Under the pieces are notes generated by a model. The model ran no database searches and was not told where the DNA came from. It saw nothing but the letters and a program-made list of their open reading frames with translations. A stretch of DNA of 64,000 bases, taken from NCBI GenBank assembly GCA_026389455.1, contig JAPLHV010000020.1, positions 16,447 through 80,446 of the forward strand, read 5' to 3'. This stretch comes from Coprothermobacterota bacterium (GTDB lineage: Bacteria; Caldisericota; JANLFM01). The position numbers and the translations under genes were made by a program. This document shows positions 1-64,000 of the stretch, one piece after another. How positions within the stretch are numbered: position 1 is the first letter of the stretch; each line of letters starts with the position of its first letter.

Positions 1-37
1 CCAAGTGAACCTGCTTCTGTCTCCATCATCGATATTA

Positions 38-83
38 GACACCCTGCCGGGGGCTATTTACCCTGCCGGGGGCTATTTAGTGC
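38..83 (+). repeat. Core-family array, 19-bp period, 2 units (CCCTGCCGGGGGCTATTTA)
   Basis: Direct reading: GACA-CCCTGCCGGGGGCTATTTA-CCCTGCCGGGGGCTATTTA-GTG. An imperfect inverted partner, CCTCCGGCAG, lies at about 100-110. Confidence 0.9.
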
Positions 84-3000
84 GAGGAGATTTCCTCCGG
101 CAGTGAGATCTGCGCTCGAAGCGCTGGGTCAGACAGGAGCTTGATCGGCGATTGAGGATTTTGCAGGATGTCCAGCAACTTCTCCACCTGGTAGCCGGAA
201 TCCTCGCCAGCCGATCGTAACCAAGCTGCAATCTCCAGCCACTTCTTGATATCGGCTGGGACAAACGTAATTGCGACCCCCTTTTCCTCATTGTCCGGGT
301 TTGTTTCCAGGGTTTCTACCGTGGCCGAGGCGAGCAACCAGCGCACAGCTTCGATGAAAGCTTCCCGAGAGAACCAGAGGATTCCGTTCCAGCGGTGAAC
401 TCCCAGCCACTTGCGGGCTTCCCCATCGGCAAAGAGGCGATGCACGGCTTCTGTGGCGGCGAGGAGGGCGTCATGCCGGCGAGCGTGAAGTGTGAAGCGC
501 AGGCTGAGCTCCATGCGGACAATGGCCGACCCGAGGGCTGCGCCTTGCATCGAGAAACCAAGGTTTACCAAGGCTTCCTCCAGGCTGCCGGACATCCGCC
601 AAGCTTCCAACCGATCCCGGCCTAGATTTCCTGTTCGCTCGTTGGCAGAGAGGTTTCCCAAAGGGCGCAGCAAGGCGCAAGCCAGGAGGATCGCTCCCCG
701 TCGGGGCCATTCTTCTTGATCCGGCAACAGCTCGGCGCCAGGGATGGCTTGCGCAAGGAGGGCTTGTGTCAGGGATGGCAGGAGACGGATCTGATGGATC
801 TCGTGCAGTACTTGGCCAATCAAGGGCGAGAGGTCTGTTTGGACTTCTGCCGCGGAAGCGATATCCGCGAGGAATCTCGCCATTCTTCTTTCCAGATCAC
901 TGAAGGTCGCTTCCTCTTCCTCAGGCGCCAGCAGACGATGCGCCAGATCGGCCTCAAGGAGGGAGCGCAAAGATCGCTGGAGTGGCTTCCTCAGTAGTTC
1001 AATGATCGCTTCTTCCAGACTGGGGACGCCACGTCCCGCAAGGTTTGCTGCGAGTTCGCGGTAGGGGCGGTTTGGCGCGTCTCGTACCTGGCGGAAGTCC
1101 TGAAAAAGATGTCGTTGGTAGGCTTCCAATTCTAGAGAAAGCCCTTCCTTCCAGAGCAGAGGGCAAGGAAGGATGTACTCGAAGCCTTGAGTGGCGTCAC
1201 GGAAGAGGCAGCAACTGCCAGGATCCTCATCCAAGCCAAGCCACGCGGCCAGCGAAGAGGTGCGCAGACGGCGGTCTCCTTTCGGGTCGCGTTCCAGAAA
1301 GGGCACTGAATCACGGATTACCCCGCGCGTGGCGGCAAAGCGGTTGTGGTAGACGACTAGCGCCCTCTCGTCCTCATCCCCATTGGAGTAAGCGAAGACG
1401 TTCTCATCGGCCTCCCCCCCCGGTGTCCGGAAATCATAGAGAAGGAAGTGTTCCACGCCGGCGAAGAGCGAGCGGCGGCGAAGCAGAGGGAAGATCTCTC
1501 GCTCATGGGCCGCCACAAGCGCAGGGTCTGCCTCCTCCTGTCGCATGGGCCGCTCATACTCCATCCCGTACTTCTCCTCGAAACCCTCCACCTGGCCGTG
1601 GCCGAACATCGGCAGACCGGGAAGGGTAGCCAGCATGGTGCATGCGCCCAGGTACTTGTCGCCCTTGCCGAATTGGTCGACAGCGGTTCGCTCGTCCGGG
1701 TTGCTGAGAAAGTTGACGAAGCGCCTTAGCACTTCGGGGTCAAAGGCAAGGGTCTCCTTCATCACCCGGCGATAGCCGGCATTGTCCTCGTCCCGGAGCA
1801 TGTGCATGAATGCGCTGTTGTACACCCGGTGCATCCCCAGGGTGCGGACGAAGTACCCCTCCATCAACCAGAAAGCCTCGGCCAAGAGCAAGGTGTCGGG
1901 CGCCTCGCGGCTTACCCGGTCGACCACTTCTCTCCAGAATTCGACCGGCATCAACCGGTCGAATTGGGCTTTGGTCAAGCCATGTTCCCAGCGAGAGGGA
2001 ATCCCACCGCCGCTTCCCGGTTCTGGGAACCACAGACGCTGGAAGTGTTTGCGGGCCAACGTCATGGCCGCGTCGAAGCGGATCACAGGGAACCGTTTGG
2101 CTACCTCCAGGATGGCATTGATGACCGCCTCCCTTGTCTCGGGATTGGTGTAATCAAGTTGGGCCGTGTCGTTCCAAGGCATGTTGGTGCCATCGTTGCC
2201 ATGGTAGGTGTAGCGCTGTTCACCGGTTTCCCGGTCCTTGCGGAGGAACGTCACAGCAGCATCCTGGCGGCTGTAGTAGTGGTTTTCCAAGTAGATCGCC
2301 GCACGTGGGTCGCCGGAGAGATCAGGACCATTGAAGGAATAGGCAGGATAGGGGCACTCCGGCAGAGCGAGGAAATAGTCAGGGTGTTCCATTACCCAGC
2401 GGGAATCGATGCCCATGTGGTTCGGCACCATGTCGCTGGCCAAGCGAATCCCATAGGTTGAGGCGCGTTGTCGCAGGCCGGCCAAGGCAGCCTCTCCGCC
2501 AATTCGTTGGGCGATGGTGTAATCATAGATGGAGTAGGCTGAAGCGGCTGCCCCGGGGTTGCCGCAGAGCCGCTTGATCTCCGCCGAGGCAGCGCTTCGT
2601 TCCCAGACGCCGATCAGCCAAAGACCGGTAAAGCCTCGGCGGGCGAGAAGTTCCAGCTCTTCATCCGGGATCTCATCCAAACGATGAATTGACCGTCCGT
2701 ACTGGCGTGAAAGCTGCTCCAACCATACATAGGCGTTCTTGGAGAGCAGAACCAGCCGGGGCATCCATTGCCGGTCCAGGCTGAACGCTTCCGGTTCGCC
2801 TTGCAGAAGCGAGTAGTCGGGTGGGCGGCCCGGTCCGGCGCCACCTCCCACTTCTCCGGCAGGCCCTCCAAAAGAGAGAGCCAAGGCTCGTTCCTCCTCA
2901 GCCAGCAGATCCAGGCCGCTGAGCAAGCGGTAGAGGGATTTCCCCAGCAACAGACCCCAGTGGCGTCGTATGTAGTCCAACTGACCGGCCAGGGAGCGGG

Positions 3001-3634
3001 GAGAGGCGACAGCCGGCGAGCGCAGCATGGTCAGCAAATCCTGCTGGTCCGGGCCGAAAGGGGGAAGGCGCGGGAAGATCGTTTGAAGGGTGGCAATGGC
3101 TTCGTCGTAGGCGGTTCCCTGGAGTTCGTTTTCTGCGAAAAGGTCGTGAAAGGGCGCTAATGCAGGGTTGACGTTATCCAACCAGAGCAGGATCAGCTCT
3201 TCCAGGGGGATCCCCGGATCTCCCTCGTCAGGCAGGTCAGTCAATGTCGGGGGTTGAGGTTGCGGCTGGGTGACAGGAAGGAACTCCTCTTTGCAGCGCT
3301 GAATAAGGAGATCGATGCTCTGTTTCCCGAGGTGATCCTGTAGGCAGTTCAAAGCGGTGAAAAAGGGATCAGGAACCGCCGCTTGGCGATAGAGGCGGAT
3401 AACGGCATGCATTGCTCCTGCCAAGAGGCCGAAGGCGTTGATCTCCCCGGCTCGCACCGAGCGTTCCGGGAATAGCTTGGCGTTGCGGACTTCATCGATG
3501 CGCCGAGCCAGGCTTCGGGCAGCCAAAGGAGTGTCAGCGCGGATTTTTCCAGTCGGGGTGAAGAGACCATTCTCGAAACCGTAGCGTAACCTGGCTCGTC
3601 GGGAGATGCGGAACTCATTTCGATCGTCGCTCAT
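77..3634 (-). CDS. Large multidomain alpha-amylase-family (GH13-like) glycoside hydrolase
   Basis: 1185-aa ORF. The central region carries GH13-type motifs (GIRLASDMVPNHMG, VIRFDAAMTL, LLLAEAFW, FLSNPDE). The stop codon overlaps the last unit of the 19-bp repeat at 38-83. Confidence 0.7.
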   Translation of the reverse strand: MSDDRNEFRISRRARLRYGFENGLFTPTGKIRADTPLAARSLARRIDEVRNAKLFPERSVRAGEINAFGLLAGAMHAVIRLYRQAAVPDPFFTALNCLQDHLGKQSIDLLIQRCKEEFLPVTQPQPQPPTLTDLPDEGDPGIPLEELILLWLDNVNPALAPFHDLFAENELQGTAYDEAIATLQTIFPRLPPFGPDQQDLLTMLRSPAVASPRSLAGQLDYIRRHWGLLLGKSLYRLLSGLDLLAEEERALALSFGGPAGEVGGGAGPGRPPDYSLLQGEPEAFSLDRQWMPRLVLLSKNAYVWLEQLSRQYGRSIHRLDEIPDEELELLARRGFTGLWLIGVWERSAASAEIKRLCGNPGAAASAYSIYDYTIAQRIGGEAALAGLRQRASTYGIRLASDMVPNHMGIDSRWVMEHPDYFLALPECPYPAYSFNGPDLSGDPRAAIYLENHYYSRQDAAVTFLRKDRETGEQRYTYHGNDGTNMPWNDTAQLDYTNPETREAVINAILEVAKRFPVIRFDAAMTLARKHFQRLWFPEPGSGGGIPSRWEHGLTKAQFDRLMPVEFWREVVDRVSREAPDTLLLAEAFWLMEGYFVRTLGMHRVYNSAFMHMLRDEDNAGYRRVMKETLAFDPEVLRRFVNFLSNPDERTAVDQFGKGDKYLGACTMLATLPGLPMFGHGQVEGFEEKYGMEYERPMRQEEADPALVAAHEREIFPLLRRRSLFAGVEHFLLYDFRTPGGEADENVFAYSNGDEDERALVVYHNRFAATRGVIRDSVPFLERDPKGDRRLRTSSLAAWLGLDEDPGSCCLFRDATQGFEYILPCPLLWKEGLSLELEAYQRHLFQDFRQVRDAPNRPYRELAANLAGRGVPSLEEAIIELLRKPLQRSLRSLLEADLAHRLLAPEEEEATFSDLERRMARFLADIASAAEVQTDLSPLIGQVLHEIHQIRLLPSLTQALLAQAIPGAELLPDQEEWPRRGAILLACALLRPLGNLSANERTGNLGRDRLEAWRMSGSLEEALVNLGFSMQGAALGSAIVRMELSLRFTLHARRHDALLAATEAVHRLFADGEARKWLGVHRWNGILWFSREAFIEAVRWLLASATVETLETNPDNEEKGVAITFVPADIKKWLEIAAWLRSAGEDSGYQVEKLLDILQNPQSPIKLLSDPALRAQISLPEEISSH

Positions 3635-3843
3635 CTTGAACCTCGTTTTCAGTTTGTTTGAGTTAGTGATTCGATTGTACCCGCAACAGAGGGACCGTGC
3701 CGTTGACTGTTTCCAATTTCGAGAGGGCCGGTGAAGCTATTTTGGGCGGATTTCTGCAGGATCTCGAAGAGAATGGAAAACCTCCCTCAGGATTCTCCTC
3801 GTTGAGGGGGGTGAAAAGGGGTCTACGATAGGCTAGTATTGGA

Positions 3844-3931
3844 TGGTGCCGAAGGTGGGAGTCGAACCCACATGAGGGGTTGCCTCGCGGGTTTTTGAGA
3901 CCCGTGCGTCTGCCAGTTCCGCCACTTCGGC
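3844..3931 (-). tRNA. tRNA-Leu (anticodon CAA), type II with long variable arm, encoded CCA
   Basis: The reverse complement reads GCCGAAGTGGCGGAACTGGCAGACGCACGGGTCTCAAAACCCGCGAGGCAACCCCTCATGTGGGTTCGACTCCCACCTTCGGCACCA. It has a cloverleaf, the anticodon loop CTCAAAA and a TTCGA T-loop. Confidence 0.9.
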
Positions 3932-3950
3932 AAGAGGCTTCAGTATATCT

Positions 3951-4568
3951 ATGAGCGAGAACATGTCAAGCGAGTTCCAGACTGAGAAAAAAGAGACCGA
4001 AGGGCTCTTGCGGAGGGCTTTGGCAGGAGAGCAGGAAGCCATTGGCCTGCTTATGGAGGGGCAAATGGAATTCCTCTACGGTGTCTGTTATCGCTTGCTG
4101 CTTCACCGAGACGATGCCGAAGAAGCGGTTGCCGAGACACTGTACCGAGCCTACCATCGGTTTGCATCCTTTCGTGGAGATTCCCAGTTCACCACGTGGC
4201 TCTACCGCATCGCCACCAATGTCTGCTTGGACTTGCTGCGGCGCCGGCGCCCCGTCCAGCCCTTGGAGACGGAGGATGGATCGCCGGCGCTGCAGCTTCC
4301 CTCTTCTTTCCCCAGCGCGCTCCAGCAGATCGAAAAGGAAGAGGAGCGGGGGGCTTTGCAGACGCTTCTGGAGCGCCTTACTCCCGTCTCTCGTCTGGTC
4401 CTCACCCTGCGCGAGCTGCAGGAACTTCCTTACGAGCGAATCGCTGAGGTGATGAGATGCAGCGAAGGCACCATTAAATCACGCCTGAACCGGGCCAAAA
4501 AGCAAGCGCAGCAGGTGTTGGCCAAAGACCCGGAACTGCGAGCCTTGTTGTCCCGTCAAAGCAAGTAA
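3951..4568 (+). CDS. ECF-type RNA polymerase sigma-70 family factor
   Basis: 205-aa ORF with sigma-70 region 2 (DAEEAVAETLYRAYHRFASFRGDSQFTTWLYRIATNVCLDLLRRR) and a region 4 HTH (LTLRELQELPYERIAEVMRCSEGTIKSRLNRAKK). Confidence 0.9.
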   Translation: MSENMSSEFQTEKKETEGLLRRALAGEQEAIGLLMEGQMEFLYGVCYRLLLHRDDAEEAVAETLYRAYHRFASFRGDSQFTTWLYRIATNVCLDLLRRRRPVQPLETEDGSPALQLPSSFPSALQQIEKEEERGALQTLLERLTPVSRLVLTLRELQELPYERIAEVMRCSEGTIKSRLNRAKKQAQQVLAKDPELRALLSRQSK

Positions 4569-4569
4569 C

Positions 4570-5913
4570 GTGACGAAGATGCCAGTTGACAAAAGCCCGA
4601 CTCACATTATTGAAGGAGCAGCTCGACCGAAGCAATCCTCTCCTCTTGAGATGGAAGCGCTCTGGAGCAAACTGCGCAGTGTCTACCAGGAGGTTGGCGA
4701 AGGCGCCTGGGAAACGTTCTCCCCCTTGACCGCCGGCCGTATCCACCGGAGGACCATGGTCTTGAACGGTCAGCGCTCGCGAAGAACCCGTCATTCCTGG
4801 AATTTGGCCTTCTCCTTGGCCGCAACTTTCTTCCTTTTGCTTCTGGTCATACCCCTGGTTCCCTCTTACCCTGGAGCCGGAGAGGCTGAACGCGGTGGAA
4901 TGCGAGATTTAGCTGCTCCCTATCTTGCAACCGGAACAGGAACCGAAAATTCACTTCCGCTGGAAGCATCTCTCGCGCCCAAGGTCGCCCCGATCCCCGA
5001 GCCGACTTCCGAAGCGTTCGAAACCTTGACGGGGATGGGTGGCGAGGGAGTTCGATATGATTCGGTGACACTGGCCTTTGCTGCCCCCGAGCAGATCGAA
5101 AGCCTCCTTCCTGTATTCCCCGAAGCCCAACAGTACAGCGACGGAACCCTTCTGCTAGCCCAGGGAGATCAAGAAGCGGGAAGCCCGCAAATGGAAACAG
5201 ATTTGAAATCTGTCCCCATTTGCGTGCTTGTCGTTTTCAGAGAAGCGATCCAAGGGACAGAAGAGATGCCGATCGGCTCGGACTTGCTTCTGCTCGCGCC
5301 TAGTTCATCATCCACTCCTGGGCAGGAAAGTTGGCTGGTCTTGGCTTGGCAGGCGTTCCTGGCGACGGTGTGGCCTTGGGGGCTGATCTTGGCACTGGCT
5401 GCCCTGGTTTCGCTGCCCTTCTACTTCCGCCGGCGTCGCCTCTGGTGGGCAGGTGTTTTTTTCACCCTTCTCCTTCTGTCTTTAGTTTTGCCCCTTCTTT
5501 CTCCCGTCGCCGGCGACGACCGCTTGCTGTTGGAGAGCGCTGATCATCTTTCCTCATCCCTGCTGCCATGGCCTATGCCAACAGCTACGGAAGCGCCATT
5601 AACCATCCTCAGCGCAGTCGAGAACCCTCCCAGCGATTCCCCCTTCACCTTGCCGCTCGGGGCGCCGGACAAAGACCTCTCTCTGTTGTTGGAGGGTTAC
5701 GGTTTGCGCATTGAGGGCAGTGAAGCGCCGGTAAAAACGGTGCAATGGGTCTCCTTGCCGGCCAGCCAACTATTTTCGCTTCAACTCGCCTTTCTCGGAT
5801 TGCGAGCTTTGCTTCTCTTCGTTCCGTTATTTCTCTTTGGCTGGTTGACTTTCTCGCGAGGGTTGCAGACACCGGCGCTGAAAAGCGAGGATCGCCTGCC
5901 AAAGCTCCTGTAA
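4570..5913 (+). CDS. Membrane protein, putative anti-sigma factor (role inferred from position only)
   Basis: 447-aa ORF with a GTG start 2 nt after the sigma gene stop and several hydrophobic TM-like segments. It contains the palindromic element at 5186-5224. Its 3' end overlaps convergent uppS by 87 nt. Confidence 0.5.
   Translation: MTKMPVDKSPTHIIEGAARPKQSSPLEMEALWSKLRSVYQEVGEGAWETFSPLTAGRIHRRTMVLNGQRSRRTRHSWNLAFSLAATFFLLLLVIPLVPSYPGAGEAERGGMRDLAAPYLATGTGTENSLPLEASLAPKVAPIPEPTSEAFETLTGMGGEGVRYDSVTLAFAAPEQIESLLPVFPEAQQYSDGTLLLAQGDQEAGSPQMETDLKSVPICVLVVFREAIQGTEEMPIGSDLLLLAPSSSSTPGQESWLVLAWQAFLATVWPWGLILALAALVSLPFYFRRRRLWWAGVFFTLLLLSLVLPLLSPVAGDDRLLLESADHLSSSLLPWPMPTATEAPLTILSAVENPPSDSPFTLPLGAPDKDLSLLLEGYGLRIEGSEAPVKTVQWVSLPASQLFSLQLAFLGLRALLLFVPLFLFGWLTFSRGLQTPALKSEDRLPKLL
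5186..5224. repeat. Second copy of the ACAGATTT-N-AAATCTGT palindromic element, inside a CDS
   Basis: CGCAAATGGAAACAGATTT-G-AAATCTGTCCCCATTTGCG (19-nt arms, 2 mismatches). 26 of 29 central nt are identical to 11765-11793. Confidence 0.85.
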
Positions 5914-6612
5914 GTCGAAGTCTGGCCAAAGAGTGGAGGTGATGTAGTAGTAAGCCTCTTCGATCTGCCAAAGGAGGAAGTTGCTGACGCGCTGTTCTCC
6001 CGAGGTACGGATCAGCAGGTCAGGGAAGGAGAGGTCGGGGGCATAGAGGAAACGACGAAAGCCCTCCTGGTCGAGATGGAAGAACTCCCTGGCGGGGGCT
6101 GAAGAGTTGATGCTTTTCTCTCGGGCGCCCAAGGCAGCGTTGGCGGCATCCACCATCTCCGGCTTGGCGCCGTAGTTGATGGCCAGGTTGAGGATCATGC
6201 CGGTGCATCCAGCTGTCTTTTGGAGGGCGAAGGCGATGGCCTGGTGGATGCGGGAAGGCATCTGCGCGATGCGGCCGCTCAAACGTAACCGGACGTTGTT
6301 TTCGGCCAATTCCCAGGCAATGTCGTAAAGGTATTCCTCCAACAATACGATCAGTGCCTGCACTTCTTCCATGGGACGATTCCAGTTCTCGGTGGAGAAG
6401 CCGAAGAGGGTGAGCGCTTGAATTCCTAGGGCATGGCAATTTCGGGTACAGCGCTTGGCCGTTTCCCCCCCCGCTCGGTGCCCTTGAGGTCTGGTCAGTC
6501 CACGATTTAGCGCCCAACGTCCATTCCCGTCCAAGAGGATGGCAATGTGGCGGGGGAGGCGCAATCCCCCTTGTTCGATGCTATTTCTTACTTCTCCGAC
6601 TGATAAGGTCAA
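5827..6612 (-). CDS. uppS: Undecaprenyl/isoprenyl diphosphate synthase (cis-prenyltransferase)
   Basis: Motifs PRHIAILLDGNGRWA and FGFSTENWNRP, plus the C-terminal RTSGEQRVSNFLLWQ. Confidence 0.92.
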   Translation of the reverse strand: MTLSVGEVRNSIEQGGLRLPRHIAILLDGNGRWALNRGLTRPQGHRAGGETAKRCTRNCHALGIQALTLFGFSTENWNRPMEEVQALIVLLEEYLYDIAWELAENNVRLRLSGRIAQMPSRIHQAIAFALQKTAGCTGMILNLAINYGAKPEMVDAANAALGAREKSINSSAPAREFFHLDQEGFRRFLYAPDLSFPDLLIRTSGEQRVSNFLLWQIEEAYYYITSTLWPDFDLQELWQAILAFQRRCLQPSRESQPAKEK

Positions 6613-7621
6613 TTTTCCAAGCCCCCCAGAATAGGATCACGATGAGCGCTGCCCAGATCAACAAAGCCACCAAAGCATCCACTTGAACCATGAAGAAAGC
6701 GACGATGCCCAGGGCAATGCTGACCGCGTACAACAGCAAGACGACGGTACGGTGTGAAATGCCGCGATGCAGCAGTTGGTCGTGGATATGTTCTCGATCC
6801 GCTGTGAAGATGTCCTTTCCCCGGATTCGCCGGCGTAGAACAGCGAAGAGGGTATTGATAAGCGGTAGACCGAGCGAGAGGATAGGGATGCTGATCGCTA
6901 CGAGAAAAGAGCGCTTTAACAGCCCTTCGACCGAAATACAGGAGAGAACGAACCCGAGGAACATGATCCCCGCTTCCCCCATGAAGATCTTTGCCGGGTG
7001 AAAGTTGTACGGCAGAAAACCAAGACAGGCGCCGGCCAAAGCCAGCATGGCGAGCACTGAAGTGGGAGATCCGTAGTTCAGCAAGTCGGTCTGCCAAGCC
7101 ACCGCCGCCAGGGTCAGCGCAGAGATGGCGCAGATCCCCGCCGCCAACCCATCCAACCCATCCATTACCTTGATCGAGGAGGTGAGGCCGGCGATCCACA
7201 GGACGGTAACCGGGACCGCTGCTGCGGCTAGGAGGAGCATGTCGCTGCCGAATGGGTTGGAGAAGAACTGGATGCGCACCCCAAATGCCACGGCTACAGA
7301 TGCGGCGACGAGGATGCCCAGAAGTTGAAGGCGAGAAGAGATCTTCCAGCGGTCATCGATCAAACCCAAGATGAGCGCTAGAACAGCGCCGACAAGGATG
7401 CCGATCCCTTCCTTGGAGAGGTTGTCGGTGATCAGGATCGGGAGACTGAAGCCGCCAAAGATGGCGAGCCCACCGAGAAGGGGCACTGGAGCGCGGTTCA
7501 CGGAGAAAGCGGTGGGGTTGTATTGGATATTGAACCGTACCGCGACCCAGCGAAAGACAGGAGTTAAGAAGAGCGTTGCCAGAAACGAAACCGGCAATGC
7601 CCAAAGGAGACCGCTCATCAA
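6581..7621 (-). CDS. Glycosyltransferase family 4 (MraY/WecA-type) polyprenyl-phosphate sugar-1-phosphate transferase
   Basis: 346-aa polytopic membrane ORF with motifs GLIDDR, MDGLDGLAAG and FMGEAG. Confidence 0.85.
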   Translation of the reverse strand: MMSGLLWALPVSFLATLFLTPVFRWVAVRFNIQYNPTAFSVNRAPVPLLGGLAIFGGFSLPILITDNLSKEGIGILVGAVLALILGLIDDRWKISSRLQLLGILVAASVAVAFGVRIQFFSNPFGSDMLLLAAAAVPVTVLWIAGLTSSIKVMDGLDGLAAGICAISALTLAAVAWQTDLLNYGSPTSVLAMLALAGACLGFLPYNFHPAKIFMGEAGIMFLGFVLSCISVEGLLKRSFLVAISIPILSLGLPLINTLFAVLRRRIRGKDIFTADREHIHDQLLHRGISHRTVVLLLYAVSIALGIVAFFMVQVDALVALLIWAALIVILFWGAWKIDLISRRSKK

Positions 7622-9601
7622 CTAGAAGAAGGAAAAGCTCCCGGCGATCTGATCGAAGGCTGGAGTAAGGGCGGGGAAAGCATCCAGGCTGATGTCGAAG
7701 GTGACCAGGTAACCGCGCGTACCCTGTACCAGATAGTACTGGATTTCCTGCAAGGGTTGCCCTTGGAAGGAGATGGTGAAAATACGCTTGAAAGCAGGTT
7801 GCCCACCCAAATTGACGCTCTCCAAAGAAAGACTCTGGTAGTTGTCGTAGAAATTCTTTAAGCGCTCTTTTTCGATCTTCTCGGCAAATTGCTCCGCAGT
7901 CATCGACACTGCCAATTCCTCCACTTTCACCGTTTGATTGGGAAGGTAGTTTTGTGTTACCGGGCCGGTGACGTAAGCCGCCACACCCGGCAAATTACCT
8001 TGCTGCCAGCCCTCAGGAATAGAGAAAGAGAAGCCGAAGTCATCGTTGCGTACGGTGTTGCCGGGGGGAGTAGGGGAGGGAGTTGAAGGAGATGAGGGAG
8101 TGAGAGTAGCTGTGGGGGTTGCACTTTTGGGAATGAACCAATTGTTCACCATTTGCCGGAAGGCGCCCTCCAACTGCGGGTAATTCTGCTCTGGGGAGTA
8201 GGAGAAAAAGTAGTATCCAGTTGTGCCGTTCACTGCACAGCCAAGGATGCCTTTATAGCCGGTGGCCACAAAGGGAATCACTTTTCCGTTGATGTCGCCG
8301 AAAAGGCGGTCTTCCTGGCTGAAAAGGCACCCGGAGAAGCGTCCTTCAGCCCATGCTTCATTCTCTTGGGCATAGCCGGCTAGGTCTTTCCCAGCGGCGA
8401 TTTCCTCGTAACCGAAGATGGCTGAATAGGCGAACTTGGTATCCGTCTGGGTAGGGGCGACCAGCCGCACCAGATTATCCCCTGCCCCTATCTCCCAGTT
8501 GGAGGGGTACTTGAAAGTGAAGGGGAGGGCGGAATCTGTGTACATCTGGAAGGAGATGCCCTCCGTCGAGACGATCACTTCGGCGGTCGCGGAGAGCCCG
8601 TTGGCCAGAGCTTCCACTGTCCCGGCGCCCTCTTTTTCGGCAGTGAAGTTGCCGTTGCCGTCAATCTTGCCTACTTCTCCGACCAATTGCCACTGGGCAG
8701 AGATGGCCACTTCCACGTTGTCTTTGTCGTACCCTTTGACGATGAACTGATAGATCTCTCCCAGCTTCAACTCGATGGAAGGCGGGATCACCTCGATGCG
8801 CCGGACCGGAGTGGCCGGTCCATCTCGAACAATCGCCACGGCTGAACCGGAGACTTCTTTGTTGTTGTAGGCATAGCTGGCGATGATGGTTGCGTTTCCT
8901 GCTTTAGCAGCCTTGAAAGTGCCATTTTGTTCGATACTGCCCTGATTCGGTTCCAAGACTGCCCACTTCGCTTGAATGGTTATCTCGGCGCCGGTGGAAT
9001 CAACTGCCTTGATTTGGAAGATTTGTTCCTCACCGACAGCTAAATTGGCAGTGGCAGGACTGATTGTGATGCGTTCGATGGCTACTCCGGCTTTCACGCT
9101 TACCTTGGCAGTGGCTTTTTTCTCCCCATTCTTGCTTTGATAGGTGGCCACGATTTCCCCATCTCCAACTTGGCTCGGTTTGAAAACTCCCTTTCCATCG
9201 ACCGTGCCAAGATTGGTGGGAACCACCGACCAGACAATTCCTTCAGTAAAAGAGTTTTTTGCGTTGTCTTTGGTGTACCCGATCACTGTGAAGGCTTGCG
9301 TGGCGTCTAAATCCATCTGCTTGCCGACTGGGTCCAGCTCGATGCGCACGATCTCGTTGTTAGCAGGAGGGTTGGATGGACCAACCACGAGGACATAAAT
9401 CACTACCACTACGGCACAGATCAAGACCAACAGCCCAGCGAAAAGAAGTGGCAGGCGTGAAGCGCTAGGCCCTCCCCGCTTGCGAGACGATTGGAGCTTG
9501 TATCGTCTCTCGCCGAGCCCCGGGCTGATCAAGGGCTCACCGCAATAATTACAAAACGTGCTTCCTTCCGGGTTCTGGCGTCCGCACTTGGTACAGAACA
9601 C
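7622..9601 (-). CDS. Membrane-anchored protein with N-terminal zinc ribbon, repeated Ig-like (Big_2-type) modules and a Thr/Pro/Ser linker
   Basis: 659-aa ORF. It has an N-terminal CTKCGRQNPEGSTFCNYCG, one TM segment, about four similar modules of roughly 85 aa, and a TPTATLTPSSPSTPSPTPP linker. Confidence 0.65.
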   Translation of the reverse strand: MFCTKCGRQNPEGSTFCNYCGEPLISPGLGERRYKLQSSRKRGGPSASRLPLLFAGLLVLICAVVVVIYVLVVGPSNPPANNEIVRIELDPVGKQMDLDATQAFTVIGYTKDNAKNSFTEGIVWSVVPTNLGTVDGKGVFKPSQVGDGEIVATYQSKNGEKKATAKVSVKAGVAIERITISPATANLAVGEEQIFQIKAVDSTGAEITIQAKWAVLEPNQGSIEQNGTFKAAKAGNATIIASYAYNNKEVSGSAVAIVRDGPATPVRRIEVIPPSIELKLGEIYQFIVKGYDKDNVEVAISAQWQLVGEVGKIDGNGNFTAEKEGAGTVEALANGLSATAEVIVSTEGISFQMYTDSALPFTFKYPSNWEIGAGDNLVRLVAPTQTDTKFAYSAIFGYEEIAAGKDLAGYAQENEAWAEGRFSGCLFSQEDRLFGDINGKVIPFVATGYKGILGCAVNGTTGYYFFSYSPEQNYPQLEGAFRQMVNNWFIPKSATPTATLTPSSPSTPSPTPPGNTVRNDDFGFSFSIPEGWQQGNLPGVAAYVTGPVTQNYLPNQTVKVEELAVSMTAEQFAEKIEKERLKNFYDNYQSLSLESVNLGGQPAFKRIFTISFQGQPLQEIQYYLVQGTRGYLVTFDISLDAFPALTPAFDQIAGSFSFF

Positions 9602-9852
9602 TGCTCAGGCCCCCTTCTTGGCGTTTTCCCGCAGAGATCTACCCTTGATGCTCAAACCAGGCAAAATGATCCCGGGTCGAGACTGACGGTTGACCCACTG
9701 CGATGCAGAGCTCGCCCCAGGCTTTCGCCATGTCCGATCAAGAAGGCTGACGTTAAGCTTGGAGTTTACCCTATGATCAATTGTAGTATATTCCCCGTTG
9801 TTTCGCTCAGCGGTCATGTCAACGGCCTCTCGTGTTAGAATGATGCGTATCA

Positions 9853-10698
9853 TTGGAAGTGCATTGTCGAAGAAAGCAGTCAAGAAAACCTATGCCTCAC
9901 TGGAGCTTGCCGTCCACACGGAGATACCCCGCTAGCCCCTTCGCTTCCCTCAGCAATGCTCGAGGGCAGGCGCTCGAAGGCAGGCCGCCTCGAGGTCTGC
10001 GAAGGCGTCTATGGCTGACCGCGCTCATCCTCAGCCTGGCCTTGCTCTTTGCCTGTGTTCCGAAGGAGACGCCTAAAGCCGGCATCATCCTAGGGGTCAT
10101 CTACGACAGCCAGAGCAATGAGGTTCTCGGCGATGTCAGGGTCAGCACAGGCACAACCCTTTTCACCACTTCCTCAGAACGGGGGGTGTTTCAGTTGTCC
10201 ATGCTGCCTTACGGGCAGACGACGCTTTCCTTTGCGAAGGCTCTCTACAAGAACACTACGCGCACGATCACTTTGATGGAAGAGAAAATATTCGTTGAGA
10301 TTCTTCTAGAACGAGATCAAATCTTAGCGACGACTGCAGTAGAGGAAATGAAGATGCGCGCTGCTCCGATGCAGGAAGGGGAGATTCTCGAGGTGTTGCC
10401 AAAAGGAGCGCAGGTCATCCTGACCAAAGAGGAGAACAAGGGCTGGTATCGCCTCCAGTTCAACGGAAAGAGTGGGTGGGCTTGGGGCGGTTACCTGCGT
10501 TCCTCCGACCTCTCGATTCCCTCCCTGATCGTGATTGAGGATTGCAAGCTGTTACAGCAGCCAGGCGGTGGAGAGGAAGCAGGAGAAGTTTACGCAGGAC
10601 TGGGCGTGATTCGTCTGGAGAGCAAGGACGAATGGATCCGGGTGATCCTTCCCAGCGGAGTTGAGGGGTGGCTGGAGGCAAAGCGCACCACCAGTTGA
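9853..10698 (+). CDS. Putative lipoprotein with carboxypeptidase-regulatory-like and bacterial SH3-like domains (start uncertain)
   Basis: Signal/lipobox-like LALLFAC, then GIILGVIYDSQSNEVLGDVRVST, and SH3-like GWYRLQFNGKSGWAWGGYL and WIRVILPSGVEGWL. Confidence 0.55.
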   Translation: MEVHCRRKQSRKPMPHWSLPSTRRYPASPFASLSNARGQALEGRPPRGLRRRLWLTALILSLALLFACVPKETPKAGIILGVIYDSQSNEVLGDVRVSTGTTLFTTSSERGVFQLSMLPYGQTTLSFAKALYKNTTRTITLMEEKIFVEILLERDQILATTAVEEMKMRAAPMQEGEILEVLPKGAQVILTKEENKGWYRLQFNGKSGWAWGGYLRSSDLSIPSLIVIEDCKLLQQPGGGEEAGEVYAGLGVIRLESKDEWIRVILPSGVEGWLEAKRTTS

Positions 10699-10699
10699 G

Positions 10700-11611
10700 A
10701 TGAGCCGAGCCAATCGCCAAGCCAACAATCTAGTGAAGCGTTGCGGGGACGAAGACCGGCAACTATTGGCATGCATCGAAAGGTTAATTGGAGACGATCC
10801 GGTAATCTGCTTGGAAGATGTCCAAGTTAAGGTCCGTGAGGGACGAGTGCGTTTGACTGGGCTAGTGGAAACCGTTTCTTGGAAGGACCGGCTGGAAGGG
10901 CTGGTCAGTGGGTTGGAGGGAGTTCGTTCGCTGGAAAACGACGTGCGTGTGGAAAAAAAAGTACGCTTCAGCGATCGTCAATTGCAAGCGCTGATCCAAG
11001 AGAAACTCGCTGACGGGGCACTCACCCACAGCGATATCGGCGTCGATTTCCAAGAGGGCGCCCTGACTCTTTCTGGACGGGTGGACACGCTCCAACAGAA
11101 GATGGAATTGGATAGTATGGCGGGCAGCTTGCCAGGAGTCGAGCGAATAGTGAACCGAGTTCGAATCGGTTACGAATCCCCCCCCGACGATCAAACACTG
11201 AAGAATAAAATTCTGTTGGCGATCTCCGAGTTGGGTCATTCGGAGGTTGAAGACCTTAAGGTGCGGGTGGTTCGCGGTGTAGTTTCTTTGAAAGGGCAGG
11301 TGCAGCGCCAGACGGATAAAAAACCTTTGCTCGAAAAAGTGGCAGGCGTAAAGGGAGTTAAGGAGATCGATGACACGATCACCTTCGATCACCAGGAGAG
11401 TAGCCGGGAGGGCTTGCTGCGACAGATCGAGGTTGCCCTCCATGAGGACCGCCGCTTGGAGGGCAGCAGCATCCGCTTTCAGTTGGCGGGCGGAACCCTT
11501 TTTCTGGAAGGAATGGTTCCTGCGCGAGCTTACTTCTTGGTGATCGAAGAGATTCTGGGTCGCTTTCCGGAAGTGCATCGGGTTGTCAACGAACTCCACA
11601 TCCGCCATTAA
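10700..11611 (+). CDS. BON domain repeat protein
   Basis: Repeated BON-type signature, for example VQVKVREGRVRLTGLVETVSWKDRLEGLVSGLEGVRSLENDVRV. Start set at the internal ATG (MSRANRQ) after the upstream stop. Confidence 0.75.
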   Translation: MSRANRQANNLVKRCGDEDRQLLACIERLIGDDPVICLEDVQVKVREGRVRLTGLVETVSWKDRLEGLVSGLEGVRSLENDVRVEKKVRFSDRQLQALIQEKLADGALTHSDIGVDFQEGALTLSGRVDTLQQKMELDSMAGSLPGVERIVNRVRIGYESPPDDQTLKNKILLAISELGHSEVEDLKVRVVRGVVSLKGQVQRQTDKKPLLEKVAGVKGVKEIDDTITFDHQESSREGLLRQIEVALHEDRRLEGSSIRFQLAGGTLFLEGMVPARAYFLVIEEILGRFPEVHRVVNELHIRH

Positions 11612-11612
11612 A

Positions 11613-11737
11613 GGACTCGCTGCCGCGGGCTGATTACTATGCTGCCGCGGGCTGATTACTATGCTGCCGCGGGCTGATTACTATGCTGCCGCGGGCTGAT
11701 TACTATGCTGCCGCGGGCTGATTACTACGCTGCCGCG
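11613..11737 (+). repeat. Core-family array (CGCGGG variant), 22-bp period, 5 units plus a partial core
   Basis: GGACTC-(GCTGCCGCGGGCTGATTACTAT)x5 (the last unit ends ...TAC), then GCTGCCGCG. It begins 2 nt after the BON gene stop. Confidence 0.92.
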
Positions 11738-11745
11738 CATAGTGA

Positions 11746-11841
11746 GGGGACAGATTGAATCAGTATGGGGACAGATTTCAAATCTGTCCCCATACTGGAA
11801 GAATGTCCCCATACTGAATGAAGAGAGAGCGGAATCTGTCC
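11746..11841. repeat. Composite palindromic module: perfect 33-nt palindrome (11763-11795) nested in further GGACAGATT / AATCTGTCC and CAGTATGGGGA / TCCCCATACTG half-sites
   Basis: GTATGGGGACAGATTT-C-AAATCTGTCCCCATAC. There is an upstream GGGGACAGATTGAATCAGTAT, a downstream direct repeat TGTCCCCATACTG x2 (11786-11798 and 11804-11816), and AATCTGTCC again at 11833-11841. Confidence 0.88.
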
Positions 11842-11889
11842 AAATGCTGCGATTTGGCGAGGGAGAAGGGGGAGTGTTACCATCAATGG

Positions 11890-13194
11890 ATGAACCTACA
11901 GTTCTCCCGCTATCCTTACCCCGCGCTAGAAACGATCTGGGGCGAGGAAAATCAGCTCCAACTGTGGTTGCGCATCGAGCTGGCTGTATGCCAGGCACGA
12001 GTGGAGAATGGAGAGATCCCCGAGGAAGCCTGCCAACGCATCCTCAAGAGGGCTTCTTTTGGATCTGTTGGGGAGGTGCGGGCTATCGAGGAAAAAACTC
12101 AACATGACCTGGTAGCATTCCTTCAGGCGGTGGAAAGCAGGCTAGGTGAGGATTTTCGTTTCTTTCACCTCGGGCTGACCTCGCAAGACATCAAGGATAC
12201 GGGCTTCTCTCTGCAACTGAAAAAGTGTGGGGAAATCCTGCAAGGAGATCTTCTCGGCTTGATCCGCGTCTTCAGGCGACGAGCCCGCCAGCACAAATAC
12301 ACCTGGATGATCGGCCGTACCCACGGTATCCACGCCGAGCCGATTAGCTTTGGACTGGTCTTGCTGCGTTACCAAAAGACTTTCCAGCGGCATCTGCGAC
12401 GCCTGCGTGAAGCCACTTCTGAAGTGAGTGTGGGAAAGTTCTCTGGTCCGGTGGGCACCTACAACCTGGTCAGCCCCCAGATCGCCACCCGTGCCTGCGC
12501 TCTCCTCGGCTTGAAACCCGCTCACCGTTGTTCCCAGATCATCCCGCGCGACCTGTACGCCCGATTCTTTCAGACCCTTGCCCTCATCGCTGCCGGAGTG
12601 GAGGAAGTAGCGCTTGAGGTTCGTCACTTGCAGCGCAGCGAGGTGGGGGAGCTCTTCGAGCCGTTCACAGAGGGACAAGTCGGTTCCTCTGCCATGCCCC
12701 ACAAACGCAATCCGGTAGTAGCCGAGCGTCTTTGCGGCTTGGCCCGCATTGTCCGGGCGGATGCAGGTCCAGCCCTGGAGAACATTCCCAGTTGGCATGA
12801 GCGGGATATCAGTCACTCCTCGACCGAGCGCGTGATCGGTCCCCAAAGCACCGTTTTGCTGGGATACATGCTTCAGGCCCTTGCCTGGGTAATGGATGGG
12901 TTGGAGGTGAATCCCCGACGGATGGCGGAGAATATCGAACTCACCTGCGGTGCGATCTTCTCCCAGCCTCTCCTTTTGGCTTTGGTGGGTCATGGCATGC
13001 CGCGTTCCGAGGCCGGCCGCCTAGTTCAGAGGTTGGCCTTCCAGGCCATTCAACAAAAGATCCCTCTTCGCCAATTGCTGGAGAGAGAACCGCAAACCGC
13101 CGCATTGCCCCCTGTCGAGGTCGAGCGAATCTTCTGTTTCGATAACTTGCGGGAGCGCGTGGATTCCATCTTTGCCTTCACCGGAGAATTGTAA
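11890..13194 (+). CDS. purB: Adenylosuccinate lyase
   Basis: Fumarate-lyase signature GSSAMPHKRNP. The N-terminus MNLQFSRYPYPALETIWGEE is typical of PurB. The ATG at 11890 is preceded by GGGAGAAGGGGGAG. Confidence 0.92.
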   Translation: MNLQFSRYPYPALETIWGEENQLQLWLRIELAVCQARVENGEIPEEACQRILKRASFGSVGEVRAIEEKTQHDLVAFLQAVESRLGEDFRFFHLGLTSQDIKDTGFSLQLKKCGEILQGDLLGLIRVFRRRARQHKYTWMIGRTHGIHAEPISFGLVLLRYQKTFQRHLRRLREATSEVSVGKFSGPVGTYNLVSPQIATRACALLGLKPAHRCSQIIPRDLYARFFQTLALIAAGVEEVALEVRHLQRSEVGELFEPFTEGQVGSSAMPHKRNPVVAERLCGLARIVRADAGPALENIPSWHERDISHSSTERVIGPQSTVLLGYMLQALAWVMDGLEVNPRRMAENIELTCGAIFSQPLLLALVGHGMPRSEAGRLVQRLAFQAIQQKIPLRQLLEREPQTAALPPVEVERIFCFDNLRERVDSIFAFTGEL

Positions 13195-13197
13195 AGT

Positions 13198-13312
13198 GGA
13201 CACCCTGCCGGGGGCTGTCAAGATGCCGGGGGCTGTCAAGATGCCGGGGGCTGTCAAGATGCCGGGGGCTGTCAAGATGCCGGGGGCTGTCAAGATGCCG
13301 GGGGCTGGTTAC
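13198..13312 (+). repeat. Core-family array, 18-bp period, 5 units plus a terminal core (GCCGGGGGCTGTCAAGAT)
   Basis: GGACACCCT-(GCCGGGGGCTGTCAAGAT)x5-GCCGGGGGCT-GGTTAC, between the purB stop and the conserved argS body. Confidence 0.93.
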
Positions 13313-14956
13313 TTGCAAGCGCTGGGGGCTTCCCTGCGGGAGGCGCTTCAACAGCAATTTGGGCAAGATGCCGGGCCGGTTTCGTGGGAGGCGGCTCCCG
13401 CTTCCGTGCGAGAGGCGCGTCATGCCGACTTGACATGCCACTACGCTTTCCATGCGGCCAAGCTTTTTCACACCAACCCACGAGAGCTGGCCTACGCTCT
13501 GCAAGCGGCGATCCCAGATTCGCTGGGAGTGTCAACCGAGGTAGCCGGACCGGGTTTCCTCAATTTTAGCCTTGAAGCTGCAAGCGCCAAGGCAATTCTT
13601 CGCGATGTCTTCCAAAACCCCGCTGGTTACGGTCACTGGCAGCAGAAGCAAGCACGGCAAGTCAATGTGGAGTTTTGCTCAGCCAATCCAACTGGTCCCA
13701 TCCACCTGGGAAACGCACGTGGCGCTTGCTTTGGGTTTGTCGCTGCCAACTTGTTAGAAGCTTGGGGACACAAGGTTTCTCGTGAATACTACTTCGATGA
13801 CTTCGGCACTCAGGTGGACACTTTCGCCTTGTCCCTGCTTGCGCGTTACCGTGAAGCGCTGGGTCAAGAATCGGTCTTCCCAGAGGGTGGCTACCAGGGG
13901 GAGTATGTGCGTGAAATAGGCCAACGGGCTGCCCAGGGACACTTCGAGTGGGCTGGCCTTCCTTTCAAGAACCTGCTGGTCGAGCTACGGCGCTTCGGCC
14001 TACAGGAGATGGCCCGAGCTCACCGTCAAACTATGGATGGGCTGGGCATTCGTTTCGACACCTGGTTCTCTCAGAGCTCCTTGGAGCGAGATGGGTTCCT
14101 GCGACGCGCACAAGTTCAGCTGGAAGATGGAGGTTTTCTCTATCCGAGGGATGGGGCGCTCTGGTTCCGTTCCACAGCCTTTGGAGATGACAAAGATCGA
14201 GTGATGATCCGTTCCAACGGTGAGCCTACCTATTTTGCCTGGGACATCGCCTACAATTTGCACAAACGAGAGCGTGGTTTCGATTGGATTATCGACGTCT
14301 GGGGTCCGGATCACCACGGTTATGTGATGCGCAACAAGGCTGCTTTCCAAGCCCTTGGTTACAACGCCGACGATTTGACCTTGCTGATTTATCAATTGGT
14401 GCGGTGGTTCGAGCAAGGGGAAGAAGTTAAGATGTCCAAGCGCACGGGAGAATTTCTGACCCTCGATGAAGTCACTGAAGCGATCGGACGAGACGCCATA
14501 CTCTTCTTTCTACTTGATCGCAGCCCTGACTCTACCTTGGACTTTAACCTTGATCTAGCCAGACAGCAATCTCTTTCCAACCCGGTTTTCTATGTTCAGT
14601 ATGCTTACACGCGCGCTTTCTCTGTGGAGAGAGAAGCGATCCAAAGAGGTTTGGCGATCGGCGAAATCGATTTAGAGACCTGTCAGGCCTATGGGCCGGC
14701 CGAGCACCGTCTTCTAGCCAAAATTGCTCTTGCCCCAGAGGAGATCGCAACAGCCGCCGCCAGCTTGCTTCCGCATCGCCTAACCGGTTTCTCCAAAGAG
14801 CTGTCTGGGGATTTCCACTCTTTCTATCATGATCACCGCATCCTTGGAGTGGATGCTTCTTTGCAGCAGGCACGACTGAATCTAGTCTCAGCATTTCGCA
14901 TTACACTCGGTAATATATTAACCTTATTAGGGCTGAGCGCCCCGGAGACCATGTAA
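13295..14956 (+). CDS. argS: Arginine--tRNA ligase; start lies inside the repeat array (alternatives ATG 13223/13241/13259/13277 or TTG 13313)
   Basis: Class I motifs PIHLGNARG (HIGH-like) and KMSKRTG. Conserved N-terminal region ...HADLTCHYAFHAAKLF. Confidence 0.88.
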   Translation: MPGAGYLQALGASLREALQQQFGQDAGPVSWEAAPASVREARHADLTCHYAFHAAKLFHTNPRELAYALQAAIPDSLGVSTEVAGPGFLNFSLEAASAKAILRDVFQNPAGYGHWQQKQARQVNVEFCSANPTGPIHLGNARGACFGFVAANLLEAWGHKVSREYYFDDFGTQVDTFALSLLARYREALGQESVFPEGGYQGEYVREIGQRAAQGHFEWAGLPFKNLLVELRRFGLQEMARAHRQTMDGLGIRFDTWFSQSSLERDGFLRRAQVQLEDGGFLYPRDGALWFRSTAFGDDKDRVMIRSNGEPTYFAWDIAYNLHKRERGFDWIIDVWGPDHHGYVMRNKAAFQALGYNADDLTLLIYQLVRWFEQGEEVKMSKRTGEFLTLDEVTEAIGRDAILFFLLDRSPDSTLDFNLDLARQQSLSNPVFYVQYAYTRAFSVEREAIQRGLAIGEIDLETCQAYGPAEHRLLAKIALAPEEIATAAASLLPHRLTGFSKELSGDFHSFYHDHRILGVDASLQQARLNLVSAFRITLGNILTLLGLSAPETM

Positions 14957-14996
14957 ATAGCCCCCGGCGGCTTGATAGCCCCCGGCAGGGTGCTAT
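14957..14996 (-). repeat. Core-family array, reverse orientation, 18-bp period, 2 units
   Basis: ATAGCCCCCGGCGGCTTG-ATAGCCCCCGGCAGGGTG-CTAT, immediately after the argS stop. Confidence 0.9.
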
Positions 14997-15013
14997 GAGG
15001 AAGGAGAAAAACG

Positions 15014-16051
15014 ATGGCTAAGGGAAATCCGTTTGGGATACATCGTGTGGTGGAGCCGCTGGGAGTGATGCCGCAAGCAGCCAAGAGACTGGACAACGAT
15101 ATGGGATCGATCCGCGACAATGAGATTTTGGTGGACGTGGAGCGATTGAACATTGATGCCGCCAGTTTTACCCAATTGGAGGAGGAGGGAGAGCGCGATA
15201 CCACCAAAATCGCCGGTTTGATCAAAAAGATCGTCAAAGAGCGTGGCAAGATGCATAACCCGATCACAGGCTCAGGGGGCATGTTCATCGGCGCCGTGAG
15301 GCAGGTGGGCAAGGATCTGGCCAGTCGAGACCTGAAACCCGGCGACAAAATCGCTTCACTGGTCTCTCTCACCCTGACTCCTCTTGCCTTGAAACGGATC
15401 AAGAAAATCGACCTTGAGAAGGACCAAGTAGAGGTTGAAGGACAGGCCGTGCTCTTCGAATCAGGAGTCTACGCCAAGCTGCCCGCCGACCTTCCGGATC
15501 GCCTCTCCCTTGCCCTCCTCGATGTGGCGGGCGCTCCAGCCCAAACTGCGCGGCTGGTCAAGCCGGGCGACGCAGCGCTGGTGATCGGCGGTGGAGGCAA
15601 GTCGGGGCTTCTCTGTCTTTACGAAGCCAAAAAGCGGGCAGGGGTGACCGGCCGAGTGATCGGGTTGGGGCACAGCGCCTCCTCCACCGAACGCATACGC
15701 GAGAGCGGATTCGCTGACCTGGCTATCCAGGGGGATGCTTCAAAGCCACTGGAAGTGTACGAAAAAATACTCGAGGTAACGGATGGGAAACTGATGGACG
15801 TCACCATTAACTGTGTCAACGTTCCCGGCACTGAAATGGCCTCCATTATGAGCACCCGCGAGGGGGGTATTGTTTACTTTTTCACCATGGCTACCAGCTT
15901 CACTGCGGCTGCCCTGGGAGCTGAAGGCATCGGCAAGGACGTGAACATGATCATCGGCAATGGTTTTGCCAAGGGACATGATCGGATCGCCTTTGAGTTA
16001 ATGCGGGAGAGCCCGAAATTGAGAGCTCTCTTCGAAAGAATGTTCCTCTAA
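15014..16051 (+). CDS. kdd: L-erythro-3,5-diaminohexanoate dehydrogenase
   Basis: 345-aa ORF. The N-terminus GIHRVVEPLGVMPQAAKRLDNDM...NEILVDVERLNIDAASFTQL matches my recollection of Kdd. It sits directly upstream of kamA in the lysine-fermentation cluster. Confidence 0.78.
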   Translation: MAKGNPFGIHRVVEPLGVMPQAAKRLDNDMGSIRDNEILVDVERLNIDAASFTQLEEEGERDTTKIAGLIKKIVKERGKMHNPITGSGGMFIGAVRQVGKDLASRDLKPGDKIASLVSLTLTPLALKRIKKIDLEKDQVEVEGQAVLFESGVYAKLPADLPDRLSLALLDVAGAPAQTARLVKPGDAALVIGGGGKSGLLCLYEAKKRAGVTGRVIGLGHSASSTERIRESGFADLAIQGDASKPLEVYEKILEVTDGKLMDVTINCVNVPGTEMASIMSTREGGIVYFFTMATSFTAAALGAEGIGKDVNMIIGNGFAKGHDRIAFELMRESPKLRALFERMFL

Positions 16052-16066
16052 GGAAGATCGTCACTC

Positions 16067-17281
16067 ATGCGAACCTGGAACGAGATCAATCCTTGGCGTG
16101 ATGTATCTCCGGAAGATTGGGGAGATTGGCGCTGGCAACTGAAACATCGCCTGACCACGGTAGACGAATTGAAGGAAGTGATCCATCTCTCCTTGACTGA
16201 AGAGGAGGGGATACGACTTGCTTTGAAAAGATTCCGCATGGCCATCACCCCTTACTATGTGTCACTGATGGATCCAGACGATCCCAACTGCCCGGTTCGC
16301 TTGCAGGGCGTGCCTCAAGCACAAGAGACGGTTCACGGTCAATTCGACCAGCTCGATCCATTGCACGAGGACGCTGACTCGCCGGTCCCTGGGTTGACCC
16401 ACCGTTACCCCGACCGCGTTCTTTTCTTGGTTACCGACCAGTGCGCCATGTACTGCAGATATTGCACGCGCCGCCGTTTTGCCGGCGCCTACGATCGCTC
16501 GCTTTCCAAGGCGGAGTTAGATCGCTCGTTGGAGTACATCCGCCGGACCCCAGTGGTGCGTGACGTCCTCCTCTCAGGCGGGGACGCCCTCCTACTGGAG
16601 CAGGAGCTTCTGGAATTCGTCTTGGTTGAACTGAGGAAGATCCCACACGTAGAGATCATCCGCATCGGTTCCAGGGTTCCCGTGACTCTCCCTCAACGCA
16701 TCACCGATGATCTGGTGACGATGCTGCGGCGCTACCACCCCCTTTGGTTGAACACGCATTTCAATCACAGTCGAGAGATTACACCGGAATCGACCGAAGC
16801 CTGCGCTAAATTGGCAGATGCCGGCATTCCCCTCGGCAACCAGAGCGTATTGCTGCGCGGGATCAACGATTGCCCGACGGTCATGAAGAAATTGGTCCAT
16901 GATCTGCTGAAGATCCGTGTGCGCCCCTACTATGTATATCAGTGCGACCTCTCGGAAGGGATCAGCCACTTCCGCACCTCAGCGCTGCGGGGAATCGAGA
17001 TGGTGGAAGCCCTGCGGGGTCATACCACCGGCTTGGCTGTTCCGACTTTCGTGGTGGACGCTCCGGGCGGTGGAGGGAAAATCCCAGTCGCACCGAACTA
17101 CGTGCTCTCGATCTCTCCAGAGAACGTCGTCTTGAGGAACTACCAGGGCTTGGTATATTCCTATCCGGAACCCGAAGCGATGTCCCGTCATGATCCGGCC
17201 CATTGCCCCACCTGTAGCCGCGATGGATCCCCGCAGAACAGTGTGCTCGACGGCAAGATCGGGCGGAGAGGCAATCATTGA
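16067..17281 (+). CDS. kamA: L-lysine 2,3-aminomutase (radical SAM)
   Basis: CxxxCxxC cluster motif CAMYCRYCTRR and the KamA-family N-terminus WRWQLKHRLTTVDEL. Confidence 0.92.
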   Translation: MRTWNEINPWRDVSPEDWGDWRWQLKHRLTTVDELKEVIHLSLTEEEGIRLALKRFRMAITPYYVSLMDPDDPNCPVRLQGVPQAQETVHGQFDQLDPLHEDADSPVPGLTHRYPDRVLFLVTDQCAMYCRYCTRRRFAGAYDRSLSKAELDRSLEYIRRTPVVRDVLLSGGDALLLEQELLEFVLVELRKIPHVEIIRIGSRVPVTLPQRITDDLVTMLRRYHPLWLNTHFNHSREITPESTEACAKLADAGIPLGNQSVLLRGINDCPTVMKKLVHDLLKIRVRPYYVYQCDLSEGISHFRTSALRGIEMVEALRGHTTGLAVPTFVVDAPGGGGKIPVAPNYVLSISPENVVLRNYQGLVYSYPEPEAMSRHDPAHCPTCSRDGSPQNSVLDGKIGRRGNH

Positions 17282-18426
17282 AGCGTGGCAGTCAGCCCGC
17301 GGCAGCGTGGTATTTAATGGCGGAGCGCCTTTCCTGGCCGGCCGTGGTGAGCGTGGTGGGGACCGGACGAGGTTCCGGGAAGACGACTGTGGCCAACGTC
17401 TTGCTGGAGGCGGGGCTACAGAACAAGAAGAGACTCGGCGTGATCCCGGCAGGAAAAGGGGGGCATGCTACCCCACTGCGTCTGCCCAAGGATACCTTGG
17501 TGGCGCTGGCTAAGAACTGTGAGCTGACACACCACCTGGAGTTGCGCGAGGAGTTGGAGGCCAACACTCCCTGGGGCGAAGTGTTGATCGGGAGGGTTCG
17601 GCAAGCGAGCGAGGCTGTCATCGCCGGCCCGGTTACATTGAACGATACGATTGTCGCTGCGCAGCGCTTGATTGCCGAAGGGGCCGAACTGGTGGTGGTA
17701 GATGGCTCCTTGGGTCGCTTATCGGCGAGCGATTCACACCTTGCCCAGCGCTACATTCTGGCGATGGGCGCCGACCCTGTCGACCGCTGGGCTCGAAAGG
17801 AGCAGTTGGAGCGTTTTCACACCATCACTCTAATGCCCAAGGGCCATTGGGAAATTCCCTCTCCGTCAGACCCTCGAAAACGAGGGCAGCCTGCCTTTTG
17901 GAATAAAGACCGCTGGATTCCGATCCCTGAACTTAACCCGGGACTCCCTGCCGGGGGCTACCAAGCTGCCGCGTCCTATCAAGCTGGACAAGCCCCCGGC
18001 AGGGAGTCCTATCTAGCTGGACAAGCCCCCGGCAGGGAGTCCTATCAAGCTGGACAAGCCCCCGGCAGGGAGTCCTATCAAGCTGGACAAGCCCCCGGCA
18101 GGGAGTCCTATCAAGCTGCCGATCTTGCAACTGCGGAGGCGCTCTACTGGCCCGGCGCTTTCACCGATCGAGCGACTCGTCTGTTAGACCGCTTTCCGTC
18201 TCCCCTGGCTCTGTTGCTGGATCAACCTTGGCATCTTCTCGCCAGCCAGGAGCGCTGGCAAGCGCTCTGGCGGGGAGGATGGTCATTCTTCGCACGGGAG
18301 AAAGCAACCTTAGCCTGGGTAGCTGTTAACCCACGTGCGTTGGATGGGCATTTAGAGAGCCCTGAGAGGTTGCTGGAGGAAGCGCGGATCGCTTTCCAGA
18401 CAGTGGAGTGCCGGCAACTGCAGTGA
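17278..18426 (+). CDS. P-loop NTPase-like protein, possible aminomutase accessory factor; carries an in-frame 33-bp x4 repeat insertion
   Basis: Walker-A-like VGTGRGSGKTT. It lies between kamA and the MutS-like gene. Repeat-encoded (YQAGQAPGRES)x4 at aa 234-277. Confidence 0.45.
   Translation: MKRGSQPAAAWYLMAERLSWPAVVSVVGTGRGSGKTTVANVLLEAGLQNKKRLGVIPAGKGGHATPLRLPKDTLVALAKNCELTHHLELREELEANTPWGEVLIGRVRQASEAVIAGPVTLNDTIVAAQRLIAEGAELVVVDGSLGRLSASDSHLAQRYILAMGADPVDRWARKEQLERFHTITLMPKGHWEIPSPSDPRKRGQPAFWNKDRWIPIPELNPGLPAGGYQAAASYQAGQAPGRESYLAGQAPGRESYQAGQAPGRESYQAGQAPGRESYQAADLATAEALYWPGAFTDRATRLLDRFPSPLALLLDQPWHLLASQERWQALWRGGWSFFAREKATLAWVAVNPRALDGHLESPERLLEEARIAFQTVECRQLQ
17941..18121. repeat. 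Composite: one forward element (17941-17959) facing four reverse 33-bp units (17977-18108) plus a partial
   Basis: GGACTCCCTGCCGGGGGCT ... (TATCAAGCTGGACAAGCCCCCGGCAGGGAGTCC)x4 (unit 2 has TATCTAG) ... TATCAAGCTGCCG. The forward copy is the exact reverse complement of the last 19 nt of each unit. Confidence 0.92.
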
Positions 18427-20093
18427 GCCAGAAGAACACCCTGCCGGGGGCTAGTTACTTTCTTGACCTGGAGACACGAGCTGGCCTGGAATGGGATGAG
18501 TTCCTCGGGTTGGTAGAGACCTATTCCCCCCTCGGCAGGGAGGTCAAAGGGCGGATTCAGCCATACCGGATGGGGCAGGAAAGAGAACTAAGGGCCGAGC
18601 TCCGGCGAACCAAGGCCATGGCTTCCTTTTTACTGAATCACCCCTCCTGGGGGGCTGAACAAGCTGTCTTGCTGCACGGTATTAAAGATATCCGCCGATC
18701 ATTGCGCCAAGCCCGTGAGGGATTTGTACTGACAACAGTGGAGCTGTTCGAATGCAAACGACTGCTCCTGCTCTTTAAAAGATTGCGAAAAGGAATGGAA
18801 CAACCTGGACTTGCATTCCTGGCCTCTCTTCGGCCAAAGGGCTGTCCGGCTCTTCTCCGCCTTCTTTCTTGCGGGGGCCAAAGCCAAGAGACCTTTTCAT
18901 TGGTGGAGGCTTATTCCCCCAACCTTGGACAGATCCGCCATCGCAAGGAGGTGCTGGAGAAGTTGTTGTTGGCAGAACGGGCAGGGGTCAATGAACTGCT
19001 TCGCCAGGACGGACTTCGCCTCGGGCGGGATGAAGAGATCACCGTCCAGCGTGGGAGCCCAGGCGCTGACCGTTGTCAAGAGGTTGACCGTCTCGTTCTC
19101 TATAGCGAGAGTTCGCAAACGATAGTATTTCGCCTTCGGCCCTCCCCCAAGTCGCTAAAATGGAGGGAAGAGTTGGAAACCCTCGCAATCGCCGCAGAGA
19201 GGGAGGAAAAGACGATCCGGGCTAGGCTGGGAAAGGCTATCGGTGAACAGTCTGAGGGCTTGATCGAGGATTTGGAGCGAGTCGGCCGCTTCGACCTGTT
19301 ATTGGCCAAGAGTCAACTTGCCAACAGCTACGGTGGCGCGTTACCCCACCTTCTCAGCGCCTCCTCACCGGTCGTCTTTCGACTGGAAGAAGGACGCCAC
19401 TGGCCGATGAGCATGCGCATGTTGGAGCGGGGCATTCTCTTCCAACCCCTCAGCATCGAGCTTTTAAAAGGAGCTGCTTTGGTCAGTGGATCCAATATGA
19501 GCGGGAAAACAGTCCTTCTTAAGACCATTGGGTTGTCCTGTGCCATGGTCCAGCACGGTTTCCTGGCGCCGGCCCAGGCAATGGAATGGGCGCTGCGTGA
19601 TTTCCTCTTTTTTTCCACTCGGCGGCGCGAGCAGGACGGGCTCTCCGCCTTCGGAGCGGAGGTGACCGGGATCAAGCGGGTGTTGGACCACCACCGAAGG
19701 GCTGGCTTGCTCCTGATCGATGAGCTGGCTCGAGGAACCAATCCCACCGAGGGTTTTGCTATCAATGCCGCTCTCCTTCTGTATATCAATCAGATGCCGG
19801 GAAGTGCACTTTTTACTTCTCACTTCGAGGGCTTGGCTCAAGCGACCGGTGTGATGCACTGGCAGATGGCAGGACTTGGCGAGATTAGCCTTGAGCAGGT
19901 GCAAGCGCTCATGCGAGAGGGCGGGGAGGCTATCCTTTCCAGCCTGATGCAGTATCGCCTGGAGAGAGTCGAGCCCGAACGCCGGGTGCCCCATGATGCC
20001 CTCAAGATCGCCCTCCTATTGGGGCTGGAAGAAGAGGTGATAGAGTTGGCTAGAGGATTCACGGAAAATCTCCAACGCGGAGTTTCCCCTTGA
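18408..20093 (+). CDS. MutS-related ATPase (MutS domain V only), lysine-cluster associated
   Basis: Motifs GSNMSGKTVLLKTIG (Walker A), LLLIDELARGTNPTEG (Walker B) and TSHF. No obvious mismatch-binding N-terminal domain. Confidence 0.78.
   Translation: MPATAVSQKNTLPGASYFLDLETRAGLEWDEFLGLVETYSPLGREVKGRIQPYRMGQERELRAELRRTKAMASFLLNHPSWGAEQAVLLHGIKDIRRSLRQAREGFVLTTVELFECKRLLLLFKRLRKGMEQPGLAFLASLRPKGCPALLRLLSCGGQSQETFSLVEAYSPNLGQIRHRKEVLEKLLLAERAGVNELLRQDGLRLGRDEEITVQRGSPGADRCQEVDRLVLYSESSQTIVFRLRPSPKSLKWREELETLAIAAEREEKTIRARLGKAIGEQSEGLIEDLERVGRFDLLLAKSQLANSYGGALPHLLSASSPVVFRLEEGRHWPMSMRMLERGILFQPLSIELLKGAALVSGSNMSGKTVLLKTIGLSCAMVQHGFLAPAQAMEWALRDFLFFSTRRREQDGLSAFGAEVTGIKRVLDHHRRAGLLLIDELARGTNPTEGFAINAALLLYINQMPGSALFTSHFEGLAQATGVMHWQMAGLGEISLEQVQALMREGGEAILSSLMQYRLERVEPERRVPHDALKIALLLGLEEEVIELARGFTENLQRGVSP
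18433..18458 (+). repeat. Single core-family element
   Basis: AGAACACCCTGCCGGGGGCTAGTTAC, 7 nt after the upstream stop. A degenerate reverse copy, CCCCCCTCGGCAGGGAGGTC, lies at 18526-18545. Confidence 0.85.
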
Positions 20094-20166
20094 GCGAAGT
20101 GAAGGGTTCCTGAGGTGGAACATTGGGGAAAGACCGCGATCTCGCGACTGTGAGGGAAAAACAAGA

Positions 20167-21801
20167 TTGCCAATGAGACTGCCGATTCCCACTGAACAAG
20201 TACGCCATTGCCGGCAACTGGCCGCCTCCATCGCGGGGGGAGTGCAAGATGAGATCAGCCCACTCTCCACCGTCTCGGTTGAGCGTTCTCTCCTGCGTTT
20301 GGTCGGCATCGAGGGCAGCAATCAAGAGAGTGTGCCGTTGGTGAATTGTTTCATCGATCAGCTCACCGGGCAGCGAGTCTTGGAGGACGGTGCGCTCTAT
20401 TGGTTAAGCAACGCCATCTTGGCCACGGGGGAAACGCCCCAAGGCATCGCCGAACGCGTGGGCGCAAGGTCGCTTGACCTTGTGCGGCTGCCTCGCCAAC
20501 CTCGGCGAGCGATTGAAAACCACTGCCGAGGGATCGTTCAGGATGCCTTGGTCACTCTCTTAGGCAAACGGCGCCGGCGGCGCGAGATGGAGGAAAGCTT
20601 AGCCCGAACCACGTCCCCATGGCTGTATGTGATCGTCGCCACCGGAAACATTTACGACGACATCGAACAGGCCAAGGCAGCCGCAGAACAGGGCGCCGAT
20701 GCTGTGGCGGTAATCCGCTCTACAGCTCAGAGCTTGCTGGACTATGTCCCCGAAGGGATTACCACCGAGGGGTTCGGCGGCACTTACGCCACTGGAGCAA
20801 ACTTCCGCTTGATGCGAGGCGCCTTGGACGAGGCTTCCCGTCAATCCAATCGCTATGTCCGCCAGGTCAACTATTGCTCTGGCCTTTGCATGGCCGAAAT
20901 CGCCGCTTTGGGAGTTCTGGAAGGTTTAGACATCCTCGTCAATGACGCTCTCTACGGGATTCTCTTTCGTGACTTGAACATGATTCGCACCATGGTTGAT
21001 CAGCATTTTTCGCGCTACTTGTTGGGCCTTTTCGATACAACCATCGTCACTGGCGAGGACAACCTGATCAAGACCATCGATGCGTTCGAGGAATATCCAA
21101 TCGTGCTTGTCTCCCAGTTTATCAACGAGCAATTGGCCAAGAATGCCGGGATGCGTGAGGAACGGATCGGCCTGGGTCATGCTGCCGAGTTGGACCCTGC
21201 GCTAGAGGACAGTTTTCTCAAGGAGCTGGTTCAAGCGCAATTGGTGCGACAGCTTTTTCCCCGCTCACCGGTCAAATTCATGCCTCCTACCCGTTACAAG
21301 AGCGGGAACATTTTCTTCGCTCACGTCTTGGATACACTTTTCAACTTGGTAGCTGTTTGGACCGATCAGGCGATCGTCCTTTTAGGGATGCCGACCGAAG
21401 CGATTCATACTCCCTATGTGCAAGACCGCTACCTGAGCTTGGAGTCTGCCTTGCACGTTCGTCGCGCGGCCGGCTCGTTGGGGCAGGAAGTGCGACTTAA
21501 ACCAAATGGCCAAGGCGCCGCCCGCGCCTGCTGGCTTCTGGCTAGAACCGAGGAATCTCTTACCCGAATTGCCGAGGAGGGGTTGTGGAACTCCCTGGCC
21601 AGCGGCGCCTTCTCTGCCATCAAACGCGCCAGGAGGGGCGGGAGAGGCTATGATGGCGTCTTCCGCAAAGGGCACTTCTATTTGAACCCCTTCCTCGACC
21701 GCGAGGTGGTGCGGAGAGCCAGAAGAAAGGTGGCGCAGAACACCCTGCCGGGGGCTATCGAGCTGCCGGGGGCTATCGAGCTGCCGGGGGCTGTAGTGTG
21801 A
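20167..21801 (+). CDS. kamD: D-lysine (beta-lysine) 5,6-aminomutase alpha subunit
   Basis: 544-aa ORF immediately upstream of and overlapping the B12-binding beta subunit, of KamD-family size, in the kam cluster. The C-terminal tail NTLPGAIELPGAIELPGAVV is repeat-encoded. Confidence 0.82.
   Translation: MPMRLPIPTEQVRHCRQLAASIAGGVQDEISPLSTVSVERSLLRLVGIEGSNQESVPLVNCFIDQLTGQRVLEDGALYWLSNAILATGETPQGIAERVGARSLDLVRLPRQPRRAIENHCRGIVQDALVTLLGKRRRRREMEESLARTTSPWLYVIVATGNIYDDIEQAKAAAEQGADAVAVIRSTAQSLLDYVPEGITTEGFGGTYATGANFRLMRGALDEASRQSNRYVRQVNYCSGLCMAEIAALGVLEGLDILVNDALYGILFRDLNMIRTMVDQHFSRYLLGLFDTTIVTGEDNLIKTIDAFEEYPIVLVSQFINEQLAKNAGMREERIGLGHAAELDPALEDSFLKELVQAQLVRQLFPRSPVKFMPPTRYKSGNIFFAHVLDTLFNLVAVWTDQAIVLLGMPTEAIHTPYVQDRYLSLESALHVRRAAGSLGQEVRLKPNGQGAARACWLLARTEESLTRIAEEGLWNSLASGAFSAIKRARRGGRGYDGVFRKGHFYLNPFLDREVVRRARRKVAQNTLPGAIELPGAIELPGAVV
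21737..21797 (+). repeat. Core-family array, 18-bp period, 3 cores (CTGCCGGGGGCTATCGAG)
   Basis: AGAACACC-CTGCCGGGGGCTATCGAG-CTGCCGGGGGCTATCGAG-CTGCCGGGGGCT-GTAGTG; it ends at the kamD stop/kamE start. Confidence 0.92.
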
Positions 21802-22541
21802 GCGAAGAGCGGCCATTCATCCGTCCCTACGGTGACCGCCTCAATGATGGCGCCGTGCAATTGTCCTTTAGTCTTCCCATCTCTCTCTCCGCCAGGAGCC
21901 GGGAAGCTGCCAAGTCCATCGCTGGTCGCCTGGGGTTGGAACAGATCCGCTTGGTCTCTGCTCTCGACCTGGGGAACGGCTTCTCTTTTTACATCCTTTA
22001 CGGCGCGACCACGGTGGAAATCGATGACCAGGCTATCCATCTCACCGAGGTGGAACGGCCTTTATTGGATTTCTGGCGTATCAACCAGTTGTTGGAGTTT
22101 GAGTTGAAGAAACGGGTGACGGTGGTTGGCGCCACCATTGGAACTGATGCCCACACCGTTGGCCTGGACGCTATCCTCAACGCCAAAGGCTTCGGCGGGG
22201 AATCCGGTCTGGAGAGGTATCCTCAGTTCCGGGTGGTGAACCTAGGAGCTCAGGCGCCTCCGGATGAGGTTCTGGAAGCGGCTCGGGAACAGCGTGCCGA
22301 TGTTGTCCTCGTTTCGCAAGTGGTTACCCAAAGAAATGCCCATCTGGAGAATCTCTCTCTTCTCGCCGAGATGCTCGAGGCGGAGGGACTACGGCAGGAT
22401 CTTCTCTTGATCTGCGGAGGACCCTACATCGATAGCCAGGTCGCACTGGAGGTCGGCTTTGACGCCGCCTTCGGGCCAGGCACGACGCCGCTGGCGGTGG
22501 CCAGTCTAATCGTCGAAGAGCTCCTGCGGAAAGCCCAATGA
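21798..22541 (+). CDS. kamE: D-lysine (beta-lysine) 5,6-aminomutase beta subunit (B12-binding)
   Basis: Cobalamin-binding DxHxxG motif (GTDAHTVGLD). The GTG start overlaps the kamD stop (GTGTGA). Confidence 0.85.
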   Translation: MSEERPFIRPYGDRLNDGAVQLSFSLPISLSARSREAAKSIAGRLGLEQIRLVSALDLGNGFSFYILYGATTVEIDDQAIHLTEVERPLLDFWRINQLLEFELKKRVTVVGATIGTDAHTVGLDAILNAKGFGGESGLERYPQFRVVNLGAQAPPDEVLEAAREQRADVVLVSQVVTQRNAHLENLSLLAEMLEAEGLRQDLLLICGGPYIDSQVALEVGFDAAFGPGTTPLAVASLIVEELLRKAQ

Positions 22542-24301
22542 GCAAACTGATCTTTATCACCGGGGGGGTTGTCTCTGGGATCGGCAAGGGGATCCTGGCC
22601 GCTTCCATCGGCGCCCTGATTAAGGGGCGAGGGTATCGGGCGAGCATGATCAAGTGCGACCCGTACCTGAACGTGGACACAGAACACGCTGCCGCGGGCT
22701 TTCTAGCTGCCGCGGGCTTTCTAGCTGCCGCGGGCTTTCTAGCTGCCGCGGGCTTTCTAGCTGCCGCGGGCTTTCTAGCTGCCGCGGGCTTTCTAGCTAG
22801 CTGCCGCGGGCTTTCTAGCTGCCGCCCCTACCAGCATGGAGAAGTTTTCGTGTTGAAAGATGGCGCCGAAACAGACCTCGACTTGAGCCACGATGAGCGT
22901 TTCATCGATGAGGATCTGGACCAGTTGGCCAATGTCGCCTCAGGCCGGATCTACTCGGCTGTGATCGCCAAAGAACGGCGAGGCGAGTATTTGGGAGCCA
23001 CGGTGCAGTTGATTCCGCACGTGACCAACGAGATCATGGATGCCATCAAGGGCGCCCTCGAACATTCCAAAGCGGAAATATTGGTGGTGGAGATCGGCGG
23101 CACGGTGGGCGACATCGAAGGGCTCCCCTTCCTGGAGGCCATCCGCCAACTGCGTCGCAGCTTTCCGCCGGAAGATCTTCTCTACGTCCACACCACCCTC
23201 GTGCCATTCCTGGAAACCACACAAGAGGCAAAGACGAAACCGACCCGGCGCTCTGTCGCCGAGTTGCGCAGTATCGGCATCCAACCGAATGTTGTCGTTT
23301 GTCGATCGCGACGAGCGATTTCCCGTAAGCTGTGGGAGAAAGTGGCTCTCTTCTGCGACGTCGATCAAGAGCAGGTGATCTCTCTACCCGACTTGAACTC
23401 TATTTACCGGGTTCCTCTTTTTTTGCAGCGGGAGGGTTTCTCCGCCATCTTGGACCGTTTCCTCGGCGAAAGGCGTACTGCAGATCTGGCAATGTGGGAA
23501 CGGCTGGAACGTATCCTAGAGAGCCCGCATCCGCAGCTCCGCGTCGGCGTGGTGGGCAATTGCGTAGGGATGCGCGACACTTACATCTCGGTCAACGAAG
23601 CCCTGAAGCATGCTTCAATGGAAGAAAAGTTGGATCTCCAGTTGGTATGGGCGCCCTCAGAGAAGTTGACCTCCGGTCGGGTACGGGAGGGGAAGGACCT
23701 CTCTGGAATACTCGGCGAGCTGGATGGGATTGTAGTGCCGGGCGGTTTCGACCCCAGGGGGGTGGAAGGGAAAATCGCAGCAGTAGAATACGCTCGTTGC
23801 CAAGGTGTCCCGTATTTTGGCCTTTGCCTGGGATTACAGTGCGCGGTTATCGAATTCGCTCGCCACGTCTGCGGCTTAGAGGCGGCTAACAGCACGGAAT
23901 TCGATCCTCTCACCCCCTACCCAGTCATCGACCTTATGGCAAATCAACGCGGCTTGGAGGCCAAGGGCGGCGCCATGCGTCTAGGAGCATACCCGTGCGC
24001 TGTGCAAGAGGGTAGCGAGGCGTGGCGAGCCTTTGGCCAAGATATCGTCTGGGAGCGTCATCGCCACCGTTACGAATTGAACAATGAGTATCTTCACCTC
24101 TTGGAACAAGGAGGGTTGGTTGTCTCCGGACGATACGAAGAACTGGGCTTGGCCGAAATCATTGAACTTCCTGGACATCCATGGTTTCTTGGCACACAGT
24201 TTCACCCAGAGTTGACTTCACGACCAGGAAAACCGAATCCACTGTTTCACCAATTTATCAGAGCTTGCGCGAGGAGAGCTAGTTTTCGATGGAAAAACTG
24301 A
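22538..24301 (+). CDS. pyrG: CTP synthase, divergent, with a 147-nt repeat-derived in-frame insertion
   Basis: N-terminal FITGGVVSGIGKG, VEIGGTVGDIE, GATase GLCLGLQ and HRHRYE. The insertion at 22679-22825 replaces the expected GTMS segment. Confidence 0.85.
   Translation: MSKLIFITGGVVSGIGKGILAASIGALIKGRGYRASMIKCDPYLNVDTEHAAAGFLAAAGFLAAAGFLAAAGFLAAAGFLAAAGFLASCRGLSSCRPYQHGEVFVLKDGAETDLDLSHDERFIDEDLDQLANVASGRIYSAVIAKERRGEYLGATVQLIPHVTNEIMDAIKGALEHSKAEILVVEIGGTVGDIEGLPFLEAIRQLRRSFPPEDLLYVHTTLVPFLETTQEAKTKPTRRSVAELRSIGIQPNVVVCRSRRAISRKLWEKVALFCDVDQEQVISLPDLNSIYRVPLFLQREGFSAILDRFLGERRTADLAMWERLERILESPHPQLRVGVVGNCVGMRDTYISVNEALKHASMEEKLDLQLVWAPSEKLTSGRVREGKDLSGILGELDGIVVPGGFDPRGVEGKIAAVEYARCQGVPYFGLCLGLQCAVIEFARHVCGLEAANSTEFDPLTPYPVIDLMANQRGLEAKGGAMRLGAYPCAVQEGSEAWRAFGQDIVWERHRHRYELNNEYLHLLEQGGLVVSGRYEELGLAEIIELPGHPWFLGTQFHPELTSRPGKPNPLFHQFIRACARRASFRWKN
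22681..22825 (+). repeat. Core-family array (CGCGGG variant), 18-bp period, 7 units plus a 4-nt slip plus a partial core, inside pyrG
   Basis: AGAACAC-(GCTGCCGCGGGCTTTCTA)x6-GCTA-GCTGCCGCGGGCTTTCTA-GCTGCCGC. Confidence 0.93.
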
Positions 24302-25107
24302 TCATCACCGTCGCCATCTGTGGCGCGGAAGTAAGAAAAACGGATCACCCGGCACTGCCGGTGTCGGCGCAGGAATTGGGCGATGAGAGCTTTCGGGCTT
24401 ACCAGGCCGGCGCTTCAGTAGTCCACTTGCATGTGCGCAAGGATGACGGCTCGCCCACCCAGGACGCCATTGTATTCGCGCGGGCGATGGAAGCCATCCG
24501 CAGCCGTTGCGACATCATTATCCAGACTTCCACCGGAGGAGCGGTGGGGATGAGCGCGGAAGAACGATCGTCTCCCCTCACCCTCAACCCGGAGATGGCT
24601 ACTTTGACCTGCGGCACCGTCAATTTTGGGGAGGGCGTCTTCTGGAACCCGCCCGAATTAATTGAGAGATTCGCCCGCATGATGATGGAGCGAGGCATCA
24701 AGCCGGAGATTGAGGTTTTCGAGGCGGGAATGATTGCCAATGCCTTGCGGCTGGTAAAGAAGGGGATTCTCCACCTGCCCCTGCACTTCGATTTCGTCAT
24801 GGGGGTTCCGGGTGGGATCACGGCCTCAGCCCGCGATCTGGTCTATCTGGTGGAAAGCCTTCCCGATGGCTGCACCTGGACGGTAGCTGGGATAGGCCGG
24901 GCAGAACTGCAACTGGCTGCCGTGGCCATCGTGATGGGCGGAAATGTTCGCTGCGGTTTCGAGGACAACCTCTTCTACCGCAAAGGCGAGCCTGCCACCC
25001 ACAACAGCCAACTCGTAGATCGGATTGCCAGGCTATCGAAGGAGCTAGGGCGCGAGGTGGCTGAACCGGACGAAGCTCGGCTCATCCTGGGGATCTCGAA
25101 AAAGTAG
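24289..25107 (+). CDS. kce: 3-keto-5-aminohexanoate cleavage enzyme (BKACE family)
   Basis: 272-aa ORF with the BKACE/DUF849-type N-terminus LIITVAICGAEVRKTDHPALPVS...VVHLHVR, in the lysine-cluster context. Confidence 0.82.
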   Translation: MEKLIITVAICGAEVRKTDHPALPVSAQELGDESFRAYQAGASVVHLHVRKDDGSPTQDAIVFARAMEAIRSRCDIIIQTSTGGAVGMSAEERSSPLTLNPEMATLTCGTVNFGEGVFWNPPELIERFARMMMERGIKPEIEVFEAGMIANALRLVKKGILHLPLHFDFVMGVPGGITASARDLVYLVESLPDGCTWTVAGIGRAELQLAAVAIVMGGNVRCGFEDNLFYRKGEPATHNSQLVDRIARLSKELGREVAEPDEARLILGISKK

Positions 25108-25137
25108 CCAGGGCCTCGGCGGGATCCGATCGATCAG

Positions 25138-25821
25138 ATGACTTTCAGCAACTATCAAGAAATGGTTTTGGGTACATTTTTAAACGAGCTCTCCTCCCGT
25201 GCGGCGACACCCGGCGGAGGAGCGGCTGCCGGCTTGGTTGCTGCCATGGGCGCCAGCCTTGGGGCGATGGCGGCGGCGCTCAGTCAGGGAATCCGTCATT
25301 CAAGACGCGCTGTCGCAGGCTGTTCTGTGGCAGGTAAGAACACGCTGCCGCGGGCTATAATGAAGGAATTGGAGGAACGTTTTTTAGAGAGCCGCGACCG
25401 TTGTTTGTTCTTTGCCGACCAGGATTCAGCCGCCTTCCAGCATTGGATGGCAGCCACTCGGATGTCTTATGAAGATCCGGCTGCTCGGGAGGAAGCCCTC
25501 CGAGCGGCGATGGAGGGGGCTTGCCGCCCGCCGATGGCTTTGGGAGAGGAGGTTTCCGGCCTGCAAGACGCGCTGGCGACCCTGCAAGAACACGGCAACG
25601 TTCGCGTCCTCAGCGATGTCGGAGCCGCCCTTGCCCTCTTGACTGCCGCCTTAGAGATTTCAATTCTCAACCTCCGAATCAATCAACAAGGGATTACTGA
25701 TCCTTATTTTCTAGGACGACTTATTCAATCAGTCGCATCGTTCGATCGTGCCTGTGCGGTGATGCGAGAATGGGAATCACAAATAAGGGCACGATTAGAA
25801 GGAGAAGCGTGGAATGAATGA
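25138..25821 (+). CDS. Cyclodeaminase/cyclohydrolase family protein (FTCD C-terminal-like)
   Basis: N-terminal FLNELSSRAATPGGGAAAGLVAAMGASLGAMAA. It contains a single repeat element (encoding ...GKNTLPRAIM...). Confidence 0.75.
   Translation: MTFSNYQEMVLGTFLNELSSRAATPGGGAAAGLVAAMGASLGAMAAALSQGIRHSRRAVAGCSVAGKNTLPRAIMKELEERFLESRDRCLFFADQDSAAFQHWMAATRMSYEDPAAREEALRAAMEGACRPPMALGEEVSGLQDALATLQEHGNVRVLSDVGAALALLTAALEISILNLRINQQGITDPYFLGRLIQSVASFDRACAVMREWESQIRARLEGEAWNE
25309..25362. repeat. Single element (25337-25362, forward) with an imperfect inverted partner (25309-25327)
   Basis: GCTGTCGCAGGCTGTTCTG ... AGAACACGCTGCCGCGGGCTATAATG. Confidence 0.8.
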
Positions 25822-27013
25822 AGTCTGGATTTGTTCTGCCAAGCGGACTGCGATTGGCGCCTTCATGGGGAGTTTGAAAGATATTCCCGCGGTTGACCTC
25901 GGCGCCATCGTCGTCAAGGCCATCCTGGCGGAGACCGGAGTTCCGCCCGCCCAGATCAGCGAGCTGATCGCCGGCTGTGCGCTGCCTGCTGGACAGGGTA
26001 TGAACCCAGCTCGGCAAATTGCCCTGAAGGCAGGTCTGCCTGTAGAATCAACCGCCTTCACGGTCAATCGCGTCTGCGGCTCGGGTTTGCAAGCAGTTGT
26101 CAGCGGCGCCCAGGAGATTCTTCTCGGGGAGGCTGACCTGATCCTTGCAGGGGGCATCGAGAATATGAGCCGAGCTCCCTATCTCCTCCCCAAGGCCCGA
26201 GCCGGTTTCCGCCTGGGCAATGAGACAATTGTCGACGGGATGATTGGAGATGGCCTATGGGATGTTTTTACCGATGAGCACATGGGCTCGACTGCAGAGA
26301 ATTTGGCTGCCAAATACGGGATCAGTCGTCAGGAGCAGGACGAGTTTGCTCTAGCCAGTCAGCGGAAAGCAGGCCAAGCCATCCGGGAGGGACGATTCAA
26401 AGACGAGATTGTGCCTGTCTTGGCGCCCCAAGGGAAAGGTGAATCACTTTCGTTTCAAATGGACGAGTGCGTGCGTCTGGACGCGAGCCCGGAAAAGCTA
26501 GTCCGGCTGCGCCCCGCTTTTAAGAAAGATGGCACAGTGACGGCTGGGAACTCCTCTGGGATTAACGATGGCGCCGCGTTCGTCTTGTTGGTTTCTGGAA
26601 ACCGCGTAAAAGAGCTGGGGCTAAAGCCCCTGGCGATCATCCGCAGTTGGGCAGTCGCCGGCGTGGAACCTGGAGAGATGGGATTGGGACCCGTGCCGGC
26701 AACACGGAAAGCATTGACCAAAGCCAGCGTGTTGCTGGATCAGGTCGAGTTCCTGGAATTGAACGAAGCCTTTGCCGCCCAGTCTCTGGCAGTCTTGCGA
26801 GAGCTCCAAATTTCTCCCGAGCGCGTCAACCTAAACGGAGGAGCGATCGCCCTCGGCCATCCGATTGGCGCTTCAGGCGCGCGTATTCTAGTCACCCTTT
26901 TGCATGAGATGGCGCATCGCCCGTACCCGACCGGAGCTCAAGTCTGTACTGGTTTGGCCGCTCTTTGCATCGGCGGTGGCCAGGGGATTGCCCTCCTAGC
27001 GGAACGGGTGTAG
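25814..27013 (+). CDS. Acetyl-CoA C-acetyltransferase (thiolase II)
   Basis: Active-site region [11 protein letters not shown] and C-terminal motifs [19 protein letters not shown] and [11 protein letters not shown]. Confidence 0.92.
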
Positions 27014-27101
27014 GATTAAGCCAAATGAGATAGGGGATAAACCGATCCCCTTGAGAAGTGATTCTTATCCGATACAAGCCCGCAACCTTTGGAGGTTCAT
27101 A

Positions 27102-27761
27102 ATGCAACTATTTCTAGACACCGCCAACCTCGATGAGATCCGTGAAGCCGTCAACTGGGGTGTCATCTCTGGAGTTACGACCAACCCAACCCTGATGGCA
27201 AAAGAGCAAATCTCCTATCAGGAAAGGGTGAGCGAGATTTGCCAGATTGTGCCGGGGCCCGTCTCGGTGGAGGTCTTGGCGCAAGATGCCGCCTCAATGG
27301 TTCGAGAAGCCCGCGAATTCTCCACTTGGGCGCCGAACGTGGTCGTTAAGATCCCGATGACCAAGGAGGGTTTGAAAGCCGTCAAGGACTTGACTGCCGC
27401 CGGAATTCAAACCAATGTGACCTTGGTCTTTGCTCTCAATCAAGCCTTGCTTGCCGCCCTGGCCGGGGCTTCCTACGTGAGCCCCTTCGTCGGTCGTCTC
27501 GATGATATTGGGCATGACGGAATGGCTTTGGTAGGACAGATCTCCGCTCTCTTCCAGGGTTGCAATTTCCCCACCCGGGTGATTGCTGCCTCCATTCGAC
27601 ACCCGCTCCATGTGACGCAAGCAGCCCAAGCCGGCGCCCACATCGCCACCATCCCCTTCAGCGTCTTGGAAGGAATGCTGCAGCACCCTCTAACCGATGC
27701 TGGGGTGAAGCGATTCCTGGAGGATTGGCAGAAGGTTGCACCTAGTTTGGAGAAGAAGTGA
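27102..27761 (+). CDS. Transaldolase-family enzyme / fructose-6-phosphate aldolase type
   Basis: [15 protein letters not shown]...GVTTNPTL and Schiff-base Lys region VVKIPMT. About 220 aa, typical of the short TalC/Fsa subfamily. Confidence 0.88.
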
Positions 27762-29270
27762 ATGCCTAAGTACACACTGGAAGAACTGAACGAAAAGAAA
27801 GCGATCGAGCTGCAACGAATGGCGAGCGAGAAGGGCATCCCGTACTACAATCGATACAAGAAAGTTGAGTTGGCTCAACTCCTTTTCGAGCGGATGGTCC
27901 AAGAGGAACCCCCACCGCCGGCGCCCCCCCCGGTGGCGCCGAAACCAATCGCCAAGCCTGTCGACAATCGAGAACCTCGTGACCGCTCGGAGTCTCGTGA
28001 AAACACAAACCGGGGAGAGACTAGAGACTATCGGGATCGCCCCGAGACTCATGAATACCGGGAAAGATCGGAACAGCGAGAGGGGCGGGACCGGCAAGAG
28101 CCGCGGGAGACGAGGGAAGCGCCGCGAGAGGAAAAGACCACTGTAAAGGAGGAGCCTGTTCGTGGCGACCTGGTGGCAGGAGTCCTCGAGATCCACGAGG
28201 AAGGTTATGGTTTCCTGCGCTCTCACTATGTCCCTTCTCCCACCGATATCTACGTCTCTCCCTCGCAGATCAAACGGTTCGGCCTGCGCGATGGCGACAT
28301 GATCGCCGGATGGGTGCGCCAGCCGATGGAAAAGGAGAAATACCTGGCCTTACTGCGCGTGAAGGAGGTCAATGGGTTGGATCCAGAGGTGTCCCGCAAC
28401 CGCCCACTCTTTGAAAGCTTGACCCCAATCTTCCCGAACAAGCGGCTTCGTCTGGAGACCACCCCTTTCGAATACTCCACGCGTCTCATTGATCTTATCT
28501 CACCATTAGGGCGCGGCCAGCGAGGGATGATCGTTTCCCCGCCGAAGGCCGGCAAGACCACCATCCTAAAGAAGACAGCCCAGGCTATCACCCGTAATTA
28601 CCCCGATATGGCAGTGATGGTCCTGCTTGTCGACGAGCGGCCCGAGGAGGTGACTGACTTCAAACGCTCCACCAGCGCAGAAGTAGTCGCCTCGACCTTC
28701 GATATGTTGCCGGAGAATCACATTCGCGTGGCTCGCTTGGTGTTGGAGAAAGCCAAGCGTTCTGTGGAGCAAGGCAAAGACGTAGTCATTCTGCTGGACG
28801 GAATCACTCGACTGACGCGAGCTTATAACGCTGTGATGCCTTCATCCGGGCGTACCCTCTCCGGGGGTTTGGATCCAGTGGCTATCCACGGCCCGAAGAG
28901 TTTCTTCGGCGCAGCCCGCAACATCGAAGAAGGGGGCAGCCTGACCATCCTTGCCACCGCCCTGGTGGAGACCGGATCCAAGATGGACGAGGTGATCTTC
29001 GAGGAGTTCAAGGGAACGGGCAATTTCGAGTTGGTCTTGGACCGCAAGATCTTTGAGCGTCGCGTCTTCCCCGCCTTGGACATCAAGCGTTCCGGCACGC
29101 GCCGCGAAGAACTTCTTTACAACGAGGACGAATTGCGCAAGATCTGGAACATCCGCAGGGCTTTATCTGCATTGGAGTCAGGGGAAGCGCTCGAAAAGTT
29201 GCTTGATCTGTTGACCAAGACCAAGTCAAACACCGAATTCCTACGTTATATCGGGAGCGACGAGATATAG
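27762..29270 (+). CDS. rho: Transcription termination factor Rho with an Arg/Glu/Pro-rich N-terminal insertion
   Basis: N-terminal [19 protein letters not shown]-binding GYGFLR, Walker A PPKAGKTT and C-terminal [25 protein letters not shown]. Confidence 0.93.
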
Positions 29271-30464
29271 ATGGAGGTGGAATTGCTTGCCTGGACACCG
29301 CAGCCGGAGAGAACATGCGCTGCCGCGGCCAGGCTCTGCACAAGTGATAGCTCCCCCCTCCAAGCGATTTGGCAGGGATTGAGCGATGAGCGGGTAAAGA
29401 GCGCCATTGCACAGGTGTTAAAAAACGGCCACCTTTCCATCTTAGAACATGCTAGTTTTACTTTTGCGGCCGTCGGTCTTTCACGAGCATGCACTCATCA
29501 ACTGGTACGGCATCGCGTCGCTTCTTTCGCCCAGCAGAGTCAACGCCATCTCCCAGTGCGTGACAGAACAGCCTGCGGCAGCATGTCTACTTGCGGCAGC
29601 ATGTCTACTTGCGGCAGCATGTCTCGTTTCGTGACTCCACCAAGCTTGCGTGGTCACGATCAAGCCCAACGGTTGTTTCGGGAAACCTACTCTCGATCTC
29701 AAGACGTCTATCAGCAGTTACTCATTCTTGGCATTCCGTCGGAGGATGCACGTTACATACTGCCGCAAGCTTGCTCCACCCGAATTCTTTTCACCATGAA
29801 TGCCCGCGAATTGCGCCATTTCCTCCGGATGCGTTGCTGCGAGAAAGCTCAATGGGAAATCCGCGGCCTGGCCTGGCTGGTTCGTCAGCGCCTACTGCGG
29901 GTCGCCCCTGGTTTATTCGGCGATTCCGGCCCAACCTGCTTCGAGACAGATTGTCCCGAGCAGGATTACGTTTGCCGGCGCGAGAAGTCAGCTTTCTTCC
30001 AAAGTTCTTATCACTTGTTTCGTGAACGCTTGCAGAGGCTCGGCTTGATTCTAGCGGAACGTCGCTTGCCTGCAGCCGGTTTGCACCCCTTAGCGACTTC
30101 CAAGATGCTTGGATGCCGGCAGGAGGAGCTGCTTCGCCCAATCTTGATCGAGTGCGGAGAGCGATTCGCTCTGTTGCTCTCTGCGAAGCCCGAGACCGCC
30201 TTGGCGAAAGTTAACGTGCGAACAAACGAAGAGTGGCGTCTCGCCGCTGCGGCTCGATACCGCAAGCTTGGCATCTCTCCTCTAGCCTGCCCCTGGCTCT
30301 TTACAAACGGTGAGGAACAGGTTACTGCTTTCTGGGATAGCAGCTTGGACTGCCAAGGCACACTTGTTTTTAACTTGGCTTCGGCTTGGCGTTTCGCCAC
30401 CCTGCCACCTCGATGCATCGAAGAAATAGCGTCTTGCAGTGGATACACAATCGAGAAGGTGTAA
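29271..30464 (+). CDS. thyX: Flavin-dependent thymidylate synthase ThyX with an in-frame repeat insertion and a ~170-aa C-terminal extension of unknown function
   Basis: ThyX motif [13 protein letters not shown]. (CGSMST)x3 is encoded by the array at 29564-29624. 397 aa against roughly 220-250 typical. Confidence 0.8.
29564..29624 (-). repeat. Core-family array (GCAAG/GCAGG variant), 18-bp period, 3 units, inside thyX
   Basis: The plus strand reads CAGAACA-GCCTGCGGCAGCATGTCT-ACTTGCGGCAGCATGTCT-ACTTGCGGCAGCATGTCT. The reverse complement has the unit AGACATGCTGCCGCAAGT. Confidence 0.9.
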
Positions 30465-30469
30465 CTAAG

Positions 30470-31090
30470 ATGGAACGAAGGAATCAGGGTTCTTTGGAAG
30501 TGATCTGTGGCAGCATGTTCTCCGGCAAGAGCGAGGAGTTGATCCGACGTGTCAAGCGGGCTCACATCGCACGGCAAAATGTGATCGTCTTCAAGCCGGC
30601 CATGGACAGTCGTTACAGCCAGGGCAAAGTCGTCTCTCACGACGGTGAAACGACCCAAGCTCTCAACCTGCAACACCCCGAGGAGATCTACGCCCATCTC
30701 CACGGCGATACACAAGTGTTGGCCATCGACGAGGCGCAATTCTTTCCCGACTCGTTGGTTAAGGTTTGCCAGTCACTGGCCGACCGCGGCTTTCGGGTAA
30801 TCGTAGCCGGCCTGGATACGGATTTCCGCGGCTTGCCTTTCGGACCGATCCCTTCTTTGTTGGCCGTTGCCGAGAAAATAGATAAGCTTCAGGCCATCTG
30901 TGTGGTCTGCGGGGAAGTGGCCTCGCGCACCCAACGAGTGATCGACGGCCACCCAGCGTTTTTCGAGGATCCCGTGATTATGATCGGCGCAGCGGAGAAA
31001 TACGAAGCGCGTTGCCGGCATTGCCACCAGGTTCCTCGACGAGACGAAGCGAAGGGCCTGCACGCAGCCAAACTCGGGAAGGAGGACTGA
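30470..31090 (+). CDS. tdk: Thymidine kinase
   Basis: P-loop [11 protein letters not shown] and zinc-binding cysteines CVVCG...CRHCH. Confidence 0.9.
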
Positions 31091-32104
31091 TTGAGCCTGT
31101 CCTCGAGTAAAGAGAATAGCCCGCGGCAGCATGATAGCCCCCGGCAAGCAGGCAGCCCCCGGCAAGTAGACAGCCCCCGGCAGGGAGTTCTGGGGAAAGC
31201 GCCGCAGATCCTGGTGGGTGGGCAAGCCGTGTGGGAAGGGGTAATGATGCGCAGCCCTCAAGGAACAGCCATGGCTGTACGGCAACCAAGCGGAGCGATC
31301 ATTGTACAGAGCTTCTCTTTCCCGTCCTTGGCCGATGCTGCGCCGCTTTTTCGCTGGCCGATTTTGCGCGGTATCGCAGCCCTTTGGGATTCCCTCATTC
31401 TCGGCATCAAAGCGCTTAACCTCTCCCTTGCACTTGGCTCAAAGCCGGAGGAAAAATTGAGCAAAGGACAAGCCGCTTTCTCCTTGGCTTTGGCCTTGGG
31501 GTTGGTTATACTGCTCTTCTTCGTTGCTCCTTTCTTTCTTTCTCGCCTGCTATCTTTCTGGCTTCCCCCCCGCTTGTTAGCCGTAGTGGAAGGATTCCTA
31601 CGGTTAGGCATCTTCTTTGCCTACCTGTGGCTCATCTCTTTAATTCCCGAAGTGAAGCGAGTCCTTTACCAATATCACGGCGCTGAACATAAGGTTGTTC
31701 ACACTTATGAGCATGGAGAGCTTTTGACTGTGGAAAATGCTCGCAAGTTCTCACCTTTGCACCCCCGCTGCAGCACGAGTTTTCTGATGGTGGTGCTGAT
31801 CGTCAGTTTTGTCCTTTTCGTTTTTCTTGATTTCCCCAGCACCTGGTGGCGGTTTGCTTCCCGAATTCTCTTTCTCCCCTTGATCGCTGGTTTTTCTTAC
31901 GAGTTGATCCGCCTCTTCACACTTTACCCACGTTCTTTTTTCACGCGGGTCGTCGTCTATCCGGGCTTAGCCACTCAAAAGTTGACAACGGCGGAGCCTT
32001 CTTCCGCCCAACTGGAAGTGGCCATCGCTGCCCTTCAGGCATCCCTGGGCCTGACCTCGATCGAAACGAAGAGCATGACCTCGAGCGAAACGAAGGAAAA
32101 ATGA
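31091..32104 (+). CDS. DUF1385-family membrane protein (start uncertain; the annotated N-terminus is repeat-encoded)
   Basis: Conserved [14 protein letters not shown] and YHGAEHKV motifs. SPRQ-repeat N-terminus from the array at 31116-31193. Confidence 0.72.
31116..31193 (-). repeat. Core-family array, reverse orientation, 18-bp period, 4 diverged units
   Basis: ATAGCCCGCGGCAGCATG-ATAGCCCCCGGCAAGCAG-GCAGCCCCCGGCAAGTAG-ACAGCCCCCGGCAGGGAGTTCTGG. Confidence 0.9.
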
Positions 32105-33180
32105 ATCTACTAGAGAAAAGAGTCTTCTATCAAGGGCGCAAGGAAGAATTAGAGAGACAGCTTCTCGAGCCATCCGTTCAGATTGACCAAGCTCTGTTGC
32201 AGAGTGTCTCCATTGCCTACCACGAAGTGTCTCGTCTGTTGCGAATCTTCCGAGAACTCGAAGAAAACACATCACAGCTCAAACAGGTCGAACAATTGCA
32301 CAACGAGTCGGAGGAGATCGAGCTGCGCGAGCTAGCGGAACAGGAGCTGACACAACTCCAGGCCAAGGAAGTCCAATTGCAGAAGGATCTGCGGGCTCTC
32401 CTCCTGCCCAGCGACCCTGACGATTCGCGCAATGTCATCATGGAGATCCGGGGAGCGGCAGGGGGCGAAGAAGCAGCCCTCTTTGCCGCTCAGCTCTTTC
32501 GAATGTACGCCAACTATGCAGAGAAGCGGAAGTGGAAAATCGAAGTACTCTCCTCCAATCCGACGGATCTAGGTGGTTTCAAAGAGATCATTTTGGAGAT
32601 CAAAGGGAAGGACGCTTTCTCCCGTTTGAAGTTCGAGGGCGGAGCCCACCGGGTTCAACGTGTTCCGGCTACTGAGTCATCAGGCCGGCTGCACACTTCA
32701 ACGGCCACTGTGGCGGTGCTGCCGGAAGCGGAAGAAGTGGATGTGAAAATCAACCTGGACGATCTGCGCATCGACGTCTATCGCTCCTCCGGACACGGCG
32801 GTCAATGCGTCCAGAAGACCGATTCGGCGGTACGCATCACCCATTTTCCCTCCGGCTTGGTGGTCACCTGCCAAGATGAGCGCTCTCAGTTGCAAAATAA
32901 GGAGAGGGCTATGACGATCCTCCGCTCTCGTCTCCTGGAGATCGCGCAACGAGAACAATCCAACCAGATCACTTCCTCTCGCCGTCTCCAAGTGAAGTCC
33001 GGTGATCGCTCGGAAAAAATACGCACCTACAATTTTCCCCAGAATCGGCTCACAGACCACCGAATCGGCTTGGATTTCTATAATCTGCCGGTGATCATGG
33101 AGGGAAACCTCGATGAATTACTGAACGCGTTAGAGTCTAAGTATATAGAACAGAGAATGGAGGAAGAGACATCGGCCTGA
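32101..33180 (+). CDS. prfA: Peptide chain release factor 1
   Basis: GGQ motif ([19 protein letters not shown]) and RF1-type PAT tripeptide (RVPATES). The ATG overlaps the upstream stop (ATGA). Confidence 0.92.
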
Positions 33181-33188
33181 CGGAAATC

Positions 33189-33782
33189 TTGCTCGCCTAC
33201 CTGGTAGGCTCGATCCCTTTTGGCTTGATCGTCGGCTGGTTGCGGAACATCGATCTGCGCCACCGGGGCAGCGGAAATATCGGCGCCGTCAACGCCTACC
33301 GGGTTCTGGGCATCTTGCCGGCAATCGGCATTTTTCTCCTCGATTTCGGAAAAGGCTTCCTGCCTACTTTCCTGGCGGCGCCCCTGGTGACGCCTGAGAT
33401 CCTCGCCCTGGTCGGATTGAGCACAGTGGTCGGGCACGACTATTCGATCTTCCTCGGCTTCCGCGGTGGAAAAGGCATCGCCACGACTGCCGGGGTGGTA
33501 GCCGCGCTGGACTGGCGCATTATTGCCGCGGCCCTTGTGATCTGGCTGGTTTGCATCCTCCTCTCGCGCATCCCCTCAATCTCCTCCTTGGCCGCCTCTT
33601 TTTCCCTGATCCCCTTTTTCTTGCTCTGGCAACCAAGCAATACCATGTTGGCCATTATTCTCTTCGGTTTGGCTCTGATCGCCCACCAGTCCAATCTAGA
33701 ACGTCTTGCGCGTGGAGAGGAACGGGGGTTCAATACCGAACTGCCTGCCCCTCGAAGAAAGCTGCATGAACCGCCTCGTTGA
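33189..33782 (+). CDS. plsY: Glycerol-3-phosphate acyltransferase PlsY
   Basis: YLVGSIPFGLIVG and HRGSGNIGAVNAYR motifs in a membrane protein. The TTG start is uncertain. Confidence 0.85.
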   Translation: MLAYLVGSIPFGLIVGWLRNIDLRHRGSGNIGAVNAYRVLGILPAIGIFLLDFGKGFLPTFLAAPLVTPEILALVGLSTVVGHDYSIFLGFRGGKGIATTAGVVAALDWRIIAAALVIWLVCILLSRIPSISSLAASFSLIPFFLLWQPSNTMLAIILFGLALIAHQSNLERLARGEERGFNTELPAPRRKLHEPPR

Positions 33783-34719
33783 TCCGGAAGAGGCCGCCCG
33801 TTTGGTCAAATGCGGCCGTCTTGGCGCTTTTCCCACTGAGACCGTCTTCGGCCTTGGCGCTCATCCCTTTCACCCGGATGCCTTGCAGCGCATCTATGCG
33901 GTGAAAGGTCGCGAGATTCAGCAACCGTTGAGCCTTCACATCGGACAGTTGCCGGACCTGTTTAAATTCTCACAAGATTTGCCAGGCGCGGTCGGCTGCT
34001 TGGTGGATCGCTTTTGGCCAGGTCCTCTGGCCTTGATCGTTCCGGCTTCTCCCCTGGTTCCGGCAGAGGCTCGCTCTACTAGCGGGACAGTCTCGTTCCG
34101 TTATCCCTCTTCCCAGACTTGCCGGCTCTTCCTCCGCTATGTGGGCGCCCCGCTAGCGGCCTCCTCGGCCAACCGAAGCGGCAGTCTGAGCCCCCTGGAT
34201 GCACTAGATGTGGAGGAAGAGATCGGTGATGAGATCGATTTCCTGCTGGAGGAGGAACCGAGCATCGGTGAGCCAAGGGTTCGATTGGAGTCAACTATTG
34301 TGGACCTGACTGAGATTCCCTACCGGATCCTTCGAATCGGTGCGATAAGCCTGGAGAGACTGACCGTAGAGACCCGCCTCTCTTTCCAAGAAGCCGGTCC
34401 CACTCTCTCCCCGTTGCACTTGGTGCTGTGGAAGGGGAGCCCGCTGTCCATTGCGAAATATCTAAGGGAAAGCAGTATCGGGGAGGGTAGTGCAGTCTTA
34501 ACGAGCACGACGCTCTCCTTGCAAGAAGGGGTTATTCAGGTGAGGCTTCCGGAGGTGGGGATCGATCTTTTCCGCCTGCTTGCCTGCTTGCAGCGGGAAC
34601 AGACCCCTCGTATTTATTGTCAAGACATCTGGCCACCCACAGCGGCCATTCATAGGCGGTTGGCAATAAGAGCTGAGCAGTTCGTCGATTTGGAGAAAGG
34701 AGAGAAGACATGCATTTAG
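33766..34719 (+). CDS. L-threonylcarbamoyladenylate synthase (Sua5/YwlC/TsaC family, with Sua5 C-terminal domain)
   Basis: YrdC-domain motifs FPTETVFGLGA, KGREIQQPLSLH and SSANRSG. Confidence 0.85.
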   Translation: MNRLVDPEEAARLVKCGRLGAFPTETVFGLGAHPFHPDALQRIYAVKGREIQQPLSLHIGQLPDLFKFSQDLPGAVGCLVDRFWPGPLALIVPASPLVPAEARSTSGTVSFRYPSSQTCRLFLRYVGAPLAASSANRSGSLSPLDALDVEEEIGDEIDFLLEEEPSIGEPRVRLESTIVDLTEIPYRILRIGAISLERLTVETRLSFQEAGPTLSPLHLVLWKGSPLSIAKYLRESSIGEGSAVLTSTTLSLQEGVIQVRLPEVGIDLFRLLACLQREQTPRIYCQDIWPPTAAIHRRLAIRAEQFVDLEKGEKTCI

Positions 34720-35045
34720 TTCCTGAGAAGGAAAGCGTATTGAAAGGTTTAGATTCTTTCAAGGCGATCGCCAAACAAGATCTCCTCGTTGCCGGAACGC
34801 TCAACAATCCAGAGTTCTGGCAGCAGCATGCGGAGTCTCGGCGACTGGTCTACAAAGACCTCATCGCCCAAGTCGAACAGGAAGGCGTAGACAGCGCTTG
34901 CGCTCACGCCTTGAACGAGTACCGGAGGGCCATTCAACAGCGTGAGGAGACAGCGGAGTCCAAAGGTAAGCAAGAAGCTCTAGAGAACTTTCTCGCCCTC
35001 TGCGGGTTTGACGAACGGACCATAAAGGCCAGTCAAAGCGAATAG
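34710..35045 (+). CDS. Hypothetical protein
   Basis: 111-aa ORF in a co-directional gene string; no motif recognised. Confidence 0.4.
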   Translation: MHLVPEKESVLKGLDSFKAIAKQDLLVAGTLNNPEFWQQHAESRRLVYKDLIAQVEQEGVDSACAHALNEYRRAIQQREETAESKGKQEALENFLALCGFDERTIKASQSE

Positions 35046-35046
35046 C

Positions 35047-36123
35047 GTGTCGACTGGTTGGGATCGAATCGATTCCCTCCGGGAACTGGAAGGCTCCTGG
35101 AACTCTTTCTTGTTGGCTTCTTCCACCCCGGATTTCTTCCGTAGTTGGGAATGGCTTGATGCCTGGCTTGCAGTCTTCGGAGCCGGCAAACGGCCTTGCA
35201 TCCTGGCCTATTATGATCGGGACGGTTTAGCTGGACTGGCGCCCCTCTGCGGAACTTCATTTCTTGGCCTTAAGCGGATCACTTTTCTCGGCGCCGGCGT
35301 ATCGGATCGTCATGGTTTCATCGTTCGTCCTGGGAAGGAGGATGCTTTTGCTCGAGGATTGCCTCAAGCTCTCGACGAACATACGGGCTGGCAACTCTGC
35401 GATTTTCAGGAATTGCCGGTGGACGATCCCATCTCTCAACGCTTACACGCCCATCTTCCCCCAGGCATGACGCAAGTTTCTTTGCAGAGTAAGCTGCCCT
35501 ACCTGACCTTGCCCGCCACTTGGGAGGAGTTCTTGGGCGGTTATGGAAAGAAGCGTCGTGACAAGATCAAGTATTACCCCCGGATGCTCAGCCGCGACCA
35601 TCAATGGTCGATCGAGGAAGCTGACCGGGAGAACTTGCAGGATCGTTTGGATACGTTGGCTTCTCTCAATGTACACCGCTGGCTGCGCAAAGGGATCCCC
35701 TCTTCGTTCCTCCAGCCGGGTTTTCGCCTTTTCCACGCACGAGTGGCGAAGTCCTTGTTGGGTCGAGCTTTGCGTCTCTACACCCTCATCGTCGACGGGC
35801 GACCGGCGGCATTTCTTTACGGTTATTCTTTTGGTGGACGCTTTTCATTCTACCTCTGTGCGCAAGATGACCATTTTTCCCGCTATGGCCCTGGATTCAT
35901 CCTCCAGGTTGAGGCCATCCGTCGGGCCATTGAGGAAGGTTGTCTGACTTTTGATTTCCTGAAGGGCTTGGAGGATTACAAGATGCACTGGAAACCTCAG
36001 GTCGCCGTTAACCAGCGACTATTGGTTCGATGTGGGGGATGGGGGAGTCGAATAGGAGCCAGTTTGATCTGGGCTGAACATGGTCTTATACAAGGGATCA
36101 AACGAAAGGCAAAGCGCATTTAA
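35047..36123 (+). CDS. GNAT-type acetyltransferase of the CelD/BcsL-like (Acetyltransf_6-like) group
   Basis: 358-aa ORF. The N-terminal W..l....p...FFRSWEWLDAWLAVFG pattern is typical of this group, from memory. Confidence 0.6.
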   Translation: MSTGWDRIDSLRELEGSWNSFLLASSTPDFFRSWEWLDAWLAVFGAGKRPCILAYYDRDGLAGLAPLCGTSFLGLKRITFLGAGVSDRHGFIVRPGKEDAFARGLPQALDEHTGWQLCDFQELPVDDPISQRLHAHLPPGMTQVSLQSKLPYLTLPATWEEFLGGYGKKRRDKIKYYPRMLSRDHQWSIEEADRENLQDRLDTLASLNVHRWLRKGIPSSFLQPGFRLFHARVAKSLLGRALRLYTLIVDGRPAAFLYGYSFGGRFSFYLCAQDDHFSRYGPGFILQVEAIRRAIEEGCLTFDFLKGLEDYKMHWKPQVAVNQRLLVRCGGWGSRIGASLIWAEHGLIQGIKRKAKRI

Positions 36124-36124
36124 G

Positions 36125-37414
36125 GTGCTGACGATCCCCAATTTGCTCACTATCTTCCGTCTGGCAGCGGTGGCGCCGTTAGTGATCTTCATCCTTGCGC
36201 GAAATTCGCCGGCGGCTTTCCTGGTCATCCTCTTGGCCACCTTTTCCGATTATTTGGACGGTTATCTAGCTCGCCGGTTCAACCAAGAGAGCAGGCTTGG
36301 AAAGATCCTTGACCCCACTGCCGACAAGCTCTTGGGCGCCGCCGCTTTCATTTCCTTATGCATTGCCCAGTATCTGCCTTGGAGTATCTTCGCCCTTTTC
36401 GCTGCGCGAGACTTGATCCTCCTCATCACCATGTTCATCCTCACCGCCCAACGCAAGCGGATCCTCACAGAAACCAAAGTCGGCAAGTTCTCCACCGGTC
36501 TTTTTATGTTGAGCCTTGCATTGGTGGTCATTGAAATCCCTTATGCCGTTCTCCTCTTTTATATCTGTTTTGTTATCTACCTTTACACTGGTGTGATCTA
36601 CGTGATCCGCATTTTCCAGACTCCGGAAGGCAAGGAGTTGAAAGAGGAAGCCAAGCGTCGCTTCCGCAAGCGCCCAGAAGGAGAGGAATTGTTTCCTGTC
36701 GAAGACGATCAGACCTGCCTGCGTGCCATCCTTGCCGTCGGCAATCATGCGTACTTGAGGATCCCTGTCCGCACCCACGAGATCAGACCTCCTGATCGCT
36801 TACAGGAACAAGTAGCGAGGTATGCCGGGAGTTTCCTCCAATCGAGCGACACATTGGTCCTCTCTGAAAAGATGGTTGCCGCTACCCAGAACCGCTTGAT
36901 CCCCTCCGAGTCAATCCAGCCCACTCACTTGGCTGTTTGGCTAGCCGGGAAGGTGACCAAGACTCCTCATGGGATCGGCCTGGGCAGCCCGCTGACCATG
37001 CAATTGGCCTTACGCGAGTGCGGGACTTGGCGCATTCTCCTGGCTGCAGCCTTCGGAGCAGTGGGAAAATTGCTGGGGATCAAGGGTCTTTTCTACCGGG
37101 TAGCCGGGCGGCAAGCAGCCTGGATCGACGGGGACGCTCCTTATGGAATGTTGCGCGGTCACGCGGTGTTGGGGCCAAAAGAACCCGCTCGAGTCTGTCA
37201 AGAGATGGACCAACTCTTCGGATGCCGGGTAGCCATATTGGACGTAAATGACATCGGTGGTTGCGAAATATGCGGCGCTTCACACGGAGTGGACAAGCGG
37301 ATCGTATTGGCTTTGATGAAAGACAACCCTCTCGGTCAGGATGTCGAGCAAACCCCAATGGGGATTCTCCGCCCACTCGATAGGGGTTCTGAGACTCTCT
37401 TTCATTCTCGTTGA
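36125..37414 (+). CDS. Fusion protein: CDP-alcohol phosphatidyltransferase N-terminal half plus a soluble C-terminal domain resembling CofE/F420-ligase-like proteins
   Basis: Motif DYLDGYLARRFNQESRLGKILDPTADKL within the TM-rich N-terminal half. The C-terminal ~240 aa (…VAATQNRLIP…ILDVNDIGGCEICGAS…) has only a weak recalled resemblance. GTG start chosen just after the upstream stop. Confidence 0.6.
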   Translation: MLTIPNLLTIFRLAAVAPLVIFILARNSPAAFLVILLATFSDYLDGYLARRFNQESRLGKILDPTADKLLGAAAFISLCIAQYLPWSIFALFAARDLILLITMFILTAQRKRILTETKVGKFSTGLFMLSLALVVIEIPYAVLLFYICFVIYLYTGVIYVIRIFQTPEGKELKEEAKRRFRKRPEGEELFPVEDDQTCLRAILAVGNHAYLRIPVRTHEIRPPDRLQEQVARYAGSFLQSSDTLVLSEKMVAATQNRLIPSESIQPTHLAVWLAGKVTKTPHGIGLGSPLTMQLALRECGTWRILLAAAFGAVGKLLGIKGLFYRVAGRQAAWIDGDAPYGMLRGHAVLGPKEPARVCQEMDQLFGCRVAILDVNDIGGCEICGASHGVDKRIVLALMKDNPLGQDVEQTPMGILRPLDRGSETLFHSR

Positions 37415-37439
37415 CGGTCCCTTCAAATCTCCCTATACT
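37411..37439 (+). promoter_or_regulatory. Sigma-70-type promoter for the rimP-nusA-infB operon
   Basis: TTGACG (37411-37416), a 17-nt spacer, then TATACT (37434-37439). Confidence 0.6.
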
Positions 37440-37449
37440 TGATTTGGAT

Positions 37450-37478
37450 AAGAGTGGGGTTGGCCCACTCTTTTCGTT
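37450..37478 (+). terminator. Intrinsic-terminator-like hairpin in the rimP leader (candidate attenuator)
   Basis: Perfect 9-bp stem AAGAGTGGG / CCCACTCTT with loop GTTGG, followed by TTCGTT (with the stem's TT this reads TTTTCGTT). It lies between the promoter and the rimP ATG at 37485. Confidence 0.5.
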
Positions 37479-37484
37479 CCCAGG

Positions 37485-37931
37485 ATGGAGAAAAAGACCC
37501 TGAATTCGATAGAGATCCGCGCCCAGCCTATGCTTTTGAAGGCAGGTTATAGGCTGTTGGAGGCGATCATCGTGGGCAAGCGAGAGCCGGTCGTACATTT
37601 GGTCATCTTTTCCCCGGAAGGGATCTCTCTGGATGACTGTAAACGGGTCTCGCGTCTGCTCGGCAATGAGCTAGACGATCTATTTCCCGCCCGCTATCGT
37701 TTGGAGGTCTCCTCTCCAGGGCTTGAGCGGGAGATCAAAGACCCGGAGGAGTTGACCCTTTTTCGCGGGCGCGAGGCTCAGATCCGTCTTAACCAGAAGA
37801 TCGAGGGAGAAGATCTTTACACTGGAATCCTGGAGGGCGTAGAAGGCGAATCGCTGCTCCTGGAGGTCGATGGACGGCAACGGGCTTTGCCCATCCCTCT
37901 GATCGTGAAAGCTCGATTGGTCTACCGTTGA
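37485..37931 (+). CDS. rimP: Ribosome maturation factor RimP
   Basis: RimP signature LEVSSPGLEREIK; located upstream of nusA. Confidence 0.88.
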   Translation: MEKKTLNSIEIRAQPMLLKAGYRLLEAIIVGKREPVVHLVIFSPEGISLDDCKRVSRLLGNELDDLFPARYRLEVSSPGLEREIKDPEELTLFRGREAQIRLNQKIEGEDLYTGILEGVEGESLLLEVDGRQRALPIPLIVKARLVYR

Positions 37932-37945
37932 GGGGGGAGGCTATT

Positions 37946-38977
37946 GTGTCAAAAGAGTTGATCATCGCCCTCGAACAGATCGAGAGAGAGAAGGGGATCA
38001 GCAAGGAGTCCTTGGTTGAGGCTATCGAAGTAGCGCTCACCACTGCCTATAGAAAAGATTACGGAGCTAGTCAGAACGTCCTCGTTGATCTCAATGTGAA
38101 GACTGGTGAGATTCACGTCTTCGCTCAAAAAGATGTCGTTGAACTGGTAGAGAACAAGTTCGCCTCTATTTCTTTGGAGGAAGCCCATCAAATCGTGCCG
38201 GAAGCTCAATTGGGCGATATCATCAAGCAAGAGATTACACCCAAGGACTTTGGCCGATTGGCCGCGCAGACAGCAAAACAGGTCGTATTTCAGAAGATCA
38301 AAGAAGCCGAGCGGGAAGCGGCTTTCCAAGAATTCCTAGATAAAGAGGGAGAGATGCTGATGGGAGTGATCCGGCGTCGCGAGGGAACTACCATATTCAT
38401 TGACTTGGGGAGAGCTGAGGCAGTCCTCATGCAAAAGGAACAGGTTCCAGGCGAGCGCTACGAGATCAATGGACATTACCGCATCTATCTCTCCTCCGTG
38501 CAGCAATCCAAGCGGGGACCGGAATTATTCGTCTCGCGGGCTCACCCTAACCTGGTACTCCGGCTCTTTGAGTTGGAAGTCCCGGAAATCTATGAGGGAC
38601 GCGTTGAGATCAAGAGTATCGCCCGCGAACCAGGGATGCGTTCAAAGGTAGCTGTCAGCTCTCGAGAGGAGAAGATCGACCCGGTTGGCGCCTGCGTCGG
38701 CCCGAAAGGGGTGCGTATTCAAGCAATCGTCCGAGAGCTGCGAGGGGAACGTATCGACATCATCCGCTATTCCAAGGATTCCCAGGAGTTTATCGCCAAT
38801 GCTCTCAGCCCGGCCAAGATTACCCGCGTTCAATTGGATGAGAAGGCCAGGACGGCGAAAGTCTGGGTCGCGCCTGACCAGCTTTCCCTGGCCATCGGTA
38901 AAGAAGGGCAGAACGCCCGCTTGGCCGCCAAGCTAACCAACTGGAAGATCGACATCCAATCCGAGGGGGTTAAATGA
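37946..38977 (+). CDS. nusA: Transcription termination/antitermination factor NusA
   Basis: N-terminus [20 protein letters not shown], an S1 domain, and KH domains with [12 protein letters not shown] and [15 protein letters not shown] start after the GGGGGAGG RBS. Confidence 0.93.
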
Positions 38978-39276
38978 GTACGCATCTACCTCTGCGAACA
39001 TGTTCGGGTTGTGGCGGGGTTTTCGTCAAAAGAGATCTCCTGCGCATCGCTCGTTCCCCGCAAGGCGACCTATCTCTCGACTTGGCAGGAAAGAAGCCCG
39101 GCCGTGGTTTTTATCTCTGCCGCCGGCAACTATGCTTGGAGCGTGCGCTGAAGAACAGGAACTTTGAAAAGAAGATCGGAACTCGTCTCCCTGAAGAGCT
39201 CCTGATGCAGTTGCGAGAGTCCATTAAGAACGGACAGGAGGTTGAACCGTGCCGAAGAAACGAATCTATGAATTAG
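38974..39276 (+). CDS. ylxR: YlxR/DUF448 family RNA-binding protein
   Basis: [18 protein letters not shown] and GRGFYLC motifs; located between nusA and infB. Confidence 0.85.
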
Positions 39277-41201
39277 CCAAGGAGTTGAACATCTCCAGCA
39301 CTCAGTTGCTGTCCATTCTTAAGGAGCTTGGGGTGGAGGTGAAGACCCACGCCTCGACGATTGAAGATGAGATGGCCAAGTTGGTGCAGGATATCTTGGC
39401 CGAACGCCCCGTACAGCTTGAATCGCAGCCGATCAGCGAGGTGAACGCAACCCAGGTGATGGCTGCCCCGATCATCCCTGCCTCTGTAGGGGATTTCGCC
39501 AAGCTCTACCACCTCGAACCAGCCCAGGTAGCCGAATACCTCCGGAAGAAGGGCGAGATGGTGACCGTCACGCAGCCACTCAGCCAAAAGGGCAAAGAGC
39601 TGTTAAAAGCATTGGTTCCCAGCGCTGGGCCGCTGCCGGCCACAGCAAGCTCCGGCATGGAATCCAGTGGCCCGGGGTTGCCGGAGTCGCGCAGCAAGCT
39701 TTCGCCTCTGCCCTCGAGCGAAACGAAGGATTGGGTCGGCAGAGCGCCCGTCGTCACTGTATTGGGTCATGTAGACCATGGAAAGACCACCCTTCTGGAC
39801 GCGATCCGTCATTCCTCGGTGGCGGAGAAGGAAAAAGGCGGGATCACCCAAAAGATCGGCGCTTCGGAAGTCCTGTTCAAAGGTCAGCGCATCGTTTTTA
39901 TCGATACTCCCGGGCACGAAGCCTTCACCGCCATGCGCGCCCAGGGTGCCAAGGTGACTGATATCGCCGTTCTGGTCGTAGCGGCCGACGAAGGGGTCAT
40001 GCCCCAGACGGTGGAAGCTCTCAATCACGCCAAGGCCGCCAAGGTTTCCATCATCGTTGCTTTGAACAAGATGGACAAGGAAGGGGCGAATCCCGACCGG
40101 GTCAAACAACAGCTCTCGGACCTTGGCCTGGCGCCTGAAGAATGGGGAGGTGAAACGATATTCGTACAGCTCTCAGCCAAGAAAGGAGAGGGAGTCGAGA
40201 AGCTCCTGGAGATGATCTCGCTTTTGGCCGAGGTGCAAGAATTGAAGACTTTCCCCAATGTCGCTGCTTTTGGAACAGTGATCGAAGCCAGGTTGGACAG
40301 AGGTCTGGGGCCGGTAGCGGCTGTCATCGTACAAGGAGGCTTTCTTCGTGTCGGGGATATCCTGCAAGTAGGGGAGACCGGTGGAAAAGTACGTTCCATC
40401 ATCAACGCCATGGGAGAGCGTCTCAAGGAGGCCGGCCCCTCCACAGCGGTGGAAATCGTCGGCCTGGAAGCGGTTCCCCATCCTGGAGTGCGTTTCCAGA
40501 CGACCAAGGATCTGAAGTTGCAGCGCAATTTTGAGAGCATGCCGCAAGGAAAGGATTTCCGCTCCACTGATAGGCTTTTCAAGGCTTTTCAGAAGGAGAG
40601 CAATAAGTTTCCACTGGTCCTTAAAGCTGATTCCCAAGGCACGCTGGATGCCCTGCTGGTAGCCATCAGCAAGGTAAAATCGACCGAGATGGTAATCGAG
40701 ACAATGCATTCCGGCGTGGGGGCGATTACGGAATCGGATATCGATCTAGCCTCGGTCACGGCTTCGATGGTGCTTGGCTTCAACGTACGGCCAGATCCCA
40801 TGGCAAAAAAGGCCAGTGAGCGCGAGGGCATCGAAATCCGCACCTATGATCTCATCTACGAGTTGGTAACTGACTTGGAGGGATGCATTCGCGGCCGTTG
40901 CGAGCCCCGCATCGAGGAGAAACCGATGGGGCGAGCGGTGATCCGTAAGCTCTTCAAGGTTCCCAAGCTGGGTTTCATTGCCGGCTCCTACATTCAGGAC
41001 GGCAAGGTGGAACGCAACTCCAAGGCTCGCATCGTGCGAGACAACATCGTAGTCGGTGAAACCAAGGTTACTTCCCTGCGACGCTTCAAAGAAGATGTCC
41101 GCGACGTGGCCGGCGGGTACGAATGCGGAATCGGTTTGGACAAAGCGACCGATCTCCGCGAAGGCGATCTGTTGGAATTCTACACCTTGCAGCAGGTATG
41201 A
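39249..41201 (+). CDS. infB: Translation initiation factor IF-2
   Basis: N-terminal [14 protein letters not shown] and G-domain motifs [20 protein letters not shown] and NKMD. Confidence 0.95.
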
Positions 41202-41273
41202 AGTGGTCGCTTGGGGCAGAGTCGAGCTGCTCATTCCCGGCAGCCGTTCCCCTAAAGACAAAGGACAGGTTCT

Positions 41274-41387
41274 TAGCCCCCGGCAGCTTGATAGCCCCCG
41301 GCAGCTTGATAGCCCCCGGCAGCTTGATAGCCCCCGGCAGCTTGATAGCCCCCGGCAGCTTGATAGCCCCCGGCAGGGTGTTACTGG
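41274..41387 (-). repeat. Core-family array, reverse orientation, 18-bp period, 5 units plus a terminal element
   Basis: (TAGCCCCCGGCAGCTTGA)x5-TAGCCCCCGGCAGGGTGTTACTGG. Confidence 0.93.
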
Positions 41388-41392
41388 CATGA

Positions 41393-41443
41393 TGGCGGAA
41401 AGAAGACATGCCGCCGCAGGCTGTTTAGATATGCTGCCGCAGG
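41393..41443. repeat. Two degenerate core-family copies (GCAGG variant)
   Basis: AGACATGCCGCCGCAGGCTGTTTAGAT and ATGCTGCCGCAGGGTGTTCTGTC. Confidence 0.75.
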
Positions 41444-41596
41444 GTGTTCTGTCAGCGCTTCAACGTTTCCCTCCACAAGGTTGGGGGGCAAGACAGCAGA
41501 CCTCCGGTCAGTTCGGGCAGCATTCCCGCATGGAAGCGGCCTGGGTGGGGACCAGCCAGACTGCGGTGGAGGAGACCTGCGCCGCATTGCTGTTAC

Positions 41597-41624
41597 TGAC
41601 CATGCTGCCGCAGGCTGGTAGTTG
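41597..41624 (+). repeat. Single core-family element (GCAGG variant)
   Basis: TGACCATGCTGCCGCAGGCTGGTAGTTG. Confidence 0.75.
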
Positions 41625-41675
41625 AAGGAAACCCCTTGATTCAGGTTCTATCTTCTACCTGCGAGGTTCTCTGAA

Positions 41676-42059
41676 ATGCGCCCCCTCCGCCGTCAGAAGA
41701 TGCAAGAGGCGATCCGCGAGTTGGTCTCCACAGTGATCCACCGAGAGTTGAAAGACCCGCGCGTGGGATTTACCACGATTACAAAAGTTGAGATGACTCC
41801 GGACGGACGGTCGGTGAAGGTCTTCTTCTCGGTGATGGGCGCCGCGGAGCAGGTACAGCAAACTATTGAAGGCCTGACAAAGGCGCAGGGCTTTCTCCAG
41901 AAGCGCGTTGCGGAGTACTTGCAGATGCGCTTCGCCCCTCGTTTGCAGATCGTATATGATGATTCCCTGGAAAAGGCGATGCAGGTTCAACAGCTCCTAA
42001 GACGATTAGAAGAGGAGAATGAGAGCCATCCTCCCGACCCCGCTAGCCCAGATCATTGA
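41676..42059 (+). CDS. rbfA: Ribosome-binding factor A
   Basis: RQKMQEAIRELVSTVIHRELKDPRVGFTTITKVEMTPDGRSVKVFFSV. Confidence 0.9.
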   Translation: MRPLRRQKMQEAIRELVSTVIHRELKDPRVGFTTITKVEMTPDGRSVKVFFSVMGAAEQVQQTIEGLTKAQGFLQKRVAEYLQMRFAPRLQIVYDDSLEKAMQVQQLLRRLEEENESHPPDPASPDH

Positions 42060-42966
42060 CCAATCTTCTTCTTTCCTCCTCGCCACTCATGAAGGGCCGG
42101 ACGGGGATGCCATCGGGAGCATGCTTGGCCTAGGCCACATTTTTCGCTCATGGGGCAAGGAAGTTTTCATTTACTCCCCCCACCCCCTCGAAGCAAAGTA
42201 TGACGCACTGGCAGCCGGCCTTCCCTCTCTCCACGCGCCGCCGGCCAACCCTGCTTCCTTCACTTTAGTCATTTTAGACGCCGGAGGCAGGGAGCGCGTC
42301 CCGCTTTCCCTGGAAGGATACAACAGGATGATATCGATTGATCATCATCCCTCGAACGATCTCCCTGGCGATTTCTCTTGGTGCGAGCCGAAAGCCTCCT
42401 CCACTGGGGAGATCCTGGCTTCTCTTTTCCTTGACGAACCGATCATTCCGCAACAAGCCTGCGCCTGTTTGTACTACGCCATCCTGGCTGACACCAATGG
42501 CTTCCAATTCCCCAATACCGGAGCTCGCACTCTGGAGCTGGCTGCCCGCCTGGTGAGCGAAGGCGCGCATCCCGACCAATTGGCCAACCTCTTCTTCAAT
42601 CGCTGGAGCGAACGCGACATTCATTATTTCGCTCTGGCCATGTCCTCTTTGGAGTTTCTGGAGGGAGTGGCTTGCGCTCGTTTGCCGGTCGAGAGCGGGG
42701 TAGGGGATGAGTACGACTCGGACATCCTGATGAACGAGTGGCGACGATGGCCCGATCCCATCGTCTATGCCCTTTTCAAGGAAACTGAACCGGAGCATTT
42801 CAAAGTTAGCTTGAGATCCCATGGGACGGTCGACGTCAGCCAGGTGGCGCGGCTTTTTCAAGGGGGAGGGCACGCCGCCGCCAGTGGCTGCCGACTGGAA
42901 GGCGACTACCGCCAGGTGCAGCAGCGTCTGTTGGAGGCGTTTCGGGAGTTGCTGAAAGATGCCTAG
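42019..42966 (+). CDS. nrnA: DHH-family phosphoesterase (NrnA-like oligoribonuclease/pAp phosphatase)
   Basis: DHH motifs HEGPDGDAIGS and SIDHHPSN, and the DHHA1 motif GGGHAAASG. Confidence 0.82.
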   Translation: MRAILPTPLAQIIDQSSSFLLATHEGPDGDAIGSMLGLGHIFRSWGKEVFIYSPHPLEAKYDALAAGLPSLHAPPANPASFTLVILDAGGRERVPLSLEGYNRMISIDHHPSNDLPGDFSWCEPKASSTGEILASLFLDEPIIPQQACACLYYAILADTNGFQFPNTGARTLELAARLVSEGAHPDQLANLFFNRWSERDIHYFALAMSSLEFLEGVACARLPVESGVGDEYDSDILMNEWRRWPDPIVYALFKETEPEHFKVSLRSHGTVDVSQVARLFQGGGHAAASGCRLEGDYRQVQQRLLEAFRELLKDA

Positions 42967-43822
42967 CGGATTTCTGAACCTCCTCAAGCCTCCCGGAATG
43001 ACTTCATTTGACATGATTCGCGCCTTGCGCGGAGGACAGCCCAAGCTCAAACTGGGGCACAGCGGAACGCTCGACCTGCCCGCCTGTGGGGTTCTTGTTG
43101 TAGCGGTGGAAAGAGCGACCAAATTTCTTCCGTACCTGCTCGCCGAGAAAGAGTATCTCTTCGAGGTGATCTTTGGTTTACAGACGGACACCGGCGACTT
43201 GTGGGGGGAAATCGTCAAGGATACAGGAGCAATAGTGGAACGAACCGTCGTGGAGGAAGCGCTGATTCGCTTCATCGGTGATCTGACGCAGGAGGTGCCG
43301 ATCTTCTCGGCCAAGCACCAAGATGGCAAGCGGCTGTACCAATTGGCCATGGCGGGACGGGGACCATCAGCGCAGAAGACGACCAAGATCCATGTCTACT
43401 CGCTGCGCTTCTTAGATTTATTACCAGGCGTCTATCCCCGGGTGCGCTTATTGCTGCGGTGCTCAGGCGGCACTTACGTACGAACTCTGGCCAAAGACAT
43501 CGGCGCAGCGCTCGGCTTGCCGGCCTGCGCCCGTTTCATTATCCGTTTACGATCCTCATGTTATCGCCTTGAAGAGAGCAGTACCCTTCGCGATCTGGAG
43601 AGTAGTCCATGGCCGCTTCTTCCGATCGAGTCGGCTCTCCAGCACTTGCCGTTGGAAGTGATTCCCGAGCGGGATCTGTCCTCCTTCATGAACGGAAGGG
43701 CCGTTTCCGCCTTGCTCCCCGGCACGGGCCAATTCTTCCGCGTCCAAGACCGCCGCGGGCACTTTATCGGATTGGGCAAGAGACAGGAGGAACGCTTCTT
43801 GACAGTGGAGTGCCTACCCTGA
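42959..43822 (+). CDS. truB: tRNA pseudouridine-55 synthase
   Basis: GFLNLLKPPGMTSFD and the catalytic GHSGTLDLPACGVL. Confidence 0.9.
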   Translation: MPSGFLNLLKPPGMTSFDMIRALRGGQPKLKLGHSGTLDLPACGVLVVAVERATKFLPYLLAEKEYLFEVIFGLQTDTGDLWGEIVKDTGAIVERTVVEEALIRFIGDLTQEVPIFSAKHQDGKRLYQLAMAGRGPSAQKTTKIHVYSLRFLDLLPGVYPRVRLLLRCSGGTYVRTLAKDIGAALGLPACARFIIRLRSSCYRLEESSTLRDLESSPWPLLPIESALQHLPLEVIPERDLSSFMNGRAVSALLPGTGQFFRVQDRRGHFIGLGKRQEERFLTVECLP

Positions 43823-44574
43823 TGGAAGTGCGGCGGTTGCCCGGTCCACCTTGGAGGACGGATTCAGCGCTGGGGATCGGGGTCTTTGACGGCTTGCACC
43901 GCGGCCACTTGGCCTTGATTGAAGAAGTCCATCGAGTTGCCTTGACTCGGAGACTGGCGCCTGCAGCCCTGACCTTTGACCCGCCTCCTCCCGAGTTATG
44001 GCGGGAAGATCAGTTCCGTCCGCTGCTCTCCTTGGAAGAGAAAGTGGAGCGCTTCCTGGAATTGGGAATTGAAGTTCTTTTCCTGCTTTCATTCACCCAG
44101 GAGGTCGCTGCCTACCCAGCCGCCTATTTCGCCGAAAGATTGGTGGACTGGTCTCGACCAGCAACCATCGTCGTGGGAGAAAATTTTACTTATGGTCGGA
44201 GACGAGAAGGAAACCCAATTTACCTCCAAGCCATTGGTCAAAGGCTCGGGTTCACCGTGACGGTTCTGCCGTTGCTGAAAGATGAGGCCGGCGCCACCAT
44301 CTCCGCCTCCCGGATTCGTCAATTGCTTCTCGATGGTGCGGTGGAACAGGCCAACGCACTCCTTGGCAGCCCATACCAGGCCATATTTCGTAGAGTAGGG
44401 GATGATCACCGGTACGAGCCGGCAGACCGCAGGAAGATCCTTCCTCCCAATGGTCGTTACACCCTTCGCCTGCGCGATGGGGAGGAGACCGAAGGCAGTT
44501 TGCATGAGGGGAATCTAACCCTCCCGGAAGTCGTCTGCGAGCGCATTGGCATTTCATTTCTCTCTCGCCTGTAG
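43822..44574 (+). CDS. ribF: FAD synthetase (RibF-like) with a short, atypical C-terminal riboflavin-kinase region
   Basis: N-terminal GIGVFDGLHRGHLALIEE and ISASRIRQLL. Only ~65 aa follow where a ~125-aa kinase domain is expected, and no PTAN-type motif is seen. Confidence 0.75.
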   Translation: MEVRRLPGPPWRTDSALGIGVFDGLHRGHLALIEEVHRVALTRRLAPAALTFDPPPPELWREDQFRPLLSLEEKVERFLELGIEVLFLLSFTQEVAAYPAAYFAERLVDWSRPATIVVGENFTYGRRREGNPIYLQAIGQRLGFTVTVLPLLKDEAGATISASRIRQLLLDGAVEQANALLGSPYQAIFRRVGDDHRYEPADRRKILPPNGRYTLRLRDGEETEGSLHEGNLTLPEVVCERIGISFLSRL

Positions 44575-44701
44575 GTGGGATCGGTTGCTTGTTCAAACTC
44601 ACCAAAACGTGGTAAGATAAAATTGTCATGGTCTGGGCAATTGCCTCCTCCAGGGATTGCCCGGTAAGACGAAATTCCACAAGCGACAAGGAGGACGAGT
44701 A

Positions 44702-44971
44702 GTGACTCTAGCCAAAGAAGAGAAGCAGAGCATCATTCAAAAGTATCAAATCCATGAGATGGACACTGGCTCCCCTGAAGTGCAGGTTGCGATTTTGACG
44801 GAGCGCATTAGCTACCTAACGGAACACCTGAAAGTACACTCGAAAGACCACCATTCACGTCGGGGGCTCTTGAAGATGGTTGGGGAGCGACGTAGGTTGC
44901 TCAACTATCTGAAGAAGGAATCGAGCGACCGTTACAACTTCCTGATCAAGTCCCTAGGCTTGAGAAAGTAG
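44702..44971 (+). CDS. rpsO: 30S ribosomal protein S15
   Basis: [51 protein letters not shown] start after the AAGGAGGA RBS. Confidence 0.93.
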
Positions 44972-44978
44972 ACAAGCA

Positions 44979-47144
44979 TTGAGCGATATTACACGCATTG
45001 AATCCAGCCTGGCTGGACAGAAACTTATTTTAGAGACGGGGAAATTAGCTAAACAAGCTGGGGGAGCTGTTCTCGTCACACATGGGGAGACTGTCGTTCT
45101 GGCAACAGCCACGCTGGCTGGACAAGCCAGGGAGGGGATCGACTACCTGCCTTTAATGGTGGATTACGAGGAGAGGATGTACTCCATCGGCAAGATCCCG
45201 GGCGGTTTCTTTAAGAGAGAAGGTCGCCCCAGCGAGAAGGAGATTTTGCGATCTCGCTTGATCGACCGCTCTATCCGACCGCTCTTTGCCGGCCACTTGC
45301 GAAGAGACATACAAGTAGTCGCGAAGGTTCTCTCCGCTGACCCCGCCTATCCTCCGGATATCGCTGCCATGATCGCCGCAGGAACCGCACTTTCCATCAG
45401 CGAGATACCCTTCGAAGGGCCGGTTGCCGCGATCCGGTTGGGAGCCCTGGATGGGAAGCTTATCTTGAACCCCACTTATCAGCAAATCGAGGAAGGCCAG
45501 CTCGATCTGGTAGTGGCTGCCACCGAAGATGCCATCCTCATGGTTGAAGCTGGAGCGAAACAGGTCAGTGAGGAATTATTGCTGGAAGGCTTAGCCATGG
45601 CGCAACAGGAAATCCGGCGGATCATCGCCCTAGAACGGGAGATGATGTCTAAAGCCGGAAAGGAGAAAACTGTCATTGCACCATCGGAATATGCACCCGA
45701 GATGGTGGATGCGGTCAAACGAGAAGTCCGGCAGCGCCTGTGCGAGGCAATACGCATTGCTGAGAAACATTCCCGCGAGGAGGCCTTGGCTGCAATCGAC
45801 AGCCAAATGCGAGCAACCCTAGCGGATCAGTTTCCCAATATGGAAGTCGCACTCCAGGAGATCGAACGAAAGATTCTCAAAGAAGAGACGCGCGCCATGA
45901 TTCTGCGGGAGGGCATCCGCCCGGATGGGAGGACTACCTCCGAAATTCGTCCGATCACATGCGAAGTTGGAGTCTTGCCCAGGGTTCATGGTTCCGGCCT
46001 CTTCACCCGTGGACAAACACAAGTTCTGACGATACTTACCCTTGGCGCCATCGGTGAGGTGCAGATCATTGAAGGACTCGGCATCGAAGAGTTCAAGCGT
46101 TACATGCACCATTATAACTTCCCTCCTTTCTCGGTTGGGGAGGTGCGCCCAATGCGCGGGCCAGGCCGCCGGGAGATAGGCCATGGTTCTCTTGCCGAAC
46201 GAGCGCTTCTTTCGGTGATCCCGCGCCAAGAGGACTTCCCCTACACGATCCGGCTGGTCTCTGAGGTGTTGGAGTCCAACGGTTCTACCTCGATGGCCTC
46301 GGTCTGCGGCAGCACCCTTGCACTCCTTGACGCAGGTGTTCCCATAACCACCCCGATCGCAGGGATTGCCATGGGTTTGATCAAAGAGAAAGACCAGGTC
46401 GCAGTTTTAACCGATATTCAGGGGATGGAAGATGCTTTGGGGGACATGGATTTCAAGGTGGCTGGATCCGCTTCCGGAGTAACCGCCTTGCAGATGGACA
46501 TGAAGATCAAAGGGATCGAACTGGAGATCCTGCGTACAGCTTTAGCTCAGGCTAAGGAGGCGCGTCTTGTCATTCTCGAAAAGATCCGGATCGCCTTGCC
46601 CCAACCGCGAGCCGAGCTTTCCCGCTATGCCCCTCGCGTTTTTGTCTTGCAGATCAACCCAGACAAGATCCGCGATGTGATTGGACCAGGCGGCAAGATG
46701 ATCAAGAAGATCACCGAAGAAACCGGCGCTATGATCGACATCGAACAGAGTGGCCGAGTCTTCATCACTGCGCCCTCAGTCGAGGCCGGCGAGCTGGCCA
46801 AGCAGCAGATCGAAGCGCTGACCGGAGAGGTGGAGATCGGCGTCACTTTCACCGGAAAGGTCTCGCGCGTAGAGACATACGGCGTCTTCATGGAGATCAG
46901 TCCCGGCAAGGAAGGGTTGTTGCACAAGTCACGCATGTACGACCGTGCTGTCAAGCGTGTCGAGGAGAGTTTCAAGATGGGCGATGAGCTCCCTGTCATC
47001 GTGGACGGGGTTGATGATCGAGGCCGCATCAGCCTGACCCGGAAAGGATTGACCGGCCAAGATTTCAATGAAGATGAGGAAAAACACGAGCATCGAGACC
47101 GTCCGGATCGATCGGATCGACCGTGGAAGTCGAGATCCCGATAA
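44979..47144 (+). CDS. pnp: Polyribonucleotide nucleotidyltransferase (PNPase)
   Basis: Two RNase PH-like domains, KH (GPGGKMIKKITEETG) and S1 (GKVSRVETYGVFMEI). Confidence 0.95.
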   Translation: MSDITRIESSLAGQKLILETGKLAKQAGGAVLVTHGETVVLATATLAGQAREGIDYLPLMVDYEERMYSIGKIPGGFFKREGRPSEKEILRSRLIDRSIRPLFAGHLRRDIQVVAKVLSADPAYPPDIAAMIAAGTALSISEIPFEGPVAAIRLGALDGKLILNPTYQQIEEGQLDLVVAATEDAILMVEAGAKQVSEELLLEGLAMAQQEIRRIIALEREMMSKAGKEKTVIAPSEYAPEMVDAVKREVRQRLCEAIRIAEKHSREEALAAIDSQMRATLADQFPNMEVALQEIERKILKEETRAMILREGIRPDGRTTSEIRPITCEVGVLPRVHGSGLFTRGQTQVLTILTLGAIGEVQIIEGLGIEEFKRYMHHYNFPPFSVGEVRPMRGPGRREIGHGSLAERALLSVIPRQEDFPYTIRLVSEVLESNGSTSMASVCGSTLALLDAGVPITTPIAGIAMGLIKEKDQVAVLTDIQGMEDALGDMDFKVAGSASGVTALQMDMKIKGIELEILRTALAQAKEARLVILEKIRIALPQPRAELSRYAPRVFVLQINPDKIRDVIGPGGKMIKKITEETGAMIDIEQSGRVFITAPSVEAGELAKQQIEALTGEVEIGVTFTGKVSRVETYGVFMEISPGKEGLLHKSRMYDRAVKRVEESFKMGDELPVIVDGVDDRGRISLTRKGLTGQDFNEDEEKHEHRDRPDRSDRPWKSRSR

Positions 47145-47563
47145 GGATCGAGGCGAGCGCCCGCGATCTGCCGATCCCGCATTACATGACACCCGGTTCT
47201 GCCGGCCTGGATCTCCTGGCCGGCGAATCGGCGATGGTCGGCGCAGGAGACTGGGCGAAAGTGAGTTGTGGTTTTTCCATCGCCATTCCGATCGGCTTTG
47301 AGGGTCAAGTGCGCCCCCGCAGCGGGTTAGCCTTGGAATACGGTGTGACTGTCCTGAATGCTCCGGGAACCATCGATGCGGATTATCGTGGGTTGGTTCA
47401 GGTGATCCTGATTAACCATGGAACCCGGAATTACCAAGTGGAGCGTGGGGCACGGATCGCCCAATTGGTAATCAGCCCTGTGCTCCATGTTCAACTGAAA
47501 ACGGCGGAGAGTCTGGAGGAAACGGAACGGGCCCAGGGAGGCTTTGGTCATACGGGACGGTAG
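47123..47563 (+). CDS. dut: dUTP diphosphatase
   Basis: Motifs GSAGLDL, RSGLA, GTIDADYRG and GGFGHTG. Confidence 0.9.
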   Translation: MEVEIPIRIEASARDLPIPHYMTPGSAGLDLLAGESAMVGAGDWAKVSCGFSIAIPIGFEGQVRPRSGLALEYGVTVLNAPGTIDADYRGLVQVILINHGTRNYQVERGARIAQLVISPVLHVQLKTAESLEETERAQGGFGHTGR

Positions 47564-48134
47564 GGAAGAGCTATACCCAAGTTTGAGGAAGGAGATCCAA
47601 GCCTGCCGAAAGTGCCGCCTTTGCGAGAGGCGCTTGCAGGCTGTCCCAGGTGAAGGCGATCTGTATTCCCCCCTTCTGTTTGTAGGGGAAGGCCCCGGAC
47701 AACGGGAAGACCAGCAGGGACGTCCTTTTGTCGGCCCAGCAGGAGTTCTTCTGGAGAGCCTCATCCAGAGCGCCTTGGGCTTGAAACGGGAACTAGTCTA
47801 CATAACTAATATCGTCAAGTGCCGCCCTCCCGAGAACCGCGACCCTCTGCCGGATGAGGTTGAGGCCTGCCGCCCATATTTGATTGCCCAGATCAGCCTG
47901 ATCGCCCCTGCCTTGGTTTGCATCTTGGGGCGACACTCTCTGCATACATTGCTTGACCCGGATTGGAGCATTTCTGCTGTCCACGGGAAGCTCTTCCGCA
48001 AGGACGGAATTCTCTTCTTCCCCACTTTTCACCCCGCTGCTGCCCTGCGCAGCCCGCAAGTGAAAGGCGAGTTGTCGCTTGACTTTCATACCTTGCGCCT
48101 GCTAGTAGAAAAGGAGGCGCGTCTTGGAGCTTAA
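47544..48134 (+). CDS. Uracil-DNA glycosylase, family 4
   Basis: CRKCRLCERR Fe-S cysteines, GEGPGQREDQQGRPFVGPAG and HPAAALR. Confidence 0.9.
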   Translation: MVIRDGREELYPSLRKEIQACRKCRLCERRLQAVPGEGDLYSPLLFVGEGPGQREDQQGRPFVGPAGVLLESLIQSALGLKRELVYITNIVKCRPPENRDPLPDEVEACRPYLIAQISLIAPALVCILGRHSLHTLLDPDWSISAVHGKLFRKDGILFFPTFHPAAALRSPQVKGELSLDFHTLRLLVEKEARLGA

Positions 48135-50073
48135 GTTCGTTGCGCTTGGTGGGCTAGGGGAGATCGGGAAAAATATGATGGCCTTGGAGATGGGCGGAAC
48201 GATGCTCGTGATCGATGCCGGGGTGAAGTTTCCTGACGAAAAAACACCCGGCGTGGATCTGATCCTCCCGGACTTTTCCTATTTGTTGGCTAACCAGAAG
48301 CGAATTGTCGGGATCATCCTGACCCATGGTCACGAGGACCATGTCGGTTCAGTGCCCTACCTCCTGCAACAACTCTCCGTTCCCGTTTATGGCACCGACA
48401 TCACGCTTGGGTTAGCCGCCGGACGGGCCAAGGAGCTGGGGGTGAAAATAGATCCTCATATCGTCAAGCCTGGCGACCGGCTTCCCTTCGGGCCTTTTCA
48501 GGTGGAATTGCTGCCGGTAACCCACAGTGTACCCGGCGGGCTGGGCTTGGCGATTCGTACCCCGCTGGGGATGATTGTCCATTCCGGCGATTTCAAGTTT
48601 GATAAAACACCAGTAGGGGGAAAGCCTTTCGACTTCGAGCGATTTGCCAAGATTACGGCTGATGGAGTCCTTTGCCTACTTTGTGACTCCACCAACGCTG
48701 AGAAGCCCGGTTTCGCGTCCTCGGAGCGGACAGTCAAGCCAGGTCTTGAACGGATTTTCGAGAAAGCTCGCAATCGCATCATCGTCACTACCTTCGCTTC
48801 CAACGTGCATAGAATTCAGCAGATCATTGAAACCGCAGCGCTGTTCAAACGGAAAGTGGCCATCGACGGGATGTCTATGACGCGTGTGGTCAATACGGCT
48901 CAGGAGCTGGGGTATCTGAATGTGCCGGAGGGGCAACTGATCAAAGTGGAGGACCTCTCTCTCTTCCCTCGAGATCAGTTGGTGATCATCACCACCGGCA
49001 GCCAAGGGGAGCCGCTTTCCGCCCTCTCTCGCATTGCAACTGGGGAGCACCGCAAGATCAAGATCGAGGCAGGCGACACAGTGATCTTCTCGGCTGACCC
49101 CATTCCGGGAAACGAACGGTTGGTGTCAGAGACGATCAACAATCTCTTTCGCCTCAAAGCTGAGGTCATCTATGGCACTCAGGCCGGTGTCCATGTTTCC
49201 GGCCACGCCTTCCGCGAGGATATCAAGACAATGCTGCAGATCAGCCGTCCACGCTACTTCATCCCAATCCACGGAGAGTATCGACACCTTGTCTGGAGCA
49301 GCCGTCTCGCCCAAGAGATGGGCATCCGCCAAGAGAATGTTCTCTTGCTGGAGAACGGAGATATGGTCAGTTTTACCCCAGGGCGAGCTTATGTGCAGGG
49401 AAAAGTGGCCAGCGCTCCCAATTTCGTCGACGGTATTTGTATTGACGAGGTGAAAAGTGAAGTGATCGGGGACCGTCGGGCTCTCGCTCAAGAAGGAGTG
49501 CTGGTAGTAACTGCGGTGGTCTCCCTCGATGCGAGGAAGATCTTCAGCGGCCCCCTTTTTACCACCCGCGGTCTTCTCCAGGAGAAGGACTGGGTTGTCT
49601 GGGAGATCCTCCTGAACAATCAGATCACTGCCCTTCTACGGAAGATGATCGAGGAAGAGGGTGGGGCGACGCATGCGTCGTCCCTATTGCGAATTGAGGA
49701 GAAGATTCAGGAACAAACCGAACGCTTCCTAGCCAAGAGACTGAGGCGACGCCCCCTGGTTCTGGTCAGTGTACTGGAGGGCGGCGGTCCGATCCTTCTA
49801 TCGCCACAGCGGAACCATGCGCAAAAGTTGGAGGAGGAGCTAGCAGTCGCACCGAAAGCTGACTCCCCTCCCCTCCTTCTCAGGAAAGCAGCGCCCGGAA
49901 CTCCAACGACCGGAAAGGGAAAGATGGGGGCGGGAAGGACTTTGACGAAGGCAGTCAAGGGGAAGGGTGAGAAGCGCCAGATGCAGAAGCGAGTCTCCCA
50001 AAGAAAAGCCGGTGGGAAGGCGGAAGAGAGGCTGCATGGCCACACCGTCGCCAGCGAGAAGAAAAGTAAATAA
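48124..50073 (+). CDS. rnj: Ribonuclease J with a Lys-rich C-terminal tail
   Basis: Metallo-beta-lactamase HGHEDHVG, a beta-CASP region and the RNase J-type N-terminus FVALGGLGEIGKNM. Confidence 0.9.
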   Translation: MELKFVALGGLGEIGKNMMALEMGGTMLVIDAGVKFPDEKTPGVDLILPDFSYLLANQKRIVGIILTHGHEDHVGSVPYLLQQLSVPVYGTDITLGLAAGRAKELGVKIDPHIVKPGDRLPFGPFQVELLPVTHSVPGGLGLAIRTPLGMIVHSGDFKFDKTPVGGKPFDFERFAKITADGVLCLLCDSTNAEKPGFASSERTVKPGLERIFEKARNRIIVTTFASNVHRIQQIIETAALFKRKVAIDGMSMTRVVNTAQELGYLNVPEGQLIKVEDLSLFPRDQLVIITTGSQGEPLSALSRIATGEHRKIKIEAGDTVIFSADPIPGNERLVSETINNLFRLKAEVIYGTQAGVHVSGHAFREDIKTMLQISRPRYFIPIHGEYRHLVWSSRLAQEMGIRQENVLLLENGDMVSFTPGRAYVQGKVASAPNFVDGICIDEVKSEVIGDRRALAQEGVLVVTAVVSLDARKIFSGPLFTTRGLLQEKDWVVWEILLNNQITALLRKMIEEEGGATHASSLLRIEEKIQEQTERFLAKRLRRRPLVLVSVLEGGGPILLSPQRNHAQKLEEELAVAPKADSPPLLLRKAAPGTPTTGKGKMGAGRTLTKAVKGKGEKRQMQKRVSQRKAGGKAEERLHGHTVASEKKSK

Positions 50074-52084
50074 AAGCGGGGGAAGCAAACGGCGCGACCC
50101 CCACCAGCAGGAACGAGCCCTGGTATGGGTGATGCTGGCCATCCTTGGCATTGTTGCCATCGCAGTCTTGGCTTACTATCTCCCTCGCGTTACCGCCTTC
50201 TTCTGGGGCGCCTTGGCTTGGGATCTACCGCTCTTTTTTTTCTTTCTATTGGCTGGTTTTCTCCTTTGGAGAAACCTGCAAAAAGGTCGCTTGCGCTTCC
50301 TGTTCGCCTTTGGTTTGGGTTCTCTGCTTGTCCTGATGATCGTCGGTATTATCAGCCGGGGTTGGTGGGTGGTGGGGATTTTCAATACCCTTGGGTGGAT
50401 TGCCTACCTCCTGATGTGTTTCCTTTTATTGGCCTGTTTCTCCACACTCTTCTGGCCGGGCCTTTTGGGTTGGTGGAAGACGCGACAGAAACGGGTTAAA
50501 GCCTGTAAAGAGGGGGAGATCGTCGTCTCCTCGATAGAGGCGCCTTCCCTGAAAGACACCCCAGAAGTGAAGGCCAAACCGCATCGTCCAAAGATCTCTT
50601 CCACTCTGGAGCGGAAAGCACCCCTTGAAAGGGCATCAAAGACGTCGTCAACTTCTCTCGTTCCCCCTACCTACCGCTTGCCTCCTTTCGAATTGTTGCG
50701 AAAGCCGGTTCAAGAGAATCCCAAGATCTCCCGGCGGGAGACACGCAATGTGGCGCAGATCCTGGAGGATAAGTTAAATAGTTTTGGCATCGGCACACAC
50801 GTGGTGAATATCGAAGTGGGGCCGGCTATCACACGTTACGAGCTGCAACTGGACCCCGGGGTGAAGGTCTCTAGAATCCTAAGCCTTTCCGACGACATCG
50901 CCTTGACTCTCGCTGCGACGGGTGTCCGAATTGAGGCGCCCGTCCCAGGAAAATCGGTGCTAGGGATCGAAGTGCCTTCAGAGAAGATCTCCACTGTTTA
51001 TTTGCGTGAGATCGTGGAGAGCGAGGTGTTTCAAAAGCGGACATTCCGCATTCCCCTGACCCTGGGAAAGGACATCAGCGGTCACCCAATAGTCGGAGAG
51101 CTGCGAGAGATGCCTCACCTCCTCGTAGCGGGAGCAACCGGCAGCGGGAAGAGCGTCTGCATCAACTCTATCCTCTCCGGCATTCTCTATCACTCCACTC
51201 CGGATGAAGTTCGCTTAGTCCTCATTGATCCAAAACGAGTGGAATTGTACAACTATCGTGAGTTGCCGCACCTTCTTTACCCGGTGGTTATGGACGTCAA
51301 GCAAGCAGGAGCCGTCTTGAAAGAGATCGTCAGCGACATGGAGAGCCGCTTGGTGAAGTTCTCCGAAATAGGGGCGCGAGACATTGAAGCATATAATCTG
51401 AAGTTGAAAGAGCAGGATTTGGGAGAATCCTTGCCGTACTATGTTGTTGTGATCGACGAATTGAATGACCTCATGATGATCGCCCCCGCCGACGTGGAGA
51501 AATACATCATCCGCTTGGCCCAATTAGCCCGCGCCACCGGCATCCACCTAATCGTGGCCACCCAGCGCCCGTCTACGGACGTCATCACCGGCATCATCAA
51601 GGCGAACATCCCCTCTCGCATCGCTTTTGCCGTAGCTTCTCAGATGGACTCGCGTGTGATCTTGGACATGAATGGCGCAGAAAAGTTGTTGGGGCGTGGA
51701 GATATGCTATTCTACCCGGTCAACTACCCAAAGCCGGTCCGACTTCAAGGCGCTTTCATCTGTGAGGAAGAGATCGACCAGGTTGTTGCCTTCTGGAAAG
51801 AACAGAACCAGGACAATCCGCTTCGCCCTCTGCCCATTCTTCAAGCTGAGGGTAAGGATTGGGAGGAAGAAGAGGACGATCCTCTCTTCGAGGAGGCGGT
51901 GCAGTGGGTGATGCAAGCCGGGGAAGGTTCGGCCTCGATGTTGCAGCGCAAGATGAAGGTCGGCTATGCACGGGCTGGACGACTGATTGATCTCATGGAA
52001 CGGCGCGGTATCGTGGGGCCGGCGAACGGTTCTAAACCACGTCAGATCTTACGCCACACCGATCAGTCTTCCCTGAAATTCTAA
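50036..52084 (+). CDS. ftsK: DNA translocase FtsK/SpoIIIE (start uncertain)
   Basis: N-terminal TM segments, Walker A AGATGSGKS, VVVIDELNDLMM and a C-terminal gamma-domain-like SASMLQRKMKVGYARAGRLIDLME. Confidence 0.9.
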   Translation: MATPSPARRKVNKSGGSKRRDPHQQERALVWVMLAILGIVAIAVLAYYLPRVTAFFWGALAWDLPLFFFFLLAGFLLWRNLQKGRLRFLFAFGLGSLLVLMIVGIISRGWWVVGIFNTLGWIAYLLMCFLLLACFSTLFWPGLLGWWKTRQKRVKACKEGEIVVSSIEAPSLKDTPEVKAKPHRPKISSTLERKAPLERASKTSSTSLVPPTYRLPPFELLRKPVQENPKISRRETRNVAQILEDKLNSFGIGTHVVNIEVGPAITRYELQLDPGVKVSRILSLSDDIALTLAATGVRIEAPVPGKSVLGIEVPSEKISTVYLREIVESEVFQKRTFRIPLTLGKDISGHPIVGELREMPHLLVAGATGSGKSVCINSILSGILYHSTPDEVRLVLIDPKRVELYNYRELPHLLYPVVMDVKQAGAVLKEIVSDMESRLVKFSEIGARDIEAYNLKLKEQDLGESLPYYVVVIDELNDLMMIAPADVEKYIIRLAQLARATGIHLIVATQRPSTDVITGIIKANIPSRIAFAVASQMDSRVILDMNGAEKLLGRGDMLFYPVNYPKPVRLQGAFICEEEIDQVVAFWKEQNQDNPLRPLPILQAEGKDWEEEEDDPLFEEAVQWVMQAGEGSASMLQRKMKVGYARAGRLIDLMERRGIVGPANGSKPRQILRHTDQSSLKF

Positions 52085-52362
52085 TGCGCCCAGTATTGCT
52101 TTTGACCATGGGTGATCTGCTGCTCCTGCGAAAGAAGCACCCCTGCGGCTCAGATCGCTGGGAAGTGGTTCGGCTGGGGGCAGATATTCGCATCCGCTGT
52201 TTGGGCTGCGGACATCTTGTTTTACTGCCCCGTTCCCAGTTGGAGAAGCGAGTTCGTAAAAAGCTGAGTTCTTGTCCCTCGGAAGAGAGCAAGAATGGTG
52301 GCGCTGGGAAGCCAGGGTGCTATGATGTAGAAAAATCCACGCATGAAGGTGAGAAGCAATGA
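52084..52362 (+). CDS. DUF951 family protein
   Basis: MGDLLLLRKKHPCGSDRWEVVRLGADIRIRCLGCGHLV matches the recalled DUF951 pattern. Confidence 0.75.
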   Translation: MRPVLLLTMGDLLLLRKKHPCGSDRWEVVRLGADIRIRCLGCGHLVLLPRSQLEKRVRKKLSSCPSEESKNGGAGKPGCYDVEKSTHEGEKQ

Positions 52363-53288
52363 TTATTCGAAATCTCATCATTTTACTGATCGATCTTGGA
52401 TTGGGCGTCTTTTGGGCTCTTGAAAGCAAGTATGCTTACTTTGGCAATCTCTTCATCGAACCATACCGCAGTTGGATGCCGGTTTTCTGCTTTGTCCTGA
52501 TCCTGCTCTGGACGCTTCTTTCGATTCTGATCCTGCGTCGTTGGGGTTGGGCTTCGCTTGGGCTGCTGATAACCTTTCTAGCCTATGGAGCAGTTGTCTT
52601 TCTCTTCCCGCCCGCGCTAGAACTCCTCAACCTGGTGAATTACTCAACAGTCCTCGCCGCCGTCTTATTAAGCGTCTTCCTTGTCTCGTTTTACGCTGAG
52701 CATGCTGCCGGACTGTTGGGCTATATGGTTCAAGCCCGGAAGCACCAAGTGACAGTACAAACAGCCGCAGGCCCTTTTTGGTTCCTCTTTGCCTTGATCC
52801 TCGGTTTCCTCAATGCCTTGGCCCTCTACTACAATTGGCTCCCCACTGCTTCGATCACTTTTCTTGGCTCCCCGCAGATCTTCCGCCTCTCCCTCTATCT
52901 CTTATTCGCCACCCTCGGCGGTCTACTCACCCTCTCCACGGGTTGGAGCGCCTTGGCCTCTTTCTCCTTTGTCTTCCTCAGTGAGTTTCTCACACTGTTT
53001 CTTTACACGACCTATGCTTCCTTCAGTCAGTTGGGGGCAGAACTAGCAGGGGTCTTCGTGGACCCGGCACGGGTCACACTGCCCGCCTTGATGGTTTTCA
53101 TCAGCACATTATGGGGGTTGGCCGCCGGCTACTACGCACAGCGCTACTTCTTTCTGAAGGAGGGAAAGCGGGCAGGTGAATTGGAGAAATTGGAACTGAC
53201 GGCAAAAGATGGGGAATTGCTTGCCGTCTCGACTACAGAGAGAATACCTGCCCTTGCTGTTCTGCCGGAGACACCTCCAACTTCTTAA
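52359..53288 (+). CDS. Polytopic membrane protein, function unknown
   Basis: 309-aa ORF with about 8 hydrophobic segments; its start overlaps the upstream stop. Confidence 0.5.
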   Translation: MIIRNLIILLIDLGLGVFWALESKYAYFGNLFIEPYRSWMPVFCFVLILLWTLLSILILRRWGWASLGLLITFLAYGAVVFLFPPALELLNLVNYSTVLAAVLLSVFLVSFYAEHAAGLLGYMVQARKHQVTVQTAAGPFWFLFALILGFLNALALYYNWLPTASITFLGSPQIFRLSLYLLFATLGGLLTLSTGWSALASFSFVFLSEFLTLFLYTTYASFSQLGAELAGVFVDPARVTLPALMVFISTLWGLAAGYYAQRYFFLKEGKRAGELEKLELTAKDGELLAVSTTERIPALAVLPETPPTS

Positions 53289-53291
53289 CTT

Positions 53292-53320
53292 TTGGCACGA
53301 AGAGCCATTCATGATAGTAT
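53292..53320 (+). promoter_or_regulatory. Sigma-70-type promoter for rpsF-ssb-rpsR
   Basis: TTGGCA (53292-53297), a 17-nt spacer, then TAGTAT (53315-53320). Confidence 0.5.
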
Positions 53321-53380
53321 ACAAGGCTGTCACCAACCCTGCTCCGAACAACGGAGCAAATCCCGAAGGGAGTGAACAGA

Positions 53381-53662
53381 GTGCGTCCATACGAAGTATG
53401 TCTGATCGCCTCCCCCGCCCTGGCCCCGGAAGAGGCTGACAAGCTGGCAGAGAAGGTGCAAGAGATCATCACCAGCACAGGTGGCGAGGTAAGCAAAGTG
53501 GACCGCTGGGGGAAGCGTAGATTGGCTTTTCCCATCCAGCGGCAGAACGAGGGGTATTATTTCATCTTTACCCTCCTAGGCACCCCGTCCAGTATCGTTG
53601 AGGCCAAACGCCAAATGACGCTGGCGCCGGAAGTCATTCGATTCATGTTCGTGCGACAGTGA
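53381..53662 (+). CDS. rpsF: 30S ribosomal protein S6
   Basis: [12 protein letters not shown]...[24 protein letters not shown] start chosen; the ATG at 53372 is an alternative. Confidence 0.9.
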
Positions 53663-53675
53663 TGGGTCGGACCTC

Positions 53676-54110
53676 ATGATCAACCATGTCATTTTGATGG
53701 GAAACTTGGTCGCTGACCCCGAGTTGCGGTATACCGCGGCCGGCGTCTCGGTGGCGACCTTTCGCTTGGCAGTGAACGACAACTACACCACGCAGAGTGG
53801 AGAGCGTCGGGAGAATGCCTATTTTTTCAATGTGGTGGTGTGGAAGAAACAAGCAGTGAACGTGGCCAACTTCCTGAAGAAAGGGAGAAGAGCCTTGGTG
53901 GAGGGACGCTTGACCAGCCGCACCTACGAGAAAGATGGCCAGAAAGTCTATCGGGTGGAGATCACTGCCACCTCAGTGACTTTCCTTGACCGACCGGCCA
54001 CCACCTCTGACAGCGGTTCCGAGCCATTTTCTCCCTCAATCGAGGAGAGCGAGACCTTTCCACCCGACGATTTTTCGACCGATCGTTCTAACGACGAGTT
54101 TGTAGGCTAG
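53676..54110 (+). CDS. ssb: Single-stranded DNA-binding protein
   Basis: [34 protein letters not shown] and an acidic C-terminal tail. Confidence 0.92.
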
Positions 54111-54125
54111 GAAGAGAGAAAAACG

Positions 54126-54395
54126 ATGGATTCTAGAAAGCCCATGGACCCGCGGCGACGCCGTGCCCGCGGCGCCAAAGATAGAAGGCCCCGCAAGAAA
54201 TTCTGCGCATTCTGCGCTGAAAAGAACCTTTTCATCGATTACAAAGATGCCAACCGTTTGCGCAAGTTCCTTAGCGAAAAAGGCAAAATTATCCCTCGCC
54301 GCGTCACCGGGAATTGCGCCAAACACCAGCGGACCTTAACCCGCGCCATCAAGAGGGCTCGCGTGATGGCTCTCTTGCCGTACGTGGTCAACTAG
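54126..54395 (+). CDS. rpsR: 30S ribosomal protein S18
   Basis: [44 protein letters not shown]. Confidence 0.92.
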
Positions 54396-54396
54396 A

Positions 54397-54846
54397 ATGA
54401 AGGTTATTCTTTTAAAAGACCACCCAGAACTGGGGAAACAAGGCGCCCTGATAGATACGAAAGATGGGTATGCCCGCAACTACCTCATCCCCCGTCAGTT
54501 GGCCGAGGAGGCTACTGATGGCGCCTTGCGCACCCTTGAGCAACGCAAGTCCGGCTGGAAGAAGCGCGAAGACCGAGAGCTGGCGGAAGCAAAAAAGATT
54601 GCCGCTGTGATAGAAGGGAAACCATTGGTGTTTCTCACCGAGGCAGGGGAGAGCGGTAAGCTATTCGGGTCTGTGACTGCACAAGATATCGTCGAGGCGA
54701 TTCTCTCCACTTGTCAGATTTCCGTCGAACGAAAGCGGGTGCTGCTAGAGGATTCGATTCGCACTCTTGGTAAGCACAGAATCCCCATCAAACTGCACCG
54801 AGAGCTGACCATCGAGGTCGAGCTGGAAGTAAAAGCGAAGGAATAG
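54397..54846 (+). CDS. rplI: 50S ribosomal protein L9
   Basis: MKVILLKDHPELGKQGALIDTKDGYARNYLIPRQLA. Confidence 0.93.
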   Translation: MKVILLKDHPELGKQGALIDTKDGYARNYLIPRQLAEEATDGALRTLEQRKSGWKKREDRELAEAKKIAAVIEGKPLVFLTEAGESGKLFGSVTAQDIVEAILSTCQISVERKRVLLEDSIRTLGKHRIPIKLHRELTIEVELEVKAKE

Positions 54847-54850
54847 AGCC

Positions 54851-56197
54851 TTGTCTACTGAGCTCTCCCGTTTACCTCCCCACAATCTAGACGCGGAGCA
54901 GGCGGTCTTAGGTTCCTTGCTGTTGGATCGGGATGTGATCGCCCAGGTTCTGGAGATACTTAGCCCAATCGATTTTTATCGTGAACCGCATGCCATCATC
55001 TTCTCGGCTATCGCCGACCTATTGGAACGTGGGGAGCCGGTCGATATCGTGACGGTAGTGGATAGCCTGCGCAATCAAGGAAAGCTGGAGACGGTGGGGG
55101 GGAGTTCCTACATTGCCTCCCTTGCCTCGGTGGTTCCAACTGCCTCAAATGCACTCTACTATTCGCGCATTGTCGAACAAAAATCCGTTCTGCGTCGCCT
55201 CATTGAGGCTGGAACGAGAATCGCTGCCCTTGGTTACGACACGGACACCCCCCTTGAGGAATTGATCGACCAATCCGAAAAACTGGTTTTCGCCATTGCC
55301 CAACGGCGCCTTTCCACGGATTTCGTGGAGATCAAGGGATTGGTTACCGAGGTATATGCGCGGATCGATAATCTATTCCACAATAAGCGCTTGACCACCG
55401 GCGTACGGACCGGGTTCGACGCCCTGGATCGCATGACCGCCGGCTTCCAGTCTTCCGACATGGTCATCGTGGCCGCTCGACCCTCGGTGGGCAAGACATC
55501 CTTCTGCCTCAATGTGGCCGAACATGTCGCATTGAGGGAGAAGCTTCCTGTCGCCATATTTTCACTGGAGATGAGCAAAGAACAGTTGGTCCAGCGGATG
55601 ATCTGTTCCCAGGCGCGCGTCGATGCCCAAAAGGTGCGCACGGGCTTCCTCAGCAACGAAGACATGGAGCGCCTCAGCAACTCGGTGCCAGAGCTTTACC
55701 AAGCCCCCATCTACATCGACGATACACCCGGAATCACCCTCATGGAGATTCGTGTCAAGACGAGGCGCTTGAAGATGGAACGAGGTTTGGGAATCGTCGT
55801 GGTTGATTACCTGCAGTTGATGTCCAACCGGACCCGGGCCGAGAATCGCGTGCAAGAGATCTCTGAGATGACGCGTGGTCTGAAAAACCTCGCCCGAGAA
55901 CTGCAAGTCCCTATCATCGTCGTCTCACAGCTCTCCCGTGAGGTGGAGAAACGCGAGGGGAAGAAGCCTCAACTATCAGATTTGAGAGAGTCCGGTTCCA
56001 TTGAACAAGATGCAGACACGGTCTTAATGCTCTTCCGAGAGGATCTCTACAAAACACGTGAGAGCGGCGATCAAACCGGCGCCACGGACATCATCATCGC
56101 CAAGCAGCGCAATGGGCCAATCGGAACCATCAAGTTGAAGTTCATCAAAGAATACACCCGCTTCGAGAACTTGGGCGCCCACGGTGAGTCCTTCTAA
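54851..56197 (+). CDS. dnaB: Replicative DNA helicase DnaB
   Basis: PPHNLDAEQAVLGSLL, Walker A ARPSVGKTSF and IVVVDYLQLM. Confidence 0.95.
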   Translation: MSTELSRLPPHNLDAEQAVLGSLLLDRDVIAQVLEILSPIDFYREPHAIIFSAIADLLERGEPVDIVTVVDSLRNQGKLETVGGSSYIASLASVVPTASNALYYSRIVEQKSVLRRLIEAGTRIAALGYDTDTPLEELIDQSEKLVFAIAQRRLSTDFVEIKGLVTEVYARIDNLFHNKRLTTGVRTGFDALDRMTAGFQSSDMVIVAARPSVGKTSFCLNVAEHVALREKLPVAIFSLEMSKEQLVQRMICSQARVDAQKVRTGFLSNEDMERLSNSVPELYQAPIYIDDTPGITLMEIRVKTRRLKMERGLGIVVVDYLQLMSNRTRAENRVQEISEMTRGLKNLARELQVPIIVVSQLSREVEKREGKKPQLSDLRESGSIEQDADTVLMLFREDLYKTRESGDQTGATDIIIAKQRNGPIGTIKLKFIKEYTRFENLGAHGESF

Positions 56198-56269
56198 GCA
56201 GGGTTTGAGAGCTAGAGTGTGAAGCCTGAAAACGACCCTGCTGCACCGTGTAGGTAAAAAGTGGCTGGT

Positions 56270-56298
56270 TTGCCGGTTCGCCCCTTTTTTCCTATAAT
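56270..56298 (+). promoter_or_regulatory. Sigma-70-type promoter for tRNA-Lys
   Basis: TTGCCG (56270-56275), a 17-nt spacer, then TATAAT (56293-56298), about 30 nt upstream of the tRNA. Confidence 0.55.
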
Positions 56299-56329
56299 TA
56301 GGGCTTGTTCCAGCGCTGGCAGTACGCGT

Positions 56330-56405
56330 GGGCCGTTAGCTCAGTTGGTAGAGCATCTGCCTTTTAAGCAGGGGGTCGCAGGTTCGAGTCCTGCACGGCT
56401 CACCA
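56330..56405 (+). tRNA. tRNA-Lys (anticodon UUU), encoded CCA
   Basis: GGGCCGTTAGCTCAGTTGGTAGAGCATCTGCCTTTTAAGCAGGGGGTCGCAGGTTCGAGTCCTGCACGGCTCACCA, with anticodon loop CTTTTAA. Confidence 0.93.
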
Positions 56406-56480
56406 AAACCTTCACGCATCTCAGGCGACCCAAGGAAGGAAGATCGATCAAGTCATCGTGCTGAGGCCGGAGAAGGAATC

Positions 56481-57353
56481 GTGTGCCAACTGATTGTCCA
56501 CGGAGGAGCCGGGAAAGTCCGTAATTCCCGGTCATACCGAGAGGGAGTGGAAGAAGCCCTTCGCCGTGGTTTCGCTGTACTGGAGAAGGAAGGCGCTTTG
56601 GAAGCCGTCATGGCAGCCGTCCTCTCTCTTGAGGAAAACCCGTTGTTCAACTGCGGGACCGGGTCTGCTTTGAATTTGGACGGAGAGGCGGAGATGGATG
56701 CCTCCGTCATGACCAGCGAGGATCGTTTTGGAGCAGTGGGCTCTGTAAAACGGGTCGAGCACCCCATCTTGCTTGCCAAGCGTGTGATGGAGGAGACGGA
56801 CCACCTCTTGATCGTCGGAGATGGAGCAGAACGCCTGGCTCGTTTCTGGGGATACCCACTTTACGATCCTGTTATTGAGAGCCGTAGGGATGAGCTGGAG
56901 GATGTCAAACGCAAGGGCAGCGCTTTCCTTCCCAAACTGCACAGCTTTCTAGGGGAAGAGGCGAAGGGAACCGTCGGTGCAGTGGCTCGCGATCGGATGG
57001 GTCGCATCGCTGTCGCCACTTCCACAGGAGGGTACGCCGCCAAGGCTCCCGGACGCATCGGAGATTCGGCTATCTTGGGCGCCGGAACCTATGCCTCGCG
57101 CTGGGGAGGCGCGTCAGCCACAGGGCATGGCGAGCAAATCTGGCGGCAACTTCTCTGCTTCGAAGCAGTAGAGGAGATGCGGCTTCACCCTGCCGGGGAA
57201 GTGATCTCGCGTCTGGTGAGAGAAGCCAAGGAGCAGGGTTGTAGCTGCGGTTTAATCGGAATCGATTGGCGAGGGCGCATGGCTCAGGCCTTCAACGCGG
57301 AAGCGATGCTCTGGGGAACTATAGAAAATGGGCAGTTGACGCTCGATGCGTAG
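56481..57353 (+). CDS. Isoaspartyl peptidase / L-asparaginase (Ntn-hydrolase, plant-type) paralog 1
   Basis: LIVHGGAG, NCGTGSALNLDGEAEMDASVM and the autoprocessing site GTVGAVARD. Confidence 0.85.
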   Translation: MCQLIVHGGAGKVRNSRSYREGVEEALRRGFAVLEKEGALEAVMAAVLSLEENPLFNCGTGSALNLDGEAEMDASVMTSEDRFGAVGSVKRVEHPILLAKRVMEETDHLLIVGDGAERLARFWGYPLYDPVIESRRDELEDVKRKGSAFLPKLHSFLGEEAKGTVGAVARDRMGRIAVATSTGGYAAKAPGRIGDSAILGAGTYASRWGGASATGHGEQIWRQLLCFEAVEEMRLHPAGEVISRLVREAKEQGCSCGLIGIDWRGRMAQAFNAEAMLWGTIENGQLTLDA

Positions 57354-57403
57354 AAGAATCAGACCACCTTGTTTGCTATAAAGGCAATGGGGTAAGCGGC
57401 ATC

Positions 57404-58303
57404 ATGCAACTTATCGTCCACGGTGGGGCTTGGAACGATCATGGGGGATCTTGGCGCGAGGTCTCCGGTGAAAGTTATCAAGAGGGTATGCGACGGGCGC
57501 TTGACCGCGGGATTGCCGCACTAGAGAGGGAAAACGCGCTGGAAGCAGTCATTGCCTCCATTGAGGTTCTTGAGGATGACCCTCTTTTCAATTGTGGGTC
57601 CGGTTCTTCCTTGAATCTTGACGGGAAAGCCCAGATGGACGCCGCCGTGATGACCAGCGAAGGGATGTTCGGGGCGGTGGCGGCTCTAGAGAATGTGCAG
57701 CACCCGATCGATGTGGCGCGTGAAGTGATGACGCGCACCGATCATCTCCTCCTGGTGGGGGAAGCCGCTACGAGGTTTGCTCGCTCCTGCGGTTTTCCTC
57801 CCTACGATCCGACCACAGACTCGCAACGGTCTCTATGGCGTGAGATCGTTGGCCAGGGGCAGGCCAATCTTCTTCCCCACCTGGAGAATTTCCGAGGGTT
57901 GCAGCGTTGCAGTGATACGGTTGGAGCAGTAGCCAGAGACCGAAGTGGGCGGTTGGCAGTGGCTTGCTCCACCGGAGGTTTGGCTGGGAAGCTCCCGGGC
58001 CGGGTTGGCGACACGCCGATCTTAGGAGCTGGGCTTTTTGCCTCTCGTTGGGGAGGCGCCGCCGCTACCGGCCACGGGGAACAGATCATGCGCCGTTTAC
58101 TGGCTTTCCGCGCAGTTCAGATGATGCGCCGGGAGCCTGTCTTGAAAGCTGTCGCCACTCTTCTGCCTGAGGATCCGCGGACCTTCGCAGGAGGCCTTAT
58201 CGGGATCGACTGGCGCGGTCAGATCGGTTATTACGCCAATACCGAAAGGATGCCTCTGGGCATCTATGATAGAGGAAAGATTCTGATTCGTTCCTTGGAC
58301 TAA
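57404..58303 (+). CDS. Isoaspartyl peptidase / L-asparaginase paralog 2
   Basis: MQLIVHGGAW, NCGSGSSLNLDGKAQMDAAVM and DTVGAVARD; tandem to paralog 1. Confidence 0.85.
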   Translation: MQLIVHGGAWNDHGGSWREVSGESYQEGMRRALDRGIAALERENALEAVIASIEVLEDDPLFNCGSGSSLNLDGKAQMDAAVMTSEGMFGAVAALENVQHPIDVAREVMTRTDHLLLVGEAATRFARSCGFPPYDPTTDSQRSLWREIVGQGQANLLPHLENFRGLQRCSDTVGAVARDRSGRLAVACSTGGLAGKLPGRVGDTPILGAGLFASRWGGAAATGHGEQIMRRLLAFRAVQMMRREPVLKAVATLLPEDPRTFAGGLIGIDWRGQIGYYANTERMPLGIYDRGKILIRSLD

Positions 58304-58304
58304 T

Positions 58305-58346
58305 CAGCCTTCGGCAGAAGAAGACATGCTGCCGCAGGCTGGCTGC
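58305..58346. repeat. Single element (GCAGG variant) forming a hairpin with an adjacent inverted partial copy
   Basis: CAGCCTTCGGCAG - 11-nt loop - CTGCCGCAGGCTG (13-bp stem, 1 mismatch), starting 2 nt after the asparaginase paralog 2 stop. The flank AGACATG is as in the other GCAGG copies. Confidence 0.8.
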
Positions 58347-58393
58347 TAATGCACCGCAAGGAGCGACTCCACACAGCCCCTGGGATCGCGACC

Positions 58394-58422
58394 TTGCGAG
58401 GGAGGATGCGATCGGGTAGACT
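58394..58422 (+). promoter_or_regulatory. Candidate promoter for the tRNA-Glu/tRNA-Gln pair
   Basis: TTGCGA (58394-58399), a 17-nt spacer, then TAGACT (58417-58422). Confidence 0.45.
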
Positions 58423-58438
58423 ATCTCCGGCTTTTTGC

Positions 58439-58514
58439 GCCCCCATAGTCTAGTGGCCGAGGACATCGCCCTTTCAAGGCGAAGACGGCGGTTCAATTCC
58501 GCCTGGGGGTACCA
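58439..58514 (+). tRNA. tRNA-Glu (anticodon UUC), encoded CCA
   Basis: GCCCCCATAGTCTAGTGGCCGAGGACATCGCCCTTTCAAGGCGAAGACGGCGGTTCAATTCCGCCTGGGGGTACCA, with anticodon loop CTTTCAA. Confidence 0.9.
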
Positions 58515-58580
58515 TAGTTTTCGAAAAGAACGTCTGAACCGAGTCGAAGCGGATGCTGGAACTCGTCAGGTATTTTTCGC

Positions 58581-58654
58581 TGGGGAGTCGTCCAGTGGTA
58601 GGACAGCGGACTTTGGATCCGCCGACGGTGGTTCGAGCCCATCCTCCCCAGCCA
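58581..58654 (+). tRNA. tRNA-Gln (anticodon UUG), encoded CCA
   Basis: TGGGGAGTCGTCCAGTGGTAGGACAGCGGACTTTGGATCCGCCGACGGTGGTTCGAGCCCATCCTCCCCAGCCA, with anticodon loop CTTTGGA. Confidence 0.9.
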
Positions 58655-58664
58655 AAACGAACAA

Positions 58665-59669
58665 GTGAGGATCATGCAAGAGCGCTTGTACGCAGTCGTG
58701 TTGGCAGCTGGCATGGGTAAGCGAATGAAATCCGCACTCCCCAAGGTCTTGCACTCCTTACTGGGGCGGCCGATGATTTCCTACGCCTTGGATTCCTTAA
58801 GACCGCTGAACTTGGCGCAGACAGTGATCGTCGTCGGCTATGGTGGGGAACAGGTGCAAGAGCAAATCGGGTCCGGCTACCGTTATGTGTGGCAGGATCA
58901 CCAGCTTGGGACTGGACACGCCTTGCAGCAAGCCAGGGAAGTCTTGAGTGAGGAGACCGGGACATTGCTGGTCTTGCCGGGAGACATCCCTTTATTGCGA
59001 GCCGATCATCTCTCTCGTTTGTTGGAAGTTCACCAGGAATCGAAGTGTTTGGGTTCAGTTCTGACTGCTGATGTGGAGGATCCTTCTCTCCTGGGGCGTG
59101 TTCGTCGCAATGCCGATGGCGCCTTCGACTCGATCATTGAGGAAGCGGATGCCGGCCCCGCCGAGAAGACTATCCATGAGGCGTCCACTTCAGTCTACGC
59201 ATTTTCTCTACCGGCGGTCTTCGACTACCTGGAGCGTCTCTGCCCCGAAAACGCCCAAGGCGAGTATTACCTGAACGATGTGCTGCCGATGATGCGGCAA
59301 GCGGGAAATGTGCAAGTTGTCAGAGTAGATGATATTCCCATCATCGGAGTCAATGATCGAGTGCAGTTAAGTCAATGCCGGCGTATCTTGCATGACCGCA
59401 TATTGCGCCAGTGGATGAGAGCAGGAGTCACCATGGAAGACCCGAGCAGCGTCTCTTTGGACTGGGAAGTGCGCTTGAAGCCGGATACCGTGATCAAGCC
59501 TTTTACTGTTCTGGAAGGCGCCTGCCGTATCGGTCAAGGTTGTGTGCTGGGACCCTTCCTGCATTTAGTTGACGCCGTCATCCCGGACGGGACACGCTGC
59601 CGCGGGCTGTCGTGCTGCCGGGGGCTGTCATCCATGCAAGGCCTGTCCAATCGAGGAGAGGAACGATGA
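58665..59669 (+). CDS. GlmU-like sugar-1-phosphate nucleotidyltransferase with a truncated left-handed beta-helix (acetyltransferase) domain
   Basis: N-terminal VVLAAGMGKRMKSALPKVLH and GTGHAL. Only about 334 aa against roughly 450 for GlmU. The C-terminus (…[14 protein letters not shown]…) is encoded by the repeat at 59590-59633. The position upstream of prs matches glmU synteny. Confidence 0.72.
   Translation: MRIMQERLYAVVLAAGMGKRMKSALPKVLHSLLGRPMISYALDSLRPLNLAQTVIVVGYGGEQVQEQIGSGYRYVWQDHQLGTGHALQQAREVLSEETGTLLVLPGDIPLLRADHLSRLLEVHQESKCLGSVLTADVEDPSLLGRVRRNADGAFDSIIEEADAGPAEKTIHEASTSVYAFSLPAVFDYLERLCPENAQGEYYLNDVLPMMRQAGNVQVVRVDDIPIIGVNDRVQLSQCRRILHDRILRQWMRAGVTMEDPSSVSLDWEVRLKPDTVIKPFTVLEGACRIGQGCVLGPFLHLVDAVIPDGTRCRGLSCCRGLSSMQGLSNRGEER
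59590..59633 (+). repeat. Core-family array, 18-bp period, 2 cores (one CGCGGG, one GGGGG)
   Basis: GGACACG-CTGCCGCGGGCTGTCGTG-CTGCCGGGGGCTGTCATCC. Confidence 0.88.
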
Positions 59670-60661
59670 GCTTGGAAGAGCAGACAGCCCCCGGCAGGGA
59701 GTTTCATCTATTCAGCGGGAATGCCAATCTAGCCCTGGCCCAAGAGGTCGCCGATTTTCTCCATATTCCTCTCGGCGCCATGGAAGCATCGCGCTTCCCG
59801 GACGGCGAGATCCATGTCCGTTGCCAAGAGAGCGTGCGCGGACAGGATGTCTTCCTCCTCCAGCCGACTTGCCCACCCGTCAACGAGAACTTGGTGGAAT
59901 TGCTGGTCATGATCGACTCGCTGAAACGAGCGTCGGCCAGGAGCATCACCGCCATCGTGCCATACTACGGCTACGGTCGCCAGGATCGCAAGACCAAGCC
60001 GCGAGAGCCGATCACTGCTAAATTGGTGGCCGACTTGTTGACGGTGGCCGGAGCCAATCGAGTGGTGGCTGTTGACCTTCATGCCGGCCAGATCCAGGGC
60101 TTCTTCAACATCCCCTTCGACAATCTGACAGCCAGCCTGCTCTTTCAAGACTACTTCCTTAAGAAAAAAGGTCTGCAAGAGGCAGTAGTGGTCTCACCCG
60201 ACATCGGCCGGGTTCCCCGAACCCGCATTCTCTCGGATAAACTGAACTACTCCCTGGCCATCGTTGAGAAGCGTCGCATGGGCCCTGACCGAGTGGAAAC
60301 GATGGGAGTGATCGGGGACGTCAGCGGGAAGGTGGCAGTCCTGGTGGACGACATGATTACCACCGGGAAGACGCTGCTCTCTGCTGCCGACACGATCTAT
60401 AAGGCCGGAGCGCGGCAGATCATCGCTGCTTGCACCCACGCGGTCCTTTGTGGCGACTCGGTGAAAATGCTTGCCGATTCTCCAATTGCCGAATTAGTGG
60501 TGACCAATACTGTTCCCATCCCCCCTGAAAAGATGATCGACAAGATTAAGGTCCTCTCCGTGGCGCCGCTCTTGGGGGAAGGGATCACCCGCATCCGCGA
60601 GAACCGTTCCATCTCAGACCTCTTCAGCTACGGTTCATCCGAACAAATCGCCCTGTATTAG
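59666..60661 (+). CDS. prs: Ribose-phosphate pyrophosphokinase
   Basis: HLFSGNANLALAQEVA, the PRPP-binding VLVDDMITTGKTL, and the RBS GAGGAGAGG. N-terminal codons 8-12 (APGRE) are encoded by a reverse-oriented repeat element. Confidence 0.93.
   Translation: MSLEEQTAPGREFHLFSGNANLALAQEVADFLHIPLGAMEASRFPDGEIHVRCQESVRGQDVFLLQPTCPPVNENLVELLVMIDSLKRASARSITAIVPYYGYGRQDRKTKPREPITAKLVADLLTVAGANRVVAVDLHAGQIQGFFNIPFDNLTASLLFQDYFLKKKGLQEAVVVSPDIGRVPRTRILSDKLNYSLAIVEKRRMGPDRVETMGVIGDVSGKVAVLVDDMITTGKTLLSAADTIYKAGARQIIAACTHAVLCGDSVKMLADSPIAELVVTNTVPIPPEKMIDKIKVLSVAPLLGEGITRIRENRSISDLFSYGSSEQIALY
59684..59705 (-). repeat. Single reverse-oriented element inside the prs 5' end
   Basis: ACAGCCCCCGGCAGGGAGTTTC, inverted relative to 59590-59633. 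Confidence 0.85.
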
Positions 60662-60676
60662 GAAAGGAGAATATTC

Positions 60677-61312
60677 ATGGCAGAAGTCCGATTAGAGGCA
60701 TCCCGAAGGGCTGCCACAACCAAGGGGGAAACACACGGCTTACGGCGGCAGGGATGGATTCCCGCTGTCGTGTATGGCAAAAACATTGAGCCGATAGCCA
60801 TCGCCGTTGATCACAAAGGCTTCGTCAAGGCACTGGAGCGGAGTGGCTCCAACGCCATCTTCAGCTTACTGGTAGAGGGTGAAACCAAACCAGTCGTGAC
60901 GATTGTGAAGGAACTGCAGCGCGAGCCCGTCTACCGAACCATCCAGCACATTGATTTTCATGCCATCTCCCTGGAATTAGTGATCAGCGCCCATGTACCG
61001 CTCCATTTGCGCGGAACTCCTATCGGCGTCAAGGAGGGCGGCATTATGCAAGAGAATCTTCACCAAGTTGAAGTAGAGTGCCTGCCGATGGACATCCCTA
61101 GTTACCTGGCAGTAGATGTCAGCGGGTTGGGCATCGGTGATAGCCTATTCGCCGCAGACTTGGTTCTTCCAGAGAAAGTAAGACTCGTCACCGATGCCGG
61201 CACGGCTGTAGTTACTTTGATTCCACCCGAGAAGGAAGAGGTTGTTGAGACACCCGCTGTCGTGGCGGAAGCTCCTAGCAAATCTGCCGAGAGGACTGCC
61301 AAAGAAGCGTAA
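60677..61312 (+). CDS. rplY: 50S ribosomal protein L25 / general stress protein Ctc
   Basis: GETHGLRRQGWIPAVVYGK...HIDFH, with a C-terminal extension typical of the Ctc form. Confidence 0.9.
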   Translation: MAEVRLEASRRAATTKGETHGLRRQGWIPAVVYGKNIEPIAIAVDHKGFVKALERSGSNAIFSLLVEGETKPVVTIVKELQREPVYRTIQHIDFHAISLELVISAHVPLHLRGTPIGVKEGGIMQENLHQVEVECLPMDIPSYLAVDVSGLGIGDSLFAADLVLPEKVRLVTDAGTAVVTLIPPEKEEVVETPAVVAEAPSKSAERTAKEA

Positions 61313-61319
61313 TCTTGAA

Positions 61320-61437
61320 GGACTCCCTGCCGGGGGCTGTAGTCTCCCTGCCGGGGGCTGTCAAGATGCCGGGGGCTGTCAAGATGCCGGGGGCTGTCAA
61401 GATGCCGGGGGCTGTCAAGATGCCGGGGGCTAGACTG
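61320..61437 (+). repeat. Core-family array: 2 cores 21 bp apart, then 18-bp units (GCCGGGGGCTGTCAAGAT) x3 plus a terminal core
   Basis: GGACTCC-CTGCCGGGGGCTGTAGTCTCC-CTGCCGGGGGCTGTCAAGAT-(GCCGGGGGCTGTCAAGAT)x3-GCCGGGGGCT-AGACTG. The unit is identical to the argS array. Confidence 0.93.
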
Positions 61438-61992
61438 ATCGTCGGTCTGGGCAATCCGGGGACGGAATACCGGTGCAGCCGGCACAACATCGGTTTCCGC
61501 ATCGCCCAAGCCTTTGCTGAGGAACGACGGGTTCTTCCTTGGAGGAAGCGTTTTCATGGAAAGATCGCGGTAGGAGAAGGGTGGTTGCTTCTCCTACCGC
61601 AGACTTTTATGAACCTGTCCGGACTAGCTGTTGCCGGGGCCAGTAGTTTCTATCACATCCAGGCGGAGGAGATCCTGGTGATCCACGATGATGCAGACCT
61701 GCCGCTGGGCGAGATCCGCTTCAAGCATGGAGGCTCCTCCGGAGGTCACCAAGGGGTGGCGTCGATCCTGCAATACGTACGAAAAGCTGAATTTGATCGG
61801 CTTCGCTTCGGCGTAGGTCGAGAAGCTGGGAAAAAAGCTCTAGATTTTATCCTCGAACCTTTCTTGCCGGAGGATGAAGGTTGTCTTCCGGCGCTAATCG
61901 AGCAAGCTCAACGCGGTATCGACTGCTGGCTAGAGGAGGGTATCGCGATGTGCATGAACCGCTTCAACAAGAAGAACCTCCTCGCCCCATGA
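61420..61992 (+). CDS. pth: Peptidyl-tRNA hydrolase; the start codon is supplied by the last repeat unit (alternatives ATG 61366/61384/61402)
   Basis: MPGARLIVGLGNPGTEYRCSRHNIGF matches the canonical Pth N-terminus M-x-LIVGLGNPG..Y..TRHN.GF. Confidence 0.9.
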   Translation: MPGARLIVGLGNPGTEYRCSRHNIGFRIAQAFAEERRVLPWRKRFHGKIAVGEGWLLLLPQTFMNLSGLAVAGASSFYHIQAEEILVIHDDADLPLGEIRFKHGGSSGGHQGVASILQYVRKAEFDRLRFGVGREAGKKALDFILEPFLPEDEGCLPALIEQAQRGIDCWLEEGIAMCMNRFNKKNLLAP

Positions 61993-64000
61993 ATCTCGCC
62001 TCGTTGCTTCTCTCTGAACAAGGTATGCGGAAGCTGATCAGCAGCTTGGAAGCAGGTCATCCTCAGCGTCTAGGTCAGGTGGGGGAAGGTCTTCGGCCAC
62101 TTCTCATTTACGCTATTTATCAGTCGTTGCAGCGCCCTCTGCTGTTGCTCTTTGCAGAAGGAGAACCGATGGAGAGGACAGCATCCTTGCTGGCCGAGTG
62201 GGGCCTTCCAGTGTACCCTTTTCCAGCGCTGAAACCGCACTTTGGCGAGAAAGCTCCTGCTGATTCGACTACTCTTGCAACTCGCCTGAGCACGCTGTGG
62301 GAGCTCCGGGGAGATCGTCTGCCGGTAGTCTGCGCAACCTTGAGATCCTTGCTTCAGCCTTGCCCTTCACCCAGCTATTTCAACCAACAGCGCATGGCAT
62401 TTCGTCTCGGCCAAGAGGTGTGGCGTGAGGACTTCCTGAGTTTCCTCAACGGGGCGGGCTATAGCCGAAGCGCCCGAGTGGAAGCGCTCGGTGAATACAG
62501 CCAGCGAGGCGCCATCGTTGATGTGTTCACGCCAAGCTCACCCCTTCCATTGCGCTTCGAATTCGAAGGAGACGTCTTGGCTTCGATACGACTCTTTGAT
62601 CCCAGTGCGCAAGTTTCCGAAGGGCAGGTTGAGGAAGCGCTGCTGCTCCCCTGGCGGGCTTTCTCGATTCATGAGGAAGGGTTGGCGGCAATCCAAGCCG
62701 GCTTGTCTCGCCAGCGCAAGAGGCTGCGCGAGCGCCTTCGGACCAGCGAGGCTCGGTTTCTAGAGGAGACGGTCGGGTCTGACTTGAGATTGTTGGAAAA
62801 GGGAATGCACTTTCTTGGGGAAGAATATTATCACCCTTTCTTCTCTCCCGTAGCTAGTCTTTTATCTCATTTGCTCCCTTCTACCTTGATTCTATCGGAA
62901 GAGGAAGGGAAACTGCAGCAAGCCTTCGAGGAGACGCGGCGCGCCAGTGAAATGTCCTACCGCAGCGCTCTTGATCAAGGCGAGGCAGTCCCGTATGGCA
63001 CGACAGCCCCCGGCAGCGCGACAGCCCGCGGCAGCACGACAGCCCCCGGCAGCACGACAGCCCCCGGCAGCACGACAGCCCCCGGCAGGGTGTCCTGGGA
63101 GATTGGCGCCGGCCAGACCGCTGAGTTTCCCTTGCTTCCCGATTGGTGGTCGCTTCAGGCTGTTTTTCACTCTTTCCCGTCCCTCTCCTTTTCTTCCTTC
63201 GGGGGAGATGTCGATTTCCCTTACCAAGCCTTGCCCTCATACCAGGGGCAACTCTCCGATTTTCTTCCAGTGATGAAGGGATGGTTAAAGGAAGGGCGGC
63301 GGGTGATCCTTGCCGGCAGAGGGATAGCCCGCTACCAGGATCTCTTTCGCAGCCAGGATCTTCCGCTTGAAGAGATGGATTGGGCTCAAGATCTGCAACC
63401 AGGAGCGGCTTATCTGTGGAAAACGGCGCCTGCGCCTGGTTTCACACTTCCCTCCTTGGAATTAACCCTCGTCTCCGAGATGGAGTTGTTCGGTTGGCGG
63501 CGAAAACCAAAAAGCGAGCGCCGTTACCGCGAAGCGAAGATTCTTAGCTCTTGGGAAGAGCTGAAACCAGGGGATCTGGTCGTTCATGAGACATACGGGA
63601 TCGGGCGTTACCAGGGACTGGCCACTCTGGAGATCGATGGTCTTTCTCGAGACTACATCCAGATCTCCTACGCTGACCAGGACAAACTTTATGTTCCCAG
63701 TGAACAGATTTATCTGGTGGCCAAGTACCTAGGAGACAACGTCAAGCTGCCTTCTTTGTCCCGCCTGCATTCCACCGATTGGGCGCGCACCAAACGCAAA
63801 GCACGACGGGCAGTGGCTGAAATTGCACATCAACTGCTGGAGCTATATGCCGCCCGAGAGGTCGCCGCTCCCGAGCCCTATCCCGAGGTTCAGCCTTGGG
63901 AAGAAGATCTCTCCATGACTTTCGCCTTTCCCGAGACAGCAGACCAAGAGAGAGCCATTCAGGATGTCATGAGGGATCTGCAACGGCAAAAACCGATGGA
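61989..64000 (+). CDS. mfd: Transcription-repair coupling factor Mfd (3'-partial, runs off the window) with an in-frame repeat insertion
   Basis: Open frame from the ATG at 61989, which overlaps the pth stop. Hand translation gives GEYSQRGAIVDVFTP, RFEFEGDVLASIRLFD, and later GDLVVHETYGIGRYQGL and YADQDKLYVPSEQ. (TTAPGS)x5 is encoded at 63000-63098. Confidence 0.9.
   Translation, partial: MNLASLLLSEQGMRKLISSLEAGHPQRLGQVGEGLRPLLIYAIYQSLQRPLLLLFAEGEPMERTASLLAEWGLPVYPFPALKPHFGEKAPADSTTLATRLSTLWELRGDRLPVVCATLRSLLQPCPSPSYFNQQRMAFRLGQEVWREDFLSFLNGAGYSRSARVEALGEYSQRGAIVDVFTPSSPLPLRFEFEGDVLASIRLFDPSAQVSEGQVEEALLLPWRAFSIHEEGLAAIQAGLSRQRKRLRERLRTSEARFLEETVGSDLRLLEKGMHFLGEEYYHPFFSPVASLLSHLLPSTLILSEEEGKLQQAFEETRRASEMSYRSALDQGEAVPYGTTAPGSATARGSTTAPGSTTAPGSTTAPGRVSWEIGAGQTAEFPLLPDWWSLQAVFHSFPSLSFSSFGGDVDFPYQALPSYQGQLSDFLPVMKGWLKEGRRVILAGRGIARYQDLFRSQDLPLEEMDWAQDLQPGAAYLWKTAPAPGFTLPSLELTLVSEMELFGWRRKPKSERRYREAKILSSWEELKPGDLVVHETYGIGRYQGLATLEIDGLSRDYIQISYADQDKLYVPSEQIYLVAKYLGDNVKLPSLSRLHSTDWARTKRKARRAVAEIAHQLLELYAAREVAAPEPYPEVQPWEEDLSMTFAFPETADQERAIQDVMRDLQRQKPM
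63000..63098 (-). repeat. Core-family array, reverse orientation, 18-bp period, 5 cores, inside mfd
   Basis: ACGACAGCCCCCGGCAGC-GCGACAGCCCGCGGCAGC-(ACGACAGCCCCCGGCAGC)x2-ACGACAGCCCCCGGCAGGGTGTCCTGG. Confidence 0.92.

Follow-up and report, generated by a model that had tools for sequence, protein, structure and literature searches.

What becomes of CTP synthase when a repeat array takes the place of one of its invariant loops and the reading frame stays open? To our knowledge, cells have no other de novo route to CTP than this enzyme, whose tunnel/GTP loop shows no variation between bacteria and humans. The window, by which we mean the whole 64,000-nucleotide stretch of DNA analysed here, holds a natural in-frame swap of the PyrG loop for 49 repeat-encoded residues, with insert-free orthologues that are 93% identical, and thereby offers a ready means of testing if the enzyme can do without this loop and without GTP activation.

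The array inside pyrG and the gene that carries it

The pyrG reading frame runs without stops or frameshifts, overlaps its neighbours at both ends, and contains the element-derived segment as follows:

22538..24301, plus strand: pyrG (CTP synthase) ORF, full-length, 587 aa
22538-22541: overlap of the kamE stop and the pyrG start, ATGA
22679..22825, plus strand: element-derived segment, 147 nt, encoding TEH(AAAGFL)6ASCRGLSSCR
22679-22687, plus strand: 9-nt flank ACAGAACAC
22679..22688, plus strand: element leader ACAGAACACG, 10 nt, homeologous to native GCAGGCACG
22688..22795, plus strand: six perfect 18-bp units GCTGCCGCGGGCTTTCTA, read as AAAGFL
22796..22799, plus strand: 4-nt GCTA slip (CTAG/GCTA duplication), changing the array frame from AAAGFL to CRGLSS
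22800-22817, plus strand: seventh 18-bp unit
22818-22825, plus strand: 8-nt partial core GCTGCCGC
22800..22825, plus strand: seventh unit with truncated core GCTGCCG(C), abutting native CCCTAC
24289-24301: overlap of the pyrG 3' end and the kce start, the last 13 nt of pyrG

Around the array the protein reads ...KCDPYLNVD-TEH-(AAAGFL)x6-ASCRGLSSCR-PYQHGEVF. TRF reports an 18-bp array at 22688-22825 (7.4 copies, score 240, 6% indels) and, together with the sequence itself, reproduces exactly the anatomy described in the initial annotation, in which a 9-nt flank, six units, GCTA, one further unit and an 8-nt core make up the segment (9 + 108 + 4 + 18 + 8 = 147 nt). The same annotation held that these 147 nt replace the five codons for (P/A)GTMS, and DNA alignment with four orthologous loci agrees: the native stretch that was replaced is 15 nt long, GCA GGC ACG ATG AGC (AGTMS), which gives a net gain of +132 nt, or 44 codons. 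Without the GCTA slip the change would amount to 143 - 15 = +128 nt and the frame would be shifted; the 4-nt slip offsets the 8-nt terminal core, just as had been calculated. Since the slip restores the downstream pyrG frame, an open reading frame appears to have been favoured and kept.

Profile alignment gives a divided answer to the question of whether the GTMS-equivalent residues are gone, as HMMER places the array-encoded S-C-R on T-M-(S/R), so that the positions are occupied while the residues themselves are not conserved. Natural variability had also to be considered, and the segment proves to be invariant within the clade and across the family at large, with G, T and M at least 90% conserved in 70 homologues; all 70, including the 93%-identical P0001, read AGTMS or PGTMS. 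Window PyrG lacks the (A/P)GT(M/F)S loop of the CTP synthase family. In the AF2 model, pLDDT is ~30 for residues 45-100, and the remainder of PyrG is confidently folded.

PyrG scores 699.9 bits (cutoff 308) against the NCBIfam equivalog PRK05380 and 680.1 bits (cutoff 462.75) against TIGR00337. Pfam CTP_synth_N and GATase match with 348 and 110 bits, and the insert splits the CTP_synth_N match into two stretches. Compared with canonical CTP synthases (E. coli 1S1M, T. thermophilus 1VCM and Drosophila 7DPT), the protein has the same two-domain, full-length architecture, the catalytic residues of both domains and the orthologous position, but it carries 49 array-encoded residues in place of the loop before Pro-x-x-His, together with Asn-Cys for the GTP-contacting Lys-Tyr, KTKPTRRS for KTKPTQHS and SHDERF for GHYERF.

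The gene order kamD-kamE-pyrG-kce and the overlapping start and stop codons are identical in four related MAGs (L001, L002, L003/4 and L005), none of which has an insert in PyrG; their copies are canonical and 82-93% identical to window PyrG, the nearest at 93%. At the DNA level, the window is 91% identical to L001, and collinearity is broken only at arrays. Given the shared gene order and overlapping codons, the window pyrG is the orthologue of these genes and, judged by synteny, it is the organism's ordinary gene, altered in one lineage.

A short repeat family and the likely source of the pyrG copy

The array in pyrG belongs to a family whose element consists of a leader of 8-10 nt (AGRACWCS), a 12-nt core (CTGCCGSGGGCT) and a 6-nt tail, with a unit of 21-30 nt and tandem periods of mostly 18 bp. 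We count 45 occurrences of the core CTGCCGSGGGC in the window, where 0.12 are expected, and 17 element loci in the 64 kb have a common leader. The arrays are seeded by a spreading sequence and are not local in origin, since one core turns up, each time preceded by the conserved leader, at ~17 unrelated loci per 64 kb. Four independent MAGs and two JGI contigs also carry the family, partly at orthologous sites and partly elsewhere. Across the syntenic 22 kb, we count 29 core copies in the window versus two in L001, the closest relative, and eight of the block's 18 genes have in-frame insertions, all of a length divisible by three. The spread of this family through neighbouring genes lay beyond the view of the initial annotation, whose account of the single array and its frame held. 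At one orthologous locus, the number of units is 1, 3 and 4 in L001, L005 and L003, respectively. Other element loci in the window include:

13199..13308, plus strand: element array directly after the argS GTG start, in frame, with ATG in every unit
17948..18118, strand not assigned: element cluster in hyp327, +44 aa, in a gene 4.6 kb upstream of pyrG
21736..21795, plus strand: element in KamD, in-frame C-terminal extension QNTLPGAIELPGAIELPGAVV, with the GTGTGA stop/start overlap with kamE kept
29568..29626, minus strand: element in thyX, core on the minus strand, +18 aa in frame, in a naturally variable loop

Alignments of filled with empty sites show no target-site duplication, and a few native bases are replaced. 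A complementary base pair divides the copies into two subfamilies (38 C..G, 10 G..C and 1 exception), and this covariation may mark two subfamilies only. A hairpin model was considered and set aside, as the candidate hairpin has 3-5 bp and element DNA folds no better than shuffled sequence (z -0.96 to +0.88 versus shuffles). Inverted element pairs occur at times (hyp327 locus; L005 5442-5532). The 64-kb window contains housekeeping genes only, with no RAYT or other transposase or mobilising enzyme among them, and the core sequences were not found in relevant papers in our literature search.

The native pyrG site resembles the flank of the hyp327 copy 4.6 kb upstream, which suggests homology-guided copying. 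The two match at 22 of 26 positions, and none of 2000 shuffles scores as high; a comparison of the pyrG site with both strands of the whole of L001 puts the hyp327 locus first after the site itself, and in L005 that locus is only the second-best match. In L005 (MAG ELA551), the leader of the hyp327 copy (5430-5441) is identical to the ACAGAACACG leader of pyrG, and the two copies agree over 13 nt of leader, in their reading frame (DTEHAAAGYL in L005) and in the truncated end AGCTGCCG, with which arrays at the hyp327 locus end just as the pyrG array does. From these comparisons, the hyp327 locus, in its ancestral state, is likely to have been the donor. A general rule that empty sites resemble the element found no support at nine sites (combined p = 0.53) and was rejected; only the pyrG/hyp327 pair stands out.

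We therefore propose, tentatively and from this one pair of loci, a model in which the pyrG copy arose from hyp327, most likely by homeologous recombination or template switching and not by transposition. Native pyrG CCTGAACGTTGACGCAGGCACG by chance resembles the flank and leader of the hyp327 copy, and the copying event overwrote the AGTMS loop. The present junction, on its own, would be out of frame, and the 4-nt GCTA duplication within the array restores the frame. The restored frame indicates that an open reading frame was favoured, perhaps because the protein retained some function or because a broken frame would have had polar effects on the lysine-fermentation genes downstream.

Conserved sites and the fate of CTP synthase activity

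The PyrG fold and its catalytic core motifs are still intact. In the homologue alignment, the synthase domain keeps the P-loop GKG, Lys39, Asp113/Asp115, Glu185 and GGTVGDIE, all in invariant columns, and the glutaminase triad Cys430, His556 and Glu558 is likewise present, which bears out what had been said earlier of the P-loop, GGTVGDIE and the GATase Cys/His/Glu. The following conserved sites are altered:

22886..22894, plus strand: G117S and Y119D, DLDLGHYERF to DLDLSHDERF (E. coli G74 and Y76)
22937-22939, plus strand: T134A
23246..23251, plus strand: Q237R and H238R, KTKPTQHS to KTKPTRRS (E. coli Q192/H193, Drosophila Q197/H198)
23558..23563, plus strand: K341N and Y342C, VGKY to VGNC (E. 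coli K297/Y298, human CTPS2 K306/Y307)
23972..24034, plus strand: T479A (GGTMRLG to GGAMRLG) and Y499F, glutaminase domain

The SHDERF and KTKPTRRS deviations had been recognised from the sequence and are confirmed by the alignment, which adds GKY to GNC, GGTMRLG to GGAMRLG, and T134A. Of the 168 columns with a conservation of 97% or more, window PyrG departs from the consensus at 13, compared with a median of 1 in the other sequences; ten of these 13 outliers lie outside the junction, and nine of the ten are unique to window PyrG. K341N, Y342C, Q237R and H238R are each unique among 71 sequences, and the replacements occur as pairs at ligand sites (K341N/Y342C, Q237R/H238R and G117S/Y119D). 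From the same window, Rho has no outliers at 138 columns at least 97% conserved, and ThyX has none at 43 columns at least 90% conserved. A Rho fragment 100% identical to that of the window is present in ENA ERZ1426712.

The triphosphate of GTP receives hydrogen bonds from Lys306 and Tyr307 in Drosophila CTPS, where Q197/H198 adjoin the UTP-binding residues K192, T193 and K194 (PMC8325340). Going by the motif and by human CTPS2 numbering, K341/Y342 of the window protein would correspond to Drosophila K306/Y307. Window PyrG has neither the GTP-binding Lys-Tyr of VGKY nor the Gln-His of KTKPTQHS that characterise the family. The loop preceding P-x-x-H serves as a wall of the ammonia tunnel and is in contact with the ribose of GTP; in the Drosophila enzyme, residues 50-58 are part of this tunnel, and GTP contacts the backbone of Phe50 (PMC8325340).

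Substitution patterns indicate that part of PyrG is clearly still under purifying selection. The pairwise dN/dS of pyrG is 0.107, and nonsynonymous to synonymous changes on the window branch number 16:41 in pyrG versus 87:233 in the other 12 genes (p = 0.87); uniform pseudogene drift is rejected on this ordinary pairwise dN/dS and branch N/S. Among the marks of a pseudogene, pyrG shows neither a frameshift or stop nor a dN/dS near 1, and it does show constraint lost at family-invariant residues, with nine unique replacements. Nonsynonymous changes on the window branch fall 7:9 on conserved and variable sites, versus 104:236 among informative codons, and are thus proportional to codon numbers (p = 0.19); positive selection is therefore not claimed. 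The corresponding ratio on the L001 branch is 0:5. A simple model of constraint followed by neutral drift fits only moderately, with p ~0.02-0.05 as a rough Poisson estimate from these counts.

Since constraint was lost at functional sites and the loop was overwritten, canonical GTP-activated, glutamine-dependent CTP synthesis would probably have been lost or severely impaired while the reading frame was kept open. The site-specific nature of the erosion favours this reading, which we hold with middling confidence. Since the insertion, PyrG has lost constraint at the GTP-contacting Lys-Tyr, at the Gln-His beside the UTP loop and at the Gly and Tyr of GHYERF. Loss of pyrG would be costly, creating a need for cytidine salvage or a second gene, which counts against such a loss; conversely, if the enzyme is dead, the locus would be evidence that the organism lives on cytidine salvage.

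The main alternative, though we are inclined to doubt it, is that the insert is a tolerated loop projecting from the GTP cleft of an enzyme that still makes CTP under altered regulation, perhaps by using ammonia directly or with no GTP activation. The replacements at the GTP and UTP sites could then, just as tentatively, be compensatory or reflect a relaxation of allosteric function only. Such a loop would fit the intact reading frame restored by the 4-nt slip, the ordinary N/S of pyrG overall and at variable sites, the full set of catalytic residues in a protein whose remainder is predicted to fold well, and the fact that the replacements are paired at ligand sites and not scattered. Inserts of this family also sit in seven further genes of the block, thyX and argS among them, that appear to be functional, and there is a precedent in an RPE-bearing guanylate kinase of Rickettsia that is active with altered substrate affinity (PMC2229807). 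However, the pyrG insert, unlike that of thyX, replaces an invariant segment, and F50A at the same position in Drosophila CTPS leaves almost no activity, as do single losses of GTP contacts (PMC8325340). Moreover, 36 residues of the insert are strongly hydrophobic (mean Kyte-Doolittle hydropathy 1.93), and the nine radical changes at invariant sites are all unique to this protein, both of which speak against a tolerated loop.

A bolder version would see the repeat family as an active, coding-compatible "minisatellite seeder" that spreads by homology-guided copying and remodels the housekeeping proteome of an uncultured lineage. The hydrophobic (AAAGFL)6 of PyrG would then be no damage but a constitutive plug of the GTP-sealed cleft in a GTP-independent or membrane-associated CTP synthase, with loss of the Lys-Tyr as an adaptive follow-up. 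We consider this a long shot.

An assembly or sequencing artefact, be it a misassembled repeat-rich MAG or consensus errors, seems improbable as the source of the array or the substitutions. The exact window PyrG is not on record in databases, the junction between pyrG and the array has no match in JGI metagenomes, and short reads have difficulty in bridging arrays of 100-150 bp, all of which would fit an artefact. Among the best 120 of 8000 scored homologues, none bears the insert, and the insert peptide has no match in 5.8 billion proteins, a search in which composition filtering may hide matches. Against an artefact, both flanks are collinear pyrG, and native pyrG has no long k-mer in common with the element, so a graph detour that enters the gene and leaves it again is unlikely; the array keeps the frame and has a specific 4-nt variant, its repeat family recurs, both at orthologous positions and at others, in the four independent MAGs and the two JGI contigs, and Rho and ThyX from the same window are without odd substitutions.

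The initial annotation had left room for a decaying or neofunctionalised paralogue, with a canonical pyrG elsewhere in the genome. Deviant residues at ligand sites and the unusual place of pyrG in a lysine-fermentation operon might point that way, but in every related MAG locus the one pyrG observed occupies this conserved place, where the insert-free gene stands in the same kamD-kamE-pyrG-kce arrangement; on this conserved synteny, as judged from the 64 kb of the window and the related loci, we reject the paralogue as very improbable. Removal of the insert after transcription or translation (as an intein, by translational bypass or as an intron), yielding a normal mature enzyme, has in its favour that the insert is in frame and nothing further, and can be dismissed almost entirely: since the DNA itself contains no AGTMS codons, excision of the insert could not bring them back; the insert is a pure hexapeptide repeat with no intein/Hint domain in Pfam and without the N-terminal Cys/Ser or the His-Asn followed by Cys/Ser/Thr of inteins, at junctions (D/TEH and SCR/P) that are not intein-like; hops between identical GCTGCCGC sites end in the wrong frame; and Rfam gives no match, be it to an intron or to another RNA family, in an array that folds no better than shuffled sequence.

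Relation to known repeat systems

Ogata et al. reportedly described, in 2000, Rickettsia palindromic elements (RPEs) fused in frame into conserved protein genes. The element studied here is a variant of such RPE/MITE-like in-frame selfish repeats and carries the Rickettsia phenomenon over to an element that is far smaller and arranged in tandem copies. In one lineage, this very short repeat family has entered almost half of the genes of a 22-kb housekeeping block, and in the closest relative hardly any. The family thus bears on how selfish DNA invades coding sequence without destroying it, and on what follows when it lands in the wrong place.

Like RPEs and MITEs (Rickettsia palindromic elements are reviewed in PMC2229807 and Coxiella MITEs in PMC5896051), the element is short, non-autonomous, multi-copy and dispersed, and is found both between and inside genes. 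It is open in most reading frames and co-translated in frame as an extra peptide in housekeeping enzymes, and its insertions are lineage-specific when close relatives are compared. However, its unit of 21-30 nt falls short of the 100-170 bp, or approximately 100-200 bp, of RPEs and MITEs, and it has no long terminal inverted repeats or stable stem-loop. Target-site duplications, often TA in those systems, are absent, native stretches being replaced instead, and copies expand into perfect tandem arrays, mostly with an 18-bp period. In pyrG, moreover, the insert replaces an invariant functional loop and not a surface site.

Intragenic minisatellites or VNTRs of bacterial genes, in-frame tandem repeats whose copy number changes by slippage, offer a second comparison. 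As in these, the arrays run head-to-tail with uniform units and a length that is a multiple of three, and copy number differs between related genomes, as seen at the one orthologous locus with 1, 3 and 4 units. In contrast to VNTRs, the hosts are cytoplasmic housekeeping enzymes and not surface proteins, and the same core appears at ~17 unrelated loci per 64 kb, each time with the conserved leader. With REP/BIME sequences, which are mobilised by RAYT (IS200-like) transposases, the element has in common that it is short, GC-rich and dispersed, forms inverted pairs at times and falls into two subfamilies set apart by a covarying complementary pair (38 C-G, 10 G-C and 1 exception). It differs from them in that its candidate hairpin of 3-5 bp lacks thermodynamic support, being no more stable than shuffled sequence, in that no transposase is encoded within the 64 kb, and in that its copies are common inside genes.

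Replacement of the PyrG loop and its reading frame

The pyrG ORF (22538-24301, + strand, 587 aa) encodes a CTP synthase by all profiles: the product scores 700 bits against NCBIfam PRK05380 (cutoff 308) and 680 bits against TIGR00337, matches both Pfam CTP_synth_N and GATase, and retrieves PDB sequences with E-values down to 7e-167, with every profile and PDB match cut into two by the insert. The translation reads MSKLIFITGGVVSGIGKG...KCDPYLNVD TEH (AAAGFL)6 ASCRGLSSCR PYQHGEVF..., and Tandem Repeats Finder places an array of 18-bp period at 22688-22825 (7.4 copies, 93% matches, 6% indels, score 240). The repeat anatomy at 22679-22825 proposed in the initial annotation proves exact.

Parts of the pyrG array
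22679-22687, + strand: leader flank, ACAGAACAC
22688-22795, + strand: six 18-bp units, GCTGCCGCGGGCTTTCTA
22796-22799, + strand: slip, GCTA
22800-22817, + strand: seventh unit
22818-22825, + strand: truncated core end, GCTGCCGC

In a search of 5.8 billion proteins, the closest to the window PyrG were four insert-free homologues (P0001-P0004; 537-543 aa), all with the loop NVDAGTMSPYQH. The nearest, P0001, is 93% identical over aligned columns and derives from the MAG LacPavin_0920_SED2_MAG_58_15, labelled Coprothermobacterota. Contigs of related MAGs carry the genes in the same order as the window (kamD-kamE-pyrG-kce-FTCD_C-thiolase-...-rho-thyX-tdk), with the same 4-nt kamE/pyrG and 13-nt pyrG/kce overlaps. 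Window DNA is ~91% identical to that of the closest relative, L001, collinearity being interrupted only at window arrays, and at pyrG the native GAC GCA GGC ACG ATG AGC CCC has become GAC ACAGAACACG(array)CTGCCGC CCC. The window gene is thus established as an orthologue with a lineage-specific insert. As the loop G, T and M are each at least 90% conserved in 70 homologues, the AGTMS segment is not naturally variable, and the earlier claim that a near-invariant segment had been replaced stands. Throughout the clade, pyrG has an unusual home: a lysine-fermentation cluster (KDD, kamA, kamD, kamE, kce, thiolase; window 15014-27013), in which its start and stop codons overlap those of its neighbours. 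Elsewhere in the protein, a six-residue indel in the glutaminase domain (TSGRVR, residues ~378-383, window 23660-23680) is present in the window, P0002 and P0003 and missing from P0001 and P0004; it looks like ordinary polymorphism of a variable loop.

Without the slip, leader, n units and truncated end span 17 + 18n nt, which, less the 15 native nt, gives a +2 shift and a stop 11 codons on. As had been suggested, the frame is recovered by duplication of GCTA between units 6 and 7, after which the array is read as CRGLSS instead of AAAGFL; TAG occurs in the third frame. Most other window arrays are perfect by Tandem Repeats Finder, and the sole array needing a correction has one, which argues for selection favouring an open pyrG ORF, with a 1-in-3 coincidence possible. 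No internal promoter-like or convincing terminator signals were found around mid-operon pyrG, and rho is encoded nearby, so the ORF could be kept open by selection against polarity, apart from enzyme function. The downstream kce has its own GAGGAG, 12 nt 5' of its ATG.

A dispersed repeat family in the window

The pyrG array is established as a member of a dispersed repeat family. The window contains 45 copies of its core, CTGCCGSGGGC (0.12 expected), at ~17 loci on both strands. Each locus opens with a conserved leader (consensus (C)AGRACWCS), to which the core and a tail (NTCNAG) are joined; 18-bp tandem units usually follow the first unit, and periods of 19, 22 and 33 bp are also seen. In 48 of 49 copies in the window and contigs L001-L102 of the clade, the base that ends the leader is complementary to the one in the middle of the core (38 C..G, 10 G..C, one exception C..C), which may mark two subfamilies; on folding, the implied 3-5 bp hairpin was no more stable than shuffled sequence. 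In the 22-kb block common to the window and L001, core copies number 29 in the window against two in L001, and 8 of 18 genes carry extra in-frame sequence compared with L001. With 21 nt from a single unit and 18 nt from each array unit, insertions inherently keep the frame. Comparison of window and L001 revealed no target-site duplication at element sites; instead, each insertion stands in place of a few native bases.

In-frame additions relative to L001
argS: +36 aa after the start, ATG in every unit
hyp327: +11 and +44 aa
MutS-like gene: +7 aa
kamD: +19 aa at the C-terminus, GTGTGA overlap kept
pyrG: +44 aa net
FTCD_C: two 21-nt units
thyX: +18 aa
DUF1385: +18 aa

An intergenic locus upstream of kamD holds 1, 3 and 4 units in three MAGs (L001 7668-7690; L005 7635-7681; L003 562-626) and no element in the window (~20074-20173); this variation at an orthologous locus is minisatellite behaviour. 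The unit GTCAAGATGCCGGGGGCT opens two genes in frame, argS (13199-13308) and pth (61327-61431), where an ATG in every unit makes translation start possible at any of them; the last unit nearly rebuilds the native N-terminus (MPGAGYLQALG vs MYYLQALG; MPGARLIVGLGNPG). The thyX insert (29568-29626), TACGSMS repeats with the core on the minus strand, lies seven residues past the RHR...SQR signature. In the FTCD_C-like gene (25270-25365), the two insertions, one degenerate (GACGCGCTGTCGCAGGCT) and one intact (AAGAACACGCTGCCGCGGGCT), lie 12 nt apart and together add 14 aa. Downstream of infB, a 5.7-unit array precedes a 23-bp x 2 repeat, AGACATGCCGCCGCAGGCTGTTT (41274-41448), whose core resembles the thyX variant core, and the stretch 62000-64000, lacking a convincing long ORF, holds a five-unit minus-strand array (63006-63088) open in several frames.

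Few genomes are enriched in the family: in a scan of genome contigs, only three related MAGs among the matches listed had multiple loci, and in metagenomes two JGI contigs matched the array pattern. None of the papers searched has the core sequence in a relevant context, and Rfam gave no match; the family appears undescribed. The 64 kb encodes housekeeping genes only, with no transposase or reverse transcriptase. Separately, a 455-aa Rho fragment identical (100%) to window Rho (27762-29267) on a 1.5-kb ENA contig (sample ERZ1426712) indicates that the same strain was sampled elsewhere.

A candidate source for the pyrG copy

At 22 of 26 positions, the native pyrG site (CCTGAACGTTGACGCAGG-CACGATG) agrees with the flank and leader of the element copy in the uncharacterised gene hyp327 (in L001, CCTGAAC-TTGACCCAGGACACGCTG), a score reached by 0 of 2000 shuffles; of all non-self sequence on either strand of the 21.6 kb of L001, the hyp327 locus matches the pyrG site best. 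The hyp327 copy of the related MAG ELA551 (L005) and the pyrG copy have in common a 13-nt leader (GACACAGAACACG), a reading frame (DTEHAAAGYL and DTEHAAAGFL) and a truncated right end (AGCTGCCG). From this one pair of loci we infer that the pyrG array was probably copied from the hyp327 locus, 4.6 kb upstream, via homeologous recombination or template switching, either of which would explain the replacement of native bases without duplication. Tested at nine sites, the wider idea that unoccupied sites look like the element did not hold. The element configuration of hyp327 (17278-18426), a P-loop gene, differs from genome to genome: the window has a 33-bp x 4.4 array, L001 two decayed units (5553-5620), L005 plus- and minus-strand copies facing each other (5420-5560), and L002 apparently none. 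The family may have an old source here, at a locus that evolves fast.

Erosion of PyrG and its functional meaning

Residue mapping via PDB sequences equates window C95 with E. coli M52 and Drosophila F50. According to the 2.5-Å structure of the Drosophila enzyme, the ammonia tunnel is formed in part by residues 50-58, GTP makes a hydrogen bond to the backbone of Phe50, the GTP triphosphate is bound by Lys306, Tyr307 and Arg376, and the UTP phosphates by Lys192, Thr193 and Lys194; F50A has almost no activity (PMC8325340). In the window PyrG, the tunnel-region loop is replaced, Lys-Tyr of VGKY is Asn-Cys (K341N, Y342C; equated with Lys306/Tyr307 from the motif and human CTPS2 numbering), and the deviations first noted by eye, SHDERF for GHYERF and Arg-Arg for Gln-His after KTKPT, are indeed present. 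Over 36 residues, the insert averages 1.93 on the Kyte-Doolittle scale and is thus strongly hydrophobic. In an AlphaFold2 model built from a 71-sequence alignment, residues 45-100, including PYQH, have a pLDDT of ~30, whereas the rest is folded with confidence (mean 83, pTM 0.84).

At 168 columns at least 97% conserved among 70 homologues, the window PyrG has 13 outliers, the maximum of 71 sequences (median 1). Ten lie outside the junction, and nine of these are unique (G117S, Y119D, T134A, Q237R, H238R, K341N, Y342C, T479A, Y499F); a 10-sequence alignment shows no replacement unique to P0001. Window Rho has 0 outliers at 138 columns at least 97% conserved, and ThyX, whose own insert occupies a loop that varies naturally, has none at 43 columns at least 90% conserved, establishing that, compared with these two proteins, erosion is confined to pyrG. 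Rate tests give nothing out of the ordinary: pairwise dN/dS for pyrG is 0.107, and its N:S is 16:41 on the window branch, where the other 12 genes give 87:233 (p = 0.87), and 5:29 on the L001 branch (p = 0.20).

Substitutions in pyrG by site class (informative codons only)
Window branch, conserved class (104 codons): 15 S, 7 N
Window branch, variable class (236 codons): 26 S, 9 N
L001 branch, conserved class: 8 S, 0 N
L001 branch, variable class: 20 S, 5 N

These counts indicate that the special protection of conserved sites has been lost, while the protein overall is still far from neutral, so an old pseudogene does not fit. The pattern fits a recent or partial loss of function, and equally relaxation confined to GTP- and tunnel-related function. 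It is established that an invariant functional loop of PyrG has been replaced and the frame restored by a slip. Judging from sequence, we hold with moderate confidence that canonical GTP-activated, glutamine-dependent activity would be lost or severely impaired, with the ORF maintained either because some function is left or for the sake of the operon. The main rival, a tolerated loop with altered regulation, is a tentative possibility, with the ordinary rate tests on its side and the nine unique changes at near-invariant sites against it. An artefactual array is improbable: arrays of the family recur across related MAGs. Paralogy, which the eroded sites might suggest, is more doubtful still beside the conserved gene order, and removal of the insert is scarcely credible.

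The exchange of its loop makes pyrG a striking natural experiment. Among known phenomena, selfish repeats of the RPE/MITE class, which also insert in frame (PMC2229807), come closest to the window family. The window family differs in having a far smaller unit, in lacking both stem-loop and duplication, and in copies that expand into tandem arrays.

Follow-up and report, generated by a model that had tools for sequence, protein, structure and literature searches.

In the nusA-infB operon of the Bacillus type, a small gene of the DUF503 family (ylxP, PF04456) lies between infB and rbfA, and the question raised by the present locus is whether the sequence that fills the same slot here is still a gene and, if not, what has happened to it. 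The window, meaning the whole 64,000-nucleotide stretch of DNA that was analysed, carries the operon order rimP-nusA-ylxR-infB-ylxP-rbfA-nrnA-truB, with the ylxP sequence in its ancestral place. The host is an uncultured lake-sediment bacterium, whose 2.63-Mb assembly is a 263-contig bin of 89% completeness. A preliminary description, made from the letters alone, had proposed that a GTG next to the infB stop opens a DUF503-like N-terminus and that the rest of the slot is a repeat-riddled and frameshifted remnant of the gene. Both proposals held. The infB stop occupies 41199-41201, the GTG at 41203 follows 1 nt later and opens VVAWGRVELLIPGSRSPKDKGQVL, and the DNA aligns unambiguously with the intact 92-aa ylxP genes that four related genomes carry in this position. 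With a probability of about 0.9, the interval 41203-41674 is a non-functional ylxP remnant, which received four small-repeat insertions in this lineage and has drifted neutrally since. The features on which this reading is built are given below.

39249-41201, plus strand: infB (IF2, 650 aa), from the ORF list, Pfam domains on identical proteins elsewhere and alignment with relatives
41203-41674, plus strand: ylxP (DUF503) pseudogene, from its alignment (A1, A11) with the intact genes of four relatives
41203-41625, plus strand: gene-caller-type open frame of 140 aa, from the ORF list and its translation
41203-41272, plus strand: native segment 1, frame 1, reads VVAWGRVELLIPGSRSPKDKGQV
41273-41380, plus strand: ins1, family A array, +108 nt (6 x 18), in frame, 36 codons
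41381-41406, plus strand: native segment 2, frame 1, with ..MMAERR.. against MMQRIRKH in relatives
41407-41452, minus strand: ins2, family A' doublet, +46 nt (2 x 23), shifts the frame by +1
41453-41496, plus strand: native segment 3, frame 2, reads RFNVSLHKVGGQD
41497-41513, plus strand: ins3, single family B unit, +17 nt, shifts by +2, back to frame 1
41514-41591, plus strand: native segment 4, frame 1, reads GQHSRMEAAWVGTSQTAVEETCAAL
41592-41613, minus strand: ins4, single family A' unit, +22 nt (..ACCATGCTGCCGCAGG..), shifts the frame by +1
41614-41674, plus strand: native segment 5, frame 2, EGNPLIQVLSSTCEVL and the native TGA stop
41676-42059, plus strand: rbfA (127 aa), intact, downstream, from the ORF list and PF02033 on an identical protein

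In the pseudogene, 279 native nucleotides, split into five pieces, alternate with 193 nt of inserted repeats. Alignment with the relatives (G001, G002, G003 and L040) placed the insertions and the frame changes: gaps of 108, 46, 17 and 22 nt appear at ins1 to ins4 and the rest is collinear. The four inserts are lineage-specific, and their sites are empty in the four related genomes. The SPRQLD x5 array with its terminal element, noticed earlier from the translation, was confirmed by Tandem Repeats Finder as an 18-nt array at 41274-41376 (5.7 copies, 100% matches). It consists of five copies of AGCCCCCGGCAGCTTGAT and a terminal hairpin unit, AGCCCCCGGCAGGGTGTT, reads SPRQLD five times and then SPRQ in frame 1, and carries the complete CCC-GGCA-GGG hairpin in the last of its six units only, a count that is taken from this assembly, every independent contig breaking inside the array. 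The remaining inventory of repeats stood in part. The two degenerate copies reported downstream of the array proved to be a 23-nt doublet, found by the same program at 41404-41448 with copies 86% alike and with its hairpin (GCC-TGC-GGCA-GCA-TGT) reading on the minus strand, and the last copy lies at about 41592-41613, whereas ins3 had been missed; it belongs to a second family and its unit, GACCTCCGGTCAGTTCG, was matched at 41499-41515.

The native segments 1-5 lie in frames 1, 1, 2, 1 and 2, which makes three frame changes. As had been suggested, RFNVSLHKVGGQD is readable in the +1 frame only (about 41453-41496); this segment is the most conserved DUF503 motif (FNVS..E), here degraded and out of frame with the start codon. 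Because three of the four inserts are not multiples of three, neither this motif nor the C-terminus can be translated from the start codon. After ins4, frame 1 stops at 41623-41625, so that the open frame already ends at 41625, and the native TGA lies at 41672-41674. The 140-aa frame is thus a mixture of native pieces, repeat-encoded peptide and out-of-frame sequence, a shortened version of which appears in a JGI metagenome as a predicted protein of 78 aa. Removal of the array alone did not restore a single frame. On the pseudogene reading, no product is expected in which FNVSLHKVGGQD is joined in frame to the N-terminus.

The profile search by frame, which had been proposed as a check, agrees with this picture. 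Frame 1 gave a sub-threshold N-terminal match to PF04456 of 11.3 bits, confined to profile positions 1-24 and already reached by segment 1 alone, against a Pfam gathering threshold of 22.4 bits; the other frames at the locus gave no match. The insert-free reading scored 59.3 bits and covered positions 1-86 of the 88 in the profile, as compared with 94.8 bits for the G001 orthologue. In segment 1, the conserved SLKDKR is degraded to SPKDKG. By position and collinearity, the slot is best regarded as a DUF503 member by descent and not as a functional gene: it occupies the same place between infB and rbfA as the functional ylxP of the Bacillus-type operon but, unlike functional DUF503 genes, encodes the domain in no single frame, has both SLKDKR and FNVS..E degraded and evolves neutrally. 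The only solved DUF503 relative is TT1725 of Thermus thermophilus (PDB 1J27). In the 89%-complete assembly, tblastn found the ylxP slot in two frames and nowhere else, and the PF04456 search yielded nothing above the cut-off, with one spurious 12-bit match on contig C63. Of 40 related genomes that were searched, 4 also lack DUF503, so that, with this genome included, an intact copy is missing in 5 of 41. Since it is missing in other related genomes, ylxP is counted as dispensable.

The substitution pattern of the native pieces describes a gene released from constraint. Among the lineage-unique codon changes in ylxP, 3 are synonymous and 15 nonsynonymous, including changes inside SLKDKR, as compared with synonymous to nonsynonymous ratios of 31:8 in infB, 5:4 in rbfA and 10:4 in nrnA (Fisher p = 1.7e-5). 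The lineage-specific substitutions are spread flatly over the codon positions (9/71, 14/80 and 7/56, or 13, 18 and 13%); the corresponding figures for the G002 ylxP are 8/70, 0/66 and 12/61. Window-specific divergence reaches 37/250 (14.8%) in ylxP, against 66/407 (16.2%) at the third positions of infB. The ylxP sequence has therefore been without purifying selection for roughly the whole lineage-specific branch, and the gene is dead, not dying. The dating of this decay is approximate, because the region is a recombination mosaic, the rbfA of L040 being the closest to that of the window and its infB lying nearer to those of G001 and G003. The preliminary description, in which the gene was being destroyed by insertions of one family, is right in that repeat insertions break the gene; the gene, however, is dead and no longer in the course of destruction, and one of the inserts is of family B. 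The inserts also differ in apparent age. Drift in the surrounding DNA amounts to about 15%; the 23-nt doublet shows a similar divergence, and the 18-nt array none at all. Since the remnant has drifted for the whole branch and the array is 100% homogeneous, at least the expansion of the array is younger than the death of the gene. A phase-variable contingency locus was also considered and rejected: the 18-nt period is divisible by three, it is three other inserts, all of them fixed, that break the frame, and the sequence is without constraint.

Two other explanations would deny that a gene has been interrupted and lost. The interruptions might be assembly artefacts, collapsed or chimeric joins at repeats in a metagenome bin, and it is true that the genome is a bin of many contigs and that short-read assemblers do break at the array. 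However, 14 Logan contigs and one JGI contig are identical or near-identical over both array junctions and over ins2-ins4: ten Logan contigs are identical over 41354-41690, ins2 included, four more over 41185-41303, and the JGI contig shows the same inserts with 2 SNPs; L042 differs by 2 SNPs in ins2. The run accessions fall in several series; runs with the locus were ERR11260126, 129, 130, 134, 138, 142, 146 and 150, ERR15302175, 230, 233 and 237, SRR20698650 and SRR12594517. Moreover, ins2-ins4 are shorter than a read and are set in unique flanking sequence, and an artefact can be dismissed for practical purposes. It is very improbable, too, that the locus still yields a working protein, either as an insert-tolerant 140-aa YlxP variant or by programmed frameshifting. 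Frame 1 is indeed open for 140 codons, the start codon and the 1-nt spacing from the infB stop are retained, and the +46 and +17 inserts together add 63 nt, a sum divisible by three that leaves 58 native residues in frame. Yet such a sum has a prior of 1 in 3, and for the frame to stay open, a stop had to be avoided in no more than about 60 effectively independent codons of non-native origin, the chance of which is about 1 in 10. The FNVS..E motif and the last 20 residues remain out of frame, frame 1 by itself stays below the profile cut-off, codon-position bias is absent with 15 of the 18 unique codon changes nonsynonymous, and neither a slippery site nor a stimulatory RNA was detected at the locus.

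The order of events is a closer matter. An ordinary lesion, for instance a point mutation such as L17P or R21G in SLKDKR, or a lost need for the protein may have killed ylxP first, the repeats having accumulated later in a slot that acted as a sink; this is a plausible alternative, at somewhat less than even odds. It is favoured by the contrast between a remnant that has been neutral for about the whole branch and an 18-nt array without a single mismatch, by the loss of DUF503 in other lineages of the phylum with no repeats involved, and by the distribution of the repeats: 42% of the repeat loci lie in the 13% of DNA outside crude coding sequence, an enrichment of about 3-fold, and the loci are clustered, with fourteen 480-nt spans holding at least 4 loci against a Poisson expectation of about 0.2. 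On the other side, the A' doublet, 86% self-identical, is about as diverged as the neutral DNA around it and could be as old as the inactivation. The +46, +17 and +22 inserts are none of them multiples of three and each would shift the frame alone, and repeats also land in live genes, as shown by the CTP synthase gene, with 132 inserted nucleotides, and by the nrnA-like gene of G001, with 17. No intermediate allele with some of the inserts only was found in a metagenome scan with a degenerate 44-mer, which returned one G002-like contig with intact ylxP, or in a protein search, which yielded a single strain variant whose inserts are the same, together with two orthologues that are intact. The earlier suggestion that the repeats are mutagenic is thus half borne out: three inserts are of a length that would shift the frame, and the gene may have been killed by one of these or may have been dead when all of them arrived.

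That the repeats are mobile, as had also been proposed, is borne out: the inserts come from genome-wide families and the same sites are empty in relatives, so units do get inserted into new places. The core of family A, AGCCCCCGGCAG, was counted 837 times in the genome (2.63 Mb), whereas about 4 occurrences of the 11-mer GCCCCCGGCAG are expected from base composition, which excludes chance. The same core is present 69, 86 and 219 times in three genomes of the genus and 0-5 times each in 37 others of the phylum. For family B, the core count is 86 in this genome and 29, 5 and 34 in the other genomes of the genus, with a background level elsewhere. Both families are genus-restricted and greatly expanded in this genome, in which 1684 cores make up 833 loci with units of 17, 18, 22 and 23 nt. 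Family B is represented by 10 exact 17-mers and also forms 17-nt tandem arrays, and the insert in the nrnA-like gene of G001 is the same 17-mer. The 18-nt-period tandem arrays are polar (420 adjacent pairs), and the terminal units show no strong bias with respect to the crude gene strand (108 sense, 144 antisense). Two other filled-versus-empty sites lie in the window, at 13199-13308 and, within the CTP synthase gene, at 22683-22823. Most inserts comprise an integral number of units (108, 108, 46, 22, 17 and 17 nt); the CTP synthase insert is in frame and does not. At the five filled-versus-empty sites, neither terminal inverted repeats nor a target-site duplication were visible, and no target motif was consistent across them, the microhomologies CAG, ACAT, TGCTG and AGTT being too short to judge.

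The events at the locus are accordingly four separate insertions into the 279-nt ylxP, namely a family A array, a doublet and a singleton of the sister family A', and one unit of family B, which is unrelated to these. The operon is presumably still transcribed across the slot, since no terminator was found there; the slot also gave no Rfam match and no promoter-like site. The rbfA gene is presumably served by its own ribosome-binding site, a GAGG at 41661-41664 inside native segment 5, and the 140-codon junk frame may still be translated via coupling to infB. The mostly whole-unit insert lengths, the lack of target duplications and terminal inverted repeats, and the empty sites in relatives would suit copy-in elements. 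Families A and A' have as their conserved feature a hairpin with a 3-bp stem and a GGCA loop, the stem of which is complementary in three subfamilies: CCC/GGG is found in 247 copies, TGC/GCA in 138 and CGC/GCG in 29, each mismatched combination in at most 4. Folded as single strands, the units reach -1.8 to -2.6 kcal/mol and have no advantage over shuffles, so the case for the hairpin is made by covariation. The conserved loop and the complementary stems favour, as the most likely route, recognition of the small hairpin in single-stranded DNA, for example by a Y1 (IS200/RAYT-type) transposase. An array would then consist of 5' half-units with a single complete hairpin as its cap, and could conceivably grow by slippage or re-insertion. 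A search for Y1_Tnp (PF01797) gave 13 matches in this genome at E up to 0.01, of which ten exceed the Pfam cut-off; four long Y1_Tnp proteins are encoded at C153:2654-3361, C112:3378-4349, C25:889-1842 and C101:3300-4154. None of the Y1 transposase genes was found with family A units on its flanks, loose proximity on C112 and C148 being the most that was seen, and the one clear RAYT-like ORF, on C153, has inverted GGGGACAGATT on either side and not family A. Self-propagation of the units through the GGCA-loop hairpin and its three compensatory stem variants, by an undescribed, structure-guided single-strand copy-in that possibly uses a domesticated Y1 transposase, is put forward tentatively, at slightly below an even chance.

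Several known repeat systems resemble these families in part. Elhai and colleagues are said to have described small dispersed repeats (SDR) of Nostocaceae, of about 20 nt and in hundreds of copies. The units of about 20 nt, the high copy number, the presence or absence at orthologous sites and the occurrence both in and between genes are all reportedly shared with SDR, as are the frequent stacking side by side and the lack of a known transposase. Unlike SDR, the present families belong to a different phylum, so homology to SDR1-8 is not expected, and their units also grow into polar tandem arrays with the full hairpin in the last unit only. To our knowledge, elements this small are hardly documented outside cyanobacteria. 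MITEs and the Correia/NEMIS, ERIC, BOX and RUP elements are about 100-200 bp long and have terminal inverted repeats and target-site duplications. The present units are likewise small non-coding repeats in or next to genes that differ in presence between strains, but they measure 17-23 nt and such terminal features are not visible at the five sites. REP sequences and REPINs are mobilised by RAYT (Y1) transposases, and tandem REP arrays have been described (Bertels and Rainey, 2011; PMC3116915). The present families are similarly short, abundant and lineage-specific, with a small hairpin showing compensatory stem changes, in a genome that encodes Y1_Tnp proteins, and family B also occurs as inverted doublets within a longer palindrome. 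In contrast to REP, which is extragenic, 485 of the 833 loci (58%) have both flanks in crude ORFs, and inserts are found in CTP synthase, nrnA-like and ylxP genes; family A also differs in its stem of only 3 bp, in the lack of inverted doublets and in having no Y1 gene flanked by it.

Summarizing, the pseudogene itself is ordinary, ylxP being small and lost in other lineages of the phylum as well. The locus is, however, a clean natural experiment, in which a 279-nt ancestral gene with empty sites in four relatives has received four inserts of three repeat types. It offers a base-by-base view of one insertion event, a whole number of 17-23-nt units entering with no target duplication, and the divergence of the doublet against that of the array provides a relative time scale; such loci are the raw material for working out the mechanism. 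For annotation, it means that gene callers in this genus will report junk ORFs, as well as repeat-encoded peptide insertions in real enzymes. Should the units prove truly self-propagating, few mobile DNA units known to us would be smaller.

The window carries an operon of the Bacillus type in which a 474-nt stretch, the ylxP slot, separates infB from rbfA. The window is contig C238 in a metagenome bin of 2.63 Mb (263 contigs, 89% complete), whose closest named relative, G001, was deposited as Coprothermobacterota bacterium from Lake Pavin sediment.

Operon genes in the window (ORF list)
37485-37931, rimP
37928-38977, nusA
38974-39276, ylxR
39249-41201, infB
between infB and rbfA, the 474-nt ylxP slot
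41676-42059, rbfA
42019-42966, nrnA-like gene (DHH/DHHA1)
42959-43822, truB
3' of truB, ribF

At the ylxP-rbfA junction (41672-41690), a 9-nt deletion relative to G001 and the two other same-genus genomes, G002 and G003, shifts the rbfA start, and RbfA begins with MRPLRRQK in the window and with MVSPLRREK in G001. The rbfA ATG lies 1 nt past the ylxP stop, a junction common to the window and L040, a fourth intact ylxP orthologue.

The slot is occupied by an old ylxP pseudogene bearing four lineage-specific inserts of three repeat types. In DNA alignment, positions 41180-41700 are collinear with G001, G002 and G003 apart from four gaps in the relatives, and the same holds for L040.

Inserts in the ylxP remnant
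41273-41380, ins1, 108 nt
41407-41452, ins2, 46 nt
41497-41513, ins3, 17 nt
41592-41613, ins4, 22 nt

Together the five native pieces measure exactly 279 nt, as does the intact gene, and the last of them closes with the native TGA stop (41672-41674). The 108 nt of ins1 are divisible by three, as is the sum of ins2 and ins3 (46 + 17 = 63), so the pieces lie in frames 1, 1, 2, 1 and 2. Translation from the GTG would therefore yield the N-terminus, the repeat-encoded peptide and a short native stretch, run out of frame at the FNVS position, and then read native GQHSRMEAAWVGTSQTAVEETCAAL before terminating at 41623-41625, upstream of the native C-terminus. Every element of the preliminary description is confirmed: the GTG at 41203, one base past the infB stop, which begins VVAWGRVELLIPGSRSPKDKGQVL; the 18-nt array (41274-41376, 5.7 copies, 100% identity) reading SPRQLD five times; two further degenerate copies, which form a 23-nt doublet at 41404-41448; the DUF503-like stretch RFNVSLHKVGGQD, readable in the next frame only; and another copy near 41600. 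The 17-nt ins3 and the resulting return to frame 1 had been overlooked.

The earlier assignment of the slot to a DUF503 remnant is borne out by profile searches as well as by the collinearity. Frame 1 alone scored 11.3 bits, under the 22.4-bit DUF503 threshold, and the other frames of the slot gave no match; after removal of the four inserts, the score rose to 59.3 bits and the match spanned positions 1-86 of the 88-position profile, compared with 94.8 bits for the G001 protein. Of 40 related genomes, 36 have an intact DUF503 gene, the three same-genus genomes among them; the 89%-complete assembly of the window's genome gave none above threshold. With G001 YlxP as the tblastn query, two frames of the slot were the only matches in the assembly.

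The inserts are no assembly artefact. Ten Logan contigs with an identical RbfA agree base for base with 41354-41690, ins2 to ins4 included, four more with an identical IF2 agree with 41185-41303 (the left junction), and a JGI contig shares the inserts, differing by two SNPs that both fall within ins2. The array copy number of six cores comes from the window's assembly only, as every independent contig stops within the 18-nt array. No intermediate ylxP allele was found by metagenome scan and protein search.

Three measures agree that ylxP has been free of constraint for about as long as the window's lineage has been separate. Of the codon changes found in one lineage only, those in the window's ylxP are 3 synonymous and 15 nonsynonymous, among them L17P within the SLKDKR motif and the replacement of R21 (SLKDKR to SPKDKG), whereas the intact G002 gene has 10 and 5 (conservative). 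The flanking genes of the window have synonymous to nonsynonymous counts of 31:8 (infB), 5:4 (rbfA) and 10:4 (nrnA-like), a ratio from which ylxP differs (Fisher p = 1.7e-5). With sites up to 4 nt from an insert excluded, substitutions at codon positions 1, 2 and 3 were 9/71, 14/80 and 7/56 in the window, compared with 8/70, 0/66 and 12/61 in G002. Across the whole remnant, 37/250 sites (14.8%) diverge in the window alone, close to the 66/407 (16.2%) at infB third positions. As the region is a recombination mosaic, the decay can be dated only approximately. The relationship of L040 (ENA ERZ27297509 k141_3764542) to window positions 39720-43150 varies along the operon: it is nearest the window in rbfA and the ylxP 3' end (12/127 third-position differences), but in infB it lies nearer G001/G003 (about 60/493, compared with 98/493 for the window), a pattern suggestive of recombination among species of the genus in this operon.

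The preliminary description had proposed a gene being destroyed or remodelled by insertion of these elements, an interpretation that is supported overall. Lineage-specific inserts do break the frame; however, the gene is by now an old, unconstrained pseudogene, and the odds are roughly even between an insertion that killed ylxP and inserts gathered after its death. Three of the four inserts would each have sufficed to break the frame, and the doublet, whose 23-nt copies are 86% alike, is about as diverged as the surrounding neutral DNA and could thus date back to the inactivation. The expansion of the perfectly homogeneous 18-nt array must be recent. A death from another cause followed by the collection of inserts fits equally well: DUF503 has also been lost in other lineages of the phylum without such repeats, and repeat loci cluster in a manner compatible with a dead gene gathering inserts. 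Spans of 480 nt with at least four repeat loci number 14 against about 0.2 expected (Poisson model, non-coding DNA), so that the stacking of units seen in the ylxP slot is a general habit. The genome holds 1684 cores in 833 loci; both flanks are coding (crude ORF call) at 58% of loci, whereas 87% of the DNA is coding, so the repeats are depleted in genes, though far from excluded.

Ins1 belongs to family A, whose core AGCCCCCGGCAG has 837 copies in the window's genome, 69, 86 and 219 in the same-genus genomes and 0-5 per genome in 37 others of the phylum; for the 11-mer GCCCCCGGCAG, about 4 occurrences are expected in the window's genome by base composition. Neighbouring cores are spaced by 18 nt in 420/493 cases. 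Internal units have the form AGCCCCCGGCAG-CT(N)GAY and arrays end in AGCCCCCGGCAG-GGTGTTCTG, the terminal units fitting GCC-xxx-GGCA-yyy-TGT (e.g. 41364-41381, 13199-13216, 25330-25350). Complementary triplets prevail genome-wide (CCC/GGG 247, TGC/GCA 138, CGC/GCG 29 copies), with at most 4 copies of each mismatched combination. This covariation marks the 3-bp stem and its GGCA loop as the conserved feature; the predicted hairpin stability of the units is not above that of shuffled sequence. As internal units have no 3' arm, an array consists of half-units with a single complete hairpin at its end. Family A', the '(AC)ATGCTGCCGCAGGC' unit of ins2 and ins4, is the TGC/GCA variant on the opposite strand. 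Ins3 represents the distinct family B (unit GACCTCCGGTCA(G/A)(T/C)TCG(G)), with 86 core copies in the window's genome, 29, 5 and 34 in the three others of the genus and background numbers elsewhere, arranged as 17-nt tandem arrays and inverted pairs. Its cores are often flanked by inverted GGGGACAGATTT arms, giving long palindromes. The ins3 17-mer GACCTCCGGTCAGTTCG is also present as an insertion just short of the 3' end of the G001 nrnA-like gene (L006/L024, G001:C16; columns 1284-1300 of DNA alignment A3), altering the C-terminus from ..RELLKDA* to ..RELTSGQFG*, and is absent from this gene in the window, G002 and G003.

Further sites with the same behaviour as the ylxP slot, window and relatives compared
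13199-13308, array of 108 nt, not present in G001 or G003
22683-22823, family A array of 132 nt within the CTP synthase gene, in frame, not present in G001 or G003
21745-21792, family A array common to the window and G003 (one more unit in G003), absent in G001
11619-11737, 22-nt array, 5.4 units in the window, 2 in G001 and G003
17973-18118, 33-nt-period array, 4.4 copies in the window, one or two degenerate units only in G001 and G003

Insert lengths are mostly whole multiples of the unit (108, 108, 46, 22, 17, 17), the 132 nt in CTP synthase being the exception, and neither target duplication nor terminal inverted repeats were seen at the filled and empty sites compared. The array at 21745-21792 is an example of copy-number change and decay following a shared insertion; its G003 counterpart (L034, G003:C176) has point changes in two units, CTGCCGGGAGCT and CTGCCGCGGGCT. 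In the CTP synthase ORF (pyrG-like, 587 aa, 22538-24301), the conserved ..NVDAGTMSPYQHGE.. loop, uninterrupted in G001 and G003, is replaced by TEH(AAAGFL)x6ASCRGLSSCR. Beside the 22-nt array, a further insert of some 120 nt (11738-11851) consists of GGGGACAGATT-type palindromes and is absent in G001 and G003.

The covarying hairpin, the insertion of whole units, the lack of target duplication and the Y1_Tnp matches in the genome (13 at E up to 0.01, ten exceeding the Pfam cut-off) together suggest that units may enter by a single-strand route of IS200/RAYT type that recognises the hairpin (PMC3116915). Against such a route for family A, the single clear RAYT-like arrangement, a Y1 transposase ORF of 236 aa outside the window (G000:C153:2654-3361), is flanked by inverted GGGGACAGATT, a third repeat of about 412 genome copies distinct from family A, and no Y1 gene in the genome is flanked by family A. 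In their behaviour, the repeats find their closest described parallel in the small dispersed repeats of Nostocaceae (Elhai et al. 2008, as cited in PMC3116915). The loss of ylxP as such is ordinary; the locus is a good specimen as a record of the entry of very small repeat units into DNA.

Follow-up and report, generated by a model that had tools for sequence, protein, structure and literature searches.

A probable recent insertion of a short, frame-neutral repeat family behind the TTG start codon of pth in uncultivated 'Coprothermobacterota'

The pth gene of an uncultivated 'Coprothermobacterota' genome carries, at its very 5′ end, 114 bp of tandemly repeated DNA. The array probably represents a recent in-frame insertion of a short repeat family, an event in which the ancestral TTG start codon of pth was kept and the array added possible start codons downstream of it. 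The analysis concerns a stretch of 64 kb, termed the window, which is contiguous through ∼17 loci of the same family. The family is specific to this lineage of metagenome-assembled genomes (MAGs) and is frame-neutral, with elements of 21, 18 and 39 nt. In this lineage a repeat of only 18–21 nt spreads through housekeeping genes that are essential, and does not destroy them; its lengths are multiples of three, and its locations are protein ends and loops. The genes pth and argS, both of which have an array next to the start codon, are well suited to the question of whether a selfish repeat can rewire initiation of translation and uncouple a gene from the one upstream.

The repeat array at the rplY–pth junction

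Six copies of the core sequence GCCGGGGGCT are found on the plus strand upstream of pth, at positions 61329, 61350, 61368, 61386, 61404 and 61422, and the first two of these are spaced 21 bp apart. The 18-bp unit GCCGGGGGCTGTCAAGAT is present in exact form at 61350, 61368, 61386 and 61404 and is followed by a terminal core. TRF delimits the repeat at 61349–61431, with a period of 18, 4.6 copies and 100% matches. In the 3′ direction from the rplY TAA the order of elements is TC, TTGAA, GGACTCCC-TGCCGGGGGCT, GTAGTCTCCC-TGCCGGGGGCT, four copies of GTCAAGA-TGCCGGGGGCT, AG and ACTGATCGTC..., such that the 114 bp insert is made up of a head, one 21-nt unit, four 18-nt units and a final AG (Table 1). 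This is the layout that a first-pass annotation had described for positions 61320–61437; its count of three units plus a terminal core is consistent with the present one, as core 2 opens the first full unit.

Each 18-nt unit has one ATG in the pth frame, at 61366, 61384, 61402 and 61420, and 8 nt before each ATG is a GGGGG tract (61353–61357, 61371–61375, 61389–61393 and 61407–61411, respectively). The last ATG gives MPGARLIVGLGNPGTEY..SRHNIGF, and this codon together with codons 2–4 (PGA) is derived from the repeat. In these respects the first-pass annotation was correct, as it was in pointing to the same 18-mer at argS, 48.1 kb from pth. There the unit is present in five copies (13207–13296), with a chance expectation of 0.00, and in the 64 kb it is found only at this location and in the four copies at 61350–61421.

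At the amino acid level, the translation of the pth open reading frame begins LKDSLPGAVVSLPGAVKMPGAVKMPGAVKMPGAVKMPGARLIVGLGNPG... and the conserved body of Pth starts at LIVGLGNPG (61437); the Pfam domain Pept_tRNA_hydro is detected in the relatives. Initiation at the TTG predicts the peptide MKDSLPGAVVSLPGAVK, and initiation at the array ATG codons predicts MPGAVK or MPGAR N-termini. The five possible Pth forms, two ArgS forms and the PyrG of the window have no exact match in the protein collection. The RplY protein of the window is identical to MCX5975535.1 ('MAG: Coprothermobacterota bacterium').

The pth array is not an assembly artefact. Arrays of this type do break short-read contigs, and contigs break at the pth array also; a perfect 18-nt array is moreover difficult to assemble at its correct copy number, and an error of assembly or consensus in a repeat-rich MAG might be suspected on these grounds. 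Such an error is extremely improbable. At least six independent assemblies from Logan are 100% identical to the window as far as position 61352, within core 2, where they break, and across at least six independent samples there is no difference in the first 33 nt of the insert. Because the contigs match as far as 61352, the longer pth allele is confirmed in independent samples. In addition, a 39-bp version of the insert, found in related genomes, is spanned in three independent assemblies, and the window itself runs without a break through its arrays.

Comparison with relatives and the ancestral start codon

The nearest Pth homologues, at 91%, 62% and ∼50% identity, are all 187 aa in length. 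The N-terminus in relatives is LKLIVGLGNPG, and in P0004 and P0009 it is MRLIVGLGNPG, with an ATG at the orthologous position. At the DNA level, L007 and L008 display the rplY stop codon (TAR), 2 nt, and then TTG AAA CTG ATC GTC. When the window is compared with L007 (85% nucleotide identity) and L008, the flanks TTGAA|ACTGATC are identical and 114 extra bases are found in the window only. Since the identical flanks of the relatives adjoin with nothing between them, the array is an insertion within codon 2 of pth, and since 114 bp amount to 38 codons, the TTG at 61315 stays in frame. Inserts at this site form a series: 0 bp in L007, 39 bp in L119 (CAYXFH010000145.1), L120 (JBAXTH010000004.1) and L124 (JGI 3300048652), which are 94–98% identical to the window, and 114 bp in the window. 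The 39-bp insert has the sequence GGACTCCC-core-GTCAAGA-core-AG, and thus contains two cores and one ATG.

The comparison with relatives, which the first-pass annotation had suggested, therefore yields array-free, 39-bp and 114-bp states of pth. It also overturns the earlier conclusion that pth has no independent SD or ATG, as the TTG at 61315 is positionally conserved with relatives and remains in frame through the 114-bp insert. The broader proposal, that the repeat provides the pth start codon, holds in part: the array has plausible start sites, but the ancestral TTG is independent of the array and has been retained. Gene callers differ on the 39-bp allele, with a Pth of 200 aa from the TTG in L119 and L120, and of 190 aa from the ATG in L124 (JGI). 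Pth, at 200 vs 190 aa, exemplifies an ambiguity of annotated start codon and length that affects many proteins in these MAGs.

Recent copying of the whole array between argS and pth had been put forward as one explanation for the shared 18-mer. In a strict sense this is unsupported, as heads, unit makeup and ages differ. The two heads are not the same (GGACACCC vs GGACTCCC), and a 21-nt unit is found at pth in addition. Of the two inserts, that of pth is also the older: it is present as 39 bp in genomes of 94–98% identity, and the argS array is missing from a relative at about 92–94%.

Table 1. Coordinates of the pth array, its neighbouring features and further family members in the window
Feature	Position	Strand	Description
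rplY (L25/Ctc) stop TAA	61310..61312	+	ORF 60677-61312, Pfam Ribosomal_L25p + TL5_C
Ancestral pth start TTG	61315..61317	+	2 nt past the rplY stop; aligned with L007 and L008
pth ORF	61315..61992	+	225 aa from TTG; 208, 202, 196 and 190 aa from the four ATGs
Insertion of 114 bp (38 codons) within pth codon 2	61320..61433	+	Absent from L007 and L008; 39 bp in L119, L120 and L124
Element head at pth	61320..61338	+	Leader GGACTCCC (61320-61327) and core 1 TGCCGGGGGCT (61328-61338)
Extra 21-nt unit, GTAGTCTCCC + core 2	61339..61359	+	Missing from the 39-bp version; Logan contigs cover up to 61352
Four 18-nt units, spacer GTCAAGA + core TGCCGGGGGCT	61360..61431	+	
argS array	13199..13308	+	Directly past the GTG start (13196); head GACACCC + core, five units of GTCAAGA + core
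mfd member	62998..63097	-	Reverse orientation, read TTAPGS..., between the UvrB_inter and CarD_TRCF_RID domains
pyrG member	22679..22825	+	147 nt in place of 15 nt encoding AGTMS; between DPYLNVD and PYQHGEVF
kamD member	21737..21793	+	Last codons (..QNTLPGAIELPGAIELPGAVV*), +57 bp
Solo 21-nt head (AAGAACACCC + core)	18437..18457	+	Follows codon 3 of a gene with a MutS_V domain; L018 and L138 have an empty site
Two-core member, 36 bp	14957..14994	-	Flanked by the argS stop and the SD of the following gene; site unfilled in both L018 and L138
Single C-type core, 33 bp	17285..17317	-	Follows codon 2 (TTG AA|) of the gene that lies downstream from kamA; L018 and L138 have an empty site
glmU-like/prs junction, two members	59588..59706	both	Two-core member (+) in the glmU-like C-terminus (59588-59626); solo (-) in prs codons 5-11 (59686-59706)
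Intergenic member, 22-nt period, 5 cores	11611..11737	+	Begins at the stop of a BON-domain gene
Intergenic infB/rbfA members	41275..41448	-	Array with 18-nt period and 6 cores, and a degenerate pair with 23-nt period
Composite member	17939..18118	mixed	Within ORF 17278-18426; one + head, then four - heads, 33-nt period

Composition and placement of the family

A family member has a head of 21 nt, which consists of a leader of ∼10 nt (cAGRACWCSC) and an 11-nt core (TGCCGSGGGCT). Later units are 18 nt in length and consist of a 7-nt spacer (RTCWWGY) and the core. All arrays of the window open with the leader G[GA]AC[AT]C[CG]C, followed by the core TGCCG[GC]GGGCT, and the same head is found in relatives. 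Because all arrays have one core and one head, they constitute a dispersed family and not locally born repeats. Among 34 spacers from ∼33 arrays, position 7 is occupied by C (21 spacers), T (10) or A (3).

Heads and units fold no better than shuffled sequences, with z values from −1.1 to +0.5. A hairpin (CCC-UGCC-GGG), suggested by covariation between C[C/G]C of the leader and G[G/C]G of the core, was considered and rejected: there are two haplotypes only, and folding energies equal those of shuffles. A search of the window with Rfam shows four tRNAs only and nothing at the array.

The 10-mer core is present 40 times in the 64 kb vs 0.29 expected by chance, that is, about once per 1.6 kb, and in both orientations. 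This density is reminiscent of DNA uptake sequences, which are 10–12-mers over-represented genome-wide in both orientations and conserved at orthologous sites. The core, and the spacer in part, are conserved between species of the lineage, and a G5 tract recurs every 18 nt. The arrays might accordingly be seen as cis-elements (protein-binding sites, uptake-signal-like sequences or G-rich structures), with the rplY–pth copy regulating transcription of pth or stability of its mRNA. This is very unlikely. The sites are insertions that are absent at the orthologous positions of close relatives, and they are gained and lost between strains at 92–97% identity; members lie in either orientation and in housekeeping genes of no particular kind. 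The pth array contains no promoter-like or terminator-like site and folds no better than shuffles, and known uptake sequences are without tandem 18-nt arrays.

Family members display a marked preference in location. Nine of the 17 loci are 20 nt or less from the stop codon of a supported gene, vs a random mean of 1.6 (P = 5e-5), and inserts within codons 1–3 are found in pth, argS, the MutS_V gene, the open reading frame at 17278 and a mazG-like gene of L119. Arrays are present within the reading frames of pyrG, mfd, thyX, FTCD (FTCD_C), the kamD tail, prs, argS and pth. Where they are internal the arrays are certainly translated, since domains of pyrG, mfd and thyX flank them. The nine indels that were measured (114, 39, 108, 36, 33, 21, 57, 132 and 36 bp) are all multiples of three, and arrays with periods of 19, 22 and 23 nt are confined to non-coding DNA. 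The members that persist lie chiefly in loops or linkers of proteins or no more than a few codons from the start or stop of a gene. A link to translation genes and to 5′ ends, as had been suggested from pth and argS, is not borne out, as the family is found also inside pyrG, mfd, thyX and FTCD, at the C-terminus of kamD and in intergenic DNA.

The argS array represents a net gain of 108 bp, in frame, and the corresponding site in L018 and L138 is empty (TAA A GTG TAT TAC TTG). The solo head at 18437 adds 21 bp and translates as SQKNTLPGASYF. The member in mfd is 36 bp longer than in L119 and is absent from L008. Prs is 331 aa in the window vs 325 aa in relatives. In the pyrG array, whose site is empty in L138, one 22-nt unit with an extra GCTA restores the frame. 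A conserved loop, AGTMS, is replaced in pyrG, and some insertions are possibly not harmless.

Origin and growth of arrays

Comparison of the allelic states indicates that the element inserted within codon 2 of pth, immediately after the TTG of the ancestral gene. The insert was 39 bp at first, with two cores, and reached six cores subsequently in the window strain. Growth may have taken place by duplication between identical cores, via slipped-strand or unequal pairing. Spacers are identical within an array and the period is array-specific (18, 19, 21, 22, 23 or 33 nt); the 33-nt array at 17991–18110 repeats the whole head and 12 flanking bases. These three features argue for duplication between neighbouring cores and not for repeated insertion.

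With respect to the mode of insertion, no target duplication and no consistent target motif are present at the insertion sites compared. TTAC was considered as a target motif and rejected; it is found 3′ of the argS and 14957 inserts, whether the site is empty or filled, and is lacking at the pth, kamD and pyrG sites. The ∼50 open reading frames of the window are ordinary housekeeping genes, and no transposase, RAYT or reverse transcriptase is among them. A more far-reaching proposal would be that of an active, undescribed micro-element, a 21-nt head or 39-nt two-core unit that is non-palindromic, makes no target duplication and is copied by dedicated machinery with a preference for the initial or final codons of a gene. 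Some of its variants would then be portable SD + ATG cassettes that take over initiation of essential genes, pth and argS among them, and bursts of insertion would separate strains at 92–97% identity. We regard this as speculative and quite improbable; if true, a dedicated insertion mechanism would mean a new kind of mobile DNA.

Initiation of pth translation

The ancestral TTG is without an SD sequence. The succession of a stop codon, 2 nt and an SD-less TTG fits a coupling of pth to rplY by termination–reinitiation, a process most effective at very short gene spacing (PMC12548453). Ribosomes finishing rplY could restart at the TTG and produce a Pth of 225 aa with a flexible N-terminal tail of 38 residues. 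In an AF2 model of the 225-aa protein, residues 1–39 are coil, with pLDDT values of 58–75, and the fold begins at residue 40, with pLDDT >90; the N-terminal tail is thus predicted to be disordered.

The array ATG codons, with their GGGGG tracts, could also be used directly and give rise to Pth forms of 190–208 aa. In silico, each of these ATGs has the purine tract 5–10 nt before an in-frame start that marks a ribosome-binding site. The calculated anti-SD duplex is −8.6 kcal/mol for the repeat ATGs, −2.5 for the TTG, −9.0 for rplY and −9.4 for the gene at 15014, as estimated in silico with a generic anti-SD (the window contains no 16S rRNA) and with a 5th percentile of −9.3 in the window. Folding of the rplY–pth region relative to shuffles (z = −0.23) shows no unusual RNA structure. 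Because the GGGGG-ATG pairing matches that of real ribosome-binding sites and the region is without unusual structure, direct initiation inside the array is likely, and on these sequence features it may be a stronger route than the TTG. Internal initiation at SD-like + ATG sites is generally expected in bacteria. The rplY–pth junction resembles that of coupled genes in that the ancestral stop codon, 2 nt and weak TTG fit short-spacing coupling and are kept in the window, but the insertion adds SD + ATG units 51–105 nt downstream and could make pth partly independent of coupling.

Perhaps the array is a mere passenger. Pth would then be made only from the TTG, by coupling to rplY, and the ATGs would be silent under translating ribosomes. 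The TTG has the same context as in array-free relatives, other arrays are demonstrably translated, and a disordered, harmless tail is predicted. Silence of the array is unlikely, however, given four consecutive ATGs, each with a G5 tract at optimal spacing and as strong as real ribosome-binding sites, and with no unusual RNA structure that could hide them. The in-frame status of the insert does not by itself prove that the TTG is used, because a length in multiples of three is largely intrinsic to the family and is also found in intergenic inserts.

At the other extreme, the repeat ATG with GGGGG as its SD would be effectively the sole start of both pth and argS, and the GTCAAGA(TG) variant would have been selected, or copied, at 5′ ends as a portable initiation module. 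This is possible, if doubtful. In its favour is the SD-like pairing of the repeat at the ideal spacing of 8 nt, stronger than that of the TTG. Moreover, the ATG is created by an A at spacer position 7, which is rare (3 of 34 spacers) but present in both 5′ arrays of the window. All three N-terminal multi-unit arrays that were seen (argS, pth and the L119 mazG-like gene, the last by way of the spacer GTCATGC) have in-frame ATGs, and the C-terminal and internal arrays (kamD, pyrG, mfd and glmU-like) have none. Four recent multi-core inserts have four different spacers, of which that of argS alone equals that of pth, and the JGI caller chooses the ATG in L124. The retention of the TTG and its 2-nt coupling context, in frame, weighs against a sole start in the repeat, as does the choice of the TTG by two other pipelines. 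Furthermore, the N-terminal solos in the MutS_V gene (18437) and in prs (59686) contain no ATG, GTG or TTG and must therefore be read through from the old start, and the family as a whole is not specific to 5′ ends. Selection for start-bearing spacers at 5′ ends, the second explanation offered by the first-pass annotation, thus gains some support from the distribution of ATGs, but the sample is too small (n = 3 N-terminal arrays) and the cases are possibly non-independent, two of them perhaps deriving from one source.

The reading preferred here is that of an insertion which kept the TTG and added possible starts. Initiation of pth would then probably be shared between the TTG and the ATGs. 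If reinitiation at the TTG is very inefficient, the array ATGs could in practice be the sole productive starts.

Comparison with other repeat elements

The closest analogues appear to be the MIRUs and the Rickettsia RPEs, and the family is set apart from both. MIRU units are 40–100 bp in length. MIRUs are repeats found at start codons within operons, where downstream expression is preserved (PMC12548453). Both MIRUs and the family described here are short, seemingly mobile and form variable-number tandem arrays at operon gene junctions and start codons, and placement of the MIRU type is indeed found in this family. MIRUs differ in having a small open reading frame of their own, coupled to the downstream gene at −4 nt by a stop codon that overlaps the start of that gene, whereas the present units of 18–21 nt are fused in frame behind the start without an internal stop and are also found deep inside genes. 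In addition, the lineages are different and there is no sequence similarity.

The Rickettsia RPEs are in-frame insertions in unrelated housekeeping genes that are translated and seemingly compatible with the protein fold (PMC10969869). In both cases the elements appear selfish, are in frame in housekeeping genes and are read as an extra peptide. RPEs are ∼100–150 bp in length, palindromic and not tandemly amplified, in contrast to the family, which is 21 nt + n × 18 nt, forms no significant hairpin and varies in copy number between strains.

REPs, which are mobilised by RAYT transposases, are extragenic and form imperfect palindromes marked by a conserved GTAG at the 5′ end. With REP and REPIN sequences the family shares a very short length (20–40 nt), a high GC content, abundance, lineage specificity and an interspersed distribution in both orientations. 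The family, however, has no palindrome and no GTAG (the leader is cAGRACWCSC), and many of its copies are intragenic. A RAYT (Y1 transposase) gene is not found among the window open reading frames. CRISPR arrays differ as well, with repeats of 24–48 nt and unique spacers, compared with an 11-nt core and 7-nt spacers that are identical within an array. As in VNTR or contingency loci, the tandem copy number in the first codons differs between strains, but the unit is a multiple of three and does not lead to frame switching or phase variation. A search of the literature revealed no description of the motif as a repeat; the core 10-mer is present in 39 papers, and the 10 of these that were listed are unrelated.

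Distribution and turnover

The family is also present in related MAGs and lake metagenomes, i.e. ELA551, binchicken_co18_491, LacPavin MAG_58_15 and JGI Ga0194044/Ga0247841-2. It was not seen in L008, the relative at 62% identity. Contigs were scanned with GCCGSGGGCT-N8-GCCGSGGGCT, and the matches listed include chance matches in GC-rich genomes as well as sister MAGs. Apparent members in other phyla, in L099 (Lentisphaeria), L032 (Monoglobus) and L080, were rejected, as they are E/P/A-rich protein repeats or head-less isolated pairs. Viral contigs have no two-core match and show two solo 17-mers, at or below a rough chance estimate, and thus no sign of a phage origin. A peptide search with a composite repeat peptide gave one weak match, the query being probably of low complexity.

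Turnover was assessed relative to L018, at ∼86–88% identity, and L138, at about 92% identity. Six sites that are filled in the window (argS, 14957, 17285, 18437, kamD and pyrG) are empty in L138 and/or L018, and in 22 kb of L138 there are two solos only. The presence of arrays varies strongly between strains, and for population work the arrays constitute very fast strain markers.

Element load and reading frame

Between 2963 and 25296 the window has about 10 repeat loci with a total of about 35 cores, whereas the syntenic 22 kb of a relative, L138, has two solo cores. The two genomes are ∼92% identical, and because they differ so greatly in element load, the comparison suggests a recent burst of the element in the window's strain.

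Copies within open reading frames show a frame preference. Reverse-orientation copies are in one and the same frame (..APGR..) in all seven independent cases, and the preferred frame of forward copies yields (Q/K)(N/D)(T/S)LPGA. The copies compared lie within mfd (62998-63097), within prs (59686-59706) and at 17991-18110 in the window, and in the related loci L037 and L136 outside it. Avoidance of stop codons does not account for the bias, as the core is devoid of them in all frames.

Repeat arrays and a separate repeat in the window and in the relative L119
Feature	Position	Description
pyrG (CTP synthase) array	22679-22825	49 repeat-encoded residues in place of the conserved loop AGTMS
thyX array	29574-29624	in-frame, 18-nt, three copies, within the Thy1 domain
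mazG-like gene array	L119 11872-11970	five cores, spacer GTCATGC; gene after mfd, past the window end
Gene downstream of kamA	17285-17330	33-bp insert after TTG AA
Four-core array	31118-31192	three different spacers; in the ∼1.6-kb thyX-prfA stretch
Separate repeat GGGGACAGATT	11746-11830 and 5207-5217	inverted copies (GGGGACAGATTTCAAATCTGTCCCC)

Arrays within coding domains

The CTP synthase loop that is replaced in the window is retained in L138. The frame downstream of the pyrG array is restored by a single irregular 22-nt unit, which has an extra GCTA. Either the loop is able to accommodate drastic change or the window pyrG allele is impaired. The thyX array displays a divergent core (CAGAACAGCC TGCGGCAGCA TGTCTACT) and may represent a diverged subfamily, as its leader resembles that of the family.

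Arrays and start codons

In the L119 mazG-like gene, the array is situated immediately behind codon 2 (ATG ATC/CAG GAC ACC CTG...), and the product reads M I QDTLPGA(VMLPGA)x4, every unit having an in-frame ATG. Beside the insert in the gene downstream of kamA, the next codons, CTG CCG in L138 and in L018, a second relative, are changed to ATG GCG in the window, which yields an ATG directly behind the insert.

At pth, the ancestral TTG start lies within ATCTTGA (61312-61320), to which the spacer segment TCAAGAT (61360-61367) is perfectly reverse-complementary, and the two segments are paired with each other in the predicted mRNA structure. This pairing could mask the TTG, or the complementarity could be due to chance; the argS array has the same spacer, yet lacks such a complement.

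Other repeats and gene content

The inverted copies of the separate repeat are just 3′ of the 22-nt array within the BON/purB spacer; they may represent a second family of small repeats or, alternatively, a terminator hairpin. L037 carries a similar sequence. The thyX-prfA interval at 30465-32100 has no gene with Pfam support, and the long open reading frames of thyX and prfA seem over-extended. A lysine-fermentation gene set is found at 15014-25107 (kdd-like, kamA, kamDE, BKACE and thiolase), which fits an anaerobic amino acid fermenter.
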